The position numbers and the translations under genes are program-made. A stretch of 60,641 nucleotides of DNA, filler included, from Platydemus manokwari (Eukaryota): the NCBI GenBank assembly GCA_037951405.1. It is 5 parts of 5 records of this genome, joined end to end, with 100 filler letters (N's around TTAATTAATTAA, not from the genome) between each part and the next. Parts side by side here need not be neighbours in the genome. Positions count along the whole stretch, not along the records: positions 11,487 to 23,105 come from JBBMOY010564440.1; 4 more parts are not named here. The stretch is one strand, 5' to 3'. Below the pieces are notes generated by a model. The model was not told the origin of the DNA. It did no database searches and saw only the letters and a list, made by a program, of their open reading frames with translations. Of this stretch, positions 1 through 60,641 are shown piece by piece (the stretch's first letter is position 1; every line of letters begins with the position of its first letter).

Positions 1-1340
1 AGTTTATTTTTATTTTAGAGCAACATATTAATATCAGGGGTTTTGTAAGCTTTTTACTTCTTAACTACTACACAGTAAATTTGAAGTATAATAATTTTTG
101 TTAAACACGTTTTAAAAAAGTGATTATTTTACTAATATAACTACCAGTTTGCATATATACAAAGCTTCATTGAAAATTTCGAGTCTTTCAATATCTTTTA
201 AAATAATGTTGCTGAAAGCGTTTGCTCATAATAATTATAGAGGACTATTTATTATCTCCAAGGAAAGTAATTCTACTTTGATTAGGAAATACTTAAGGAA
301 GTTCATTTCAAAGAATTTTGATCGATATATAATTTTATATTATAATTTTGGATAAATCAATACTATGGAATTTTCTTTCTAAAATAATAACTACTTCATA
401 ATACCAACTTTGAAGAATGCTTAAAAACCGAATATCGAAGCTAATAAATTATCGCAAGATTTATGGAGTCTACATTAGCTAAGAAAAAACTTAATTTGAA
501 AGAGTTTAATTCACCTAATGATTTCTTTATGTGTTTGATTCTATTTATCTGGAGTCTTTAAAGCACGAGTCAATATCATAGAAAAAATCTCAAACAAAAC
601 TCTAATTATAAGTGGACTCAGCACCTGGAAGTAGAAATTGTAAATATACAAGTAAGATTAGCGACTATGAAAAACCAACCATTCTTGTAGACTTTATTAT
701 GCTGCATCATGTGTAATATTGTATATAATTTCGAAATTTTTGAAATCATTCAAACTTTGTTTGAGAACCTTTATTGGTAAATTTGCATCTCTTGAGATTG
801 TTATTGGTGCACTGGTGTGCTTGCTCTTATCTGTTGATACATGCAAATATACTAAAAATCCATTCAAGAAATATTTATTTAGACACTTCTGAGATAAGAT
901 TTGCCACCTAACTGTGTATATAGCTTACAGGCTTCATTTCAGAGTTTTTGGTAATAATTTTTGAATTACTTTCAACAAACTTCAAACTGTCTATCATAAT
1001 AACCTTTTCATTTTACATTTAATTATCTATGAAAATGAAGAAACCAAGAAACAACCTGACAATACAAAGGCTTACATAAGAAGTTAGCTACCTACCCAAA
1101 ATCTTTATTTTGCTATCCACAATCGTCAAAACCTGAATATCAAATTTTACAATTTTCAGAAATTTTAGAGAAAAAATAAGAAATTTGTTTTCAATGAGAG
1201 AATTATTAATTTTTAAAAATGTCAGATTTTAAGTCTAGAGGATTTAATTTTTGTTGAGTCTTACATTATATTTCACAATAGTTATCCTTTTGAATAGAAC
1301 CAGTGATGATATCAAGTTGAACCGGCATCATAATTGCTGT

Positions 1341-1430
1341 CCAAGAAGCATATGCAACTACTCTCACTTTTCCCTTTTTATCCATCTGACTCAGAACAAC
1401 TCCAACGGCTTTAAAGCTTGCGTCGGTAAT
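1341..1430 (-). mobile_element. Ty3/Gypsy pol fragment (RNase H-like region), degenerate
   Basis: Translation ITDASFKAVGVVLSQMDKKGKVRVVAYAS matches the DASxxxxGxVLxQ...VAYAS signature of the Ty3/Gypsy RT-RNaseH connection domain. No flanking intact ORF. Confidence 0.8.
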
Positions 1431-2179
1431 ATTAATATTATTACGACCTCCAATCACAGCCTTTCTCAATTAAATGCTATCCCCACTAAATTATCTCCAT
1501 TTAACATTTATGAATTTCTTTTCTTATTTTTTTTATAAAACCAATATTAGTTTAAAATAAATGCAAAAATTCATTTGACTAAATTAAAGATTGTAAACAT
1601 TTCTTAAAACGTAAATAATAAATTGATGAAGTCTAGATTTCTTCAACAATGATTGATCTAAATGAATTTTTTTGTTAACATATTATTTCTTTTTTAATGA
1701 AGATCTTTTCAATACAATTTTCTCTTTCCAAAATGTGTACAAAGGATTTGTATTAAATAAATTAATTACTAATAATATAAAATAGTCTCGAGTTCATTAA
1801 TTTGACTTTGGATGAATAATTTTAAAGATAAAAACTTCACATTGCGAATGACAAATAATCGATTGTCATTATTTGACATTAAATTACATAATAATACAAA
1901 TATATGTGAATAACATGCTTAATGTATTAAGATTATGTCATAATATTGCACTTAGATAGGAAACATTTTTTTTATGGTTTTGAATATGTAAGTACCTAAT
2001 TCATGGACTTCTAATATTGAATTCTGAAAAAGATTGCAACCAATGAACGAATATTGCTACGTTAAACAAATCTGTTACCAGTTTTGTAATAAAACTCAAA
2101 CACGAAATTTAGTTATGTGAATAAGGGCAAAATAAACATTTTGAAAAAATATTTTATTTCTATTAAAAGATGGTATTAA

Positions 2180-4828
2180 TCATTTATTGATAATTGGTAT
2201 TTGATGTAAAATTTTTCGATTTCTATCAATTGTTAACAAACATTTTTCAATTAAATTTTTCGATTTGGTAATTGTTTCATTCGACAAATCTATTTCTTTC
2301 TCACTCAATTCTACCAATGGATTTCGAGATTCTGATAATTTACTTGTATTGATTCCGTAGTTGAAATGGGTTTTTAATAAATAATCTTTCAAACATGGAC
2401 TATTCAGTTCAAATAAACCAATATATTTTTCACAATTAAATTTTTGAAATCTTTTAATTTCACTCAGTTTTCTCTCCTGATTTATATCTTTGTGTCGATG
2501 GAGTATGTTTTCATATTTGCTATCATTACCTTTCTCTAATGATTCGAAAGTGGATCTGCTTTTAGATAAAACTAGATTAGATAAATCACAATTTTCTTCT
2601 GAAATTACATTTTTATCCGGAATGGAAAATTCTTCGTAATCGGAATGAACACCTTTTACCAATGATCGACTCCATTGCCGATTAGGTTGAGGAAGAGATG
2701 TGCTTTCAGTTGTAACTAGATTCGATAAATCATAATTTTCCTGAGAAACTATATTTTTATCTTGAATAGAAAATTCCTCGAAATCTGGACGGACTCTCGT
2801 TATAGATTTTCGAATCGATTGACGACTATTTTGAAGAGAAGATATGGTTTCAGGTGTAACTAGATTCGATAAATCATAATTTTCCTCGGAAACTACATTT
2901 TTATCTTGACTGGAAAATTCTTCGATATTGGAACGAATTCTTGTTATAGATGATCGAATCGTTTGACGACTATTTTGAAGAGAAGATATGGTTTCAGGTG
3001 TAACTAGATTCGATAAATCATAATTTTCCTCCGAAACTACATTTTTATCTTGACTGGAAAATTCCTCGTAATCAGAATGAACATCTTTTATCAATGGTTG
3101 ACTCCATTGACGACTATGCTGAGGAGGAGATTTGCTTTCTGGTGTAACTAGACTCGATAAATCATAATTTTCTTCCGAAATTACATTTTTATCTTGACTG
3201 GAAAATTCCTCGTAATCAGAATGAACATCTTTTATCAATGGTCGACTCCATTGACGACTATGCTGATGAGGAGATTTGCTTTTAGGTGTAACTAGATTTG
3301 ATAAATCCCAGTTTTCCTCTGAAATTACATTTTTATCTGGAATAGAAAGTTCCTCAAAGTCAGAACTCATACTTCTTACAACTGATCGTTTCGATTTCAA
3401 ACTAGATCGAGGAAGAGATATCCCTTTAGGTGTAGCCAGATTCGACAAATCCAAATTTTTCTTTGACATTTCATTTTTATCGGAATTGAATAAATCTTTG
3501 AAATCGAAATGGACATTTTTTACTGATGATCGAATCGATTGCCAACTAGGTTGAGGAGGAGACCTGCTTTTAGGAAATACTAAATTTGATTTTTCGAATT
3601 TTTCCTCTGAAATTACATTTTTATCTGGAATGAATAATTCCTTGAAGCCAGGGCGAACACTCTTTACAGATGATGGAAAAGGAGATTTACTTACAGGTAT
3701 AACTAGATTTGAGAAATCGAAATTTTCCTTGGAAATTACATTTTTGTTTAAATTTGGAAATTTCTTGAAATTGGTACCAACATCTTTAACCGATGATCGA
3801 CTCAGTTGCCAACTATTTTGAAGAGAGGATTTACTTTCAGGTGTAACTAGATTTGATAAATCCAAATATTCCTCATAAATTAAATCTTCATTTGGGTTGG
3901 AAAGTTCCTCGAAATCGGAACGTACACGTTTAATCGAAGATCGATTCAATTTCAAGCTAGGTCGAGGAGGAGATATGCTGTCAAATGTACCCAAATTTGA
4001 TAAATCCCAATTTTCTTCTGAAATTATATTTTGATCTGAATTGTAAAAATCTTCAAAGTCCGAAAGAACATTTTTTACAGACGATCTATTCGATTTCGAA
4101 CTATATCGAGGAGGATATCTGGTTTCAGGAGTAACTGGATTTGATAAATCCCAATTTTCTTCGGAAAATGCATTTTGATCTGAAATGAAAAAATCCTCAT
4201 AATCGGAACGGACGCTATTTACAGATGATCTATTCGATTTCCAACTATTACGAGGAAGAGATATCCTTTTAGGTGCCACTAGATTCGCTAAATTTATATT
4301 TTCCTCGAAAACTACATTTTTATCTTGACTAGAAACTTCTTCGAAATCGGAATGAACACTGTTAATGGTTGATCGACCCGATTGCCAACTAGTCTGAGGA
4401 CTAAATCTGGTTTTAGAAATAACTAAATTCGATAAATCGAATTTATTTTCGGAAATTAGATTTTTATTTCTATTGGAAAATTCCTCGAAATTCGAACTTT
4501 TAACTGATGATCGACTCGATGTCCAACTTTTTTTGAGAGAAAAGGTTTTACTAAACAATGATAGATATGGATTTCCCAATTGTTTTTCATAATGTGCCTT
4601 TTTGTGTAGACCAGGATCTCCATCATCATTATTAATTTCACTACTTTTTGATGATAATTTATTCGATATCCAACCTTTGATTGGAAAACCTATCTTAGAT
4701 AACGCAAATTTTGAATTATTAAATTTTCGAAATTTCTTTTGTTGAATAAGTTTTGGAGGTTTAAAAATCTTGGGCGATATAGATAACCAGCTATTTTTAT
4801 CACGAAACGAATTGATTGTTGAAGACAC
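2180..4828 (-). CDS. Ser-rich, probably disordered protein of unknown function with 14 tandem ~48-aa repeats; 5' end probably on an upstream exon
   Basis: 2.6 kb stop-free frame in very AT-rich DNA. The ORF-track start is GTG. A candidate acceptor (aattcAG|ga) sits at ~4837, and the first in-frame ATG is only mid-protein. Confidence 0.8.
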   Translation of the reverse strand: MSSTINSFRDKNSWLSISPKIFKPPKLIQQKKFRKFNNSKFALSKIGFPIKGWISNKLSSKSSEINNDDGDPGLHKKAHYEKQLGNPYLSLFSKTFSLKKSWTSSRSSVKSSNFEEFSNRNKNLISENKFDLSNLVISKTRFSPQTSWQSGRSTINSVHSDFEEVSSQDKNVVFEENINLANLVAPKRISLPRNSWKSNRSSVNSVRSDYEDFFISDQNAFSEENWDLSNPVTPETRYPPRYSSKSNRSSVKNVLSDFEDFYNSDQNIISEENWDLSNLGTFDSISPPRPSLKLNRSSIKRVRSDFEELSNPNEDLIYEEYLDLSNLVTPESKSSLQNSWQLSRSSVKDVGTNFKKFPNLNKNVISKENFDFSNLVIPVSKSPFPSSVKSVRPGFKELFIPDKNVISEEKFEKSNLVFPKSRSPPQPSWQSIRSSVKNVHFDFKDLFNSDKNEMSKKNLDLSNLATPKGISLPRSSLKSKRSVVRSMSSDFEELSIPDKNVISEENWDLSNLVTPKSKSPHQHSRQWSRPLIKDVHSDYEEFSSQDKNVISEENYDLSSLVTPESKSPPQHSRQWSQPLIKDVHSDYEEFSSQDKNVVSEENYDLSNLVTPETISSLQNSRQTIRSSITRIRSNIEEFSSQDKNVVSEENYDLSNLVTPETISSLQNSRQSIRKSITRVRPDFEEFSIQDKNIVSQENYDLSNLVTTESTSLPQPNRQWSRSLVKGVHSDYEEFSIPDKNVISEENCDLSNLVLSKSRSTFESLEKGNDSKYENILHRHKDINQERKLSEIKRFQKFNCEKYIGLFELNSPCLKDYLLKTHFNYGINTSKLSESRNPLVELSEKEIDLSNETITKSKNLIEKCLLTIDRNRKILHQIPIINK
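2560..4520 (-). repeat. Coding tandem repeat, 144-bp unit, ~14 copies
   Basis: The motif gaaa(t/c)tacatttttatc recurs at ~144-bp spacing (e.g. ~2601, 2890, 3034, 3178, 3321). Protein unit approximates SS(V/I)KxVxSD(F/Y)EEFSxxDKNV(I/V)SEEN(W/Y/F)DLSNLVTPExxSxPxxSxQ. Confidence 0.95.
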
Positions 4829-6559
4829 ATTAGATCCTGAATTATTAAATATTCGAAATTTAAATACCTTTTAATGAGTTGTAATTTTACGACTAGTAAA
4901 TCGATTTATTTTAATTAAGTTTATTCATTCGTTAGGGTTTGAGAAAATTAGAATAAATTTTTGTATATTAGTTGCATTGATCCTGTGAATAAATTAATTG
5001 TTACGTTGTGTATGTATAATTAATTTATCCTTACGGTAAACTGTAGCTATGATAAGTTATTTTACATGCATAATTGTGAATTTTTATTTTTAATTTTATC
5101 AATTTACAACATTTAAAATAAAATAAACATTTTTGAATAAAAACTAAGAATTAATNNNNNNNNNNTAATATTTCAATTCTTGATATTTAGAATTAATAAT
5201 AATTTCTATAACTTGAATATAATAATAATAATTATAAAAATAATAATAATAATTTTAGTTAAATAACTTTAATTTGGAAATAAATTAGAACATGAATAAC
5301 AATGAACCGGACATATAACAATGTTAGGTGGTAAAATAAATCACAACAAACCACCATAATGAAAATTCATCAATAAATTTATCAATGGGCACACCTTTAT
5401 AGTAACAAAATACAAAATAATAGTGAAAATTAAATAGCACACCCGTAATTAGGCTATTTATCGTCATTGCCTTTACCAATTAATTACTCAAGAGAAGCAG
5501 ACAACCAATCAAGCTAAGAAGTCTTTAACTGTAAACTCAATCAGAAGATATGCAGTGTATATGCCAAATGTTGAACTGGAAGAGAAGAAACTACATCGAT
5601 ACTTGTGAAAGATATTTCCCCAATAGTCACTAAGAGGTATATTGATCATAAATCTTTTGTGAATTGTTATACTACAGTCCAGCTTTTCTGTGTACTGAAG
5701 TATCATTTAAAATTTGTATTAATTGTTGTCATATAGTAATCTTTATTGTCAACTGAGTTTATTTAATCAACTGATAGTTATTTTATTTGGAAAATTAAAA
5801 TAATATTTAGCTTCATTCAACACCTTTTTGGAACTGGTCAGTGGTGTATTAAGTACATAGAGACTGATAAGGGTTCCAAAGACACGAATTAGGAAATATA
5901 AGAAACTGATATAGTATTAAAATCCATAATAAAATCCATAACAACCTACGATATTCCACTTATCAATGTAAAAGAAGATCAATTAATTAAGGCTAATTTA
6001 CTACTTGAAAGTCGAATAGAACACAGAAAGATGATAAAAGGAGTAGATAACGGGGACAAAGAATTAACAAAATACAAAACCGTTATAAATATAATACAGC
6101 GACCTTAAAAGTAACAAACTAAAGAAAAGTAAAATTAATTGATAATTGTAAGTAAAGTCTTAGTACGGAAAATGATTAATTTAACACAATTAAGATAACA
6201 CTGGTGATGTAATAACACCTTGGGATGTTAATTGGACAACTGACAATTGTGCAATTACTAATCAACATGCACACATCTTTACATAACACATTCACATTTC
6301 CATTTACGAATTTCCCTTACATCCACTCTCTTTTAAAATCCTTCAATCCCTCTATATTTCTTATTAACATTTTTTCCGGCCTCATTCTTGAGCTTGTAAC
6401 TATCACGAATTATCTCTATTATCTGATATGGGCCTTCATGTCTATCTTCCATTGTATTAGGACTTAGATTGTAATATAATTATTGCTAATTTTAATTCTC
6501 GATTCGAAGTTCTTTCATTTGAATTCTCATCATTTCCTCTGCAACATAAACAGATCAGC

Positions 6560-7264
6560 ATTGTTATTCACTCGTCATTTCGGGTAGCAAGTCTCGGAGA
6601 GTTTGAACTCGATCCCAAGAGACAGTTTTTACCTTTCTTTGATCCGCAACAAAGGCATTTCTGAGTTGAACGTGTTTTGCTTTTTGTATTTTATATTTGA
6701 TAGGACTTTAAAGTTGTGAAGAACCAAAGATCCAAGGATACTAATACAGATGACATCAAGGTGAGTTTCAAATCACGGATTCTTACAGATCTCCGTGATG
6801 ATGTATCTGTCTTTTCGGTGATTGAGGAATCGGTATCATTGGAAGTTTTAACTCATGTCAAATGGAATCTTGAGATCTATCTCGTGGGCTTCACGTTTGA
6901 GTTTGTTTCGAATCAGCAAGGCTGGCTGTAGTTTAGTCATAGATTCTAGTGGTATAGGATAGATGTCCATGTCAAAGCCGAGTGATTGCAAATAATTAAT
7001 TAAATGATCAATGATTTTTGATGGACGACTTGAGGCTAAATAAAGAACAGCCGAGTAGTGAATAAAGATATGGACATCCGTTTCTTGTTGCGTATTGTAA
7101 CGCCGACAAAGTGTTGAATTGCTGGCCCTGATGAAATACGATGTGTAATTGAGTAGTAGCAGGTTGTTGAAAAGATCAACATTACCAGTGGCAGGTGGAA
7201 GTTCTTCAAAAGATTCTGTTATAGATGCGAAGCTGAAAAACAATAAAAATACGAAACAATTCAT
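6560..7264 (-). pseudogene. Degenerate copy 1 of a dispersed unknown ORF with an N-terminal signal peptide (probably mobile-element cargo)
   Basis: 138-aa ORF MNCFVFLLFFSFASITES... whose frame continues past several stops. Homologous to 48361-48800 (+). Confidence 0.6.
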
Positions 7265-7404
7265 TAATAAACAATCAGCTCAAAGCCCATACATTTTTAA
7301 GAGTAGCCATTATAGATAATTCATTATTTGTTCCATATCAATGAAATGTTGCAAATTAGTTTTATTAAATGTGATGAGTTATGACTTATTTTTAGTAATA
7401 TTGA

Positions 7405-7475
7405 TTTTCATTGGGGTCATCAAGATCGTAAAATGGGAAAATGGGTCGTCATGGAAAAAAGGTTGAGAACTACTG
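7405..7475. mobile_element. hAT/Charlie-like terminal fragment
   Basis: ...gggtcgtcatggaaaaaaggttgagaactactg. The reverse complement CAGTAGTTCTCAACC resembles the CAGTGGTTCTCAACC terminus of hAT-Charlie non-autonomous elements. A similar end lies at 56281-56300. Confidence 0.4.
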
Positions 7476-7889
7476 AATTATACCAAATTATTATTGTTCA
7501 TATCCAGTTGCGTTTTCATTTAAAAATCTCCGCACAGTTATGCAATATTTTTAGAATATTAAATTTTGCTCTGTTTTACAATCAGTCTGTGTCAAGAATT
7601 ATTTAAAATGAGGTAGTTAAAATTTCACTCTCAAATAACACTTGCTGTGTTATTTATGACATAAAAGTATTTTCATGTTTTTTCGTCTTTCTAATCCTCG
7701 CGTGTGTCCTTGGAGCAAGAATGACCAATTAATCAACTTGAAAAACACGGTTGGCAATATAATCGATCAAACACGAATGAGAAACAAATGACATAATTAG
7801 AAAAACTCAATTAATTTTTACTACAATTTAAACGAAAAAGGCGATAAAATTACTTCTTATTTTCACAATGTTTGAAAAAATTGTTTTAC

Positions 7890-7892
<3 letters not shown>

Positions 7893-7920
<28 letters not shown>
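7893..7920. repeat. (TA)n microsatellite
   Basis: Direct reading. Confidence 0.95.
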
Positions 7921-7924
<4 letters not shown>

Positions 7925-8481
7925 AACTTTTTTTGAAATTTTAGTGGCAAAAATGAAATTTACAAATAGGATATTTAATTATTTAGAAAAGTTATTAAAA
8001 CGGGGAAAGTATTATGAATCAAATCAACTCTAAAATTCAAAAAAACTATTAATTTTTTGAGCTGTGATTGTGACTGACACTAGCATTTTAGATGCAGTTA
8101 CGTGATTAAATAAAGAAACACGTTGTGTTTGTTTAAATAATTGATTGGCGTGTTAGTGTAGTTTTTCAAATAAATATTATTCCTGAATGTGCTTTATTTG
8201 TATAACTTTGTATTTGTATAACTTTATTTGTATCCTGATGGTGGTGTTGACATCTAGTTTATTGTCTGTCATTCATCCAGAATTATACATCTCGTGATGT
8301 TTTTAAAATTATATATGATTACATAAATGATATCTTATTTGATTTTCAGCTCTGAAATTTAACTTGAAAAAAGAAATACGATTTTCTACAATCAATTGAT
8401 AGCTAACTGTAAAATTATTATTACTCTTCATCATTTTGTTCAATCTTTAACATCAAATAAAGCAATAAGATCATAGCGTAC

Positions 8482-8607
8482 TTTCTCCATCATTGAAATA
8501 GGAATTATTACTTTCTCTCCTCTCTCAATTTTAGCCATTGTTTCTTTTGTAAAATCAGGATGATGTTCGGAAAATATCCACAACAATCGTGCAATATTAT
8601 ATGGTAA
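8482..8607 (-). CDS. THNSL2: Threonine synthase-like 2 exon (LPYNIARLLWIFSEHHPDFTKETMAKIERGEKVIIPISMMEK)
   Basis: tttAG|...|GTacgc boundaries, 126 nt, phase 0-0. Resembles the THNSL2 segment VPYNMERVFWLLS...MEQFER. Joins in frame to the 10833-10981 exon. Not in the ORF track. Confidence 0.8.
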
Positions 8608-10832
8608 CTAAATTGCCATACATTATATATTGAAAGAATTGTTATAAATAATTTGAAAACATTAAAATAAATTTCATGAAATTTTAATGAATAAAACAAT
8701 CATTAAACGTCATTCATTATAAAATCCTAGCATATTGATTTCTAATAAATAGATACCCCATCATTGTTATAAAGCATATAATGATAATTTTAACCAATTA
8801 AACGTTACGCTTTGTCTTTCATCTAAAAGTTGCTTCTGGCTTCGATCCGTTATCATTATTTTCAGATATAACAAGTCACTTTAACAATATTATTGAATTT
8901 CATTTCATTAAAATCAATATATCATCAATTTGGGCGAACATATTAATATGAAACCAAATTGCAATAACAACAAATAGCCACTAACAAGAATTAATTGATA
9001 CAGAATATGAATACGGTGTATGCAAATCAATCTGTGAGTAAATTATAGAATAATGGATATGATGTCTTATTTAATATTGATAAGCAAGAAGAACTATGAA
9101 ACCAACATATTGGTGGACTAATTGCTGGAACTGTTAATGATTGATACTGCAAAATTAAATTCGTAGGACCAAAATTAAAAGATATTTTGAAGATTAAATA
9201 AATTGTTTGAAAGCACACATGCAAATCTTATAATCATCTCTGAAATCCATATTATATTTTATATCAAAAATAGAGTAAATTAATAAGTGCTTGATTGTTA
9301 GCAAATGAACATTTCCTTTTTATAATTCTTTATGTTAGTAATAACCTATTCGAGATTTCAATGCAATTTCCTTTTTTTATACACTGCAAAGTTGATTATA
9401 AAAAACGATAATCAAAACAGATAAATTTGATAAATTATAAAATCGATTTAAAAATAGAGGGATAAATCCCCTTAAATTACTAATGCAAAATAATGCTTAT
9501 CTCTGATATTTGAATCTACAGACTCATAATTATGGATATTTGGGTCAGAAAAGTTCGATTTTTAGGACACGCTTTCCCAGCTCTGACCCTTAGTATGACC
9601 CTTTCATGGTTCTAAGATATCATTAAGAAATGAAAAGATAGGATGATTCTCAACGTGTCACATCAAACTGCTGAATATTTTTAAATATATGCAATATTCC
9701 TTTTTTAAGTTATAAATTGCTGAAAGTATTTAAAATTTACATGATACGCTTAATTAATCATAATACAGTATCATTACATTAACTCCAAATCAATTTAATG
9801 ACATCGTTATTTCAATGGATCAATTTATTTTTCGGGTAATTTAACCTTTTCTAATTTTTTATCATTTTTAATTACGAATTTTATAATTTATATGTTTAAA
9901 AATTCGGTGTAACTGGAATAACGATTTTATTGAAGTTATAATCGTAATTCTAATCTTTTGATCACTGGATTCTGCCAGTGAGCTGGTTAGCAAAAGCATA
10001 TTTTATCTACATAAATACTTGTGAATTGGGTTTTTTAATTACTCGAATTAGCTTGCGGAGTTCTAAGCCGCTACTAGTTTATAAAGCACGCACTGAAAAC
10101 AAACTGAAAAATCACAACTTCAAATTATCTATTAAATACATTTATATAAACTAATTAATATAATTTTATATAAGACTTGAATTAAATATTTACAAATTTA
10201 ATTCATTTAAAATTATCACATCAGCCTTTATTTAAAATATTTGATCTTCTATATATTACTAATTATTTCTATATTAAATCCTATGTATATTTATCTAAAT
10301 GAAAATTTATATTTATTCGCTCTTCTTTAAATCATTCGTTTTCAATTCTGCCAAAATTATTCCACATTTATTCATCATTTTGATTCCACCAATAAATGCT
10401 AGTGAGATATTTTTATCGCGATAATGTCCATAAGAAGATTTTTATTATTTTTATTATTGCAAATTCTTAGGTCATTTGTAACCATTTCTCTGCTTCCTGA
10501 CATGAGCCTTTGGAGAACATTGAACTTGGAAGTAGTATCTTATGTTTTTCCCGAACCAAATTATAAAATGTCTTTTGCTTTTCTTCTCTTTTTGCTCGAG
10601 TGAAAGCATTAGTTTCGAAACGGTCGTCAATCAGAAAATAACATGACGTCATAACTTAATTAGTCAAAATAATTTTACGAATTTCTCAAATATTATCTAA
10701 CTTAAATAAAGATCAATTAAATAAGGAAATTGAATAAAAATAAACAATTTTATTTTTTCCCTATCAATAAATGAACATTTAAACAAATTATAAATGGAAA
10801 ATATTCGACATAGAAAATTCAAGAAACCTTAC

Positions 10833-10981
10833 AATTACATCCATAGCACAAGACCAAGATTTATGTGAAATCTGTGATTTTTGTAGAAAACCATCACGAA
10901 TCAATTTATGCCCCATATCGTTCTCATTGTTACACAGTATGATTTTTATAGGTAATCCCATTTCATGAGCTAAACAAGCAC
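10833..10981 (-). CDS. THNSL2: Threonine synthase-like 2 exon (GACLAHEMGLPIKIILCNNENDMGHKLIRDG...SWSCAMDVI)
   Basis: ttttcAG|...|GTaagg boundaries. GLPI...NxND...G...SxAMD is the conserved C-terminal PLP-fold segment of threonine synthases. Confidence 0.85.
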
Positions 10982-11386
10982 CTGAAAACGTATAATTCAA
11001 TGAATTTTAAGAATAATATCATTTTAAAGCAATGCTATTTTGTTATCCCGGTAATTTTCTTTAAGGCTATTATCATGTTTAGAATTAACCACTTGTCAAT
11101 CAACTTCAAATTCCATACCAGGTCCCACTTTGCAAAACAATGGACGCATATTTGTAATCTTAAATAAAAATCATAACATAACTCTCGTGATGGTTAGCTA
11201 ATTGATGCATTGATAATTCCAACTAATAGAATAATCTACCAATTAATAATTAGCTCGTTTATGGATTCAATTTCACAGTCATTTTACTCCTTTTTGTAAC
11301 AGGTTATCCCTTGACACTCCATAACTATTTAATTGCAATGAGGTTTTACATAATCATATTCCTCAAGCTCCGCTTTCTTTAAGTTT

Positions 11387-11486
11387 NNNNNNNNNNNNNN
11401 NNNNNNNNNNNNNNNNNNNNNNNNNNNNNNTTAATTAATTAANNNNNNNNNNNNNNNNNNNNNNNNNNNNNNNNNNNNNNNNNNNN
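11387..11486. other. Scaffold gap with artificial TTAATTAATTAA linker (also 23106-23205, 33575-33674, 44383-44482; 10-N gap at 5156-5165)
   Basis: The identical 44N-TTAATTAATTAA-44N layout occurs four times. The linker gives stops in all six frames. Confidence 0.97.
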
Positions 11487-12476
11487 AAATATTTATAATT
11501 AAATTAGATTTAATATATAAAAAAAATATATTTTGAAACATTAAAATAAAATATGAAAAATAAATGCTATAGAGTAATCTATAGCCAAATAAAATTAAAA
11601 AGTATAATCTAATCGTATTCAACCTTTGATTTCTAATTGGCAACTTTAAATATTTTAAAACTTAAAGGAAATCCAAAAAATCAAATTAAATATGAATGTT
11701 AGGAATATGTTCACAATTCATAAACTTTGTTTAAATTATTCTATACTTGGTGATATTTAAATTCATAAAACCTCTGACTAACTTGAATTAGAATAATGAT
11801 TTAAAAATAACTTAAATTTAAATGGTTATAATGATAAAATTAAATTGGTTTTCTTTCACCAAACAGACTAATAAAATTATAACTTTAATTGACTTTTAAT
11901 TTTTATAAATGATCTAGTTTTGATTTTAGAATTTATTTCATGTTTCATGACATCAAATGGTTATCGAAGACAGCAAAGTGCTTGTCCATTTTCAATGATG
12001 AACTGTTATAAAATTTTATTTAACCATTGTTCTATAAATTTTTCAATTCCACATCTACTAAATATTTCATTTATAATAGGCGAAGATTAATAATATTCGA
12101 TTTAATAAATCATTCAAATCGAGATTATTCCTGTTCGAAAATGATAAACATCGTCAAGAATATTAACAAGACAATTTTATGCGGAGTTTATCACAAAAGA
12201 GAATTTATTCTTTCAGATGAACACAAGAATTTTCCATTAAGCAGGACAGCAAACTGTTCTAGCGATAATAAAGGATTTCCACAAATCGATAGTTGGAAAT
12301 ATAAATTGGAGTCACACCATTTCAAATATCAGCAATCGTCACCTGTGATTATTAGCGGAAATTCGGGACTCCAAAGACAAAACTCCAAAATGATAAAATT
12401 GAATCTGAATCAATTGATTATTGTAATTCATATTTACAAGTTTATCTGTCTGTTGACACGGCTGGGATAATCAATA

Positions 12477-12708
12477 CGATGAGGAATAAATTTGGTTGGA
12501 ATAATTAATAATGTAATTATTTATGAATTAATATTATTATTATGTTATTGAAATTGTTTTAATAATAATTAATAAATAATAATTTATATGAAATCGATAA
12601 CACTGATCTTAATATTACAAATCGAAATAATAACAAAATAATTATAATGCAAATATTAACATAATAATATTATTTATAATTAACATAATAATATTATTTT
12701 CCTCATCG
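12477..12708. mobile_element. Possible MITE: ~230-bp AT-only core bounded by the inverted repeat cgatgaggaa / ttcctcatcg
   Basis: 10-bp perfect inverted termini. The interior is much more AT-rich than the flanks. No TSD established. Confidence 0.35.
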
Positions 12709-13409
12709 AAAGTCTGTGAGATATATTTAAACGATAAGAATATTTCATTATTCCCTGATGCATCAGTGTTCTATATTTGTGATCTATTTTAATAATCATA
12801 GCTACTCTCTAGAGAGCCATAGCATAATGTTTCACGATTTAGATAAATATAAACTGAAAACATTAAATAAAAAACTGATCAAATTCGAAATCCGTGACAG
12901 TCTCGATGATTTCTATTCTGGCTGTGCAGATATGCATTCTGACAATGAAGATTTGATAATCAATCTAGAGGAGCAATCGGCAAGCCTGCATCGAACAAAT
13001 CCTCACTTGCTCGAACAGAAGTAAAACTTTAATTATTATCACTGTAGCTATTATGACGATTTATTGATTGAGATAATACACCGATAGTATCAGATATTAC
13101 CTTGAATTTACAATTTAATTGTTTCCGCATTCATGGATTATAGGATACTTCCACCTGGAAAAACATTCACCAACATCATGAACTTTTTAATAAACACATC
13201 CATGTTTTGCTGAAATAATATTATGGAGTTTTTAATTAATTTTGATTGGTTTATCATTTTGAAAGCTAATCGATTAAGTTTATCAATCAACAATACACTG
13301 CAGAATTGAGCTTTTGGCTGACAGAAATCAAAGCAAACTTGTTCTATAAAATAAATTTCAGTTTTAAATTTCAATCTAAATCACCGAATATATTGTTATT
13401 GGTAAAGAT

Positions 13410-14420
13410 ATTAGTTGATGAGATGTTTGTACACCAATGACTTGTTGCGATATGGTCTTTAAGCAATGATTGTCATTGTGCCAATATTAAAGATTAATTT
13501 TGTGATTTAAATAAGCTGCGGTTTAAAACCTTTTCTCAGTGTTGAGTTTCATGCTCTAATCTTCTATTCGTCAATGCAATTTATCCACATCGATACTGAT
13601 CCAGTTTGTGCTTTAATCATCATCAATGGTATTCAATATATAAAATATTCTGAATAGGTGTTCTAATCCTCCATTTATTATCCAGTTGTGTTGACATGGG
13701 CTACATTTTACAATTTCTTATTTAACTTTTATTTCCATCTAGAGCCAATGCTATCCTTCCACACGCTTCTATAAGGGTTCGATTTGTTATTTTATATCAA
13801 GTAAATCAAATCGCCTTATCATTCTTAATTCTAGTTTTAAATAACAATCTTAATCAAGACATTTATTGTTATGGGTAAGGGTATTAGTCGATGAGATATT
13901 AGCACACCAATGACTTATCGTGATGTGCTCTTCAATAATTAGCATTGTGTTAATATTACAGATTAATTACATGATTTAAATAAGTTACTCTAAAAAAACT
14001 CTACAAAAATCTCAGTGTTGACTTTTATGATCTTATATTTTTCACTCGTCCATTTCTCTCGTTATCGTTGATTTCACTTATCAAAAATTTCCATCACTTT
14101 ATGGATAATAAGGCAATGTAAATGGTTTCTTGATGCTAAGATTTTTAAATAACACCAGAAAATATTTGAGCAAAAATTACCAACACTATCAGATTGGATT
14201 TGGACTGGGATTCCGAATCACTATATGCAATTTATAAACATCGATTCTGATTCAGTTTTTGCTTCAATCATGATAAATGGTATTAAATTTATAAAATATT
14301 CTAAATAGGTGTTCTAATCCTCTATATATACATCACAGTTATGTTGAACTGACCTGCATTTTTCAATTTTTTCTTTGATTCCTATTTCCATCGAGAGCTA
14401 ATAACATCCTTCGATAATAG
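13410..14420. repeat. Diverged tandem duplication (~13410-13760 vs ~13885-14410; second copy has a ~170-bp insertion)
   Basis: Shared blocks in the same order: gatgagat...acaccaatgactt, tctcagtgttga, ataaaatattct-aataggtgttctaatcctc, tatttccatc-agagc. Confidence 0.8.
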
Positions 14421-17400
14421 CATAATAAATCTATTCTATTCTTTCAAGATCCAGCACGGAATTACAAATTTGACGTGGAGATACTCTTAGAATTTCAATA
14501 AAGTGAGTTTCCAATCAGACATATGGCCAATATTTTTAATTCGATGGCAGCAGAATTTGATAATAATAGAAGTTTACTCTATGTATTTCATCATGCTTTC
14601 GATTTACAATTGTAATAAATTTATTTTTTAGAATAAATTAGATTCAATATCGAATTTGTCACAATTTAGTGATATTTTATTTAATTGGAGATTATTATGC
14701 TGAGAGGAGCTACATCGAGATCTATCCTCTAATTCATTACAGATGTGTATAAAATTTGATTATCCAATTGTTATTACCATCTAATACACTCTCATTGACT
14801 TTTCTTTGGTGTTTGATTTGATTTTTATATTTTGAAATTTATATAGGCAGACATATGTCATTACTTTCGCTCAAAATTTCAACCTAAATAATATGATTTG
14901 AATTCTGATTATAAACACTCTAAACATTATCCTTTATGAAATACAGTCCAACATCTGGTTCAAATTTCGATAAGCAGGTCGATAAAAATGACAATTTACC
15001 AACCGTAATTTACCAATTTACCAATGATGTTGCGAGCCTATTTATATGGCTTTTTATTCAGGGCTGACAATTAATACACAAAAATTATTTTTATATTATT
15101 AAATAAAAACTAATATTATTATACATCAAGACAGGGTGAGATTTTTACAATATAACAAGGGTAATAATAAAAATTCATGCAAAATATACACAAATGGATA
15201 CAATATCTTTAGATTATTGTCGCAGTGGATAGATTATTTCACAAAACCTCCTTATAATCACAAATTCATTATTTATTAGACTGTTATCCCTTTTGTGTTG
15301 GTGTGTTCTATAATTGAATTTTCTGAAAAAATAATTGATATTCAGTTTTTATATTTCAATTCAGCTATATTTGAAAATAATTCACAATATTGGTAAATGT
15401 TACTATTTGAGAATTATTTTTCTATATTTCATCATCTAAGAACAATGCTATCATTTTGCTATGAAATGTGTTTTTCCTAACATACACTATATATGGATTA
15501 CAATAAAATATTTTCTATCAATTTGTTCATAGCAGCATAACTGTTACCATTAAAATTATTATCAAAAAACTTTTTCGATTATAAACGATAACAATCACAC
15601 TATAAATATTTATGATAGCAGCTCTGATAACAATGATGTTTGACTTTCTGAACAGTATCATAGCTCTATTGTTATTTTATAAACTAAAAATTCAGCATTG
15701 CTCTATAAGTTTTTTTCAAAGTGGTTTCTTCTAACGATAACATGACTACAATCATAAAAAATTAATAAAATAATAATAATACAACTCTAATATTTATTAT
15801 TAAATAAATTATAGAATTATACCACAAATGATCTACATGAATTATGATGCGAAAATTAATCCATAGACCTAGTATTAGGAATAGGAATAGCATATTACAT
15901 TTGCAGCCACTGTTAGACTTCATAGAGGCTTAGCTTCCACAACGATTCTAATAGAGTTTTATGAAAAATCTTAGAATATTCAATTTATGTCCTTGATTAT
16001 TCTGGTTATGTTCCGTGACAAAATTAGGAATATGTTTACAAAGAAATGCCAATCAACTAGAAAACCAAAGAAAGTTATACCAACCAAGTGTAAAAAAAGT
16101 TAAAATCGAGAGGCGAGGAAATTTGGATTGCAATGGAGAGAAATTGGAAATACTTACATTGACAATGCTTCTAGAAAAATAACAGTAAGGACTGGTAAAT
16201 ATGATATGTTAACCTAAGAGAATTACGGTATTAAGTGGGCTAAGTCAACTTATTGATCTTCCTCAATGTTCTATATAGCATATATCGATTAAATCTTTTT
16301 ATTTAACACACATTCCTAATTTGCACAACAATATCTATTTCGGAACAAATTATTATTATCATAATCATTAGATTTCAGTATCAATATTGAGCCTCAATGA
16401 ATTGACTTAACTGATAAATAACAGTGAATAAATACAATCCTGACTGCATGTCACTTTCTTTGAATCGTCTTTAATAACTTGACATGGATTTTTGCATTTA
16501 AATGTTACAGAGTGCGAATTCTTTTACTCAAATGCATGAATATTTGAAACTTGTGAATTTGATGTTCAGATGAAAGTGGTCGATATTAATTTATGAATTG
16601 ACCACTTAAGATGTCAAATGAAAGTTTTATTAGAATCTCATTTATATATACGAGAGTCATTTAGAAATAAACCGAAATGGTAGCGATAAACAAAGAAGAA
16701 AAATTAAACCCCAACCATTAAATGAGTAATATCTAAGACATATCCATTGATATCAAACCGGGTCTTTGTTCCAAATACAAGGTAATGAAATATGAAAATA
16801 AATCTTTTATGACAAAATGATGATAAGAAATAATTATCTTGAGTTTTTTATTTTTTATATTTTCTATTTTCTATCGAACACAATTTTAAAAGAAAATGAT
16901 TGTACTATTAGACCTGCGATGATTTAAAATTTAGGAACGCTTAATAAATTGGTGATTAAGTTGCTTATATAGATTAGATGTTTAAATAAAATGAACTCTC
17001 TGGTTTGGAAATCCATTATTGCATGTATAAAATATAACGCAAATATTTAATGTATAAAATAGTAGGCAATTATATAACTGTGAAACACGCTAAAGCCACA
17101 ATTTATTAAATACTGGTAAATTTGCTATCTAATATTATTAAAAATCAATTGGCTGAGACAGTGTTATAATACCCGACGTCTAGATTCTATTTTTACATTT
17201 GCATGTTCTGGGATATTGGAAAACATCCTTTTCATTGAATTTTCTATCGCATTCAATTGACATTGTAAAGAAGACGATGTTTTTCTCTTCACAATTGTTG
17301 CTATCGCTCAAATATTTACTGGAAACTTTTCCTGATACATAGGCACTTACAAATAGATACTCCGATAAATAGATTAATATTGATATAATGATGTGTTCCG

Positions 17401-20152
17401 GTTTTACTTTATTTCCTGTTTTATATATATAAGATAAGTTTAAATAACTTTATATTCTAATATTTCATTTCCAAAATCAAATAAGGTTTTCATCGATCAA
17501 TGATATGAAATACTGTGAAAACTGCACTTTTCTGTGAATCACTTATTTAACCAAATATCACGATTTTATTTATTTTACGACGTTTTCCGCCTTCTCTTAA
17601 AACAAGCTCCATCTTTACGGTCACTAACAATAAGGATTTTATTGCCTAAGAGAATTGAATTACAACTTTTAGGTCTGACTTGAATCCTATAATTCAATAA
17701 CACCCTTCGTCCTGGTATGGGAATCTAGGATAACTTGTACCTTCTATCATACCTGAAAATTTCGATATGTTATTTACCATATTTTCGTTAGACATTATCT
17801 TGGCCGCCACTTCAGAATTTTCTTTTTTAATGTTGTAAATGTTGAGATGTATTGGTTTATCATTACTTGGGTCAGTGCTGGCTTGGTCATTGCACCAGTT
17901 GGATCTTCAAGATTTTTAGTGCTTGAACACATTTTACTCAACGAATTGTATAATCTAGTTGCATATCTTTTTTCATATTATCGAAGACCTTTTCAGGACT
18001 CATTTGTTGCACTTCTTGATTTTTCTATGCGATAGTATTTCTACATTGGATTGGTGTCAGATATTTACGTATATCAATAGCTTTGTAATGTTTATTCTCA
18101 AGAACAAGGATTATTGAATTTAATTATTTTATCATTTATTTGGATACTGGTTTTTGGTAATCTACTATTTTAATGTTACTATGATGTTACTAATTCTTTT
18201 GGATGGCATTCGATCTGCAAAAAGTTTCATCAGTTTATTCTTGAGATTTTTAAGATTAACCAGGTATGACATGTTTCTTGTCATTGTAAAATTCCAATGG
18301 ATTTTTACTTAGCCAGTCGTGTATTTTTTCTTCTTATATTCGATTTATATTTATCTTTGTAAGTGTAAATTGATTTGGTGTTTTTTAAATTTAATTTCAG
18401 AAAACTGGTTAATATAATTATATTTGTACGTTTGAAGCTGCTTTTAAATTAAATATAAATACGTCCAATTCAAATATAGAATATAAATAATTCAAAATTT
18501 GAGATGAGAATAAGAATGTTATTCGAAATAAATTTAAAATGTTTACTTTTTATTTTCATGGGGACTTGTATACATGTTATTTTTAAAAACTGTTTTTGTG
18601 GTTTGCATCAGTAAGAATTTATAATTTCATTTGTTTAAGTCTATTTTTTCTTACGATAAAAATGTTGATGTTACCATGGTTACTACGACAATAGTTGGGC
18701 TGAATAATATCTATGCAATGCTTTGTTACAAATTCTTCTTCATAAATCAATAGCAACCTAAATGAGAATTATTTTTACACGTTTCAAATAACGACATTGT
18801 GAAAACTTGACATACATGATTCTGTTGTCGATTATTTTCAATTTGCTATAGTTACTTGACTTCTGAGATATAGTTGTGATATTACTAAGAAATGGATTTT
18901 CAAATATCTCACCACACAATATTTTAAATTTTCTGTTCACTATCAACAATTATAAATAGTTGGTAGTAACAGCCATTCGTCATATTTTTTCTGAAGATGA
19001 GTATCAGTAGTTATACTTTATTTCTCGCTATTTATTTGTTGAGTAAGATTTTGAATTTTATGTCACTTAATATTCTTATACATTAATTTCCACACGAAAT
19101 GGAACCTAACTAATTTCCATTATTATTTCTTTAATAAATTTAAATTTTTGTACAACAACATAAGCTAAATTGGTAAGTCCGCATTTAAAATTTGTTATAA
19201 TAATAAAACAAAAAGCAAATACCAGAGTGAAAATAATTCAGATATTTATTGAGAATTCTAAATTTGCTGATTGTTAATCTAAATAATTTTTGACCAGTTT
19301 ATAATAAACTTGAAAGAAAAAAGCAAATAATTATTGTTGAACCGTGGGTACAATTTGGCGTGTTATTAATTTCAGTTTATTTGAGTTTTTCTTATTAGGA
19401 AATTGTTTGAATAGGTAATAATTATATATTATGATATGTTAAGAGACAAGTCCTAAGCAAATCGTTTAAGTAATTTATAGATTTGTTAAGACAAGTACTT
19501 TAAAGTATTTATAATCTATATAACTATTAAAAAAGAAATGATTGATAAAATAGTACTGGATTCCCTCAGATCATGTAAATAAAAGTTCAATAAGTTACTA
19601 CTTTTATACGTCAATGATTTTAAATATACCTTTATACACGGAAACGTTGGACTGAAATTCTCAATGTGCAAATTCAATATCGAAGTTAATGGACCAAACT
19701 AGACCCTTAGTAATATTGGGTACGTGGCCTTTTCAAGATGGTTTTTCCGAGGTAGGCTCGTTGAATAGGGGGAATATATGATATAACACACTAAATGTAT
19801 TTGAGACTTAATTATCTTACGTGATAAGAATATTTTTTATTCTCAACGTATATCATTATAGGGCATATAATTGATGGCAAAATCAATCTTCGTCAATTAA
19901 CACACTATAGATTGTAGTGGTTTCTTACAGGCAGTTGTAGGGGCATTTAATTTTTTTACTGCCTTATATATATGGTTGCTGGGTCATGGGATAAATATGA
20001 GTTTGAATAAAAATGCGCGTTTGATTTCATTTTTATTGTGACGATATTTCACAAATTTAATGGGATTATTCTCCACACGGGTATTATTATTTTTGATATT
20101 TTAAAATACGGGTGATAATAAGTCTTGTTAAATAAATACTTTTGATCACAGG

Positions 20153-22581
20153 ATGAAAATAATTTTTTATTATATTTTATTGTCCAATTTACCATAAAAC
20201 AGTATTTAGATATTTCATTGATCGATGAAAAGATTCAGACACACAGTAATATAAAAACATTAAAATTGACCAATTGCTATGGATAACAAAAATTCCTAAG
20301 TATAGTGAGACAATTTTAAATATATAGTTTTAAATAACTACTACGTTGCTTGGAAATATTGTCTTCCAAAGTAAAAGATTAAATAATTTAAAAGTTTGTA
20401 GAATCTTCTCTTTAAATAATTGATTAATAATATGGAATATAAAACAAGTTAGATATTTTACTTTAGATGATGTCAATTATTTTTAGATTGCTCTCGAAGC
20501 ATTGCAATCAACTGCAGCGTTTGTCAAAGCTGTATTGAAAGTAAAATGCAAGTCCAATCTAATTGCTCATTTTGTGTATCAACATTACATAGAAAACCAG
20601 GAATGAAATTTAATACGATAAATAAATATTGTTCATCGAATTGTAAACCACCAGTTTTTGATAAAAATAAAACGATTATTTGTTGCAGCACCGATCATTG
20701 TAATGACAACAATACTGATTATTCCACTGATTTAAGTAAGAATTTCAGATATTTATAAACGAGGTATTAAATTGAAAAATATGAATAATGATAAATTCGA
20801 AATGCAATTATGAATGTTACAAATAACGATATTTTGCTTAAGACAAATTGGTGTTTTATCGATTATATTTATATTTATTCATTAATTAATGATTTTTACC
20901 TTATATTAATATTAAACTTTTCAAATATGGTTACTTGTATATTATTTCAAGTAATATCATTGTCAAATGAAATTTCTAGAAATTACTGTTATTGATTTTA
21001 GAGTTTATTTATTACATTTTTAATTTAAAATTTGTTACCATTTTAGATTTACATTATCTACTTCGGTGTTGGGCTTGCGTCAATTGCAATGGAATTCGAT
21101 TCGGAATTTACAGAGATTGCAAGTTTTGTCTATTAACAGAGAAAACATTAGATGCAGCAAATAAGAAAAAGACACAATCGGGTTCGTGTGTTGAAAGATG
21201 CGACGAAAGCATTGCAGATTCAACAACATCATTTGTTTGTTGCAATTTCGATCAATGCAATTTCAAAAACTTGCCCAGTGATTTTCATAATTTAATTATT
21301 ATTTTGTGATCAATTCATATATACAATTAAAGATTTTATTGGTTTACCATTTTTAATAACAAAAATCTATTTTTAGGATATCCAGGTATTGTTTGTTGGG
21401 AATGCCAAAATTGCACTTACAGTGACAAAAGACGTCACTTTCTCAGTAATTCCTCGTATTGTTTAACTGAGATAAAACGAGATCAACAAAATAGAATCAC
21501 GCTTCACCAAATCTGTTCAAAGACCTGTCAGTTGTCCAAATCCAACAATTCATCTGTTATATCTTGTTGCAATTATTATTTTTGCAATTCTTATAAGAAA
21601 GAGAACATAACATGTTAGTTTTCGTTTGTTATTTAATGAATTTTTCCGATAAACATTGGACTTAGGAAAACAAAACAGGTTTGATTCAGTAATATTAATG
21701 CTTTTGTTTTTAATATCTTAATTCTGAAATAGATGGCTATCAAAGAAATCACAAATACATTATTTTAAAGAAAATCTTTTATAAATTCTAGAAATAATTG
21801 TCAAAGAAAAAGTGTTAAGTCAAATCTTAAATTGATTTAACTGTTTTTGATAAAATAACATCACATAAATATCGATGGCATATAATAATGAAATCAGTGT
21901 AATAAGCACAAAATCATCTCATGTCGTACGAATAATCATGACCATCTCCTAGTAATAATTTTTACTATAAATACATGCCTTAATTTATTATTACCAATAT
22001 TCCCGCAATTCCCCGAGATTTTTTTTCTCAAAAGTCAATAACTATTTATAAGTATCATTATCAAAAGCTTATAAGTTTTTATCACATTGAGATAGAGAAA
22101 AAATATCGATAATGCTTTGTTTTATTTAGACTGGCCACTCAATGAAAATATAAGTTGTAAAGTTTGTCAGAATTGTGGCGAAATCGATATTATCCAAATC
22201 AATAAAAATTGCTCAGTATGCATGACAACTTCGAGTAAATCTGAAGTTTATTTTAATGAAAAGTTTTCTACAAAATTATGTTTGAAAAAGTGTCCAATAA
22301 ATAATTCAAAAAACAATCGAACAATATGTTGTAACACAAATTACTGCAATGAAGAAGTTCCTGGATTCTTGAAAGGTAAGAAATAATTTTATGTGTTAAC
22401 TCGATATGATAAGCGATTCTATTTAGTGTTTCATTATACATAAGAATCAAATAATAATTTGTTATTAACTGTTATAAAGATATCCTTGACTAAAGGAAGG
22501 AAATTTTATTTTATATTTTGATAATGGAGTTAAGTATGATAAATATTTGAAATAACGTTACCCTCATGATTTTTGTTTATC

Positions 22582-22656
<75 letters not shown>

Positions 22657-22913
22657 ACAATCAGTTCCAAAACCGATCGAAAAAATCAACTGCGCTGCTT
22701 GCGATAACTGTGAACGAGAAGGAACAAAAATATTGATTCACAATAATTGTACATTCTGTATGACACAATTCACATGGAACAATTATACTAAACAAAATAT
22801 AGTCAGGAAACTGTGTTCATCAACATGTCCATCCAAAACTTTTGGCAAATTTGATTCTTATTCGTGCTGTACAAAAGATTTCTGCAATGACAAGAACAGC
22901 AGCTTAAAGAAAG
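20153..22913 (+). CDS. Multi-domain Ly6/uPAR (three-finger) protein, at least 5 domains. Domain exons 20487-20735, 21047-21277, 21377-21613, 22130-22375, 22665-22913; putative leader exon from ATG 20153; 3' end lost in the gap at 23106
   Basis: Each exon is bounded by AG/GT in phase 1-1 and encodes CxxCxxC...CxxC...CxxxC...CCxxxxCN, ending in the LU-domain CCxxxxCN signature. The leader MKIIFYYIFIVQFTIK follows cacAG|g. The leader-exon donor is uncertain. Confidence 0.88.
22582..22655. repeat. Perfect palindrome (AAT)n/(ATT)n, 37-bp arms
   Basis: Direct reading; centre at 22618/22619. Confidence 0.9.
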
Positions 22914-24079
22914 GTAAAATAAAATTTATAAATTATTTTCCCATAAAAAACTAATTGGTTGTTCACTATAAATAAGTTTTATTATCAAAAGAAATTTTGT
23001 TATTTTTTTATTTGATTTGATTTTCTTTAATTAACAAATTACTTTAAAACCCTGGTTAAGTAATTCAGGACATTGTTTTGCATTTATTTACAATATTAAT
23101 TATGANNNNNNNNNNNNNNNNNNNNNNNNNNNNNNNNNNNNNNNNNNNNTTAATTAATTAANNNNNNNNNNNNNNNNNNNNNNNNNNNNNNNNNNNNNNN
23201 NNNNNCTTAATATAATTAAGGGACTTATAAATCATAACTTTCTAAGAATTGTTTGTGGTTGTTGTTCAAGTTTATATTCGTATTTCCAACTTCTATCGGT
23301 ATTAAATTGTAATATCAATACACATTTTGGCAATCATTATTGTAGCTGTAATTGGTGGCCACTGTGGGCTTAGGATTCCACTGTTCAGTTGATAATAACA
23401 CTTCATTTTAGAGATATCTCATTACCTTAGTGATGAAAATCTTATTGAAAATAAAATCACATTGAGTAAGCACTGCTACGCTCTTCTTCTGGTGCTCAAA
23501 CAAAAGAGAGAAAGATCCTGGTGAAGGATAATCGATAAAAACATAAAGTTAAAACTCTTTCCTGTAGCTCACAAGACTAAATACATTTGATAGGTGTTAC
23601 AAAAAGAAGTCAGTAATAAGAACAGTTATAAGAAATAATTGGAAGTAACATAAAGTAATAAAGTAACTCAACAAAAACTTTAATAAATGTAACCAAATTA
23701 AATATCATTTCATCAATTCACATCAAATAAACTTCAGCGTTTGAAAATCAAAATCAATTATCAGAGTGATAATCATTGTCCTGATCTGAATTGAACAATA
23801 GTAGGATTGTGTTGAGTTTGTTACATTGAAATTTTGATTTATTATTTTGGTATTTTGATGCCTCATTCTTATGTAGTTAACAGGTCTGGAGAATCATCAC
23901 TGGCAGAGACATAATAATAAGTGGTTTAATTGATATTATTTCTCAAGGGGTCGCGATAATAAAAATATTATGAATGGCATTATGTCTAATATTTTGTTTT
24001 GAAATTGCAACAAAAATGTTATTTTTAGCATAATTTTTCAAGAGATTTTAAAACAGCGAGAAAACTTGTATAAATTTGT

Positions 24080-24560
24080 GTTTCCCATCTTAGCAAGAAT
24101 ATTATGCGATAATAAATTTATATAGCTAAGCAACATGAACATGTGCATTATTAATATACATATGCATATAAGAGCACAGCTTTTTAATAAAATTAAATAT
24201 TTATTATTTCGAATATCCAGGTTAGGCTGTGTCTATTAGAGTGTTCATATTGTTAAGAAATTATTGAACAAGCGAGTTCGGTGAATAGAGTTCTCGTTTC
24301 CAGTTTAAATTTCACACCCAAATTTCTTTATCAAATTCAAAACTTACAACAATTAATTACGTTACTTTTATTCAAAGTCATCAAAACTACAGAAAAATCA
24401 CCTCCAATTTGCATATTTACTGACAAAGGACTTGAAAGAGGATCGACTATTGAATAATTGGCATCTGAACTATTTTCTGTAGTTAACATAGATGATAATA
24501 TATCCGTATGAATAGTTCTTATTTTCTTTAAGAAATTTAAATTATTTATAATCAGCCTGA
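24080..24560 (-). mobile_element. Possible highly decayed hAT (Charlie/ZBED5-like) transposase remnant
   Basis: Fragments KIRTIH..., and a frameshifted TA*/LTWIFEIIN resembling LAYLxDIFxxLN. Many stops. Confidence 0.25.
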
Positions 24561-24899
24561 GACGGTTCTTCATTAATTTAATATTCATAATTTTAATTTT
24601 ATGAATAAATGTGCAAAAAATTGAAATTTGTTTTACTTTAAAGCGTCAAATCTTAAAGGTCGACGTATTTTTAAATTAATTCTTATTTATTCATTATTTA
24701 ATGTTGATTTTATTTTTTTTAAACTAATTAATCTTGAACATTTTTTCGTTTCAGAAAGTAATGCTAATTATATTTAAATTTAACTATTTTAAAAGATAAT
24801 TTATAAACTATAATTTCAAAGGTCAAGGTCACAAAGTAATAATTGTTATTTGCGTAAATTTTTTGTGCTTTATTTTATGTGAATTAAGCACTGATGATA

Positions 24900-26750
24900 G
24901 CTTTGTTTTGGAGTATATTATAGCGATGACTCTTTCATCACATCTTTTATCGGCTCTTGTGGTTTTATTGTCGCTATGTCATATTTGCAGCTTGGTCAAG
25001 ATTTTGGCTTATTCATCTAATTGACTACATCTGATTACAGTACTTCCCCACTGTGTGTGGTTTATTTTTCGTTGTTGTTCTGCTCGTAACACTAACACAT
25101 ATACCCTGAACCTTTTGTTGGTTGTCTAGTTAGATATTCTTTTTCTAAGGTTTGAAGTATAGATATTACGTCTTCTATTTCTAATGACTTAACGAGCTGG
25201 TTTAAGCTTTAAAAATCTTTATGGTTGGTTCTATTTGACAAGTTGCAGTTTCCTTAGTTTGCCCGTTCATGATTTTTTGTGATAGTAATGCGTGTCTCAT
25301 CATTTGCTAACACCACTGGTATTTTCTCGCATATGCTTTCCTTGGACTTTCCTTTTTAGTAGTCACAAAATGTTTTTATATAGGCCAGTTTCTCCTCAAT
25401 TGGTGGAACTACCATTGCTATAATTCGTACTGCAGGCCGGTCCAGTTACGAAAACCGGTCACACCGGACTTCGCAATGGTTATGGCTGACTATCGAAATC
25501 AACGAGGACCATGCTTCAATTTTTCATGGAAAAATTTCAAACTTCTCCGCCCAAAGAAATAGAATTGAAATTATATACGAAAACACATGGTTAATTATCA
25601 ATACAACGCTCTCCATCATTATTAAAAGTCGGAGACCATGTTTCCAATCTTGATTGTATCTAGTGAATTTTCCCACACTTTTATTATTTCATTTGCCGTA
25701 GTTTTCTCTTCTTCTGTATAATGTTCATCTAGATATATACTTTTAAACTGCCAATTTTATTGCTTTTATGATGACCTTTTCTCCTTCCCATTTAAGGATC
25801 ATAATTTTTGAGTATGTTCTATTTCTTCGGCTGTGTGAGGCCTATAGCTCGGTTTAGTACCTTTAAATGTCTGGGTTACATCATCCTTTTCTTTATTTTT
25901 GTCTACTTATTTTTCATTCGCTAATTAGGTTATAGTTTCCCCAATATAGTTTATAGATATATATAGATTTTTGTATCACCTAATTCTATTATCAATGTTT
26001 CGTCTCTTGACACTGAGTCTAAAGGTTTGGTTTCATTTTGCTTTACTTATTTCCCGTCTATTTCTATACGTTCATATATTATTTTGGGCATATTCACTAC
26101 ATTAGTACCATTTGATATATTCATCGGCATTTATTTTATTCCTGGTGAATCCTTAGCTATTTGCTCTACTTCTATCTTTGAATGCCCAGATGAATATTCT
26201 TTCTCCAATTTAGTCCGTTGTTCTTATATCCGATTCTATAATTAACCCATCGTTTCAGGATATTTTGGTATTTTTGATTATTGTTACGATTCCAGTGACT
26301 TCTCTTTTCCGAGAATGACTTTTGTTACCCTATATGAAATTATTTCTTGATTTCATTGATGTTTCAATTAGGATTGTCTCTTCGTTTTCAATCTCATTAT
26401 CATTTTCTCTATTGAAATGCTCTCGTAGTTTCCAATTCCCATTATTTCCATTTCTTCTGTTTTCACATACTGACAGATTTTATACATTTGGTTTCTTCTG
26501 CAACGATTTTGATAAAATTTCAAATTCTTGCCATTTCCCGTTATCATCAGGTTTCCTTTCGCCTTCTACTTGGGTATCAATCTTATTTTTCTTCAAAGTT
26601 GGTTTCAATTGCTCAGCGGATTTAACATAAGCGATTTCTCTCTTTCTATAACGAGCTTCAATTTTCTTACCATTAATACTTCTAAATGGCTTGCATCTCT
26701 AGTTAACAATACATTTCCAATGTAACCATGCCTCATTTTGAAAAGATTAA
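24900..26750 (-). mobile_element. Decayed non-LTR retrotransposon (ORF1-like region plus possible endonuclease remnant)
   Basis: The minus strand is strongly A-rich with long near-open K/E/N-rich frames. FKSIYLDEHYTEEEK resembles the IYINEDLTxEE end of LINE ORF1. A downstream IPVVLAND segment weakly resembles the APE xxGDFN motif. Confidence 0.4.
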
Positions 26751-29700
26751 CCAAAATCCCCAGTATTTCATAAATAAATTCACGATTTTCTTATTCACAA
26801 TCAAATACATTGCAGACAAAATTCACGTCAAGAATTGAGATACCGAATTTGTGTCTAAGACTGATGAGCTAAATGTATGATTTTCTCAGGACTATTTATA
26901 TCACCTTATAAATGACAATTCTATGAGAGAAATTGAAAATATTTTTATTTTTATTATTATTTAGAAATTGATTTTATTTTCCATTCCGTAGTCTTAAAAA
27001 TTCATTTTATAAATTAAGATAATTTCTAAAATGTTTATGAATTTCCATAGAATTCATTGGATTAATTTTTTAAAATTCTATAGTTAATTACCATGGTAAT
27101 ATTTTGGGATAATGTAATTAATCTGTTTAAACAATTTTTATTTTATAAACCATGTTATTAAATTTAAAAAATATTATCTGATTATTGTTTTTATACCTTT
27201 TTAATAATTTTATTACTGAAAAATTATAAAAATTATTATTAAACTTATACGTATACATTGATATGTAAAGGAAGGACTTGGAATATACATTTGTGAAGGA
27301 CAAACATTTTAAACATGCAAAATAAATATTAATAAGTGAATTATAACTGAATTATTTGTTTCGACTTGATTTGTCTGGCTTTTTAAGGTCTGCATTCCTT
27401 GTACATTATACAGTCCTAGGTATCCTAATCTTCGGGTTCTATCCTCTCCTCATTTTCTTAACATTTTGATAATATGCGTTCAGATTATAATGCAAAACAA
27501 TACCCTAGATAGCAGTTATTAAAAATCAGTACTGAAGTATGCTTTCAAAAAGTCTTTTATCGTAACAGAAAATTAGAAATGTTTATGACATTGGAGAAAA
27601 CATATATAGAAAATATGTAGAGAAAATATGGGTTAGGGTTAGAGAATATTTATAGAAGATAAATAGAAGATGTAAAAGTAAGATATCTACTAAAGTCAAA
27701 TATTTAATAATGTAATTGTAATCACGAAATTACGATTCAAAATAATTTTTTCAATATTTACACTCTAAGTCAATATCTCGATCAAAGAGCAAAATCAATT
27801 ATTAATTCATCATGAGATCAGAACCAAAAAGATACAACACAGTCAGAAACAACAACCATAACAGATTAATCATTAGAATAATCAATCAAAGGTGCGAAAC
27901 AGACCAAAACGATCGACTGATAAAGACTAATAATTAATTGCCATATATAATTCCCGTGAAAGATTATGAGGTAAACACATTAAAAATTCATTAAAATGAA
28001 ACCCAATTCTATTAAATTAATACTAATAAATTCGCAGAATTAAACTGTCCAAAATTGCAGAAAAAATCATCTCTCATAAGAATGAAAATCTGCAAGAATA
28101 AAAATAATCTTTTGGATTATTCCTTGACAGCTAATCAGTAAAGTAACAACTATATGAATCCTGACTGACAGTAAACATGATCTACAATTTAAAAATCACT
28201 AGTAGATGAAGGAAAATCTATTCACTTACTGTATTGCAAAACAAAATTAATCTCAAATCCACTGCCAACTGTGTATGCCAGTATGAGCAGGACGTTTCAA
28301 ACGATAGTTTGTAACGATCTACCACAATAATCCAGGTAAAATTATCATTATAATATAACTCCTAATTAAGTCATTTATTTCATATTTACAACAACTCTTT
28401 GGTCGTAGTTATTATTATTTCAATCTTATTTTTTCTGGAAATATCAAGTGAATCTTCTATATATGAAAATTGATTGTGTTGCTATTGTTCATGATCATAG
28501 TATGTTATTGTAACAATTATTTTAATCTTGGTTCATCTAGTTAATATTGATTTAATTAATTTTATATCCTAACGTATCATTATTTCTGAACAAGTATTGC
28601 AATCCTCTACTATTTAATAAAGTACGAAATGGAAGCTCACTGGATACTCAGTACACCAAATTATATTGGAACTACAATTATTTAAACAAATTCCTATTTT
28701 CCACTTTATTTAAATCTTTGATTTTCAATGTACCCTAACCCTATCATATTCTCTAATTATTTATCTATTTCGTCTCTCTGCTTTGTATTTGCCTTATATC
28801 TTCTCTATGTCTTCACTTCATCGTTTATATATAATCATCCTTCTCTATAATATTTTCATGTCAATGAATTGACTTCAAATGTGTTTTTGCCTTGTAAGCA
28901 TCTACTAAATGATAAATCACGAAGTAGAAACTAATTAATATAGAACATCAAATTATATTCAATCCACAATTATTTGAAACAATTAATATTTTATAAAAAT
29001 TTGATTTTAAAAGCTTTCAAATTTCAATTCACTTAAAAATTCTCACAAACATCATTCATTATCCAAGCGCGTTTTGTATTTTATTTTATAAATTAGGTAA
29101 TTTAATCTTAATATTTGAAATAGTTCTTAAAAGTGTTATATCATCGTTAAATAAAGTATTTCTGAAACTCGGTATAATATAAAACTTAGTTGCGTATAAT
29201 ATGTCTATGGCGTACAAATGTTAGTCGCGGTACAGTTAAAGGCTAAGCGAAGAAGCCATTAAACTAAGAGTAGATCTATTAAGAAGTAGATAAGGTTACA
29301 TATTAAGTATACTGGATCATTTTAAATGAAAAATAAATAAATTACAAAAACATAGATGTCAGAAATTAGCATGTAAATTAAGGAAAATAAGGATAAAAGA
29401 AGATATTCGATCATAGGTACCTCTAATGATCTCTAAATATTTAATTAAAAAGTGAATTATCATAAATGACACACCTTGATTCAAAAATAAAATTTTACCG
29501 TCAAATATTGATTATTTAAACAAAACGAATAATATCCAAAAAATTAAAAAATGCTTACTCTCCTGGTCAAAATAATAATTTACGAACATTTATATGAATA
29601 ACCTTAATTTGTACGAAATAAATTTAATTGAAAATAATACATCATTTGTTTTCATTTTACGACAATAAGTTTCGTGGAAATTGAAAATATTTGTTTATTT

Positions 29701-31302
29701 CAAAATATTGATTACTATAAAGGAATGATGGAGCTTTAAATAATCAACTAAAAAGTCTCTATTCCATCTTTGTTGGTCAGGATTGGTTAATTCCTATGTG
29801 TGTATTGGTATAGATCAACTGTTTTACTCATAATATTTATGTACAAAATATCGAAACAAGATTTAAAAGATGCTAAAATAGTTTTTGTTTGTGATATTCA
29901 TCTCTACTGAACACTCATTAAAGTAAAAGTTCACTAAGATTAGTTAAAGATTTGCTAGGTTTATATTAAATTGAGTCAGAAGGATTTTATATCTTTAGCA
30001 TAATTATCTGGACTTTAACAGATAAAAGTTGTTGCTGGTGATAATCACCAAATAATATTAACAATACTATTTAAAATATAAATACTGATTATATAACAAA
30101 CAATAGCAAATTGGAACAAGACAATAAAACATGTTTTATTAATTTAGATATAAATTTAGACAACTAGTAAATAAATAAAACCTCAGCTGTGGACGTAAGG
30201 CAGCCTCAAGAATGTGCCATCTATGCGATTGGATAAGTCGCTCAATAAAAAATAAAGAAGTGGAACCAAGTCTGAGCTACTTATTGAATTTTAAAATTCC
30301 ACAAATCTATTAACAGTCCCAGGTCTGCAGTTAATTATGTCAAAAAATTTATTCATCATGGATTTTTAAGATATCTTCAGAATAATTGAAATAAAGTAAT
30401 TTCATTTTTTAATTTAAAAAACCGCAATAAATTAAAATTAAATGTATTTTCAAAATTATTTTTATGAAATTTACAAATATATTGATGTCCTTGAATTGTT
30501 TTAACTAGTAAAATTAATTATAAAATTTTTTGATTGGTACTATTTATTGAGTAGTATTGAATCAAAATTTATATTTATATTGCTTGTATGAGGTAAGATT
30601 ATCCATTTTTACATTTTCAAGACAACTGTAAATTACTTTAATTATCGTTATTCATATAAAAAAGGATAATTTGAGAATTCATATAATTCTTAAGTAATTA
30701 TTGTAATTGATTTAAGTAATAACATGGTAATCAAAAATAAAATCTATGTTAATACAGTAATGGAGTTTCGTAAATTAAATTCATAATTTGAAGTCTGAAA
30801 TATTTCTCGATAAAATAATTTATATATGAATTCTCGTTATGGGCTTCTATTAATTACAATTTCGTTATGTAGATAATGTTAGATATTCTCGAAGAGACTT
30901 GCAATGAATTTGATAAAAGATTTTTAAAGTTTATTGGTTCATCAAAGACGATTGAAATTGAAAACATCTTGCAATGGTTCCATTGTGAAAAGTAATTTTT
31001 GAATACGAAAATAAAAACACAATGACACAATTTTGATATCCATTTTTAATGTCTTCTTATTTTAGACATTCAATTATTGATTTTCAAAATTTTGATGAAC
31101 TTTTCAATGCATTTTTTATTGGCGAAAAATCATGTTACCGAAATGATATAAAATTATGTTTCGATTATTTTGATAAAAATAAGGTATTGATTATATTTGA
31201 TTATATTTGACTATATTTGATTATATTTAGTTATAATTATTATAATCATATTTTCATTTAGATTTAATTTTAATAATATTATAAAATATATAATATTTAT
31301 AA

Positions 31303-31303
<1 letters not shown>

Positions 31304-31364
<61 letters not shown>

Positions 31365-31383
31365 TAATAATAATATAATATAA
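31304..31383. repeat. (AAT)n microsatellite (others at ~31912-31946 and ~44310-44378)
   Basis: Direct reading. Confidence 0.95.
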
Positions 31384-31909
31384 TCACATCAAAAAGGACA
31401 AAAAATCATTTAAAATGCTAATTAAAATGGTTATTAGATTTAAATCGAATTTTCCCCTCATAAAAACAGATACTCGAGTCGTCAACGAGTGACTTTCGAC
31501 GACAAGCGATGGCGCTACACGGGATTCGGAAAAAAATCTGGTGGATTTCTGGTAACCGCAAAACTATTTAAAATTATAAATTAAAATTTAAATCAAAATT
31601 AAGTTTTGGCCGACTAAATAATTAAAGTTTTCTATTTTTGTTGTTATCATTTTTTGTAATTATCGGTCGCTGACAATTTGTCAGTATATTAGTAATTTAT
31701 AATCTGGTATTATAATATTGTGATTATTATTTTATAAATATTAGTCACCGTCTTCTGATTATTGTTTTGATCAATATGGTATGGATATTAATAGTGGTGA
31801 TCATTATTTTTTCAGTATTGGTTACTGTCAAATTATCAGTATCGTTGGTATTGGTCACTGATTATTTGTCAGTAATATATTACCAGTATCTGAATAATGA
31901 TATTAAATA

Positions 31910-31948
<39 letters not shown>

Positions 31949-34142
31949 TGAATATTTCTATTAAATATTCAATATTTGTAAGTAATATACCGTAGATAAC
32001 AAACCATTGTGCCAGTTCTATATTTAACATTAGCTACCTTTAAATTGTTAATATTTAAGCTAAGCAACATATCCAGATGAAATTACCATTTATTTATTCA
32101 ATATATTGCAAATTTCTGTCAAACTTGTCGGTGTGGATAAGCATGAATAAATGTCATTTTATTGATAACAGCAAGCCATTTATTTTTTACTGTAATTGAA
32201 AATTATATTGAAAATATTTTTGTTATAATATTTACTTTTGCTCTCCCTCGAATCGTAATTTGTTACTACTCATCAAATATTTAATAATTTTTAATTTAAT
32301 TTATATAAAAATATCTCTTCAATGAACTATGTTTTGATTGGATGTCTACTACTTGTAGTTATGGTTACGGTTGGTATGCAGGTCAATTATAGCAAATATT
32401 AATCCAGAATCGGTTGCTGGATCATTTGTGTCGCTGCTACATTCAGCAAATCATTAAGTATCTTATTTCAATCATGAATGAAAATAATTAGGATTTTTTT
32501 TTCATTTTAGATTATAGTTTATTTAATTCTATATATTTCACTTTATCTCATGATTGGGCCAATCTTTAGATTATTATATAAGTTTTATAAGTCTGAGTTT
32601 GATATTTTCAGGCAATTAAAAATGTTGGCTAAATTTAAAATAGGGTCCTGAAATAAAAATTTCAATTTGTAGAGTGTATTGCAAAAATCTATATAGTTTA
32701 TTTAATTAAAGTTCTTTAAAAAACATGTTGAATTTTTTATTTAAGTACTTGACAAAAGTTTTAGTTGTTCATAATATTTGAAAAACAGGTCAAAGTAGGT
32801 CAAGTGCTATTAATTGGAAATTAACGACGACCAATTTATCCACATTAGAAGCAAATAGATGATATCTTATATTTTTGTATAAAAAAGGAATTTGGAAATC
32901 ATTGAAGAGTGCTAGGAACTAGGTACTTGTGTTTAATCTCAAAATAAGCATATATTTAATAGATTGGATAAATAGATCCAAAACCTGTCAAGTTGTAATG
33001 AAATTAAAATTTCTCCTAAATCAAATAAAAAATACAGGTGGAGATGCCACAAATGTATAAGAAGCTTCAGAATTCGAATAAGGGCTTGGTTCAGCAATGC
33101 GGCCTTGTCCTTTATCGACATTCTAGATAAGGTATTTGTGGTGCACGGGTCTCATACACAAAGTGTATAAGCAAAGTGATCTCCATAAGCAAGCCAACAC
33201 TCAATAAATGTTGACAAATTTTATTGAAATAAAACTAAGAATTTAAAATTATTTATTAAAGTACTAAATTTGTAGATGGGGGTTTATTTAGGAGGGGCCA
33301 AATTTAATAGTGGATGTCGAAGACGCTGTATTTTGGTTTTTGAAATACTAGAGAGATATAGTAAGAAAGAATTGCTTCTTATTTTTAGTCCGCAATCAAA
33401 GTGTGTTTACTCTAAAAGCAATAAATACAAGTTAAATATAAATTTTATATTTAAAATGATACCTTTATTTAATTGTAGGTTTGTGAAACCATGATCAATA
33501 ACATATACGAAATGTTTGAATTAGGTTTTCCTTTTTAATCATAAATTGAATCTTATGTAAAAATGTCATTAAATNNNNNNNNNNNNNNNNNNNNNNNNNN
33601 NNNNNNNNNNNNNNNNNNTTAATTAATTAANNNNNNNNNNNNNNNNNNNNNNNNNNNNNNNNNNNNNNNNNNNNATCATGATAGTAATAATAATAACTGT
33701 TTCAAACATAACAATAAAAGTACAATTCATAAAATAAGTTATATTTTATCTTATCTAAGGGAGACAAAATAAATCAGATAACAAATAAACAAAAATAGTA
33801 ACATAAGAAATCTATTATATTTGAATTTTATCAGATGAATAAAACAAATATTCATACAAATCAACAATAGAAATAAATTTAGTAACAGCCATAGCGCTGT
33901 ACAAATGTATGGAATAAAATAATAATTTCAAAGAATAAAAATGGCGCCAGCTATAGAAACGGCACCATAGAAAAATACTATATAAGCACAGTGGAAAATA
34001 TAGCATTCACCCATCATAAAAAGTGATTTACAAGTGAACCAGCTCACAGGCGAAATCACAGAAGCTCATTACAGAACACGTGAATAATCATCTGAAGACC
34101 ACTCAACGATTTCATTTTCCAGCCATATTCGTAAGATTATTT

Positions 34143-34356
34143 TGTTACCATAGCGTAACTATTCAGTAATTAATTATAACTCTTGGGTGTCGTCTCCTCT
34201 TAATCTCCTTCCGGTACTCGGTATTTGGAGTATCAAGTAGTTATTTGCTTGCGCAGTGTACCATGAATTTTGGTAAATTTGTTTTTGCTATTTTTTCGTG
34301 TTACCTTGTTTTCGTTTTCATAAATAAATAATTTAATAATAACTATTGTGTTACCA
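34143..34356 (+). mobile_element. Solo LTR (214 bp) with 5-bp target-site duplication TATTT
   Basis: Begins TGTT and ends CA. TATTT at 34138-34142 and 34357-34361. AATAAA near the 3' end, and GC higher than the flanks. Confidence 0.6.
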
Positions 34357-37285
34357 TATTTAGTAAATAGGGGTTTTTAATATCGTTTTATTATTACAGA
34401 TTTCACTGGTGTCAATGGGATATTGCGAATCCTTGTTGCCACAGCTAATAGTATTTCGGGTTATCATTTTAAACCTTTGATCAGTCTATTTTCCGATAGC
34501 TTCGTCTCCATACGAGCTATTGAAGCCCTCAATAGGACCAGCTAAAATTGTCAACCCATAACCACATATATTCATTAATAATTAAAACAAGAAAATACCG
34601 ATGATAAAGTTATATTGAACTAAACTAAAAGAAATTCAGAATTGAAGTATAAATTTTATTCAACCAAATATAATCAAATATAAATATCAATTTAAATTAA
34701 CCACAAAAGGAAATTGAAATTTATATAAATGAAATGATAATGAATAAATAATTATTATATTTCTATAGATAACAATAGTAATTATTTTTCAATCTTCTTG
34801 TGACTTTTATTTTGTTATAATTCACGACTCTAGCGTGATAATATTTATCAAATGGAAATCTAAATGATGATGAGCTAAAATCTAAAAGATCAAACCATAA
34901 TATTAAATAAAAATAATAAAAGCACTAAGTAGCACATGATTGAATGCACATGGATATGGAGGCAAAATTCCCTTTGTTCACAAAAAGATTTTTATCACAA
35001 TATAGAAACTCGATATCATTAAATATTTCACAACAAATTGCACACGATAATCATTTGCAACATCAGAATAAGAAATTTTCCGAGTTTAAATAAAACTGTT
35101 GAGAGGACAATTAAAGATTTAATTAAATTTAAAATGGAACAAATTTTAAATAGCAGTGACGTGAGCCGATAATTTTTTTTTTTATAAAACCATTTAAAAT
35201 AACTCAAGTCACGACTCCAATTATTCTAGTAAATTAATATTTTATAAAAATCTGATTTGAAAATTTTTCAAATTTCAATTCATTATAAATCCTCACAGAC
35301 GATATAAAGGAACATTCATTCTCAACCTCGAGGAGGGTGTCTTCTCCAACATTAGGTTGTCATTAATATTCAGTTGTGTATATCTATATGTAACAATCTA
35401 AAATAAATCATTTTATTTGCATTATTGTGTTGTATTGGCTTGGTTCTGTTGCTATTTTTATAACGTAGAAGTATTGTCAATACTATTTGAATTCAATCGC
35501 AATCTATGTCCAAAACAATCGAAATAAGTTTTTCAAATATTGATCATCAATCGTTCCTCTCTGGTTTTCATTTAGGCCAATGGAAATATTTGAATTGAAG
35601 GAAAAAGATATTCAATTCTGCAATGACCCACTAATTCTAAAATATTGCCATTTTTTTCTATTTAATATATTATAAGAAAAATTATTCCAAATATATGACT
35701 GTAGAATCAATTCATTATTCCTTGGCTTAATGGCAAGATTTGGAATTTATAGCTGGAAAAAAGCACTTAATAATTCATGAAATGATTAACTAATTTGACC
35801 TCTGTTGGTTTTCCAGTCGCATTAAGTTATATATGTTCAAAGTGATTCACGATAAATAAAATTCAAGTTGATAGTGAAGTTTTTATTCAACCAGCATTTA
35901 AATACAAAATTATTTTTAGGTTTCATTTTTATTCTGTCGATAAACTTCATCCATTTATTGATTTTTTAAATCCATGTAAATATTCAAGATTATTTTATTT
36001 ATTTATAATATTTATTAGTGTTATATGAACGTCCTCTATTTTATTGTTATTTGGTAATAAACATATATGTTTGTTCCTATTGTTTAACGATTATTAATAA
36101 TCAAGTACACTTCAAATAGATCGAAGTATTAATAAATGTGAAGCGTTCTCAAATTACAAAGAAACATTTGTTTGAAGCTGTTGAATAATGTCGATTGTGG
36201 AAAAAACACATTTCACAGTGTTACCAGTTTAATAAATTATTTTAAACAAAATTTAAGAGCTGTCACTCAATGCCAAGAAATAAAATGAATACCTTTACTG
36301 CTTAACTGGGTGTATTCAGAGATTGAGATAGAGAAGAAATGTAAATATTTCGATGATATAATTTTCGTGATATGACAAATTGAGAATGCTTTCTTGGTCA
36401 ACTGAATCAACTGTCTATCTTACGATAGAAAGAGCTTTTCTTTACAAATGTAGCCTATTTTAAGACCAATCCACTTGAAATTAAATAGAATCATTCTTGA
36501 TTTTGTGCTCACTGAATTTGCACTTATAATAATAATAATAATAATTATTATTATTATTATTATTATTGCCAAGTTATTTTTGTAAATATACTGTTTACTT
36601 AAAGCCGAGAAGACATAAAAATATTTAATTCCATAAATCAGCTAAGGATAATTCAATAACCAGACATCATTAAAAGATATATTTATCTGAGATAGGTAAA
36701 TCTAAATTCATGATTCTGATGAATAGAAATGACTTGCTGACATTAGCAAAGGAACGATTAATAACCACTCTCTACCCATAATCCCACATAGGCTCAGTAA
36801 TTGGGTCAGTAAAATATTTATCTAAAATATTTGATCTCGGTATAACACTAAATGGGTTGCAAAATTAAGCATTAGTCGATTCTGATAGAAACATTTGTTC
36901 GTTAATTTACATATTTCACGAAAATACTTATTACATTCATCAAAAAAATTATTGGAAATACATTCAAAAATAATTTTTACTAAGTGGATCACTCCACGTA
37001 TTTATCGTTGCGAAGTTTCTTGATTCGAGATACCTTCTATTAACGATGAGTGAAATAGGCATAGAAACCCGTATATCAATATATTCTCGAATAAAGTAAC
37101 AGATCATCATAATAATTATTTACCATTTATAAAATCATATATATATATATATATTCATAAAGTTGTTGCGCTTAATGAGTTGAAACTTTTACAAACAGGA
37201 CACATCAGTTACATTTCCATAACCGACAAAATTTTATTTAACAGAAACACTAAATAAAATCGAATATTTTTATTTCAAAAACGAC

Positions 37286-38917
37286 TTATCGTTGATTATA
37301 TTTACAAGAAAGAATCCTGAAAAAAGTTTCCTTTATTTGAGTATTGGCTAAAGCATAACAAAATGGATTCAGAGGACTGTTTATATAACAAAGCCAATAA
37401 GCTAGACGGTATATGTATTTGTTAATGCAAGTTTGTTTCAGTTCATGGTCATCACAGGCTGCCTTGATTAAGATGACGATATGGAAAGGAGTCCAACATA
37501 CAATGAAAGCACCCAGAATTAGACTAATCGTTTTTAATGCTTTCACTGCTCTATTTCTGTTCTGCGCGATGTTACCTTGAACACTATTGGTTTTCTGAAT
37601 GACTCCGTAAAATTTCTTTGCTACTTTTTGTAGTGGAGATCTTAATGTGAAAGATGTTGCCTTCTCACGATTGTCAGAAACGAGAAACGTTGTTGATTTT
37701 CCCATCTTAGATTCACCGGCCGACCTCTGTTTCCATATCGGCGATGAACTAGCTATTAAACATTCTCCTCCACTATTGAATCGGTTTACGTGAAGATTGA
37801 AAGACGATTCCAAATTGTCAACGTCAATAAATTCGAATCCTGGAATTTCACAACAACTATGATGATGAGTTCGAAATAAACTTGAGTGATCTCTATGAAT
37901 ATTGCAGAAACAATGATGATGAGATTCATTGACATTATATTCTAAAGGAGTTTGGAATGAAATCGATTTATTTATCGATCCGTTGTAGTGTCGATGGGGA
38001 TAATCGATGGTTGAATGCCTTAGATTTTCATCCGAGATCAAAGGAGATTCTACATTTGGAAGTTGACCGGAATAAAGTATAAAGCAACTTGAATGGGATT
38101 GGCGTAAGCTTGCAGATTCATAATCGATTATTTTGTAGGAACTGGAGTAATTTTGCTCTTCTTTGCCTTCATATAAGCGGATTTCTTTTTTCTCAGTGAT
38201 AGTCGTAGGATTTGCCTGTCTATTAGCTAGTGAAATAAGAAAGAAATTATTTACTCGAGCTTTCCGAGCATCAGATCGTTTTTGCAAATTCAGTGCAACT
38301 CTATATATTCCTATATATAGAGCTATCATCACAACCAGAGTGACCCAGAAGTAGCAGACTGTTAATATTGTGATAAAGACAGGCTTGATAGAAAATTCTG
38401 CATAACATTCATTCATTTCTCTTTGTCGACCGACGACATATGGCCAGCTCATTATTATTGTGTAAAACATGATTGAAGGTACTACCCAGGTAAGAAATAT
38501 CATCAATACTGTTATTTTGTCGTTTCTCCATTTCAGGTATCGCATTGGTATTTTTATGGAACAGAACCTATCAACTGTGATAAGAAACACAGTATATTGT
38601 GACGTGAGACAGGCCGTATAATCCATAGACAGCCATAAATCACATAACAATTGACTTAGAGGCCAAAATCCGAGAACAATATAAAGAGTATAAAGATTCA
38701 TTGAGAAGAGACCAATAAGCAGATCTGACACTGCCAATGACGCAATAAAGTAATTCGAAGAAACTCGTAGAGCAGGCTCCAAATAGAAAGAACACAGAAC
38801 CAAGATATTTCCCCCAATCGTTACAACGCTGAGAGTAATTGAGAGACTCAGAATAATTATGGATTCAAAAACTGTTGGTGGCTGATCTTCAAATCTGTTG
38901 ATGATCGATTGGTTCAT
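37286..38917 (-). CDS. Muscarinic acetylcholine receptor, B-type/GAR-2-like (class A GPCR), uninterrupted ORF
   Basis: Seven TM segments. GNILV (TM1), SNYFIASLAVSDL (TM2), CDLWLSMDY with Asp3.32, DRF, CWTP (TM6), YWLCYINSPLNPFCYAL (TM7), and a long ICL3. The TM3 sequence DYTACLTSQYTV is the B-type pattern rather than A-type DYVxSNASVMNL. Confidence 0.93.
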   Translation of the reverse strand: MNQSIINRFEDQPPTVFESIIILSLSITLSVVTIGGNILVLCSFYLEPALRVSSNYFIASLAVSDLLIGLFSMNLYTLYIVLGFWPLSQLLCDLWLSMDYTACLTSQYTVFLITVDRFCSIKIPMRYLKWRNDKITVLMIFLTWVVPSIMFYTIIMSWPYVVGRQREMNECYAEFSIKPVFITILTVCYFWVTLVVMIALYIGIYRVALNLQKRSDARKARVNNFFLISLANRQANPTTITEKKEIRLYEGKEEQNYSSSYKIIDYESASLRQSHSSCFILYSGQLPNVESPLISDENLRHSTIDYPHRHYNGSINKSISFQTPLEYNVNESHHHCFCNIHRDHSSLFRTHHHSCCEIPGFEFIDVDNLESSFNLHVNRFNSGGECLIASSSPIWKQRSAGESKMGKSTTFLVSDNREKATSFTLRSPLQKVAKKFYGVIQKTNSVQGNIAQNRNRAVKALKTISLILGAFIVCWTPFHIVILIKAACDDHELKQTCINKYIYRLAYWLCYINSPLNPFCYALANTQIKETFFRILSCKYNQR

Positions 38918-41054
38918 TTTTGGAATCGATCTAAAAACCGACTATTAGTAATCGCATAAAATATCTGTCAAGTTTGAATATCCTAGTTCTGTACTTTTTG
39001 TCCATGTGCTATTTAAGCAGTAATAGACCAGCAATAATCAAACCGATTTGTTTAAGCTAATAGCCATTTTTTGTTTTGATTGAGACTTCGTATGGATTAC
39101 ATATTTGAATAAATATTATAGTTAACAACTATACAACAAAAGGTGAACTTCTGATATATTTTGTGAATCACAGAATCTGTGTGGAGTTATGAATGTTTTT
39201 TGAGGAAGTTCGAGATTCTTGTTAGGCTGAGTTATTTGATATTATTGAGGATTATTGATTTAACACATCTAGTTACAGTTACTTGTTAGTTAATTATTGA
39301 TTGTTTGATCGATTCTGATAAATTCGATGTTTTTCCTTTGATTTATCGATTTTTAAAATCATTGCTGGTGTAGATTCCAAAATAATTTCATTTTTATATA
39401 TCCTTGTTGAATATCTTACGTTATTTTATAATGGTGCTATCAATCGGACTAAAATCTTTAACGAAGGAATAATAAATAAATAAATCAATCAAAAGAAATA
39501 ATTTTTGTGATGATTTAGTCATTATGCTATTTCATCAGGTAATCTAATGATATACCGATTTCATAGTCCGAATTCAATAAATATTCACCGGTAGCTATTC
39601 TATTGTATAGCACACCTCGTTTATAACTTTTTTGTGCTTTAACATCGAAGTAATAGCTATTAATAAGATAAATGAATTGAATTTATTATTGCTATTATTT
39701 CCATGAATGTCATTAGCAGAGCATCATACGGATGAATAATTAATCTCAACGAACAGATCCAAAAAACAATTACAGTAGCACAGATTTGAAATTTGCAAAA
39801 AAAATATAACTGTCATACCTGTCAGTTTAAAATTTGTTACCATGGCAATATTACTGGGATCGGAAATTATTTTAAATTAAGGTTAAGAAATTAATCTGAG
39901 GTAAAGAGGTATAACTAGCATTCAAATATGTCTCCATGACCAAATCAATTTTTGAGAAACAATTGTAATTCATTAACAGTTTATAGTTAGCCAACTGTAT
40001 TGCTTTAAGTAGGTGTGTTGTATTGGTTATTTGAGAGCATTCAATTACGTGATTTCAGTAAATTTAAATCAACATGATATTCCCAAAGATTCAAACCGCT
40101 AATGATTTATGAGCAGTTAGAGACCGATAATTGGTGCTTCCACCCAAAATCTGACTACTTACAGAAAATTATGTGTGTAATACTTTGTCGAATTAGGAAC
40201 AATAAACAAGATGATTGATATATTCAATATAATAACAGTGTCAACAATTGTGTAATGCATAAAGTTAAAAGATAGCAGTATAATGACCGCAAGAATGAAA
40301 AAAAATCGCGGAGAGAGCTAATTGGTGCCATACCTCAATGTAAAACTGAAGAAGCTTTTGATTTTATGCAGCAACAAATTCTGTTTAGACACTGTGGAGT
40401 TGTTATAATTAATGTTTCACAATCGAATCTCCCCTGTCGGAGATCGATGCAAATAAATAAACAAAGTTGATAATAAAATTTACCATTTGCAAAATAGAGA
40501 TTGAATTGATTCTAATGAATGAGTGAAAATCTTCTTGAGAAATTAATAAGTCCTACTTGCGAATGTAATAATAAGAATTCCGTGACCACTGCAATAACTG
40601 TTTGTATTTATGGACACGTATCCGATTTATCACGAGAAAATATTGTACCATTGAACTGAGAAATGCTTTAGTTTATATACCATTTTTGATTGTGGTCGGT
40701 GGTGGTATTGATCAATCATTTAATATTTCCCATGGCGAATTTCTTAAGTTGCCACAAATTTGAATTTGAAATATCCTAACCTACTAACCTACTATTTCCA
40801 TGGCAACGTAAATCAGTCATGGTAAATAAATTTTTCCATGAAATTTTATTCTGATTTCTGTCACCAACAATCTGTTTTATTTTATATTTATAATTATTTA
40901 TAACTATGTTTTATGTTTATTATGAGTTTGCGTGTGTCCAAAATTATTAGTAAGCTATGAGTGTGCAATTTTGGTATCCGTGCAGCCCAATAAAAATTTT
41001 AAAGAACATTATTAACAAAACTAGATATATCTGTAAAACAAGATTGATTGTATG

Positions 41055-41340
41055 AGTTTGATTTATCAAAACCTTCTGACTGAATGTCGATCAAATAATA
41101 TGGAATAAATAAAAATCATTTTGACTATCCATTCATAAAAGTAACACCATTTTGTTTCAAATAACTCATTTCGGTTTAACGATGGATAATTATATATTTA
41201 GTTAGTGTGACATATTTTTGCTTAAACTAGCGTATTTTGATCAGATAACAATTTACCTCCACGGGCTTGTTTTACGAAATGATCAAAAATGATCAGATTT
41301 CATTTCGTGATAGATCTGCATGACGATGATTTCATTTGCG
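41055..41340 (+). mobile_element. Degenerate non-LTR reverse transcriptase fragment
   Basis: FDLSKPSD*/VDQIIWNK* resembles DLSKAFDxVDHxILxxKL. A later LHDDD resembles YADD. Frameshifted. Confidence 0.4.
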
Positions 41341-44309
41341 AGCTACCTCATCCGGAAAATATTTTTAATAAGCTTCGATTTTACAGTGTATGTTTAATGA
41401 GGTGTTGAAATAAAATTATCATTTATGGTTGGAGTTAATAAATTAGTGATGAGGCTTTCTGTGCCAAATATATTTTAACATTTTATTTCGATTTATCGCA
41501 CACCCTATAATATTGATGACAAGTTGATGAGTAATATCGGAACAGAAATTAATTAAAATAATTACGAAAATCAATAATTATAATAAAAATGCTGATAAAA
41601 ATATTATTAATAATTATTTAGAGTAGATTATTGTTTCGTATGATACAAACTTTAAAATAGTTATCATGGATACTGCGGCATCTTTGCGTTTAATAATAGT
41701 TGTCGTTAAAAACTGTATTTGAACTTGATCTTATTTTTTGACTAACAATTGATGACGGTCATTTTTGAATTCGTATGTAGAGTTATACTCATACATATAG
41801 TGAGCATTTTAAATTGAATTAGATTTTTAAATATTTAATTTTGTATAACATTTGATTTCATATAACATTATATTGATTTGTTTATATAATTGAATTTCAA
41901 TATATAAATTGGTGTGGTGTAAATTTCAGTCCGGTTTTGATGAGTGTTTTACAAAATAGTAGCGACTTACACATTTAATATCAAGTTAGCACAAGCATTT
42001 TCTATTTAGTTGGTAATCTATATCCGAAAACGGTCATGGAATTATATAAAAAATATAAATAATAATAAATAATTGTAACAATTAGAAATATTATATCATA
42101 AAGCAGATTTCATTAAGTTTTAATAAAGATATGATGTAGCTTCAGCAGACATTGTAAAGTCTGAAATGACGGCAGTAAAATTAGGAATATCTAAATGGGA
42201 AATTGAAATCTCTTGAAAAGAATTTAAATAAAATATTTCCTGGGTTTAATACCAGAAGTAATTTCAAATTTTAAAAACAAAATTAAAATTATTCAACATA
42301 AGCCATAAATAAATGTTGTATTTATTAGAATATAGTAAGAGTTACAGGGACATACTAGTTAGTAGGTTATGCATAAACGTAAAATATTCTTCTACGCAGA
42401 GTCACTCGACTTCATTTCGACTTAAAAAGTACACAAGATCACTAGGAGGATAACGTTTGAATTAATCATGCATTTTATTAAGTCACACTAAGTTCTCATT
42501 CTGATGATAAACATATTTTATTTTATGAGGACTATTTTATGTAAAATTAAAAACAAATGCAAGAATAAATGATGGCATGAGAAAAGTAAATAATAACCGG
42601 ACCAATTAATGATAATAAGGAACGAATAAGTAAATATTGAAGTAGGAATATTAGTAGTTATTACAAGGATTCAATAGATCTTTGATGTTTGTTGTTTTCA
42701 TGTTCGTTTTCAAATAATATTTTATGTAATACTTGAGGGTAACATTTATCCATGAAATAAGAAAATGATTCTATTGAATTATCATCAAATATTGTTTGTG
42801 TGCAAAACAGCTAATTTATTGTCTTCTCTAGAAAATCGACTTATAGTAAATTATAAACATACAGTCTACATTAAGTAAAAATGAAAGACGATGTCAAATG
42901 CAAATTTTAATTCTGAAATACTTTACATTAGAACACCACCTTGCATTCATATTCGTTTTTATGCTATTGTTCTCGTTCAAATAAATATACATTTAATATT
43001 GATAACTTTACTCTATCTGCATTTGGTTGCTTTTATTCTCTAGCATTCGAAACTACAGTCTGATGTACATATCAGTTTTAAGCTGTTCTTCAATAAATTG
43101 AGTTTAACTAAATCAGCAATTTAAGCTTAGGATCAATATACAAGTATCTGTGATTGGTGCCTTTATTACATCCTCACATGAATAATCGAAGCTCTAATAA
43201 TGGAATTTGTAAAAACTTATAAACTAGTAGAATAAATATTTTTTAAAGATAGTCAGTGAACTTAGCTCACATTGGAGTGATGTTTGAAATGCGTTTTTGC
43301 ATACAACAAATTACCACAACTATAGAAGTTACCAATCAGTATTGTACGGCATGAAACATACTCTAGCCCAGTATTTCAATCTGACATTAAGGGGTTTTAT
43401 TTGATTTTATTCAGTTACGGGCAAACTTCTCATCTCATTTGATATTCGATAAGGGCTTTGTAAAGTTTCATATTTAGAGTAATAAATAATTTTTTGATTG
43501 GGTGAACCGAACCCAAAAGAATAATTTCCAAAAGGATTCTTCAATACAATCTTAATGCCAGTAAAACATCATCAGCAATATTCTGCAATTCAACCGAAAA
43601 AACATTAGAAAACAATTATAAACAATGGTGATTACTGGTTTTGGTTTAAGCAATCAAAACGTAAACAATTTTAGATAAGATTTTGGTATATTGTTTTATG
43701 GATGATTGGTCTGGCATTATGGTTTATGAATTTTTATAATAAATTTTTTTATCAGTTAGTATGTTGTGAAAAACATGGGCACTCTGGTTACATAAAATAT
43801 TACAATGGAAATAGAAATAAAAAATATTAGTAAAGGTAATATTGTTATTAATAATAATAAAAAAAGAATAAAAAAATTTAATAAGAATATTAACAAGTTA
43901 AATTTAATAGAGTCCAAATATTTGTAAGAATAAAATACGAAATAATTTATAAAATAAGCTGATATTTCTCATTAAAAATATGATGAACGAGTAGAAAATA
44001 CTCAAAACATATCAAAGGAAATATGGTAAACACTCATGATATCAAAGGAAATAAAACTATAAAGATGATAATAAGGAAAGCCACTAATGGAAAAGCTGCG
44101 AAACTTAGCGAGGGTGACATTTAACTTTGATTTAATTGACTATTTATGGATTAAAATTTTCTAGAGGGGAAAAAATTGCTCGTAAGTGGTAACATCATTT
44201 TTTATAATTTTTATTTTAAATTTCTATAATTGCGTTTTTTGTAAATAAATTATAATGACTTTGAACTTATTATTCATTTATATTAACCATTTAAAAAAAT
44301 AGTCATTTC

Positions 44310-44379
<70 letters not shown>

Positions 44380-45469
44380 GTANNNNNNNNNNNNNNNNNN
44401 NNNNNNNNNNNNNNNNNNNNNNNNNNTTAATTAATTAANNNNNNNNNNNNNNNNNNNNNNNNNNNNNNNNNNNNNNNNNNNNGTTCAGCGTTATAACAAT
44501 TTGTGTTAATAAAATACCTGCATAAAAACATGAATAACTTTTGACTCAACCTGGTATATCATAATAAATAATAACTAAATAATATAGAAAACTATTTAAT
44601 TATCAATGATATAAAATTAATTTAAGTGCAAGAATAAAAGTCATAAATGAAGTTTTATAAGGTGCAAATTGAAAGATACCACCTACGCCACCTTCGAGAT
44701 GAAGTTGCATAAATATCTACGCATTTCGTCAATAACATACAAAAATTTGCAAGGTGATAACTGGTATCGAACAACGATAAACATATATTGAAATACCTTC
44801 ATTGAAACGGTAACTAAGAACACATCGATTAATTTTCGTGACAAATATTTCATATTGATTCCAGACTAGAAATTTGTGCGGAGAATGCTAGGCTCAATTA
44901 TTAATTTTTCTTGTCAATCATTTGTCAGTAATATCTCATTTAAATTTATGCAATTTAATATTTAATAAGCACATTAACTAATTATTATTATATTATTTAA
45001 TAAATCAAAGTTAATAATTGTTATATATATATAAATATTTATTTTAAAAATAAAATTTTACTTATAAAATTTTTAAATTCTTTTAAAACATTTTATATAA
45101 AAATATTAAATTTTATAATTTATTCAATTCTTTTAAATCGTTATTTAAAAGTTGTTATTTTTAATTATTTTAATTAAACCTCACAATATTATGAGGTGAT
45201 TATAATATTATTATTAAATAAAAATTAAATATGATTATTAATATTTTATTCATTGTTGTCCAGACTTGTGTCTAACTGCGACAAAACACCGCAAGGCTCA
45301 TTGAATGTTATTCATATTGGTTGTTATACTCATGGTTGGAATTATATTAAATCTACAATATATACAAGGCTAATATAAAGACCAGCTCATAAAATCTACA
45401 ATGCCCACAAAACATATTTAATAAAAATGAGAAACATCTGATCACAAAATCAATATATGACATTCGATA

Positions 45470-48400
45470 TCAGACACCATGAATGGAAACATTTGTAACG
45501 ATTCCATTCAACTTGATATCCCAGTCAGTTCCTTGAGGTAATAATGAGGTAATTCCGATTCGCTCAGCCAGAGTTCCATCGGAAAAAACAGCCCATATCT
45601 AAAGTCCATATTACTAACAAGAGATTATAATAAAAACAAAACAAACAAACCAATCGTTGCGAGGAACATGAAACATGGATAACATTATCACAAACATGAA
45701 TCCAATGAGTACCAACAGTAGCTGTGAACATATTGCCATCAAATATTCTAACCCATAAATGATCGCTAGTATCAACAGCCCATAGCGTCAGATTATCACC
45801 ACTTGCCAACTATCACACACAATCAATCATAATTTTCATCCACAAACAAATATTCTACTTCTTTGAATTTTCCATTACGTCGATCATGTTCGATTTTATC
45901 CCAATCTTTTTCCGATATTTTTGTCACATCTCTAATATTGGTAAATTTCAATCGCCATATAAATCCCGAAATGCAAATCACCCAAATCGTTCCATAGATA
46001 TTGATATTGATCGATAATAATTTTAATTCACATCTAATATGGAACCAAAATAATCCCTACATCGAATCCGATTCAATAAACCACCACACAACACATTCAT
46101 AATTCTCACTTCCATATTATTCACCGACACACCCTTTCTTATAAACAATTTATTTTTCCTATTTATACCAAGAACCAAATGGTTTTTATCATCGTCTTGA
46201 TCAATTCCTGGAAATATTGCGATATCGATTAATTTCAAACTGTTATTCTTGACTTCTTTCCAAGGTCCGACAACACTAGTTTTATATGTTCTAAATAAAC
46301 ATCACTATTAACGGGACTATATATCATGTTTTGTTTTTAATACCGACTCCATTTCCGATATCTATAATTCTTATTCCAAGTGATATTATCATCAAATCTA
46401 CATGCAACCAAATGGATAAGAGATATTATTCAATGATCGTCATACTTGGAATTGATTCCACAACCATATTGCCAATTTTCTGATTCCGTATTTTCCGATG
46501 ATGATTTATTTACAACAATCGACCATTCATCCGACCATTCCCATCTTTTCGATAACGGTTGAATCATATGTTTATCAGCGATAATATTGCCATGTTCATC
46601 TGTCCACATATATGGCTCAAATATCCTGGCACAAATATAATCAACGATCAGATAAACAACTCAATTTATTGAATAATCGAATTATATTCAATAGATAATC
46701 AATAAAACAAATACATATACATTCAATTAAAATCAATAATTATATATAATTTATTACTAATAAATAACTAATTGATATTCGATTAATAATTAAATTCCAT
46801 TTTACTGCTCAACCAATTCTATATCAAATACTGTATATATCTCATAATTAATGGCGAAACAAATATAAATTAAAAAACCTAAGACCAACATGGACATATC
46901 AGTAAGTAAAAGCTTCGATTTTTGATATTCCATCGCAAACAATGTCTTATTATCCGAAACCAGATACAAATGCTCCTTGGAGCTACATAATGGACCAAGA
47001 TACGAACCTCCCCATCCTGGAGAATGAACCCATGCCACTCCATTGAAACCAATGGCCCACGTGATGAAACCTTTGGCACCGGTTTTAATAAGATTAAAAT
47101 GCCCCCCATCCTGTTTTGAAGACAAATTCATCAAACTATCTCACTAATCGTATTTTTATATACTTGCTGCCAACTCATATAATTGAATTTATTAATTGGA
47201 CAAGAAAATGGTTCGTGGAATTTATTGAGTATCCAGGCTCTCACAGATTGTTTATCGACATTATTGGTTGTTTTATTATTGAAAGCCATAAAATTAACAG
47301 CCATCAACCAATCCTCCACATCAGTCTCTGACGAGAACCTAAAAATCGCTGACGATATATTAGCTAAAAATACAGAACATTTGACAGAAATCTCATGAAA
47401 TAAGAAGATCATACATTGGTTGGATGAAGAGGATAACATTTTATTTTTCATAAAAATAATCATCGACGAACAAATATCCGACCGATAATGGGTATCGGTG
47501 GCAAAATGTCCACGATATTTACTGAGACAAACAATATCGTTCGATTCAATGAAGAAAGGAATCTAGAAAATTTACCAAAACGCTAAACAATTACAGGTAA
47601 TGAAAACTAAATTACGTAATCAATATTAAACATGTCTGTATGGTTGACCTTAATATGAATAGTCGAAAATGTAATTTTGTTTCTGATTTTGTGATGCAAT
47701 ATCAATGATGCTGACAACCAGATTTTTCTATTGATTTCCTCTGAGAAACATAGAATATAACAACTTGATGCTTTACTCCAAAATGTCTGCAATAGATTTC
47801 ACAAAATTATCAATAATTTCACAGAACAATAATAGATTTACTGTGCATGCACCACTATACAGAAATAAATAAAAACATTGTAACTCAAGAAACGTTCAAC
47901 ATTTTACACTATTTCAAAGAAAAACATAATTTCAGCAATTATTTACACCAGTTGTCGTAACTTAATTGCCACATCAATCAAAATCATAAATTGTAAATCT
48001 CGTAACAAATTTTTTAAAAAATATTAGATAATTTTATATGATTTAGAATATGATACCAGTAGAGAAATTGATTTTTATCTTGAAAATTCAAATTTTTCCT
48101 TTTTAAAAATATTCTATGATCTCATAATACAGATTCGCCTATCACTGAGCGGAATTTGTATTAACTCTCAAGTACTAACAAGATCAAAATAAAGTCGCCC
48201 AATACGAAATAGTTTCCACAAACTATCGAATTCGTTAAACGTTAATCAAAACGAATTCTACAAACCATTTGTCAATTTACCTGCGAAGATCAATTTATGT
48301 AAATTTTATTTAAATAATCGAATTCGATAAACTAGAACAAGAAACTGATGCTCATATTTTTATTCACTGACCGTGTTCTAGAACTAGCTTCAAAATGTCA

Positions 48401-51400
48401 CGCGATAATTATAGATCTTTGGGGACATTATCTGTAGTCACTCGGCTTTGACACGGAGATCCATGCGACACTATCGGAATCTGTGAGCACATTATGGTTG
48501 GACGTGGTGATCCGAAAAACAAACTTCCACATTGCATCGTCAACCTCAAAATTCTTTTCGATAAGAGCGACAACTTCCTACATCATCGATTTCTCAACTA
48601 AGAGAAATACAGAACTATTACCAAGGTAATCTGCAAGAAATCCAGATTCAAAACTCACCTCGATATCATCTGCATCGATGTACTTAGATCTTAAGACCAT
48701 CACAACGACAAGATCCTAACGAATAACGGACTCGAAAAAAAGCAAATCACGCTTATCTCGAGGTTTCTAATAACAGCATTTTCTCAGAAATGCCTACGCG
48801 ACTTACAAAGCTCATACGAACAAAGGAAACCAAAGAATATCTCCAGCATTGGCCAGCTAAAAATAACAAGTGTATAACAGAACTATTCGGCAATATATCA
48901 AAGGGAGCAAGAAGACTTTAAATGAAGAAATCTTGAATCAGAATATCAGAAATATCGATCTTAAAAATTTAATATAATATTCGATGTGAGGACGTGTGCC
49001 ACCGCGTCGAAAAGACTGTTATGCTTATGTATAATAAATCTTAATTTATTTTGCAAATTATTACCATTCGATACATTAAATAATAACACTAACAGACTTC
49101 ATAAAAATCACATTAAAACAAATAATAAATTGTATTAAAAAATCTATTTCATAATTCATGTCAACATTAACCGAAATTTAATCACAAATTCTAAATATAT
49201 CTTATTACTAATACATCTGTTCATGACTGTTATTGAATTTTGGGAAATAATCAATTTCGAAAAGTAGTTCCTATTACTCCAAATTGAAAATACACAGTTG
49301 AATACTCATAAATTGCTCCTTATATTTGAATACAAAAAGTTTAGGCAAAAATAAATTTTCAATTTCCCAAAATATAAACAAAACTATTAATTTTTCAATC
49401 GATTTTTAGATTTATAAACAAAAATATTAATAAATTGAATCAATATAATTAATAAATGAAATAAAAAAATAAACCATAACACATGCAACTTGATATCAAT
49501 TATCCAATAAATTTATAGCTCGATGATGATTGGATGACACAATAATTTCATTCAGATTAATTTAAATACAACTTTATTTGTGAACACATTTATTCCATAT
49601 CTTGTTTCATTAACCCTGCAGGTACCTGGGTAATTTTCAGTATCATGCAACAATTTGTATATTTAATAATTATCTATTTACTGATTATTTGCAATAAATG
49701 AAAAACCAAAGATTTGTCAGCTGCAGTATCAATTTCATATATATAACACAAAATAAGCAAGCAATGACAATAAGTGATAACTATTACAAAACAACAACAA
49801 CAACAACAAAATACAAGCATTACTTAACCACCACCGCCAGTTAATCAATCTAACAAACTAAATTCTATTCAATGTTTTGTCAACAATTTTAATTTAACAA
49901 ACTTGTTCGAAAGGTGAGGTAAAATTTGAGAATGCCGGGTTTTTATATTCCAAATTATCACGGATTTTCAGAGATTGTGAAATTTTAATCTTCCAATCAG
50001 AATCGCTGTCTAAATAAATTAGACAATCAAACCAATCATTTCATCTTTATTTATTATCTAATTAATTGATGTGAAATGTTGAAATATTTGATCTGGCATT
50101 TATTATATTTAACAGTATTGCATTTTCTGAATTGATTTGATAATTTGAAATCAATTATGAAATTTTATTGATTTTCTATCATCTATCTAGTAATTTGGTG
50201 AATGGAAATAATTATATCTAATGAATTTTTCATTTTAATAATTCTGTACATTCACTGAAACGTTTGCAATGATTAATGGGAAACGACAAGAGAATTATTC
50301 TTGTAAAGGTTGGAATCAATCCTAGATTTCATTCTAGTCATTATTATATATAGGAATTTTACATCAATTATTGGAAATTTCCAATATTTCAGATTCATAT
50401 CTTCTTCAGAAGGAAAAATTATTTATTTAAATTATTATTTATTTATTAAATAAATTATTTGAAATTATATTTATTTGAGAAAATCTTAAAACTCACCAGA
50501 ATTTTTCAAATAAATTTTATGAGATGTGAAAGGCGAAGGAATCCAACTGGCTGGGAGAATATCGGCTTCTAAATACAATCCTGAAGCGCTAAGGCATACC
50601 AAATTGTCTGTTTGGAACTGAAAACAATACATATTAGTGGTGAAAAAGAGGTAAAAGCGAATAAAATTATTGAAACACCAAGAGAACAAACAATTTATTA
50701 ATCATCTCAGGATTGCAAACACTTCCTGTAACTGAGTGTAATTACAAAACATAATATTATACTTAATAATAATAATTATTATTATTGTTACATGAATATA
50801 AATAGTATTTAATCGGATATCAACTAAATACTCACATTTGTCGATTTTTCGAAATGCCACACCAATTTTCCACTCCAATAAACTTTTCCCGGTGTACTTT
50901 TAGATTTATTAGACTTATAAAAAATTTGATTTCCTTCATTTGGTAAAGCAAACACCTAAATAAATTCATATTTTATGAATAACCCAATCACAAGTCAGAC
51001 CTGTCCTGATGCACTACAACTGATAAACCTTATATCAGTTGCCACAAGATTCCAACCGTTGCCAAGAGCTAATTTTGATCTTGTTTCATGGAGATTAACA
51101 TTAGCTCTCGACCAAAGACGACCAAGAGACGATTTCACTAAAATGGAATAAATGCTGGTAGTTAATTGGACAATTTTCTCTTTTTCCCACAAATCATGGG
51201 GCACCTCGAGTTGCATCCAGGAAGTACCTACGAAGAACGGAAATGCCTCAATACAGTTAGCTATCGTATAAAAGTTGTACCAATTGGATTTTTCCATGTG
51301 ATACTTTCGCGGAAATAAATATTGCCAGTGGTTGAGCAAACAAATAGATTTCCTAATGGACCAACGGCTAACGAGATAGCCTTAACGAATTTCGGTAACT

Positions 51401-54400
51401 TTATGTGACACCAATTGGAGCCTTCGGGATTTTGACGATGTACATTTAATCGAAAAAGAATCTTAATCCAGGATAATTTCAGAATTAATTTTAGAACTAA
51501 AAACTTGCCAAATGGAAAAATAATCTTATAATTTGTTCCTACAATTTACATATAAAACAACTAAGTGAACTACGTACAAGATTTTTGAAACCAATCTTTA
51601 ATTTCAGCTGATTATCTTGATTAAATTGACGACTTATCGATACAAATAATAATTTCTAAAGCCATAATAAAATGTGGAATAATTATGAGCAAGGATAAAT
51701 AAGCAATAAACCAGAGTAATTAATAGGAAATAAAACACAAATAATCAATCGAAACGTATCGTTTATAAACAAAAGTTAAATGTTAATGTAGATTGGAAAT
51801 GTTTATAAATTTATCTTTGATGCTGCACGTTAAATGCTTTCATTGATTTTAGTTGAAGCGGGTATTTTAACGAAATAAGATTTATTGATTGAATCATACG
51901 CATTCACAATGGAACATTAGCTAATATGGATTATTCGCTTATTAACAATTGTTAGTATTATGAGAATATGGTGAGTATTTTTTTAACTTATCGATATCAG
52001 TAGAACTTCGAAAACCCTGTCTTTTGATTGGCTGGCTGACTCACTATTACACACCACTTGTCTGGAATATGTTGTAATTGTATTTTGGTTTTCATGTTAT
52101 CGCATAACTCACAATAATAAGATATCGTTTCATGATTCTCAAATTAAAAGATTCACGACGGATATATCCATAGAGCCAGCTTAATTCAATATTTATTACT
52201 CTCATTCCGATCAAGAAATTCTTTATTCTAATAATTCTTACCTTCTATTCTCGGATTCACTAAAAATTAATTACGTCACTAATAAATAATCGATAACAAG
52301 TGATATCAAGAAATTCATGTTTTACAATTGTCTTCATAAATAAATGAACCGAATATCTTATTCAATAAACCAGATAACAACAACCTGTCCATTTCCATTG
52401 ACTACCCAAACAGACAGAAATCCGTCTTTTTGATGAGGCAACATTTCTCCCCCGCAGCCGACGTCGACAATGCCCGAATGGCAGAAATTGATGCATTCTT
52501 CTGCCGATTCAATTTCCGAACAACAATCTTGGCTGCAAGATATTTGAAATGGTTGCGAATCTTGGGCCATATACAGCCATCTATCGTATGCATGGAAACA
52601 GCGATATCGTTGCCAATATCTACGCCTAACATTGCTGGTGAAATATTGTCTTTCAACTTGAAATTTCCGAAGAAAATTCGAAGAATAAACCCAACCCTGA
52701 GTAATGTTGGTAAAATTAAAAGTTATTCAATTCAAGTCAAAGTTGTATTTATTTGAAAAATATAAGTGCAACTTTTATTAGAGTTTTACAACAAGGCCAT
52801 TTACTTCTTGATTTCATATTACATATATTTTTAGTATTGAAGGATTACAACAGCAGTCAGTTTTTTAATTGAGAGGTTTGAAGTAAAAATAATAATTTTA
52901 TTAAGTGACTATTTTTAGCATCGACACTAAAACACGTAATTTTCATTGTATAGCCATTTCTGTTATAGGTTAGAAAACAGTCAAATAGAGCTTAATTAGT
53001 CAAAATTAGTTCAAAAATAGAAATCACAGAAATAAATGGACATCGTCACTTAATTTTAAGTTGCGCTTATTATGAAATTTACAACAATAAAAATAAAAAT
53101 TAGTTGAGACATTTATAATAAATATTTTTTGAGTAATTGTCAAACAAATTTAAAGACGATGTCCAATTGGGTCAATTTCGATACCAATATGGAGAATATA
53201 AATATCTTTTAATCAATAAAAAGATTCTAAGAACATAACTAGCAATAAATAATATCAATAATTTTAAAATATTGATTAATAAATTCCGTCAAAGGAATTG
53301 AGCATATTTAAAATGCCAATGGAGTCAGAAAACAGATAATAACATTTTAAAGTGACCTTAAACGCAATTTGTGCACAACAGGCAGTTACATCACATTAAA
53401 TGTCAGTAGTGTGCAATTTGGCACAGTTCACACAATACCAGAAGAGATGGAGAAATTAAATTGATCAAAACGAAAAATTTATCAAACTAAACAGAAACAA
53501 TAAAAATGGCTAATGGGTAATTTAAATTTTAACCACATTAAAACTATAATTTGAAAAGTATATGTCAACTACATCATTGTCCGTCAGGGAGTTGATTGTT
53601 TACTCTAAAATATAGGTGGAACTTGCGTTGATAAATAAATTTATTAACCGTTTTTTGTTGGACTAGACTAGATAATATATTCTCGATATTCGTATTCGTC
53701 TATAATAATCTTCAGAGGTACATCAGCTTTAATATTAAAATCAGTAACGCATAAATTGAACTCATTTTGCATCATTATACAGTTAATCTATCGTTGTATC
53801 TCTATTTAATCATTGTTTCATCAATGAAGCTTATTTGTTTTTATTTTTATTGATTTACACATGCAATCTATGTTTCGAAAGGAATCAGATAATTGAGGCG
53901 AACAATTCATCAAAATAAATATGTAAAGTAATCAGCACATTAAACGATTAAAAATATCATGCAAAGGGTTTTATTTCAAAAATTTTATTTATATTCATTG
54001 TAGCAGTTAATATTTCGGAAAGAAACTGACATTACAAATTGAAATTAATAATGACCTGTAATATTGTCATTCATGCAACCGCTGATTAACCATGAAACGT
54101 CAAGACCAGCATTAAGTGACTTATTTATTAAAACAAAAACAACCTTTAAAATATTTGTTTTTATTAGCATAGATGTTTTATAATATTCATTATAGTATTA
54201 ATAATCTCGAATAATGTCTTGTGACAACAATACATTGCTAAATAAAATAATAATTTAAATAGTTATAATAATAATAACTAAATTGTAATATATTTACGGT
54301 TAATCGTAAAGCTGATTCAATCCTTAACAATCCCAGCAGATAGATTGCAAACTGACCGGTTTCAAAGTCCTTTTCATTCATCAGTGAGTGATTATATTGT

Positions 54401-57400
54401 ATCAAGAAAACACAGTTTCATAATTAAAAATGTATTCATAAAATAAAGAAGATTTAATGAGAATAGTTTAAATCAGGATATAATGCCATTAAAAACACAG
54501 AAAAACAAAAACATCAGATTTTATTTTGTAATATCAAAGCATAAAGTTCACCGTAACACTGATCATATGATGGATCATTTGAAACAAATCCATTTATATT
54601 ACGTTTACTCTGAATCATCTGAAATTTGATTGTGATTAGTAAAATAACGATGCGCTGTTTTATCCTTTATTGATGAATTAATTGTGATGCTTTAAACAAT
54701 TTTAGCTGCACGCCATTCAGATTCAACATTTCATTGCTAATGTCAAGATGTTGAAATTACAATAAGAAATATTCAGACTATTTATTGAACAACAAATATC
54801 TGCGGCAATATCTGTAAATCACATATTTATTTATCAATCTCAATTGGTTGGTGATGAGAAGTATAAAGGAATTTAATAATCATTTATCAGTGAGATAACA
54901 TATTTTTCTTTCTAAATCAACTCTATCAGACAGCCAATCACGATAATAGCAGCAATTGTGCCAGTAATTTGCGATTTTAAATCACATGACTTTGAATTCT
55001 ATGTTATAATTATCGACTTCAGATTTCAACGAGTTGATCAAATTAATGACAATCAGCAGCATAAACTGGAAGAAGCTCTATTATTAAGCGGTATTTAATG
55101 ATTATAATTGCTATTACAATTTAACTATGAACTCGTCAACGATAAAATATCCATCAGTTATGAAATAGTGACAATGAGCTTCAAATCTAAATTGGAATTT
55201 AATGGATTCGAGAAAAGGATTTGAGTAAAACGCGGTAAAAAATATGAATTAATCAAAAGATTTTGATGAAATTACCAAATATAGTACTTTGTTCAAATTT
55301 TAATGTAATGATTTTTCGTGTATTAATAAATTTGAAAATTTATTAATAGTGATATTTTTATCATGTTTCGATTTAGAATTCAATTTTAGATGAAAACGAA
55401 TAAAAACAGCGAAATTCTATCAGAAAAAACCAAATCACAATTTAATGTCAATTCAATGTGTTAACCATAAAGTCATACTTTAACTTTTATATTTATCTGA
55501 CAATACTTTCCTCTGGGATTGTCACACACATTGACATTGAAAAAGAAAGGAGAAGACATCAAGAAATCATCAAATCTTATATAACAATATTTTTTAAACA
55601 TTTGGTTTTATTATTGATTTTTAAAATTATTTTGTGAAAATTGATTTATTTGTTGATATCTCACATTTTATGATGTCGAATCTGAACTAAATAGAATTGT
55701 TAAACCAAGTTCCAATTCCTAATCACAACCCTTCCAGACGATTTTTTGAGTTTTTAAATTAATTTTTTTTTAAATCATGAATCGAATTGGTTAGTTGCAG
55801 ACATGTTTAATAAACTATTTATCAATTATTTTTTTGATAAAATAATTATAAAAATTGAAAATATCTCACGATCTGTTTTTAATGTTAAAGAAAGAAGTCC
55901 TCATCAATGTTTAATAAATTGCTATTCGACCTAATTCTATCTGTTTATCAAATAATCAAATATTAGATGATTTTAAAGCTCCAGTCCAGCGGTTATCAGT
56001 GGTTTCCTTTTTTCTATGACAACCCCAAAGAAAAATCAATATTACTAAAAATAAGTCATTTACATATCAATGATTTCCAACAAGGAATGAATGGCCTATC
56101 AGATAAGATTATCACATAATAACATTACCTATAAAATACTGTAGTAGTCAAGGTGATTGTGATCAGAAATGGTTTAATCAGCATCACAAAACACGATTTT
56201 TCACATGTAATGGCTTGTACACCCACCATAATTGGGCAACCCCTTTAAAAATGTTTGTCGACACCATTTTGGGTCGCGACCGAGGGGTTGAGAACCACTG
56301 GTCAAGTCTTTATAATATTTTATTTTAAACAACTTAAATTCTTCTGCAGTACTTAAATAAAAAATTCAAATGTTTATTAATAAATAAACGATATCGATTT
56401 TGGCAATGCACTCAACAAATTAAAAATCTCATTTCCTGACCCCCTTTTTCTGAACTTGAGCCACAAATTTGATATTTCAAACAATCACCATTTCATTACA
56501 ACATTCAATAAAACAGATTCCAGATTTTTCAAGTGGTTTTATCAAGTTATTTAATTAAAAATCGTCATGAAATGGCGTTTTATGGCAATAAACATGAAAT
56601 GAAATGAATTGGTCCAGCAAATTTCGTGTAGAAAACATGTGATTTTACTAATTGTTGATTCGTGATTTTCACAATGATAGAGTTCATTCATTTAAAATTG
56701 ATTTGGACGGGATTTGTTTAACGCTTTAATTAATAAAATAAGTTTTATTTAAACAGAATTGCGATTCTCCTTTCAATTTCATTGACAGACAGGATTTGAT
56801 GAATGTTAATTTGGGAAATAATTAATTAATTAAAATTAATTAATAAATAATTTATCATTAATGTTACCAATTAATTATTCAATTAAAATTAATTTAATTA
56901 CTTAACTCATTAAAAATAAATCATTTCATTGATTACATTTAAAATAATTTTTAAAAAAAATAACCTCATTTGTTGGTTCTCCGTCAAATTTAAGCTTTTT
57001 CGTCCAATCTCCTTCCCATTTCCATCGACTTGATGGGAGATTAAATGATTGTAAATCGGTTTTCAATAATTTTCCATAATAATTCGGAGTGACATATTCG
57101 AATGGATCGGAATGTAGTAAATTTTTCGAACTAAATTGGCCGGAACGTTTACGCTACATAAACATTAAATTCAATTGTAGTTGATGTCAGATTTGATGTT
57201 AAAATAGAACCTGATTTTCAATTACGACTTCAGGTGTTCGGATTACAATTTCAGATTTAGGGATATAGAGATATAATTCATTGTCTGCACCAATCGACCA
57301 CACACACCATGATGCTGCAGCTAGTAATTTAAAGCTTTTAATATTACTAATTGAACAATTGATATGATTCCATGATGTATTCCACGATGACAACAGAAAT

Positions 57401-57441
57401 ACATAACCGTTATTATCAATAGACCATAAATAACACTTTGA
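45470..57441 (-). CDS. TECPR1: Tectonin beta-propeller repeat-containing protein 1 orthologue (TECPR repeats, two DysF domains, PH-like region). Exons include 57441-57211, 57153-56965, 52696-52385, 51461-51281, 51227-51001, 50955-50836, ~50617-50497, 50009-49903, 47786-~47719, several between 47565 and 45651, and last exon 45598-45470
   Basis: Spliced translation gives LWSIDNNGYVFLLS...ENQ|RKR...LPSSRWKWEGDW...FDGEPTNE|GWVYSSNF...VRRRYWQR...GFLSVWVVNGNGQ|ILFR...NPEGSNW; WKIKISQSLKIR...FEQ|TFW; WQQ|DGGHF...WAIGFNGVAWV...GWGG; a second DysF; and the end ...PQGTDWD...HGV*. This is collinear with vertebrate TECPR1. The start exon and one or two internal junctions are unresolved. Confidence 0.93.
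48361..48900 (+). pseudogene. Degenerate copy 2 of the unknown ORF at 6560-7264, inside a TECPR1 intron
   Basis: Shares tcactcggctttgaca (48438-48453 vs 6970-6985 rc) and ctcagaaatgcct (48783-48795 vs 6653-6665 rc). Translations align: YL*SLGFDTEI vs YLQSLGFDMDI, and FKTHLDIICI vs FETHLDVICI. Confidence 0.75.
55997..56300. mobile_element. hAT/Charlie-like non-autonomous element (~300 bp) in a TECPR1 intron
   Basis: Left end CAGTGGTTTCC; right end gggtcgcgacc...GGTTGAGAACCACTG. No matching 8-bp TSD seen. Confidence 0.45.
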
Positions 57442-57968
57442 CTAAAAATAAAGAGAATGTTAATTTACCGTATTTGAATAATCACTAAAACGTTTAAGTG
57501 ATAACAAAACATAAATTTGGTTACACTAATAAGTTAAGAAATTATTTTCTCATTAACACATAAAACCAAAAATATCAAAATTATTATTTAAATAATTAAA
57601 TCGAACATTGAATGAATATAAATTTAAAAATGTTCACTGTGGGTGTGATTATTTAAACTAATGAAGTAATTCAACTTTGAATTTTATATTCTTGAAAAAT
57701 CTAAATAAAATCCTGTTAAATAAATAATGGATTATGTAATTTGAATATAAGAAAATTTAAGAGTAAGTGTTTATGATTATTAAATTTATAAATATTTGAT
57801 TAAGGTTTGAAAACATTTATTACTTAAAGAATTAATTTAAAAATATTTTATTAGTAAATTAAATATGTATAGATATTCAGTATTCTATTGGCCTTGATTT
57901 GTTTAACTACATTTATTTCAGTTATTCTTGGTAATTAAAAGTAACGGTTTGAATTTTTAATTTCAAGA

Positions 57969-60641
57969 ATGAAGAGCACTGTATGGCATTATTGATATTA
58001 AACCATGCATTAATTGTTTAAATTTATCATATAATTAGGAAAAATATAGCTCTATAAGTGAACAGGTTACATTTTAGTATCATGAATTTCATTTAAAAAT
58101 TTGTTCTTTAGTTAAATGAAAAAGAAGACAAAGTAATTTAACTAATCATAATTAACCAATCATAATTTATTCAGGTTAAAATCCGAGAGCGAGTTTAATT
58201 TTGATTTATTACATTCACTCTATTAATAAATTTCTAATTCAGGCCCAATCTATGGTAAGTAAATAAAATAATCAAAATGATTTGTTTCAAAGTTAAAACT
58301 ACATTGAAAAGATTTGTTTGTTTTCTATAGGAAAAGAAAAAGCTCACTATTAAACATTTGAGAGAAGAAATTGAACTCCTCAGATCTCAGTTAAGGCCGA
58401 AGCCATTGGATAATTTATTGAATGTTGTTTAATCAAATATTTCGAATGATGTCGAATTATTTTGTTTGTTTTGTGGCGTAAAATAATTTGAGAAAATTTT
58501 GAAAACATTATAAATTATATTTAAATATAAATATCAATAAATTATAAAAATAATTGAAAGAAATTTTATTAGTAAAAAGTAATTTTGAAATAACAATGAA
58601 AATTAATTTTTGATTTAGGATAATATATATTTAAAATTTGTATTTATTAATAGATTAATTAAATTTTTATAATAATTATTATAACTAATTAATATTATTA
58701 ATATTAATAAAAAACTAATTAATAATTATTTTATCGTAATTATATATTTGTATTAATTATTTTATATTATCATATTTTTAAAACATTTATATATAATATT
58801 ATTTTTTAGTTTAAAGTTTATTATTTTTAATATTTTATTATATGTAAAATAATATTTATTATGAATAATATTGTTTTTTATTTATATTATAATTATCATT
58901 AATTATTTTTATCCGAAAGGCAGTGTTAAGTGCGGAAATTTTAAACTTTTATCAAGTTTTATGAAGTATTTCTAATGCTTTATCGGATAAAAATAATTAA
59001 TGATAAATATAATAAAAATTAAATATAATATTCATAATTAATATGCAATGCATTAATAATATTATTTTTAAATATAACAAAATATTAGAAATAATAAATT
59101 TTAATTTAAAAATTAATAATATTAATATAATTGTTAATTGCACTTATTTTAATTTCTTATTTTAATATTTAATCATCAAAAATTATAAAAATGGTAAATA
59201 TAAAGATTATGGGATCTTTCATTAAAGCATTTACAAATTCCTACTGACAGACATTGTCGTGATGCTTTCGAAGATAAATAATTAATTAGGATCTCGAATT
59301 CAATATTTATTAATTTGATTATTGCAGTATTCTTACACATTGTCATTTAAATCAAAATCGTTATTTTATCACACAATCGTTGCTACTTAATATAAATTAA
59401 TTTGATTTCTTATCAGCAAATAACTCATTTTATTTGTAATCTTCATTGATACTTCAAGATGATTAGATGAGAAACTCTCCAATTTTTATTACTGTTTACA
59501 ATAAATAAAGGATTTTTTATCATTTAAACAATAAAAATCTATTTGATTTGTAACCGTTGTTTTCGATTGAAACAGTGAAGATCAGTAAGATAAATAAAAT
59601 CTGTAAGTTAATAATATCTAATTATATAAATAAGTTTTTATCGAAACATAGAAATTGTAAATCTGGTTAAAAAATATTTTGAAAATTTTCTTTTTTAAAA
59701 ATAAAAATTTATTTACAATCATCAGTTCCAATGACTTTATTTCGCTATAAGTTCATAGATAAAGGAATCTATTATTAATCTTGTCTTATTTTCTTGAGAT
59801 TCAGTATAATCGTTAATAAAAATTTTCATTTTCATTATCGATATCCGTCATTATGATCATTGAAATTAATATCAACATTTTGTTTTTTATTTATAACGAT
59901 AAATTATTAATATTATTTGTTTGCGTTAGTTTCATCCATTGGATAAATTGAGATTTGAAATTGAAGAACTTGAAATGAAAATAATAAAACAAAAATCTCA
60001 ACAAGCTAGATTGGAAGACAAATATCACTTTCTTAAAAGTGCTCATGCATTGGCAATTAAAAGTTTAAAAAATTCCCACACAGAAGCCATGGATTCTGAA
60101 GAATTTGTATTAATGGCAAAAAAAATTGATCTGAAAAAAAATGTTTTATTTTTACTAAAATTATAATAATTTATTTTCAATTTCGATTTAAGGAACTTTT
60201 GTCGAAGAGAAACTTTATTAAAGAGTTGCGAATGGTAGGATTGAATAATGTACCTAGTAAAGTTGTGGAAGACTGTCAAAAGACATGCTTGGAATTGGTA
60301 GAATAATAATAATAATGATTCTAACATCGTATTTATTTTTGGTCGTGTAATTTTAGGACTACATACATAAAACTACTCGAGAATGTAAGAATGAGGTCGA
60401 TGATGTGATTTTAGAGATGGAAGAGCATAAAAAAGAATTGAAAACAGCTTCGGATAGGTATGAACAAATTAAGGAATCAAATAAAGCTAAGGAAGTGTGT
60501 GATAATTTGCATATTTTAAGAAACCATTATTTTTCTTTTCAGGAAGAGATAGAGAAAATCATCTCGGAAACACATAATTTAACTAAATTAATTCAATCAA
60601 AAGCAAACGAGGCGACTGATCTTGAGAAAGTTGCTAAAGAC
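57969..60641 (+). CDS. Coiled-coil protein with N-terminal micro-exons, runs off the window. Exons 57969-57980, 58039-58065, 58112-58132, 58175-58192, 58243-58254, 58331-58423 (or stop at 58432), 59930-60142, 60193-60297, 60357-60494, 60543->60641
   Basis: All junctions are GT-AG and phase 0. The joined frame is open and E/K-rich: MKST|EKYSSISEQ|LNEKEDK|VKIRER|AQSM|EKKKLTIKHLREEIELLRSQL...|FHPLDKLRFEIEELEMK...|ELLSKRNF...|DYIHKTTRE...|EEIEKIISE. There is a loose resemblance to outer-dynein-arm docking (CCDC151/CCDC63/114-like) coiled coils, not established. Confidence 0.75.

Follow-up and report, generated by a model that had tools for sequence, protein, structure and literature searches.

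The LU (Ly6/uPAR) domain is recognised by a small set of sequence features: at least 10 cysteines within 60-110 residues, a C1-x-x-C2 pair, adjacent C8 and C9, the spacing C9-x3-5-C10, and an asparagine directly after the last cysteine (C10-N) (PMC4492491). Proteins that carry several such domains have been described from a number of animals. In Schistosoma mansoni, the maximum reported for a Ly6 protein is two domains, found in Sm29/SmLy6D (PMC4492491). uPAR has three LU domains, and PMC6600238 also names C4.4A and Haldisin among the multi-LU proteins and prints a figure of "2 to 44" domains for the LU proteins of Drosophila. The same source gives phase symmetry as a general rule for LU exon sets and states that multi-LU genes keep the intron-exon structure with each added domain (PMC6600238). 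In one rotifer genome, a 2026 survey counted 69 three-finger proteins (PMC13719153). The rotifer Brachionus plicatilis has the deposited protein BpHYR1_004417 (RNA42694.1, UniRef A0A3M7T3T7, P0002 in our searches), which has 433 residues and a signal peptide and is annotated as a "UPAR/Ly6 domain-containing protein".

The locus described here lies in a window of 60,641 nucleotides from Platydemus manokwari (assembly GCA_037951405.1), which joins five parts of five records of this genome end to end with filler between them. The sequence analysed is the piece at positions 11487-23105 (JBBMOY010564440.1), with a GC content of 26.5%. Its features, numbered along the window, are as follows.

Exon E1, 20487-20735, + strand: 249 nt, phase 1-1, acceptor ttttag, donor gtaaga; predicted LU domain, 11 cysteines.
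Intron 1, 20736-21046, + strand: 311 nt, GC 18%.
Exon E2, 21047-21277, + strand: 231 nt, phase 1-1, acceptor attttag, donor gtgatt; predicted LU domain, 10 cysteines.
Intron 2, 21278-21376, + strand: 99 nt, GC 16%.
Exon E3, 21377-21613, + strand: 237 nt, phase 1-1, donor gttagt; predicted LU domain, 9 cysteines.
Intron 3, 21614-22129, + strand: 516 nt, GC 24%.
Exon E4, 22130-22375, + strand: 246 nt, phase 1-1, donor gtaaga; predicted LU domain, 10 cysteines.
Intron 4, 22376-22664, + strand: 289 nt, GC 17%, carrying a palindromic microsatellite, (ATA)n(ATT)n, at 22582-22655.
Exon E5, 22665-22913, + strand: 249 nt, phase 1-1, donor gtaaaa (open); predicted LU domain, 10 cysteines.

All five exons follow a T-rich tract and AG and are followed by GT, and all ten splice sites are canonical. 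In every exon, the first two bases complete a codon and the last base opens the next one, while stop codons close the open frames 1-13 codons beyond the donors and 2-22 codons ahead of the acceptors. The splice signals and the closure of the frames confirm the five exons, all phase 1-1, that a preliminary description of this DNA had placed at these positions. Together, the frames run for 1212 nt without interruption, although stop codons are frequent at a GC content of 26.5%, and the exons have a GC content of 29-36% compared to 16-24% for the four introns. The junction codons between successive exons encode N, R, Y, and V, and the linkers between the domains are 11-17 residues long. E3 had been reported as absent from the ORF track; it is indeed missing from a list based on start codons, yet it has a stop-to-stop frame of 95 codons. 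The phase-1 donor of E5 is open and sits 192 nt from the edge of the piece, so that at least one further exon must follow beyond the piece. E1, in turn, needs an upstream exon. In the 9 kb upstream (11487-20486), we found no convincing leader exon, the candidates being weak and of the sort common in AT-rich DNA, and no sixth LU module, intact or degenerate, is present elsewhere in 11487-23105 on either strand. The upstream ORFs gave no match in Pfam and the whole piece gave none in Rfam. We note that the region upstream of the array contains local duplications and no recognisable gene.

The five exons encode a module of about 80 residues (76-82) with the scaffold C-x2-C-x2-C-x10-12-C-x2-C-x18-19-C-x3-C-x11-12-CC-x4-CN. 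The piece contains the full pattern five times, whereas none of 300 shuffles contains it, and CCxxxxCN by itself also occurs five times, against 0.02 expected from shuffles. The CxxCxxC...CCxxxxCN framework previously proposed for each exon is found in all five, with Cys4 absent from E3, which leaves 49 of the 50 canonical positions occupied by cysteine. The accompanying statement that there is almost no similarity between the cysteines was slightly overstated, as pairwise BLASTP comparisons among the five domains give 25-39% identity with E values from 2e-18 to 3e-8 (2e-11 for E2 against E5). The consensus disulfide pairing of LU domains, as in CD59, is 1-5, 2-3, 4-6, 7-8, and 9-10. The order and spacing of the cysteines in our predicted domains appear compatible with this pairing, of which PMC6600238 names the 7-8 and 9-10 bonds. 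In E3, Cys4 is replaced by serine (TCC, codons at 21448-21462), one base off a cysteine codon (TGY), and under the 4-6 pairing its loss leaves Cys6 of E3 partnerless. E1 has, besides the 10 canonical cysteines, an extra one located eight residues N-terminal of Cys1, and the cysteines of the five exons sum to 50, an even number. An inter-domain bridge between the extra cysteine of E1 and the unpaired cysteine of E3 is possible, although purely conjectural; alternatively, E3 could be undergoing decay or be skipped in splicing.

The features that define the LU domain (PMC4492491) are all found in E1, E2, E4, and E5, and E3 departs from them in its cysteine count only. The C1-x-x-C2 pair is present in all five exons, where it is lengthened to C-x2-C-x2-C, and the C-terminal CC-x4-CN is invariant. 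Pfam Toxin_TOLIP matched E1 (18.5 bits, E 0.0036) and E5 (19.6 bits, E 0.0016) under its curated cut-off of 21.2, with E2 at 7.5 bits (E 9.5), and Pfam gave no match for E3 or E4. We suggest that these sub-threshold scores are offset by three other lines of sequence comparison: the matches of a profile to proteins in the PDB, an independent LU profile, and relatives that are named UPAR/Ly6. When a profile of the five domains was compared with PDB sequences, SLURP-2 (a secreted Lynx1 isoform) and Lynx1 ranked first (2n99 and 2l03; E 7e-4 and 9e-4), followed by snake three-finger toxins, GPIHBP1, and BMP receptor ectodomains. The independent LU profile, built solely from LU domains annotated in rotifers and flatworms and containing no sequence from the window, was run on 375 open pieces and picked exactly the five exons, with E values between 6e-11 and 1.5e-6 (E1 5.7e-11, E2 1.5e-6, E3 3.5e-9, E4 5.3e-7); the next best of the 375 pieces had an E value of 0.4.

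Structure prediction agrees with this for E5. The AF2 model of E5, made with an eleven-sequence alignment (pLDDT 81, pTM 0.69), has five strands and a three-finger fold: the best 50 Foldseek matches are all three-finger toxins, SLURP-2/Lynx1, uPAR, or ALK2, with TMt up to 0.75. Comparison with VIA gave a Z of 8.7 to the muscarinic toxin MT7 (3neq_A; rmsd 2.9 over 63 of 66 residues), 8.0 to GPIHBP1, and 7.4-7.8 to the uPAR domains, with nearly the whole domain aligned. The E1 model, from a five-sequence alignment, is poor (pLDDT 60.6), and its structural matches are weak, most of them being to three-finger toxins. Neighbours in the ESM Atlas all fall in UPAR_LY6/Toxin_TOLIP clusters (score 0.87, which serves as a lead only). 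The Ly6/uPAR assignment made at the outset is thus upheld by the PDB-profile matches, the independent profile, and the E5 model. Taken on sequence, the assignment is supported for all five predicted domains, and for E5 the fold itself has been modelled.

The domains are homologous to annotated LU proteins. Searches were run exon by exon. A HMMER scan covering 1.84 billion representatives returned eight proteins, seven of which have the same scaffold; those that can be named are the five-LU protein and a single-domain protein of Brachionus and flatworm proteins of Clonorchis, Mesocestoides, and Trichobilharzia. The eighth (P0008), whose E value lies at the limit of 0.001, consists of low-complexity repeats and is probably a false match. 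A word-index search with a 10-sequence alignment found five proteins, two of them new, and added an Opisthorchis protein, while the same kind of protein search with E5 gave no candidate. A metagenome locus scan with the domain alignment produced 185 pattern matches, none of which was confirmed. The likeness of the CxxCxxC start to flatworm Ly6 proteins, which had been proposed at the outset, is now borne out by the matches in Clonorchis, Opisthorchis, Mesocestoides, and Trichobilharzia. Among named proteins, the nearest relatives come from rotifers and flatworms, at about 25-30% identity. In a tree of the domains, 10 of the 13 inner branches are open, and a duplication of the window domains within their own lineage cannot be read from it.

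E4 matches P0001, an ORF of a 530-nt ENA contig from another organism, with 49% identity over 90 residues, linkers included. All the cysteines and both linkers (DWP.N... and ...PG.L.G) are kept, and the similarity stops at the donor, as would be expected of an internal exon conserved in a multi-domain gene. That E4 is conserved elsewhere with its frame intact bears on whether the array is a non-functional or decaying copy, a piece of a multi-LU gene surviving as an unexpressed pseudogene. The single base difference that removed the core Cys4 from E3, the lack of a recognised leader exon in the 9 kb upstream, and the duplicated, apparently gene-free character of that region would all suit such a fragment. 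However, five frames have stayed intact over their 1212 nt despite the low GC content, every splice site is canonical, and a single cysteine of the 50 has been lost. We regard decay as decidedly improbable.

We suggest instead that E1-E5 are, probably, five consecutive internal exons of one gene on the + strand, which would encode a secreted or membrane-tethered protein carrying five or more LU domains in tandem. A single transcript is favoured because no exon has its own methionine and signal peptide, because every exon takes a base from the exon upstream of it, because intron 2 is just 99 nt long, and because neither a stop codon nor a hydrophobic tail closes any of the exons. LU genes are commonly clustered (PMC6600238), and most of the relatives that we found are single-domain proteins of 107-126 residues, so a tandem cluster of separate single-LU genes had to be considered. 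Such a cluster is nevertheless extremely unlikely: each exon is in phase 1 right after its acceptor and none contains a start codon that leads into a signal peptide, no GPI or transmembrane tail is found at any exon end, and the spacers (99-516 nt) are too small to hold a promoter, a leader exon, and a 3' end. Spliced-leader trans-splicing to each exon was also considered and rejected, since phase-1 acceptors would leave no start codon or signal peptide.

For the single multi-LU gene, we propose that each exon would give one complete LU domain, with a disulfide-knotted β-sheet core and three loops, and that the exons would be spliced in order to yield an extracellular protein of which the five exons alone account for approximately 400 residues. 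The N-terminal leader exon and the C-terminal exon or exons would lie outside the stretch found. We infer that all five exons are present in one mRNA. By analogy with other LU proteins, the product would be an extracellular string of independently folded, disulfide-locked modules that acts by protein-protein binding, its partners being held through the loops. The array most likely goes back to an ancient duplication, within the gene, of a symmetric phase-1 exon, after which the copies diverged over a long time to the present 25-39% identity. The preliminary description had offered an unusually long poly-LU protein as one of its two readings. Its poly-LU part is the reading that we consider most likely, but "unusually long" goes too far, given the five-LU protein of Brachionus and the multi-LU proteins reported from Drosophila (PMC6600238).

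The other reading was a cassette system in which a single leader would be joined to different subsets of the LU exons, or to single exons, to give a receptor-like or toxin-like repertoire. As all five exons are phase 1-1, any subset would remain in frame, and the strong divergence of the domains is what would be expected if each had its own specificity. The microsatellite of intron 4 forms a perfect A/U palindrome that ends 9 nt before the acceptor of E5 and could in principle modulate use of this exon. Against this, phase-1 symmetry is the norm for the family and extends to constitutively spliced multi-LU genes such as uPAR (PMC6600238). The 99-nt intron 2 poses no steric bar to the joining of E2 and E3, and the Brachionus gene model takes in all five of its LU domains. 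The introns also have none of the usual signs of regulated exon choice: no docking-like or selector-like motif is shared among the 90 nt upstream of each of the five exons, and inverted repeats between introns do not rise above AT-rich noise. The proposed cassette thus found no support, the phase symmetry from which it was drawn being generic to LU exon sets, and we consider it improbable. We think it very improbable that the LU exons are used combinatorially, by skipping or by mutually exclusive choice, to produce diversified three-finger receptors or ligands from one spiralian locus. If true, combinatorial use would amount to a system, in an invertebrate, that generates diversity from LU domains.

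The locus is genuine, but it is a fairly ordinary multi-domain representative of a known family, for which a five-LU protein has already been deposited. To this family, best known for its single-domain proteins, it adds a multi-LU gene whose domains are deeply diverged and encoded by one exon each, and it shows a CxxCxxC subtype of the LU domain that is common to rotifer and flatworm proteins and to this AT-rich genome. As Pfam thresholds miss the domains and ORF lists based on start codons miss E3, automated pipelines are likely to under-call the gene. It would be of greater interest only if combinatorial transcripts, or the bridge between the extra cysteine of E1 and the unpaired cysteine of E3, proved true.

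Among known systems, Lynx1/SLURP-2, the snake three-finger toxins, and GPIHBP1 are the best matches to the window domains by both sequence profile and structure. Unlike the present array, they are single-domain proteins, and their identity to the window domains is about 20-28%; no functional residues can be transferred from prototoxins or toxins, and nothing in the window domains points to toxicity. The vertebrate multi-LU proteins resemble the predicted product in having tandem LU domains with symmetric phase-1 flanks (PMC6600238), and the E5 model aligns with uPAR domains (Z 7.4-7.8). They differ in three respects. In vertebrates, according to the same source, an LU domain is made from two exons split at the tip of loop 2, whereas each window domain is one exon. 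The N-terminal domain of vertebrate multi-LU proteins is described there as being without the 7-8 disulfide, whereas Cys7 and Cys8 are kept in all five window domains, a comparison to be read with the proviso that other domains may precede E1 in its protein. Thirdly, the domains within the window gene are strongly diverged.

The Ly6/CD59-like proteins of flatworms (the SmLy6 family; Clonorchis KAG5454434.1, Opisthorchis, and Mesocestoides A0A5K3FHG7) share the cysteine spacing of the window domains, with C-x2-C-x2-C at the start and Cys4-x2-Cys5, and they too show 10 cysteines in 60-110 residues, C1-x-x-C2, and C10-N (PMC4492491). They are, however, single-domain, GPI-anchored proteins of about 110-130 residues, whereas the window locus has at least five domains. 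The two-domain Trichobilharzia protein (P0003) lacks the C-x3-C pair, which would form the Cys7-Cys8 bond, in both of its domains, while the window domains keep the pair in five of five. The Brachionus protein RNA42694.1 likewise has five tandem LU domains with a C-x2-C-x2-C start, a CC-x4-CN end, 10 cysteines each, and short linkers. Its spacing between Cys4 and Cys5 is x7, compared to x2 in the window domains. Its five domains are near-copies of one another and form one clade (98/97 support), in contrast to the 25-39% identity of the window domains; this clade indicates that the expansion in Brachionus was independent and recent.

Two cysteine irregularities mark the five plus-strand LU (Ly6/uPAR three-finger) exons, E1 to E5, each of which encodes one domain. 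In E3, the position of the fourth canonical cysteine (Cys4) is occupied by serine (TCC, within 21448-21462), a single base from a cysteine codon, and E1 carries an additional cysteine upstream of Cys1, at 20489-20491. The cysteine total across the five exons is 50, an even number. The serine of E3 and the extra cysteine of E1 could reflect a disulfide linking two domains, decay of an exon or an error in base calling.

Intron 4, which separates E4 from E5, contains two triplet repeats:

22582-22655, (ATA)12.7 followed directly by (ATT)12.7

Together the repeats make up a 35-nt A/T palindrome without mismatches, its end lying 9 nt upstream of the E5 acceptor at 22664, and the pyrimidine content of this acceptor is the lowest among the five exons. 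In the pre-mRNA, the palindrome could fold into an A-U hairpin covering the branch-point region.

The 9 kb 5' of E1 (11487-20486) yielded no convincing exon, no LU motif and no Pfam or Rfam match; its GC content, 26.8%, is above that of the introns of the LU gene (16-24%). Within it, three blocks of sequence at 13354-14329 are locally duplicated in direct orientation, and Pfam found no match on the ORFs that span this duplication:

13574-13678 and 14225-14329, duplication block, 88%
13354-13462 and 13827-13935, duplication block, 79%
13464-13531 and 13933-14000, duplication block, 76%

Among the outside proteins recovered by sequence search, P0008, a low-complexity repeat protein of 602 aa (E = 1e-3), is probably a false positive of the cysteine-rich profile. 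P0006, a single-LU relative from a 1215-nt ENA contig, has an additional hydrophobic insertion of about 20 residues in loop 2, between Cys5 and Cys6, which looks like a short unspliced intron and sits where vertebrate LU domains are split. P0003 and P0009 are two-LU proteins of 202 aa from Trichobilharzia szidati and T. regenti, and both domains of each lack the C-x3-C cysteine (Cys7) and one cysteine of the CC pair. They thereby deviate from the rule seen in vertebrates and in Sm29, the two-domain Ly6 protein of Schistosoma mansoni, where the disulfide between Cys7 and Cys8 is lost in the first domain only.

What the first reader, a model, noticed from the sequence alone, without database searches (positions are those of the whole stretch)
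57969..58432. Hidden array of five consecutive phase-0 micro-exons (12, 27, 21, 18, 12 coding nt) building a protein N-terminus
Seen: a stretch with no ORF-track call contains purine-rich islands, each bounded by AG and GT. They are ATGAAGAGCACT (57969-80), 58039-65, 58112-32, 58175-92 and 58243-54, separated by AT-rich introns of 58, 46, 42, 50 and 76 nt. Every coding island is a multiple of 3 and they join into a stop-free charged helix (MKST-EKYSSISEQ-LNEKEDK-VKIRER-AQSM-EKKKLTIKHLREEIELLRSQL). Known: runs of symmetric micro-exons define the Schistosoma micro-exon genes (MEGs), which make variants by exon skipping and are mostly secreted. Inference: this is a MEG-like architecture on an apparently non-secreted coiled-coil protein. 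Independent skipping of the four internal micro-exons could give up to 16 in-frame N-termini that alter coiled-coil length or register. Gene predictors would very likely miss it.
Basis: partly seen in the sequence, partly recalled or inferred. Interest (0 to 1): 0.85.

Follow-up and report, generated by a model that had tools for sequence, protein, structure and literature searches.

The report
Probable five-micro-exon gene start
Five tiny coding pieces (12-27 bases) split by 42-76-base introns very probably form the first 30 amino acids of an unclassified coiled-coil protein; no transcript confirms them, and the proposed likeness to schistosome micro-exon genes does not hold.

Summary
All are multiples of 3 and stop-free, starting at ATG 57969, and they join in frame to an exon at 58331.

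Bare AG/GT chains of this kind arise by chance in this AT-rich DNA. This chain does not look like chance:
- With splice-site quality included and the chain anchored on exon 6, none of 125 real decoy anchors has even two such exons, and none of 60,000 simulated sequences reaches five.
- Its 30 codons score like real exons (P = 0.002).
- Base composition alternates as in the gene's verified exons and introns.

A 925-bp metagenome contig from a relative (40-54% amino-acid identity) confirms the four downstream exons and their intron positions. It also suggests that exon 6 splices to 59930. It stops short of the micro-exons.

No RNA run exists, so splicing is inferred, not shown (confidence about 0.65).

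The protein has no Pfam, PDB or ODAD match. It fails three of the four testable micro-exon-gene (MEG) criteria: no signal peptide, mostly ordinary exons, and tiny rather than long introns. Exon skipping is untested and unlikely with such short introns. This is an ordinary gene with an unusual, easily missed 5' structure.

The parts
57513..57968 (.). Intergenic spacer (456 nt) between the start codons of two divergent genes; presumed shared promoter region and 5' UTR of the plus-strand gene
   Evidence: Inferred. The TECPR-like gene on the minus strand starts at ATG 57512 and the plus-strand gene at ATG 57969. Composition is A = T = 0.41, unlike exons or introns. An in-frame TAA lies 9 codons upstream of ATG 57969 (read).
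57969..57980 (+). Micro-exon 1, 12 nt, ATG AAG AGC ACT (MKST); proposed start codon with A at -3
   Evidence: Donor ACT|GTATGG. It is part of the chain chosen by the generic-matrix gene finder.
57981..58038 (+). Intron 1, 58 nt, GTATGG..AATTAG
   Evidence: Generic acceptor score 3.3, against a 90th percentile of 0.9 for all AG sites. If retained, it stops after VWHY*.
58039..58065 (+). Micro-exon 2, 27 nt (EKYSSISEQ)
58066..58111 (+). Intron 2, 46 nt, GTTACA..CTTTAG
   Evidence: If retained, it stops after VTF*.
58112..58132 (+). Micro-exon 3, 21 nt (LNEKEDK)
58133..58174 (+). Intron 3, 42 nt, GTAATT..ATTCAG; the shortest intron of the locus; contains a 14-nt tandem repeat
   Evidence: If retained, it stops after VI*.
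58175..58192 (+). Micro-exon 4, 18 nt (VKIRER)
58193..58242 (+). Intron 4, 50 nt, GTTTAA..ATTCAG; the weakest donor of the chain
   Evidence: If retained, it stops after V*.
58243..58254 (+). Micro-exon 5, 12 nt (AQSM); its last codon, ATG 58252-54, is the start codon in the rival minimal model
58255..58330 (+). Intron 5, 76 nt, GTAAGT..TCTATAG; the best splice sites of the chain
   Evidence: Both splice-matrix versions of the gene finder use it once the intron penalty is relaxed.
58331..58423 (+). Exon 6, 93 nt (EKKKLTIKHLREEIELLRSQLRPKPLDNLLN). It has no in-frame ATG and is closed upstream by the TAG of its own acceptor.
   Evidence: The donor AAT|GTTGTT matches GAT|GTTGTT at the 5' end of the relative's contig L001.
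58424..59929 (+). Long intron, 1506 nt, swollen by a nested AT-rich palindromic repeat (58778-59137)
   Evidence: One search gives the inverted repeats. One search shows depth of about 90-120 against about 12 nearby. The matching intron in L001 is at most about 190 nt.
59930..60142 (+). Exon A, 213 nt, conserved in the relative at 47% identity, with the acceptor at the same codon
60193..60297 (+). Exon B, 105 nt, 54% identity to L001, same borders
60357..60494 (+). Exon C, 138 nt, starting with the invariant DYIHKTTR; same borders in L001
60543..60641 (+). Exon D, cut off by the edge of the piece

Best explanation
The plus-strand gene sits head to head with a TECPR-like gene. It starts at ATG 57969 and builds its first 30 residues (MKSTEKYSSISEQLNEKEDKVKIRERAQSM) from five phase-0 micro-exons of 12, 27, 21, 18 and 12 nt, separated by introns of 42-76 nt. 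These join to exon 6 (58331-58423). Exon 6 joins across a 1.5-kb repeat-swollen intron to the conserved exons at 59930, 60193, 60357 and 60543, which encode a lineage-restricted, charged, helical (coiled-coil-like), non-secreted protein of no assigned family.

Introns in this genome are about 50 nt, so each is probably recognised as a unit (intron definition). Exon size then does not matter, and the micro-exons are most likely always included.

Shown here:
- the sequence pattern;
- its departure from chance;
- exon-like codon use and composition;
- conservation of the downstream exons and their intron positions.

Inferred: the splicing itself, the start codon, constant inclusion, and the coiled-coil fold.
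For: - Exact borders and frame.
- Anchored chain test: 0 of 125 real decoy anchors have 2 or more exons, and 0 of 60,000 simulations reach 5. Threshold-free score test: P from 0.008 down to below 1/3000.
- Codon log-odds is +5.2 bits against a null of -6.1 +/- 3.7, P = 0.002. The per-codon value of 0.17 compares with 0.20-0.43 in the verified exons.
- Micro-exon composition (A .47, T .19, G .20) matches conserved exons A-D (A .43, T .25, G .19). Spacer composition (T .43, G .10) matches the three verified short introns (T .48, G .12). The intergenic DNA has A = T.
- The five acceptors score 0.8-5.2 on a generic matrix, against a background 90th percentile of 0.9. That is better than three of the four acceptors of the conservation-supported downstream introns.
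- A gene finder with a generic splice matrix returns exactly this chain.
- An upstream ATG is needed. Exon A has a conserved acceptor, and residues conserved with the relative lie before its first ATG. Exon 6 has no ATG and is closed upstream.
- Weak GTT donors are normal at this locus. The exon A donor AAT|GTTTTA lies at the same place as AAT|GTTTTT in the relative, and the TECPR-like gene uses gttatt, gttggt and gtttgt.
- The intron sizes fit the local mode of 45-59 nt.
- Microexons with flanking introns of about 50-60 nt splice without the helper PRP-40 in C. elegans (PMC8378409).
Against: - No RNA evidence at all. The only public run holding this DNA is a DNA run, apparently of the same sample.
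- No cross-species evidence for the micro-exons. The only relative found is a 925-bp contig that begins 14 nt before the exon-6 donor.
- The same gene finder, using a matrix trained on 22 local introns, does not choose micro-exons 1-3. That matrix is noisy.
- Two donors (GTTACA, GTTTAA) are poor, and intron 3 (42 nt) is shorter than any other intron seen here.
- The chance-test thresholds were set after seeing the chain.
- The exon-6 link to the relative rests on one shared 8-mer, with a chance of about 1% by my own post hoc estimate.
Confidence: 0.65

Rival explanations
1. Minimal model. Only intron 5 (58255-58330) is real. Transcription starts somewhere after about 58140 and translation starts at ATG 58252-54, giving M-EKKKLTIKHL... 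Islands 1-4 are promoter or 5' UTR DNA that mimics exons by chance.
For: - Intron 5 has by far the best splice sites of the chain (GTAAGT, TTTTCTATAG).
- The locally trained gene finder returns exactly this model at penalty -7.
- No ATG lies between 58175 and 58252 to interfere.
- A single ATG-bearing upstream exon arises by chance in about 15% of simulations.
Against: - It leaves unexplained four further islands with top-decile acceptors, correct spacing, lengths in multiples of 3, an open frame and exon-like codon use and composition.
- ATG 58252 has T at -3, while ATG 57969 has A at -3.
Confidence: 0.2
2. The micro-exons are real but belong to a separate small gene. Its 63-residue product ends at TAA 58430-32, and the conserved exons from 59930 onward are a second gene with its own start.
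For: - Read straight through, exon 6 ends in ...NLLNVV*.
- The gap to 59930 is 1.5 kb, about 25 times the usual intron length here.
- Candidate ATG exons exist inside that gap, for example ATGAGAAACTCTCCAATTTTTATTACT|GTTTAC near 59467 (read).
Against: - Exon A has an acceptor at the same codon in both species, so it is an internal exon.
- The relative's contig starts with GAT|GTTGTT about 190 nt upstream of its exon A, matching our AAT|GTTGTT. The stop that follows in our sequence is not kept there (VVINHTQSNL*).
- The extra length of our intron is a repeated palindromic element.
Confidence: 0.07
3. One reading: a MEG-like or troponin-T-like diversity device, in which the four internal symmetric micro-exons are skipped independently to give up to 16 N-termini.
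For: - All exons are phase 0-0, so any skip keeps the frame.
- There is a precedent: TNNT3 exons 4-8 at the 5' end are of one phase class and alternatively spliced (PMC2447309). MEG exons are also mostly multiples of 3 (PMC10526429).
Against: - Every intron seen in this gene is phase 0, including the ordinary downstream ones, so symmetry is not special to the array.
- The flanking introns of 42-76 nt favour intron definition and constant inclusion (PMC8378409).
- There is no signal peptide, no family of paralogues and no long introns.
- No isoform data exist.
Confidence: 0.06

Closest known systems
Schistosoma micro-exon genes (MEGs)
   Same: A run of very short exons whose lengths are multiples of three. 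Automatic annotation has trouble with them (PMC10526429).
   Different: MEGs have 10-20 micro-exons making up most of the coding sequence, introns of 100-5000 bp and an N-terminal signal peptide, and they form secreted, parasite-specific families (PMC10526429). Here there are five micro-exons (90 nt) ahead of ordinary exons, introns of 42-76 nt, a hydrophilic N-terminus and no paralogues.
5' mini-exons 4-8 of fast skeletal troponin T (TNNT3)
   Same: A block of small exons of the same phase at the 5' end of a gene for a helical, heptad-repeat protein, encoding a charged N-terminal extension (PMC2447309).
   Different: In TNNT3, alternative splicing has been shown by experiment, and the exons sit among long vertebrate introns. 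Here nothing is known about isoforms and the introns are minimal. There is no sequence relationship.
Constitutive microexons flanked by very short introns (for example C. elegans tcer-1)
   Same: Exons of 27 nt or less, flanked by introns of about 49-58 nt, are included without the microexon helper PRP-40. This fits intron definition (PMC8378409) and is the splicing mechanism proposed here.
   Different: Those are single microexons with transcript proof. Here five stand in a row and none has transcript proof.
Unannotated coding microexons in plant genomes
   Same: Very small coding exons are commonly missed or misplaced by annotation pipelines and need dedicated tools (PMC8831610).
   Different: The plant cases are mostly single exons of 1-15 nt inside conserved domains, confirmed by RNA-seq and homology.

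Membership tests
Schistosoma-type micro-exon gene (MEG) | Exons very short and mostly multiples of three | tested here: met
   The exons are 12, 27, 21, 18 and 12 nt, all phase 0. The definition is taken from PMC10526429.
Schistosoma-type micro-exon gene (MEG) | Micro-exons (10-20 of them) make up the bulk of the coding sequence | tested here: not met
   Only 90 nt lie in micro-exons. At least 648 nt of the visible coding sequence lie in exons of 93-213 nt.
Schistosoma-type micro-exon gene (MEG) | N-terminal signal peptide; secreted product | tested here: not met
   The highest 9-residue mean hydropathy in the first 61 residues is 0.01, and 43% of the first 30 are charged.
Schistosoma-type micro-exon gene (MEG) | Long introns (100-5000 bp) between the micro-exons | tested here: not met
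   The introns are 58, 46, 42, 50 and 76 nt.
Schistosoma-type micro-exon gene (MEG) | Protein variants made by alternative splicing of the micro-exons | not testable with these tools
   No RNA run holds this locus.
Outer-dynein-arm docking coiled-coil proteins (ODAD1/CCDC114, CCDC63, ODAD3/CCDC151) | Detectable sequence similarity to family members | tested here: not met
   Pfam gave no family above cut-off at E up to 10. PDB sequence searches with exon A, B and C-D queries gave no dynein-docking chain, and the best E-values were 0.02-0.6, to unrelated proteins. phmmer against 1.84 billion representatives found only one fragment from a close relative. Only about 245 N-terminal residues are visible, so remote kinship is not excluded.
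Spliceosomal GT-AG coding exon (general) | Junctions present in mature mRNA | not testable with these tools
   Searches turned up only a DNA run.
Spliceosomal GT-AG coding exon (general) | Position and peptide conserved in a relative | tested here: inconclusive
   Met for exons A-D. Weakly met for the exon-6 donor. The relative's contig ends before the micro-exons.

The most novel reading that the evidence does not exclude
The five symmetric micro-exons form a combinatorial cassette array, like the 5' exons of troponin T, but in a genome that splices by intron definition. They would tune the length or register of a coiled-coil N-terminus. This would be exon-skipping diversity where the gene architecture predicts none.
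Probability: 0.06. Interest if true: 0.6.

Novelty: new member of a known kind. Interest (0 to 1): 0.3.

Why it matters
If the model is right, it is a clean example of how far a short-intron genome can fragment a coding region: five introns within 90 coding bases. It also shows why ORF-based or standard gene callers would give this protein a wrong or missing N-terminus. That matters for annotating this poorly sampled AT-rich lineage. It does not change what is known about splicing or about micro-exon genes.

Tried and rejected
- RNA evidence: the look-up of sequencing runs (kind rna) listed one run, not on record as RNA. Its contigs match the window with no differences and even depth across exons and introns, so it gives no transcript or polymorphism information.
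- Relatives:
  - phmmer with exon A against 1.84 billion representatives found one true hit, P0001, on a 925-bp ENA contig. The second hit (P0002, 1737 aa) is a repeat protein matched over 30 residues and was discarded.
  - A search with P0001 found only itself.
  - The first large TECPR-like exon (80 aa, the gene's second coding exon) found nothing.
  - Two JGI metagenome scans, with exon A and exon C alignments, found nothing.
  - The joined 61-63-residue N-terminus was never searched, because it has no reference and I did not type it in.
- Family assignment: Pfam, two Atlas searches, three PDB sequence searches and Rfam on 55000-60641 gave nothing significant. Sub-threshold hits to CENP-F, CENP-U and Spc105 coiled coils were treated as composition noise.
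- Tandem duplication of an exon-plus-intron unit of about 70 nt: rejected. Tandem Repeats Finder reports only a 14-nt repeat inside intron 3, and the five units do not align.
- The sigma-70 promoter scan is not relevant to a eukaryote.
- Organism identity: not established. The third Atlas search, on a TECPR-like exon, gave only generic PH-domain clusters.
- Structure and complex prediction were not used. The joined sequence cannot be submitted, and a coiled coil would not be informative.

Full report
**Setting.** The piece (44483-60641) is eukaryotic DNA with about 25% GC.

The minus strand from about 57512 down to about 45470 carries a multi-exon gene with tectonin/propeller repeats. Pfam gives Hyd_WA at E = 3.4e-12, plus the Tectonin domain. 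From memory, its N-terminal exon resembles TECPR1. Its introns are mostly 45-53 nt.

The finding lies on the plus strand, 456 nt from that gene's inferred start codon. The two genes are therefore divergent neighbours.

**Observation.** Two points need adding:
- The sixth exon (58331-) has no in-frame ATG, and the TAG of its own acceptor closes it upstream.
- Read straight on, it ends at TAA 58430-32. Two phase-0 donors (AAT|GTTGTT at 58424 and GTT|GTTTAA at 58427) lie just before that stop.

**Downstream gene and the only relative.** phmmer with the exon at 59930 against 1.84 billion representative proteins found one real relative. It is a 134-residue ORF fragment on a 925-bp metagenome contig (L001).

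L001 carries counterparts of four exons, with amino-acid identity as follows:

| Exon | Coordinates | Identity to L001 |
|---|---|---|
| A | 59930-60142 | 47% |
| B | 60193-60297 | 54% |
| C | 60357-60494 | 40% |
| D | 60543-60641+ | not measured |

- The introns lie at the same codons and have diverged in sequence. These exons and their phase-0 introns are therefore real.
- Exon A begins at a conserved acceptor in both species. In the window, residues conserved with the relative lie before the first ATG of exon A. The coding sequence must therefore start further upstream.
- L001 begins with ...GAT|GTTGTT about 190 nt upstream of its exon A. This matches AAT|GTTGTT at the end of our exon 6, and the stop that follows in our sequence is not kept there. 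I estimate the chance of such an 8-mer match at about 1%, post hoc. This is weak support for exon 6 splicing to 59930.
- The extra length of our intron (1506 nt) is largely a nested AT-rich palindrome, present at about 8-10 times single-copy depth.

**Are the micro-exons more than chance?**
- With AG/GT borders, a multiple of 3 and no stop alone, the answer is no. Chains of 4-6 arise repeatedly in this piece.
- I then scored sites with a generic splice matrix. I required the chain to end at the exon-6 acceptor and begin with an ATG, and used the chain's own weakest sites as thresholds.
  - None of 125 other anchors on either strand has even two exons.
  - In 60,000 simulated upstream regions, built from the region's own composition, 2 or more exons occur in about 0.6%, 3 or more in 0.02% and 4 or more once. 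Five never occur.
- A threshold-free version, using the best chain score, gives P = 0.008 at the harshest intron penalty and 0 of 3000 at two milder ones.
- Separately, a codon table was trained on exons A-D and the TECPR-like gene. It gives the 30 micro-exon codons +5.2 bits. Stop-free pieces of the local non-coding DNA average -6.1 +/- 3.7 bits (P = 0.002).
- Composition alternates as in the verified parts of the gene. The islands are A-rich and G-rich like exons A-D, the spacers are T-rich like the verified introns, and the intergenic DNA has A = T.
- With a matrix trained on only 22 local introns, it returns either the minimal model (ATG 58252 plus intron 5) or a partial chain. This disagreement is the main computational caveat.

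**What cannot be shown.**
- No RNA run holds this locus. The single run found behaves as DNA of the same sample.
- No second relative could be found.
- The splicing, the start codon and the inclusion level are therefore all inferences.

**Mechanism.** The most likely reading (about 0.65) is a constitutive 5' array.
- Introns in this genome are about 50 nt and splice-site information is low. GTT donors occur even at conserved introns.
- Such introns are generally recognised across the intron. In C. elegans, microexons flanked by introns of about 49-58 nt no longer need the microexon factor PRP-40 (PMC8378409). Exon size should therefore not limit splicing here.
- Retaining any one of the five introns gives a stop within 1-4 codons. 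Retention cannot make protein variants.
- All nine introns seen in the gene are phase 0. This fits a Lys/Glu/Gln-rich protein that offers many AAG|G and CAG|G sites, which is my inference. The symmetry of the micro-exons is thus not a special design.

**Comparison with known systems.**
- *MEGs.* The locus fails three of the four testable MEG features: most of the coding sequence in micro-exons, a signal peptide, and long introns. It shares only the lengths in multiples of three (PMC10526429).
Nothing here tests that idea.
- *Missed microexons.* That annotation misses microexons is well documented (PMC8831610).
- *Protein family.* The protein matches no Pfam family or solved structure, and no dynein-docking protein. 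Only about 245 N-terminal residues are visible before the edge of the piece.

**Verdict.** The pattern is real and non-random, and is probably a true 5' micro-exon array of an otherwise ordinary, fast-evolving coiled-coil gene. It is a useful annotation point but not a new kind of system. The MEG analogy and the 16-isoform idea should be dropped unless transcripts show otherwise.

Noticed in passing
window 55297-56490: High-copy repeat in the long intron of the TECPR-like gene. Contig depth in run X1 reaches 1,400-21,000, against 12-25 for the flanking DNA, with many variant copies and joints. It contains a GGGTCGCGACC...GGTTGAGAACCACTGG motif. Probably a transposable element or SINE family.
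   Followed up: partly
window 58778-59137 (within 58481-59276): Nested AT-rich inverted repeat inside the 1.5-kb intron. Arms of 84 nt are 77% complementary and arms of 50 nt are 90% complementary, around a 66-nt centre. Depth is about 90-120 against about 12 nearby. It is MITE-like and explains why this intron is about 8 times longer than in the relative.
   Followed up: partly
window 57512-57442, minus strand: The TECPR-like gene also seems to start with a tiny coding exon: ATG TTT TGT TAT CAC TTA AAC, 21 nt (57512-57492). A 50-nt intron GTTTTA..TTTTAG (57491-57442) follows, before the conserved exon at 57441. Tiny first coding exons may be common in this genome.
   Followed up: partly
window 57969-60641, plus strand: All nine introns of the plus-strand gene model are phase 0, and the four downstream ones sit at the same codons in the relative. 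This is unusual for nine of nine, and is probably linked to the Lys/Glu/Gln-rich sequence.
   Followed up: no
window 58400-58420 and 59933-59950: A short motif recurs on either side of the long intron: PKPLDNL at the end of exon 6 and HPLDKL at the start of exon A. It could be a chance match or a trace of an old local duplication.
   Followed up: no
L001 (ENA ERZ27256860, k141_5130048), 1-925: The only relative of this gene found in about 15 billion predicted proteins is a single short metagenome contig. The window's own lineage seems almost absent from public protein collections. The first large exon of the TECPR-like gene also found no fragment-sized homologue.
   Followed up: yes
window 45300-57441, minus strand: Splice donors at this locus are very degenerate: GTA, GTG, GTT and GTC all occur at +3, for example gtctgt, gttggt and gtttgt. 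Acceptors are mostly TAG preceded by a T/G-rich tract. Standard splice models trained on other animals would do poorly here.
   Followed up: partly
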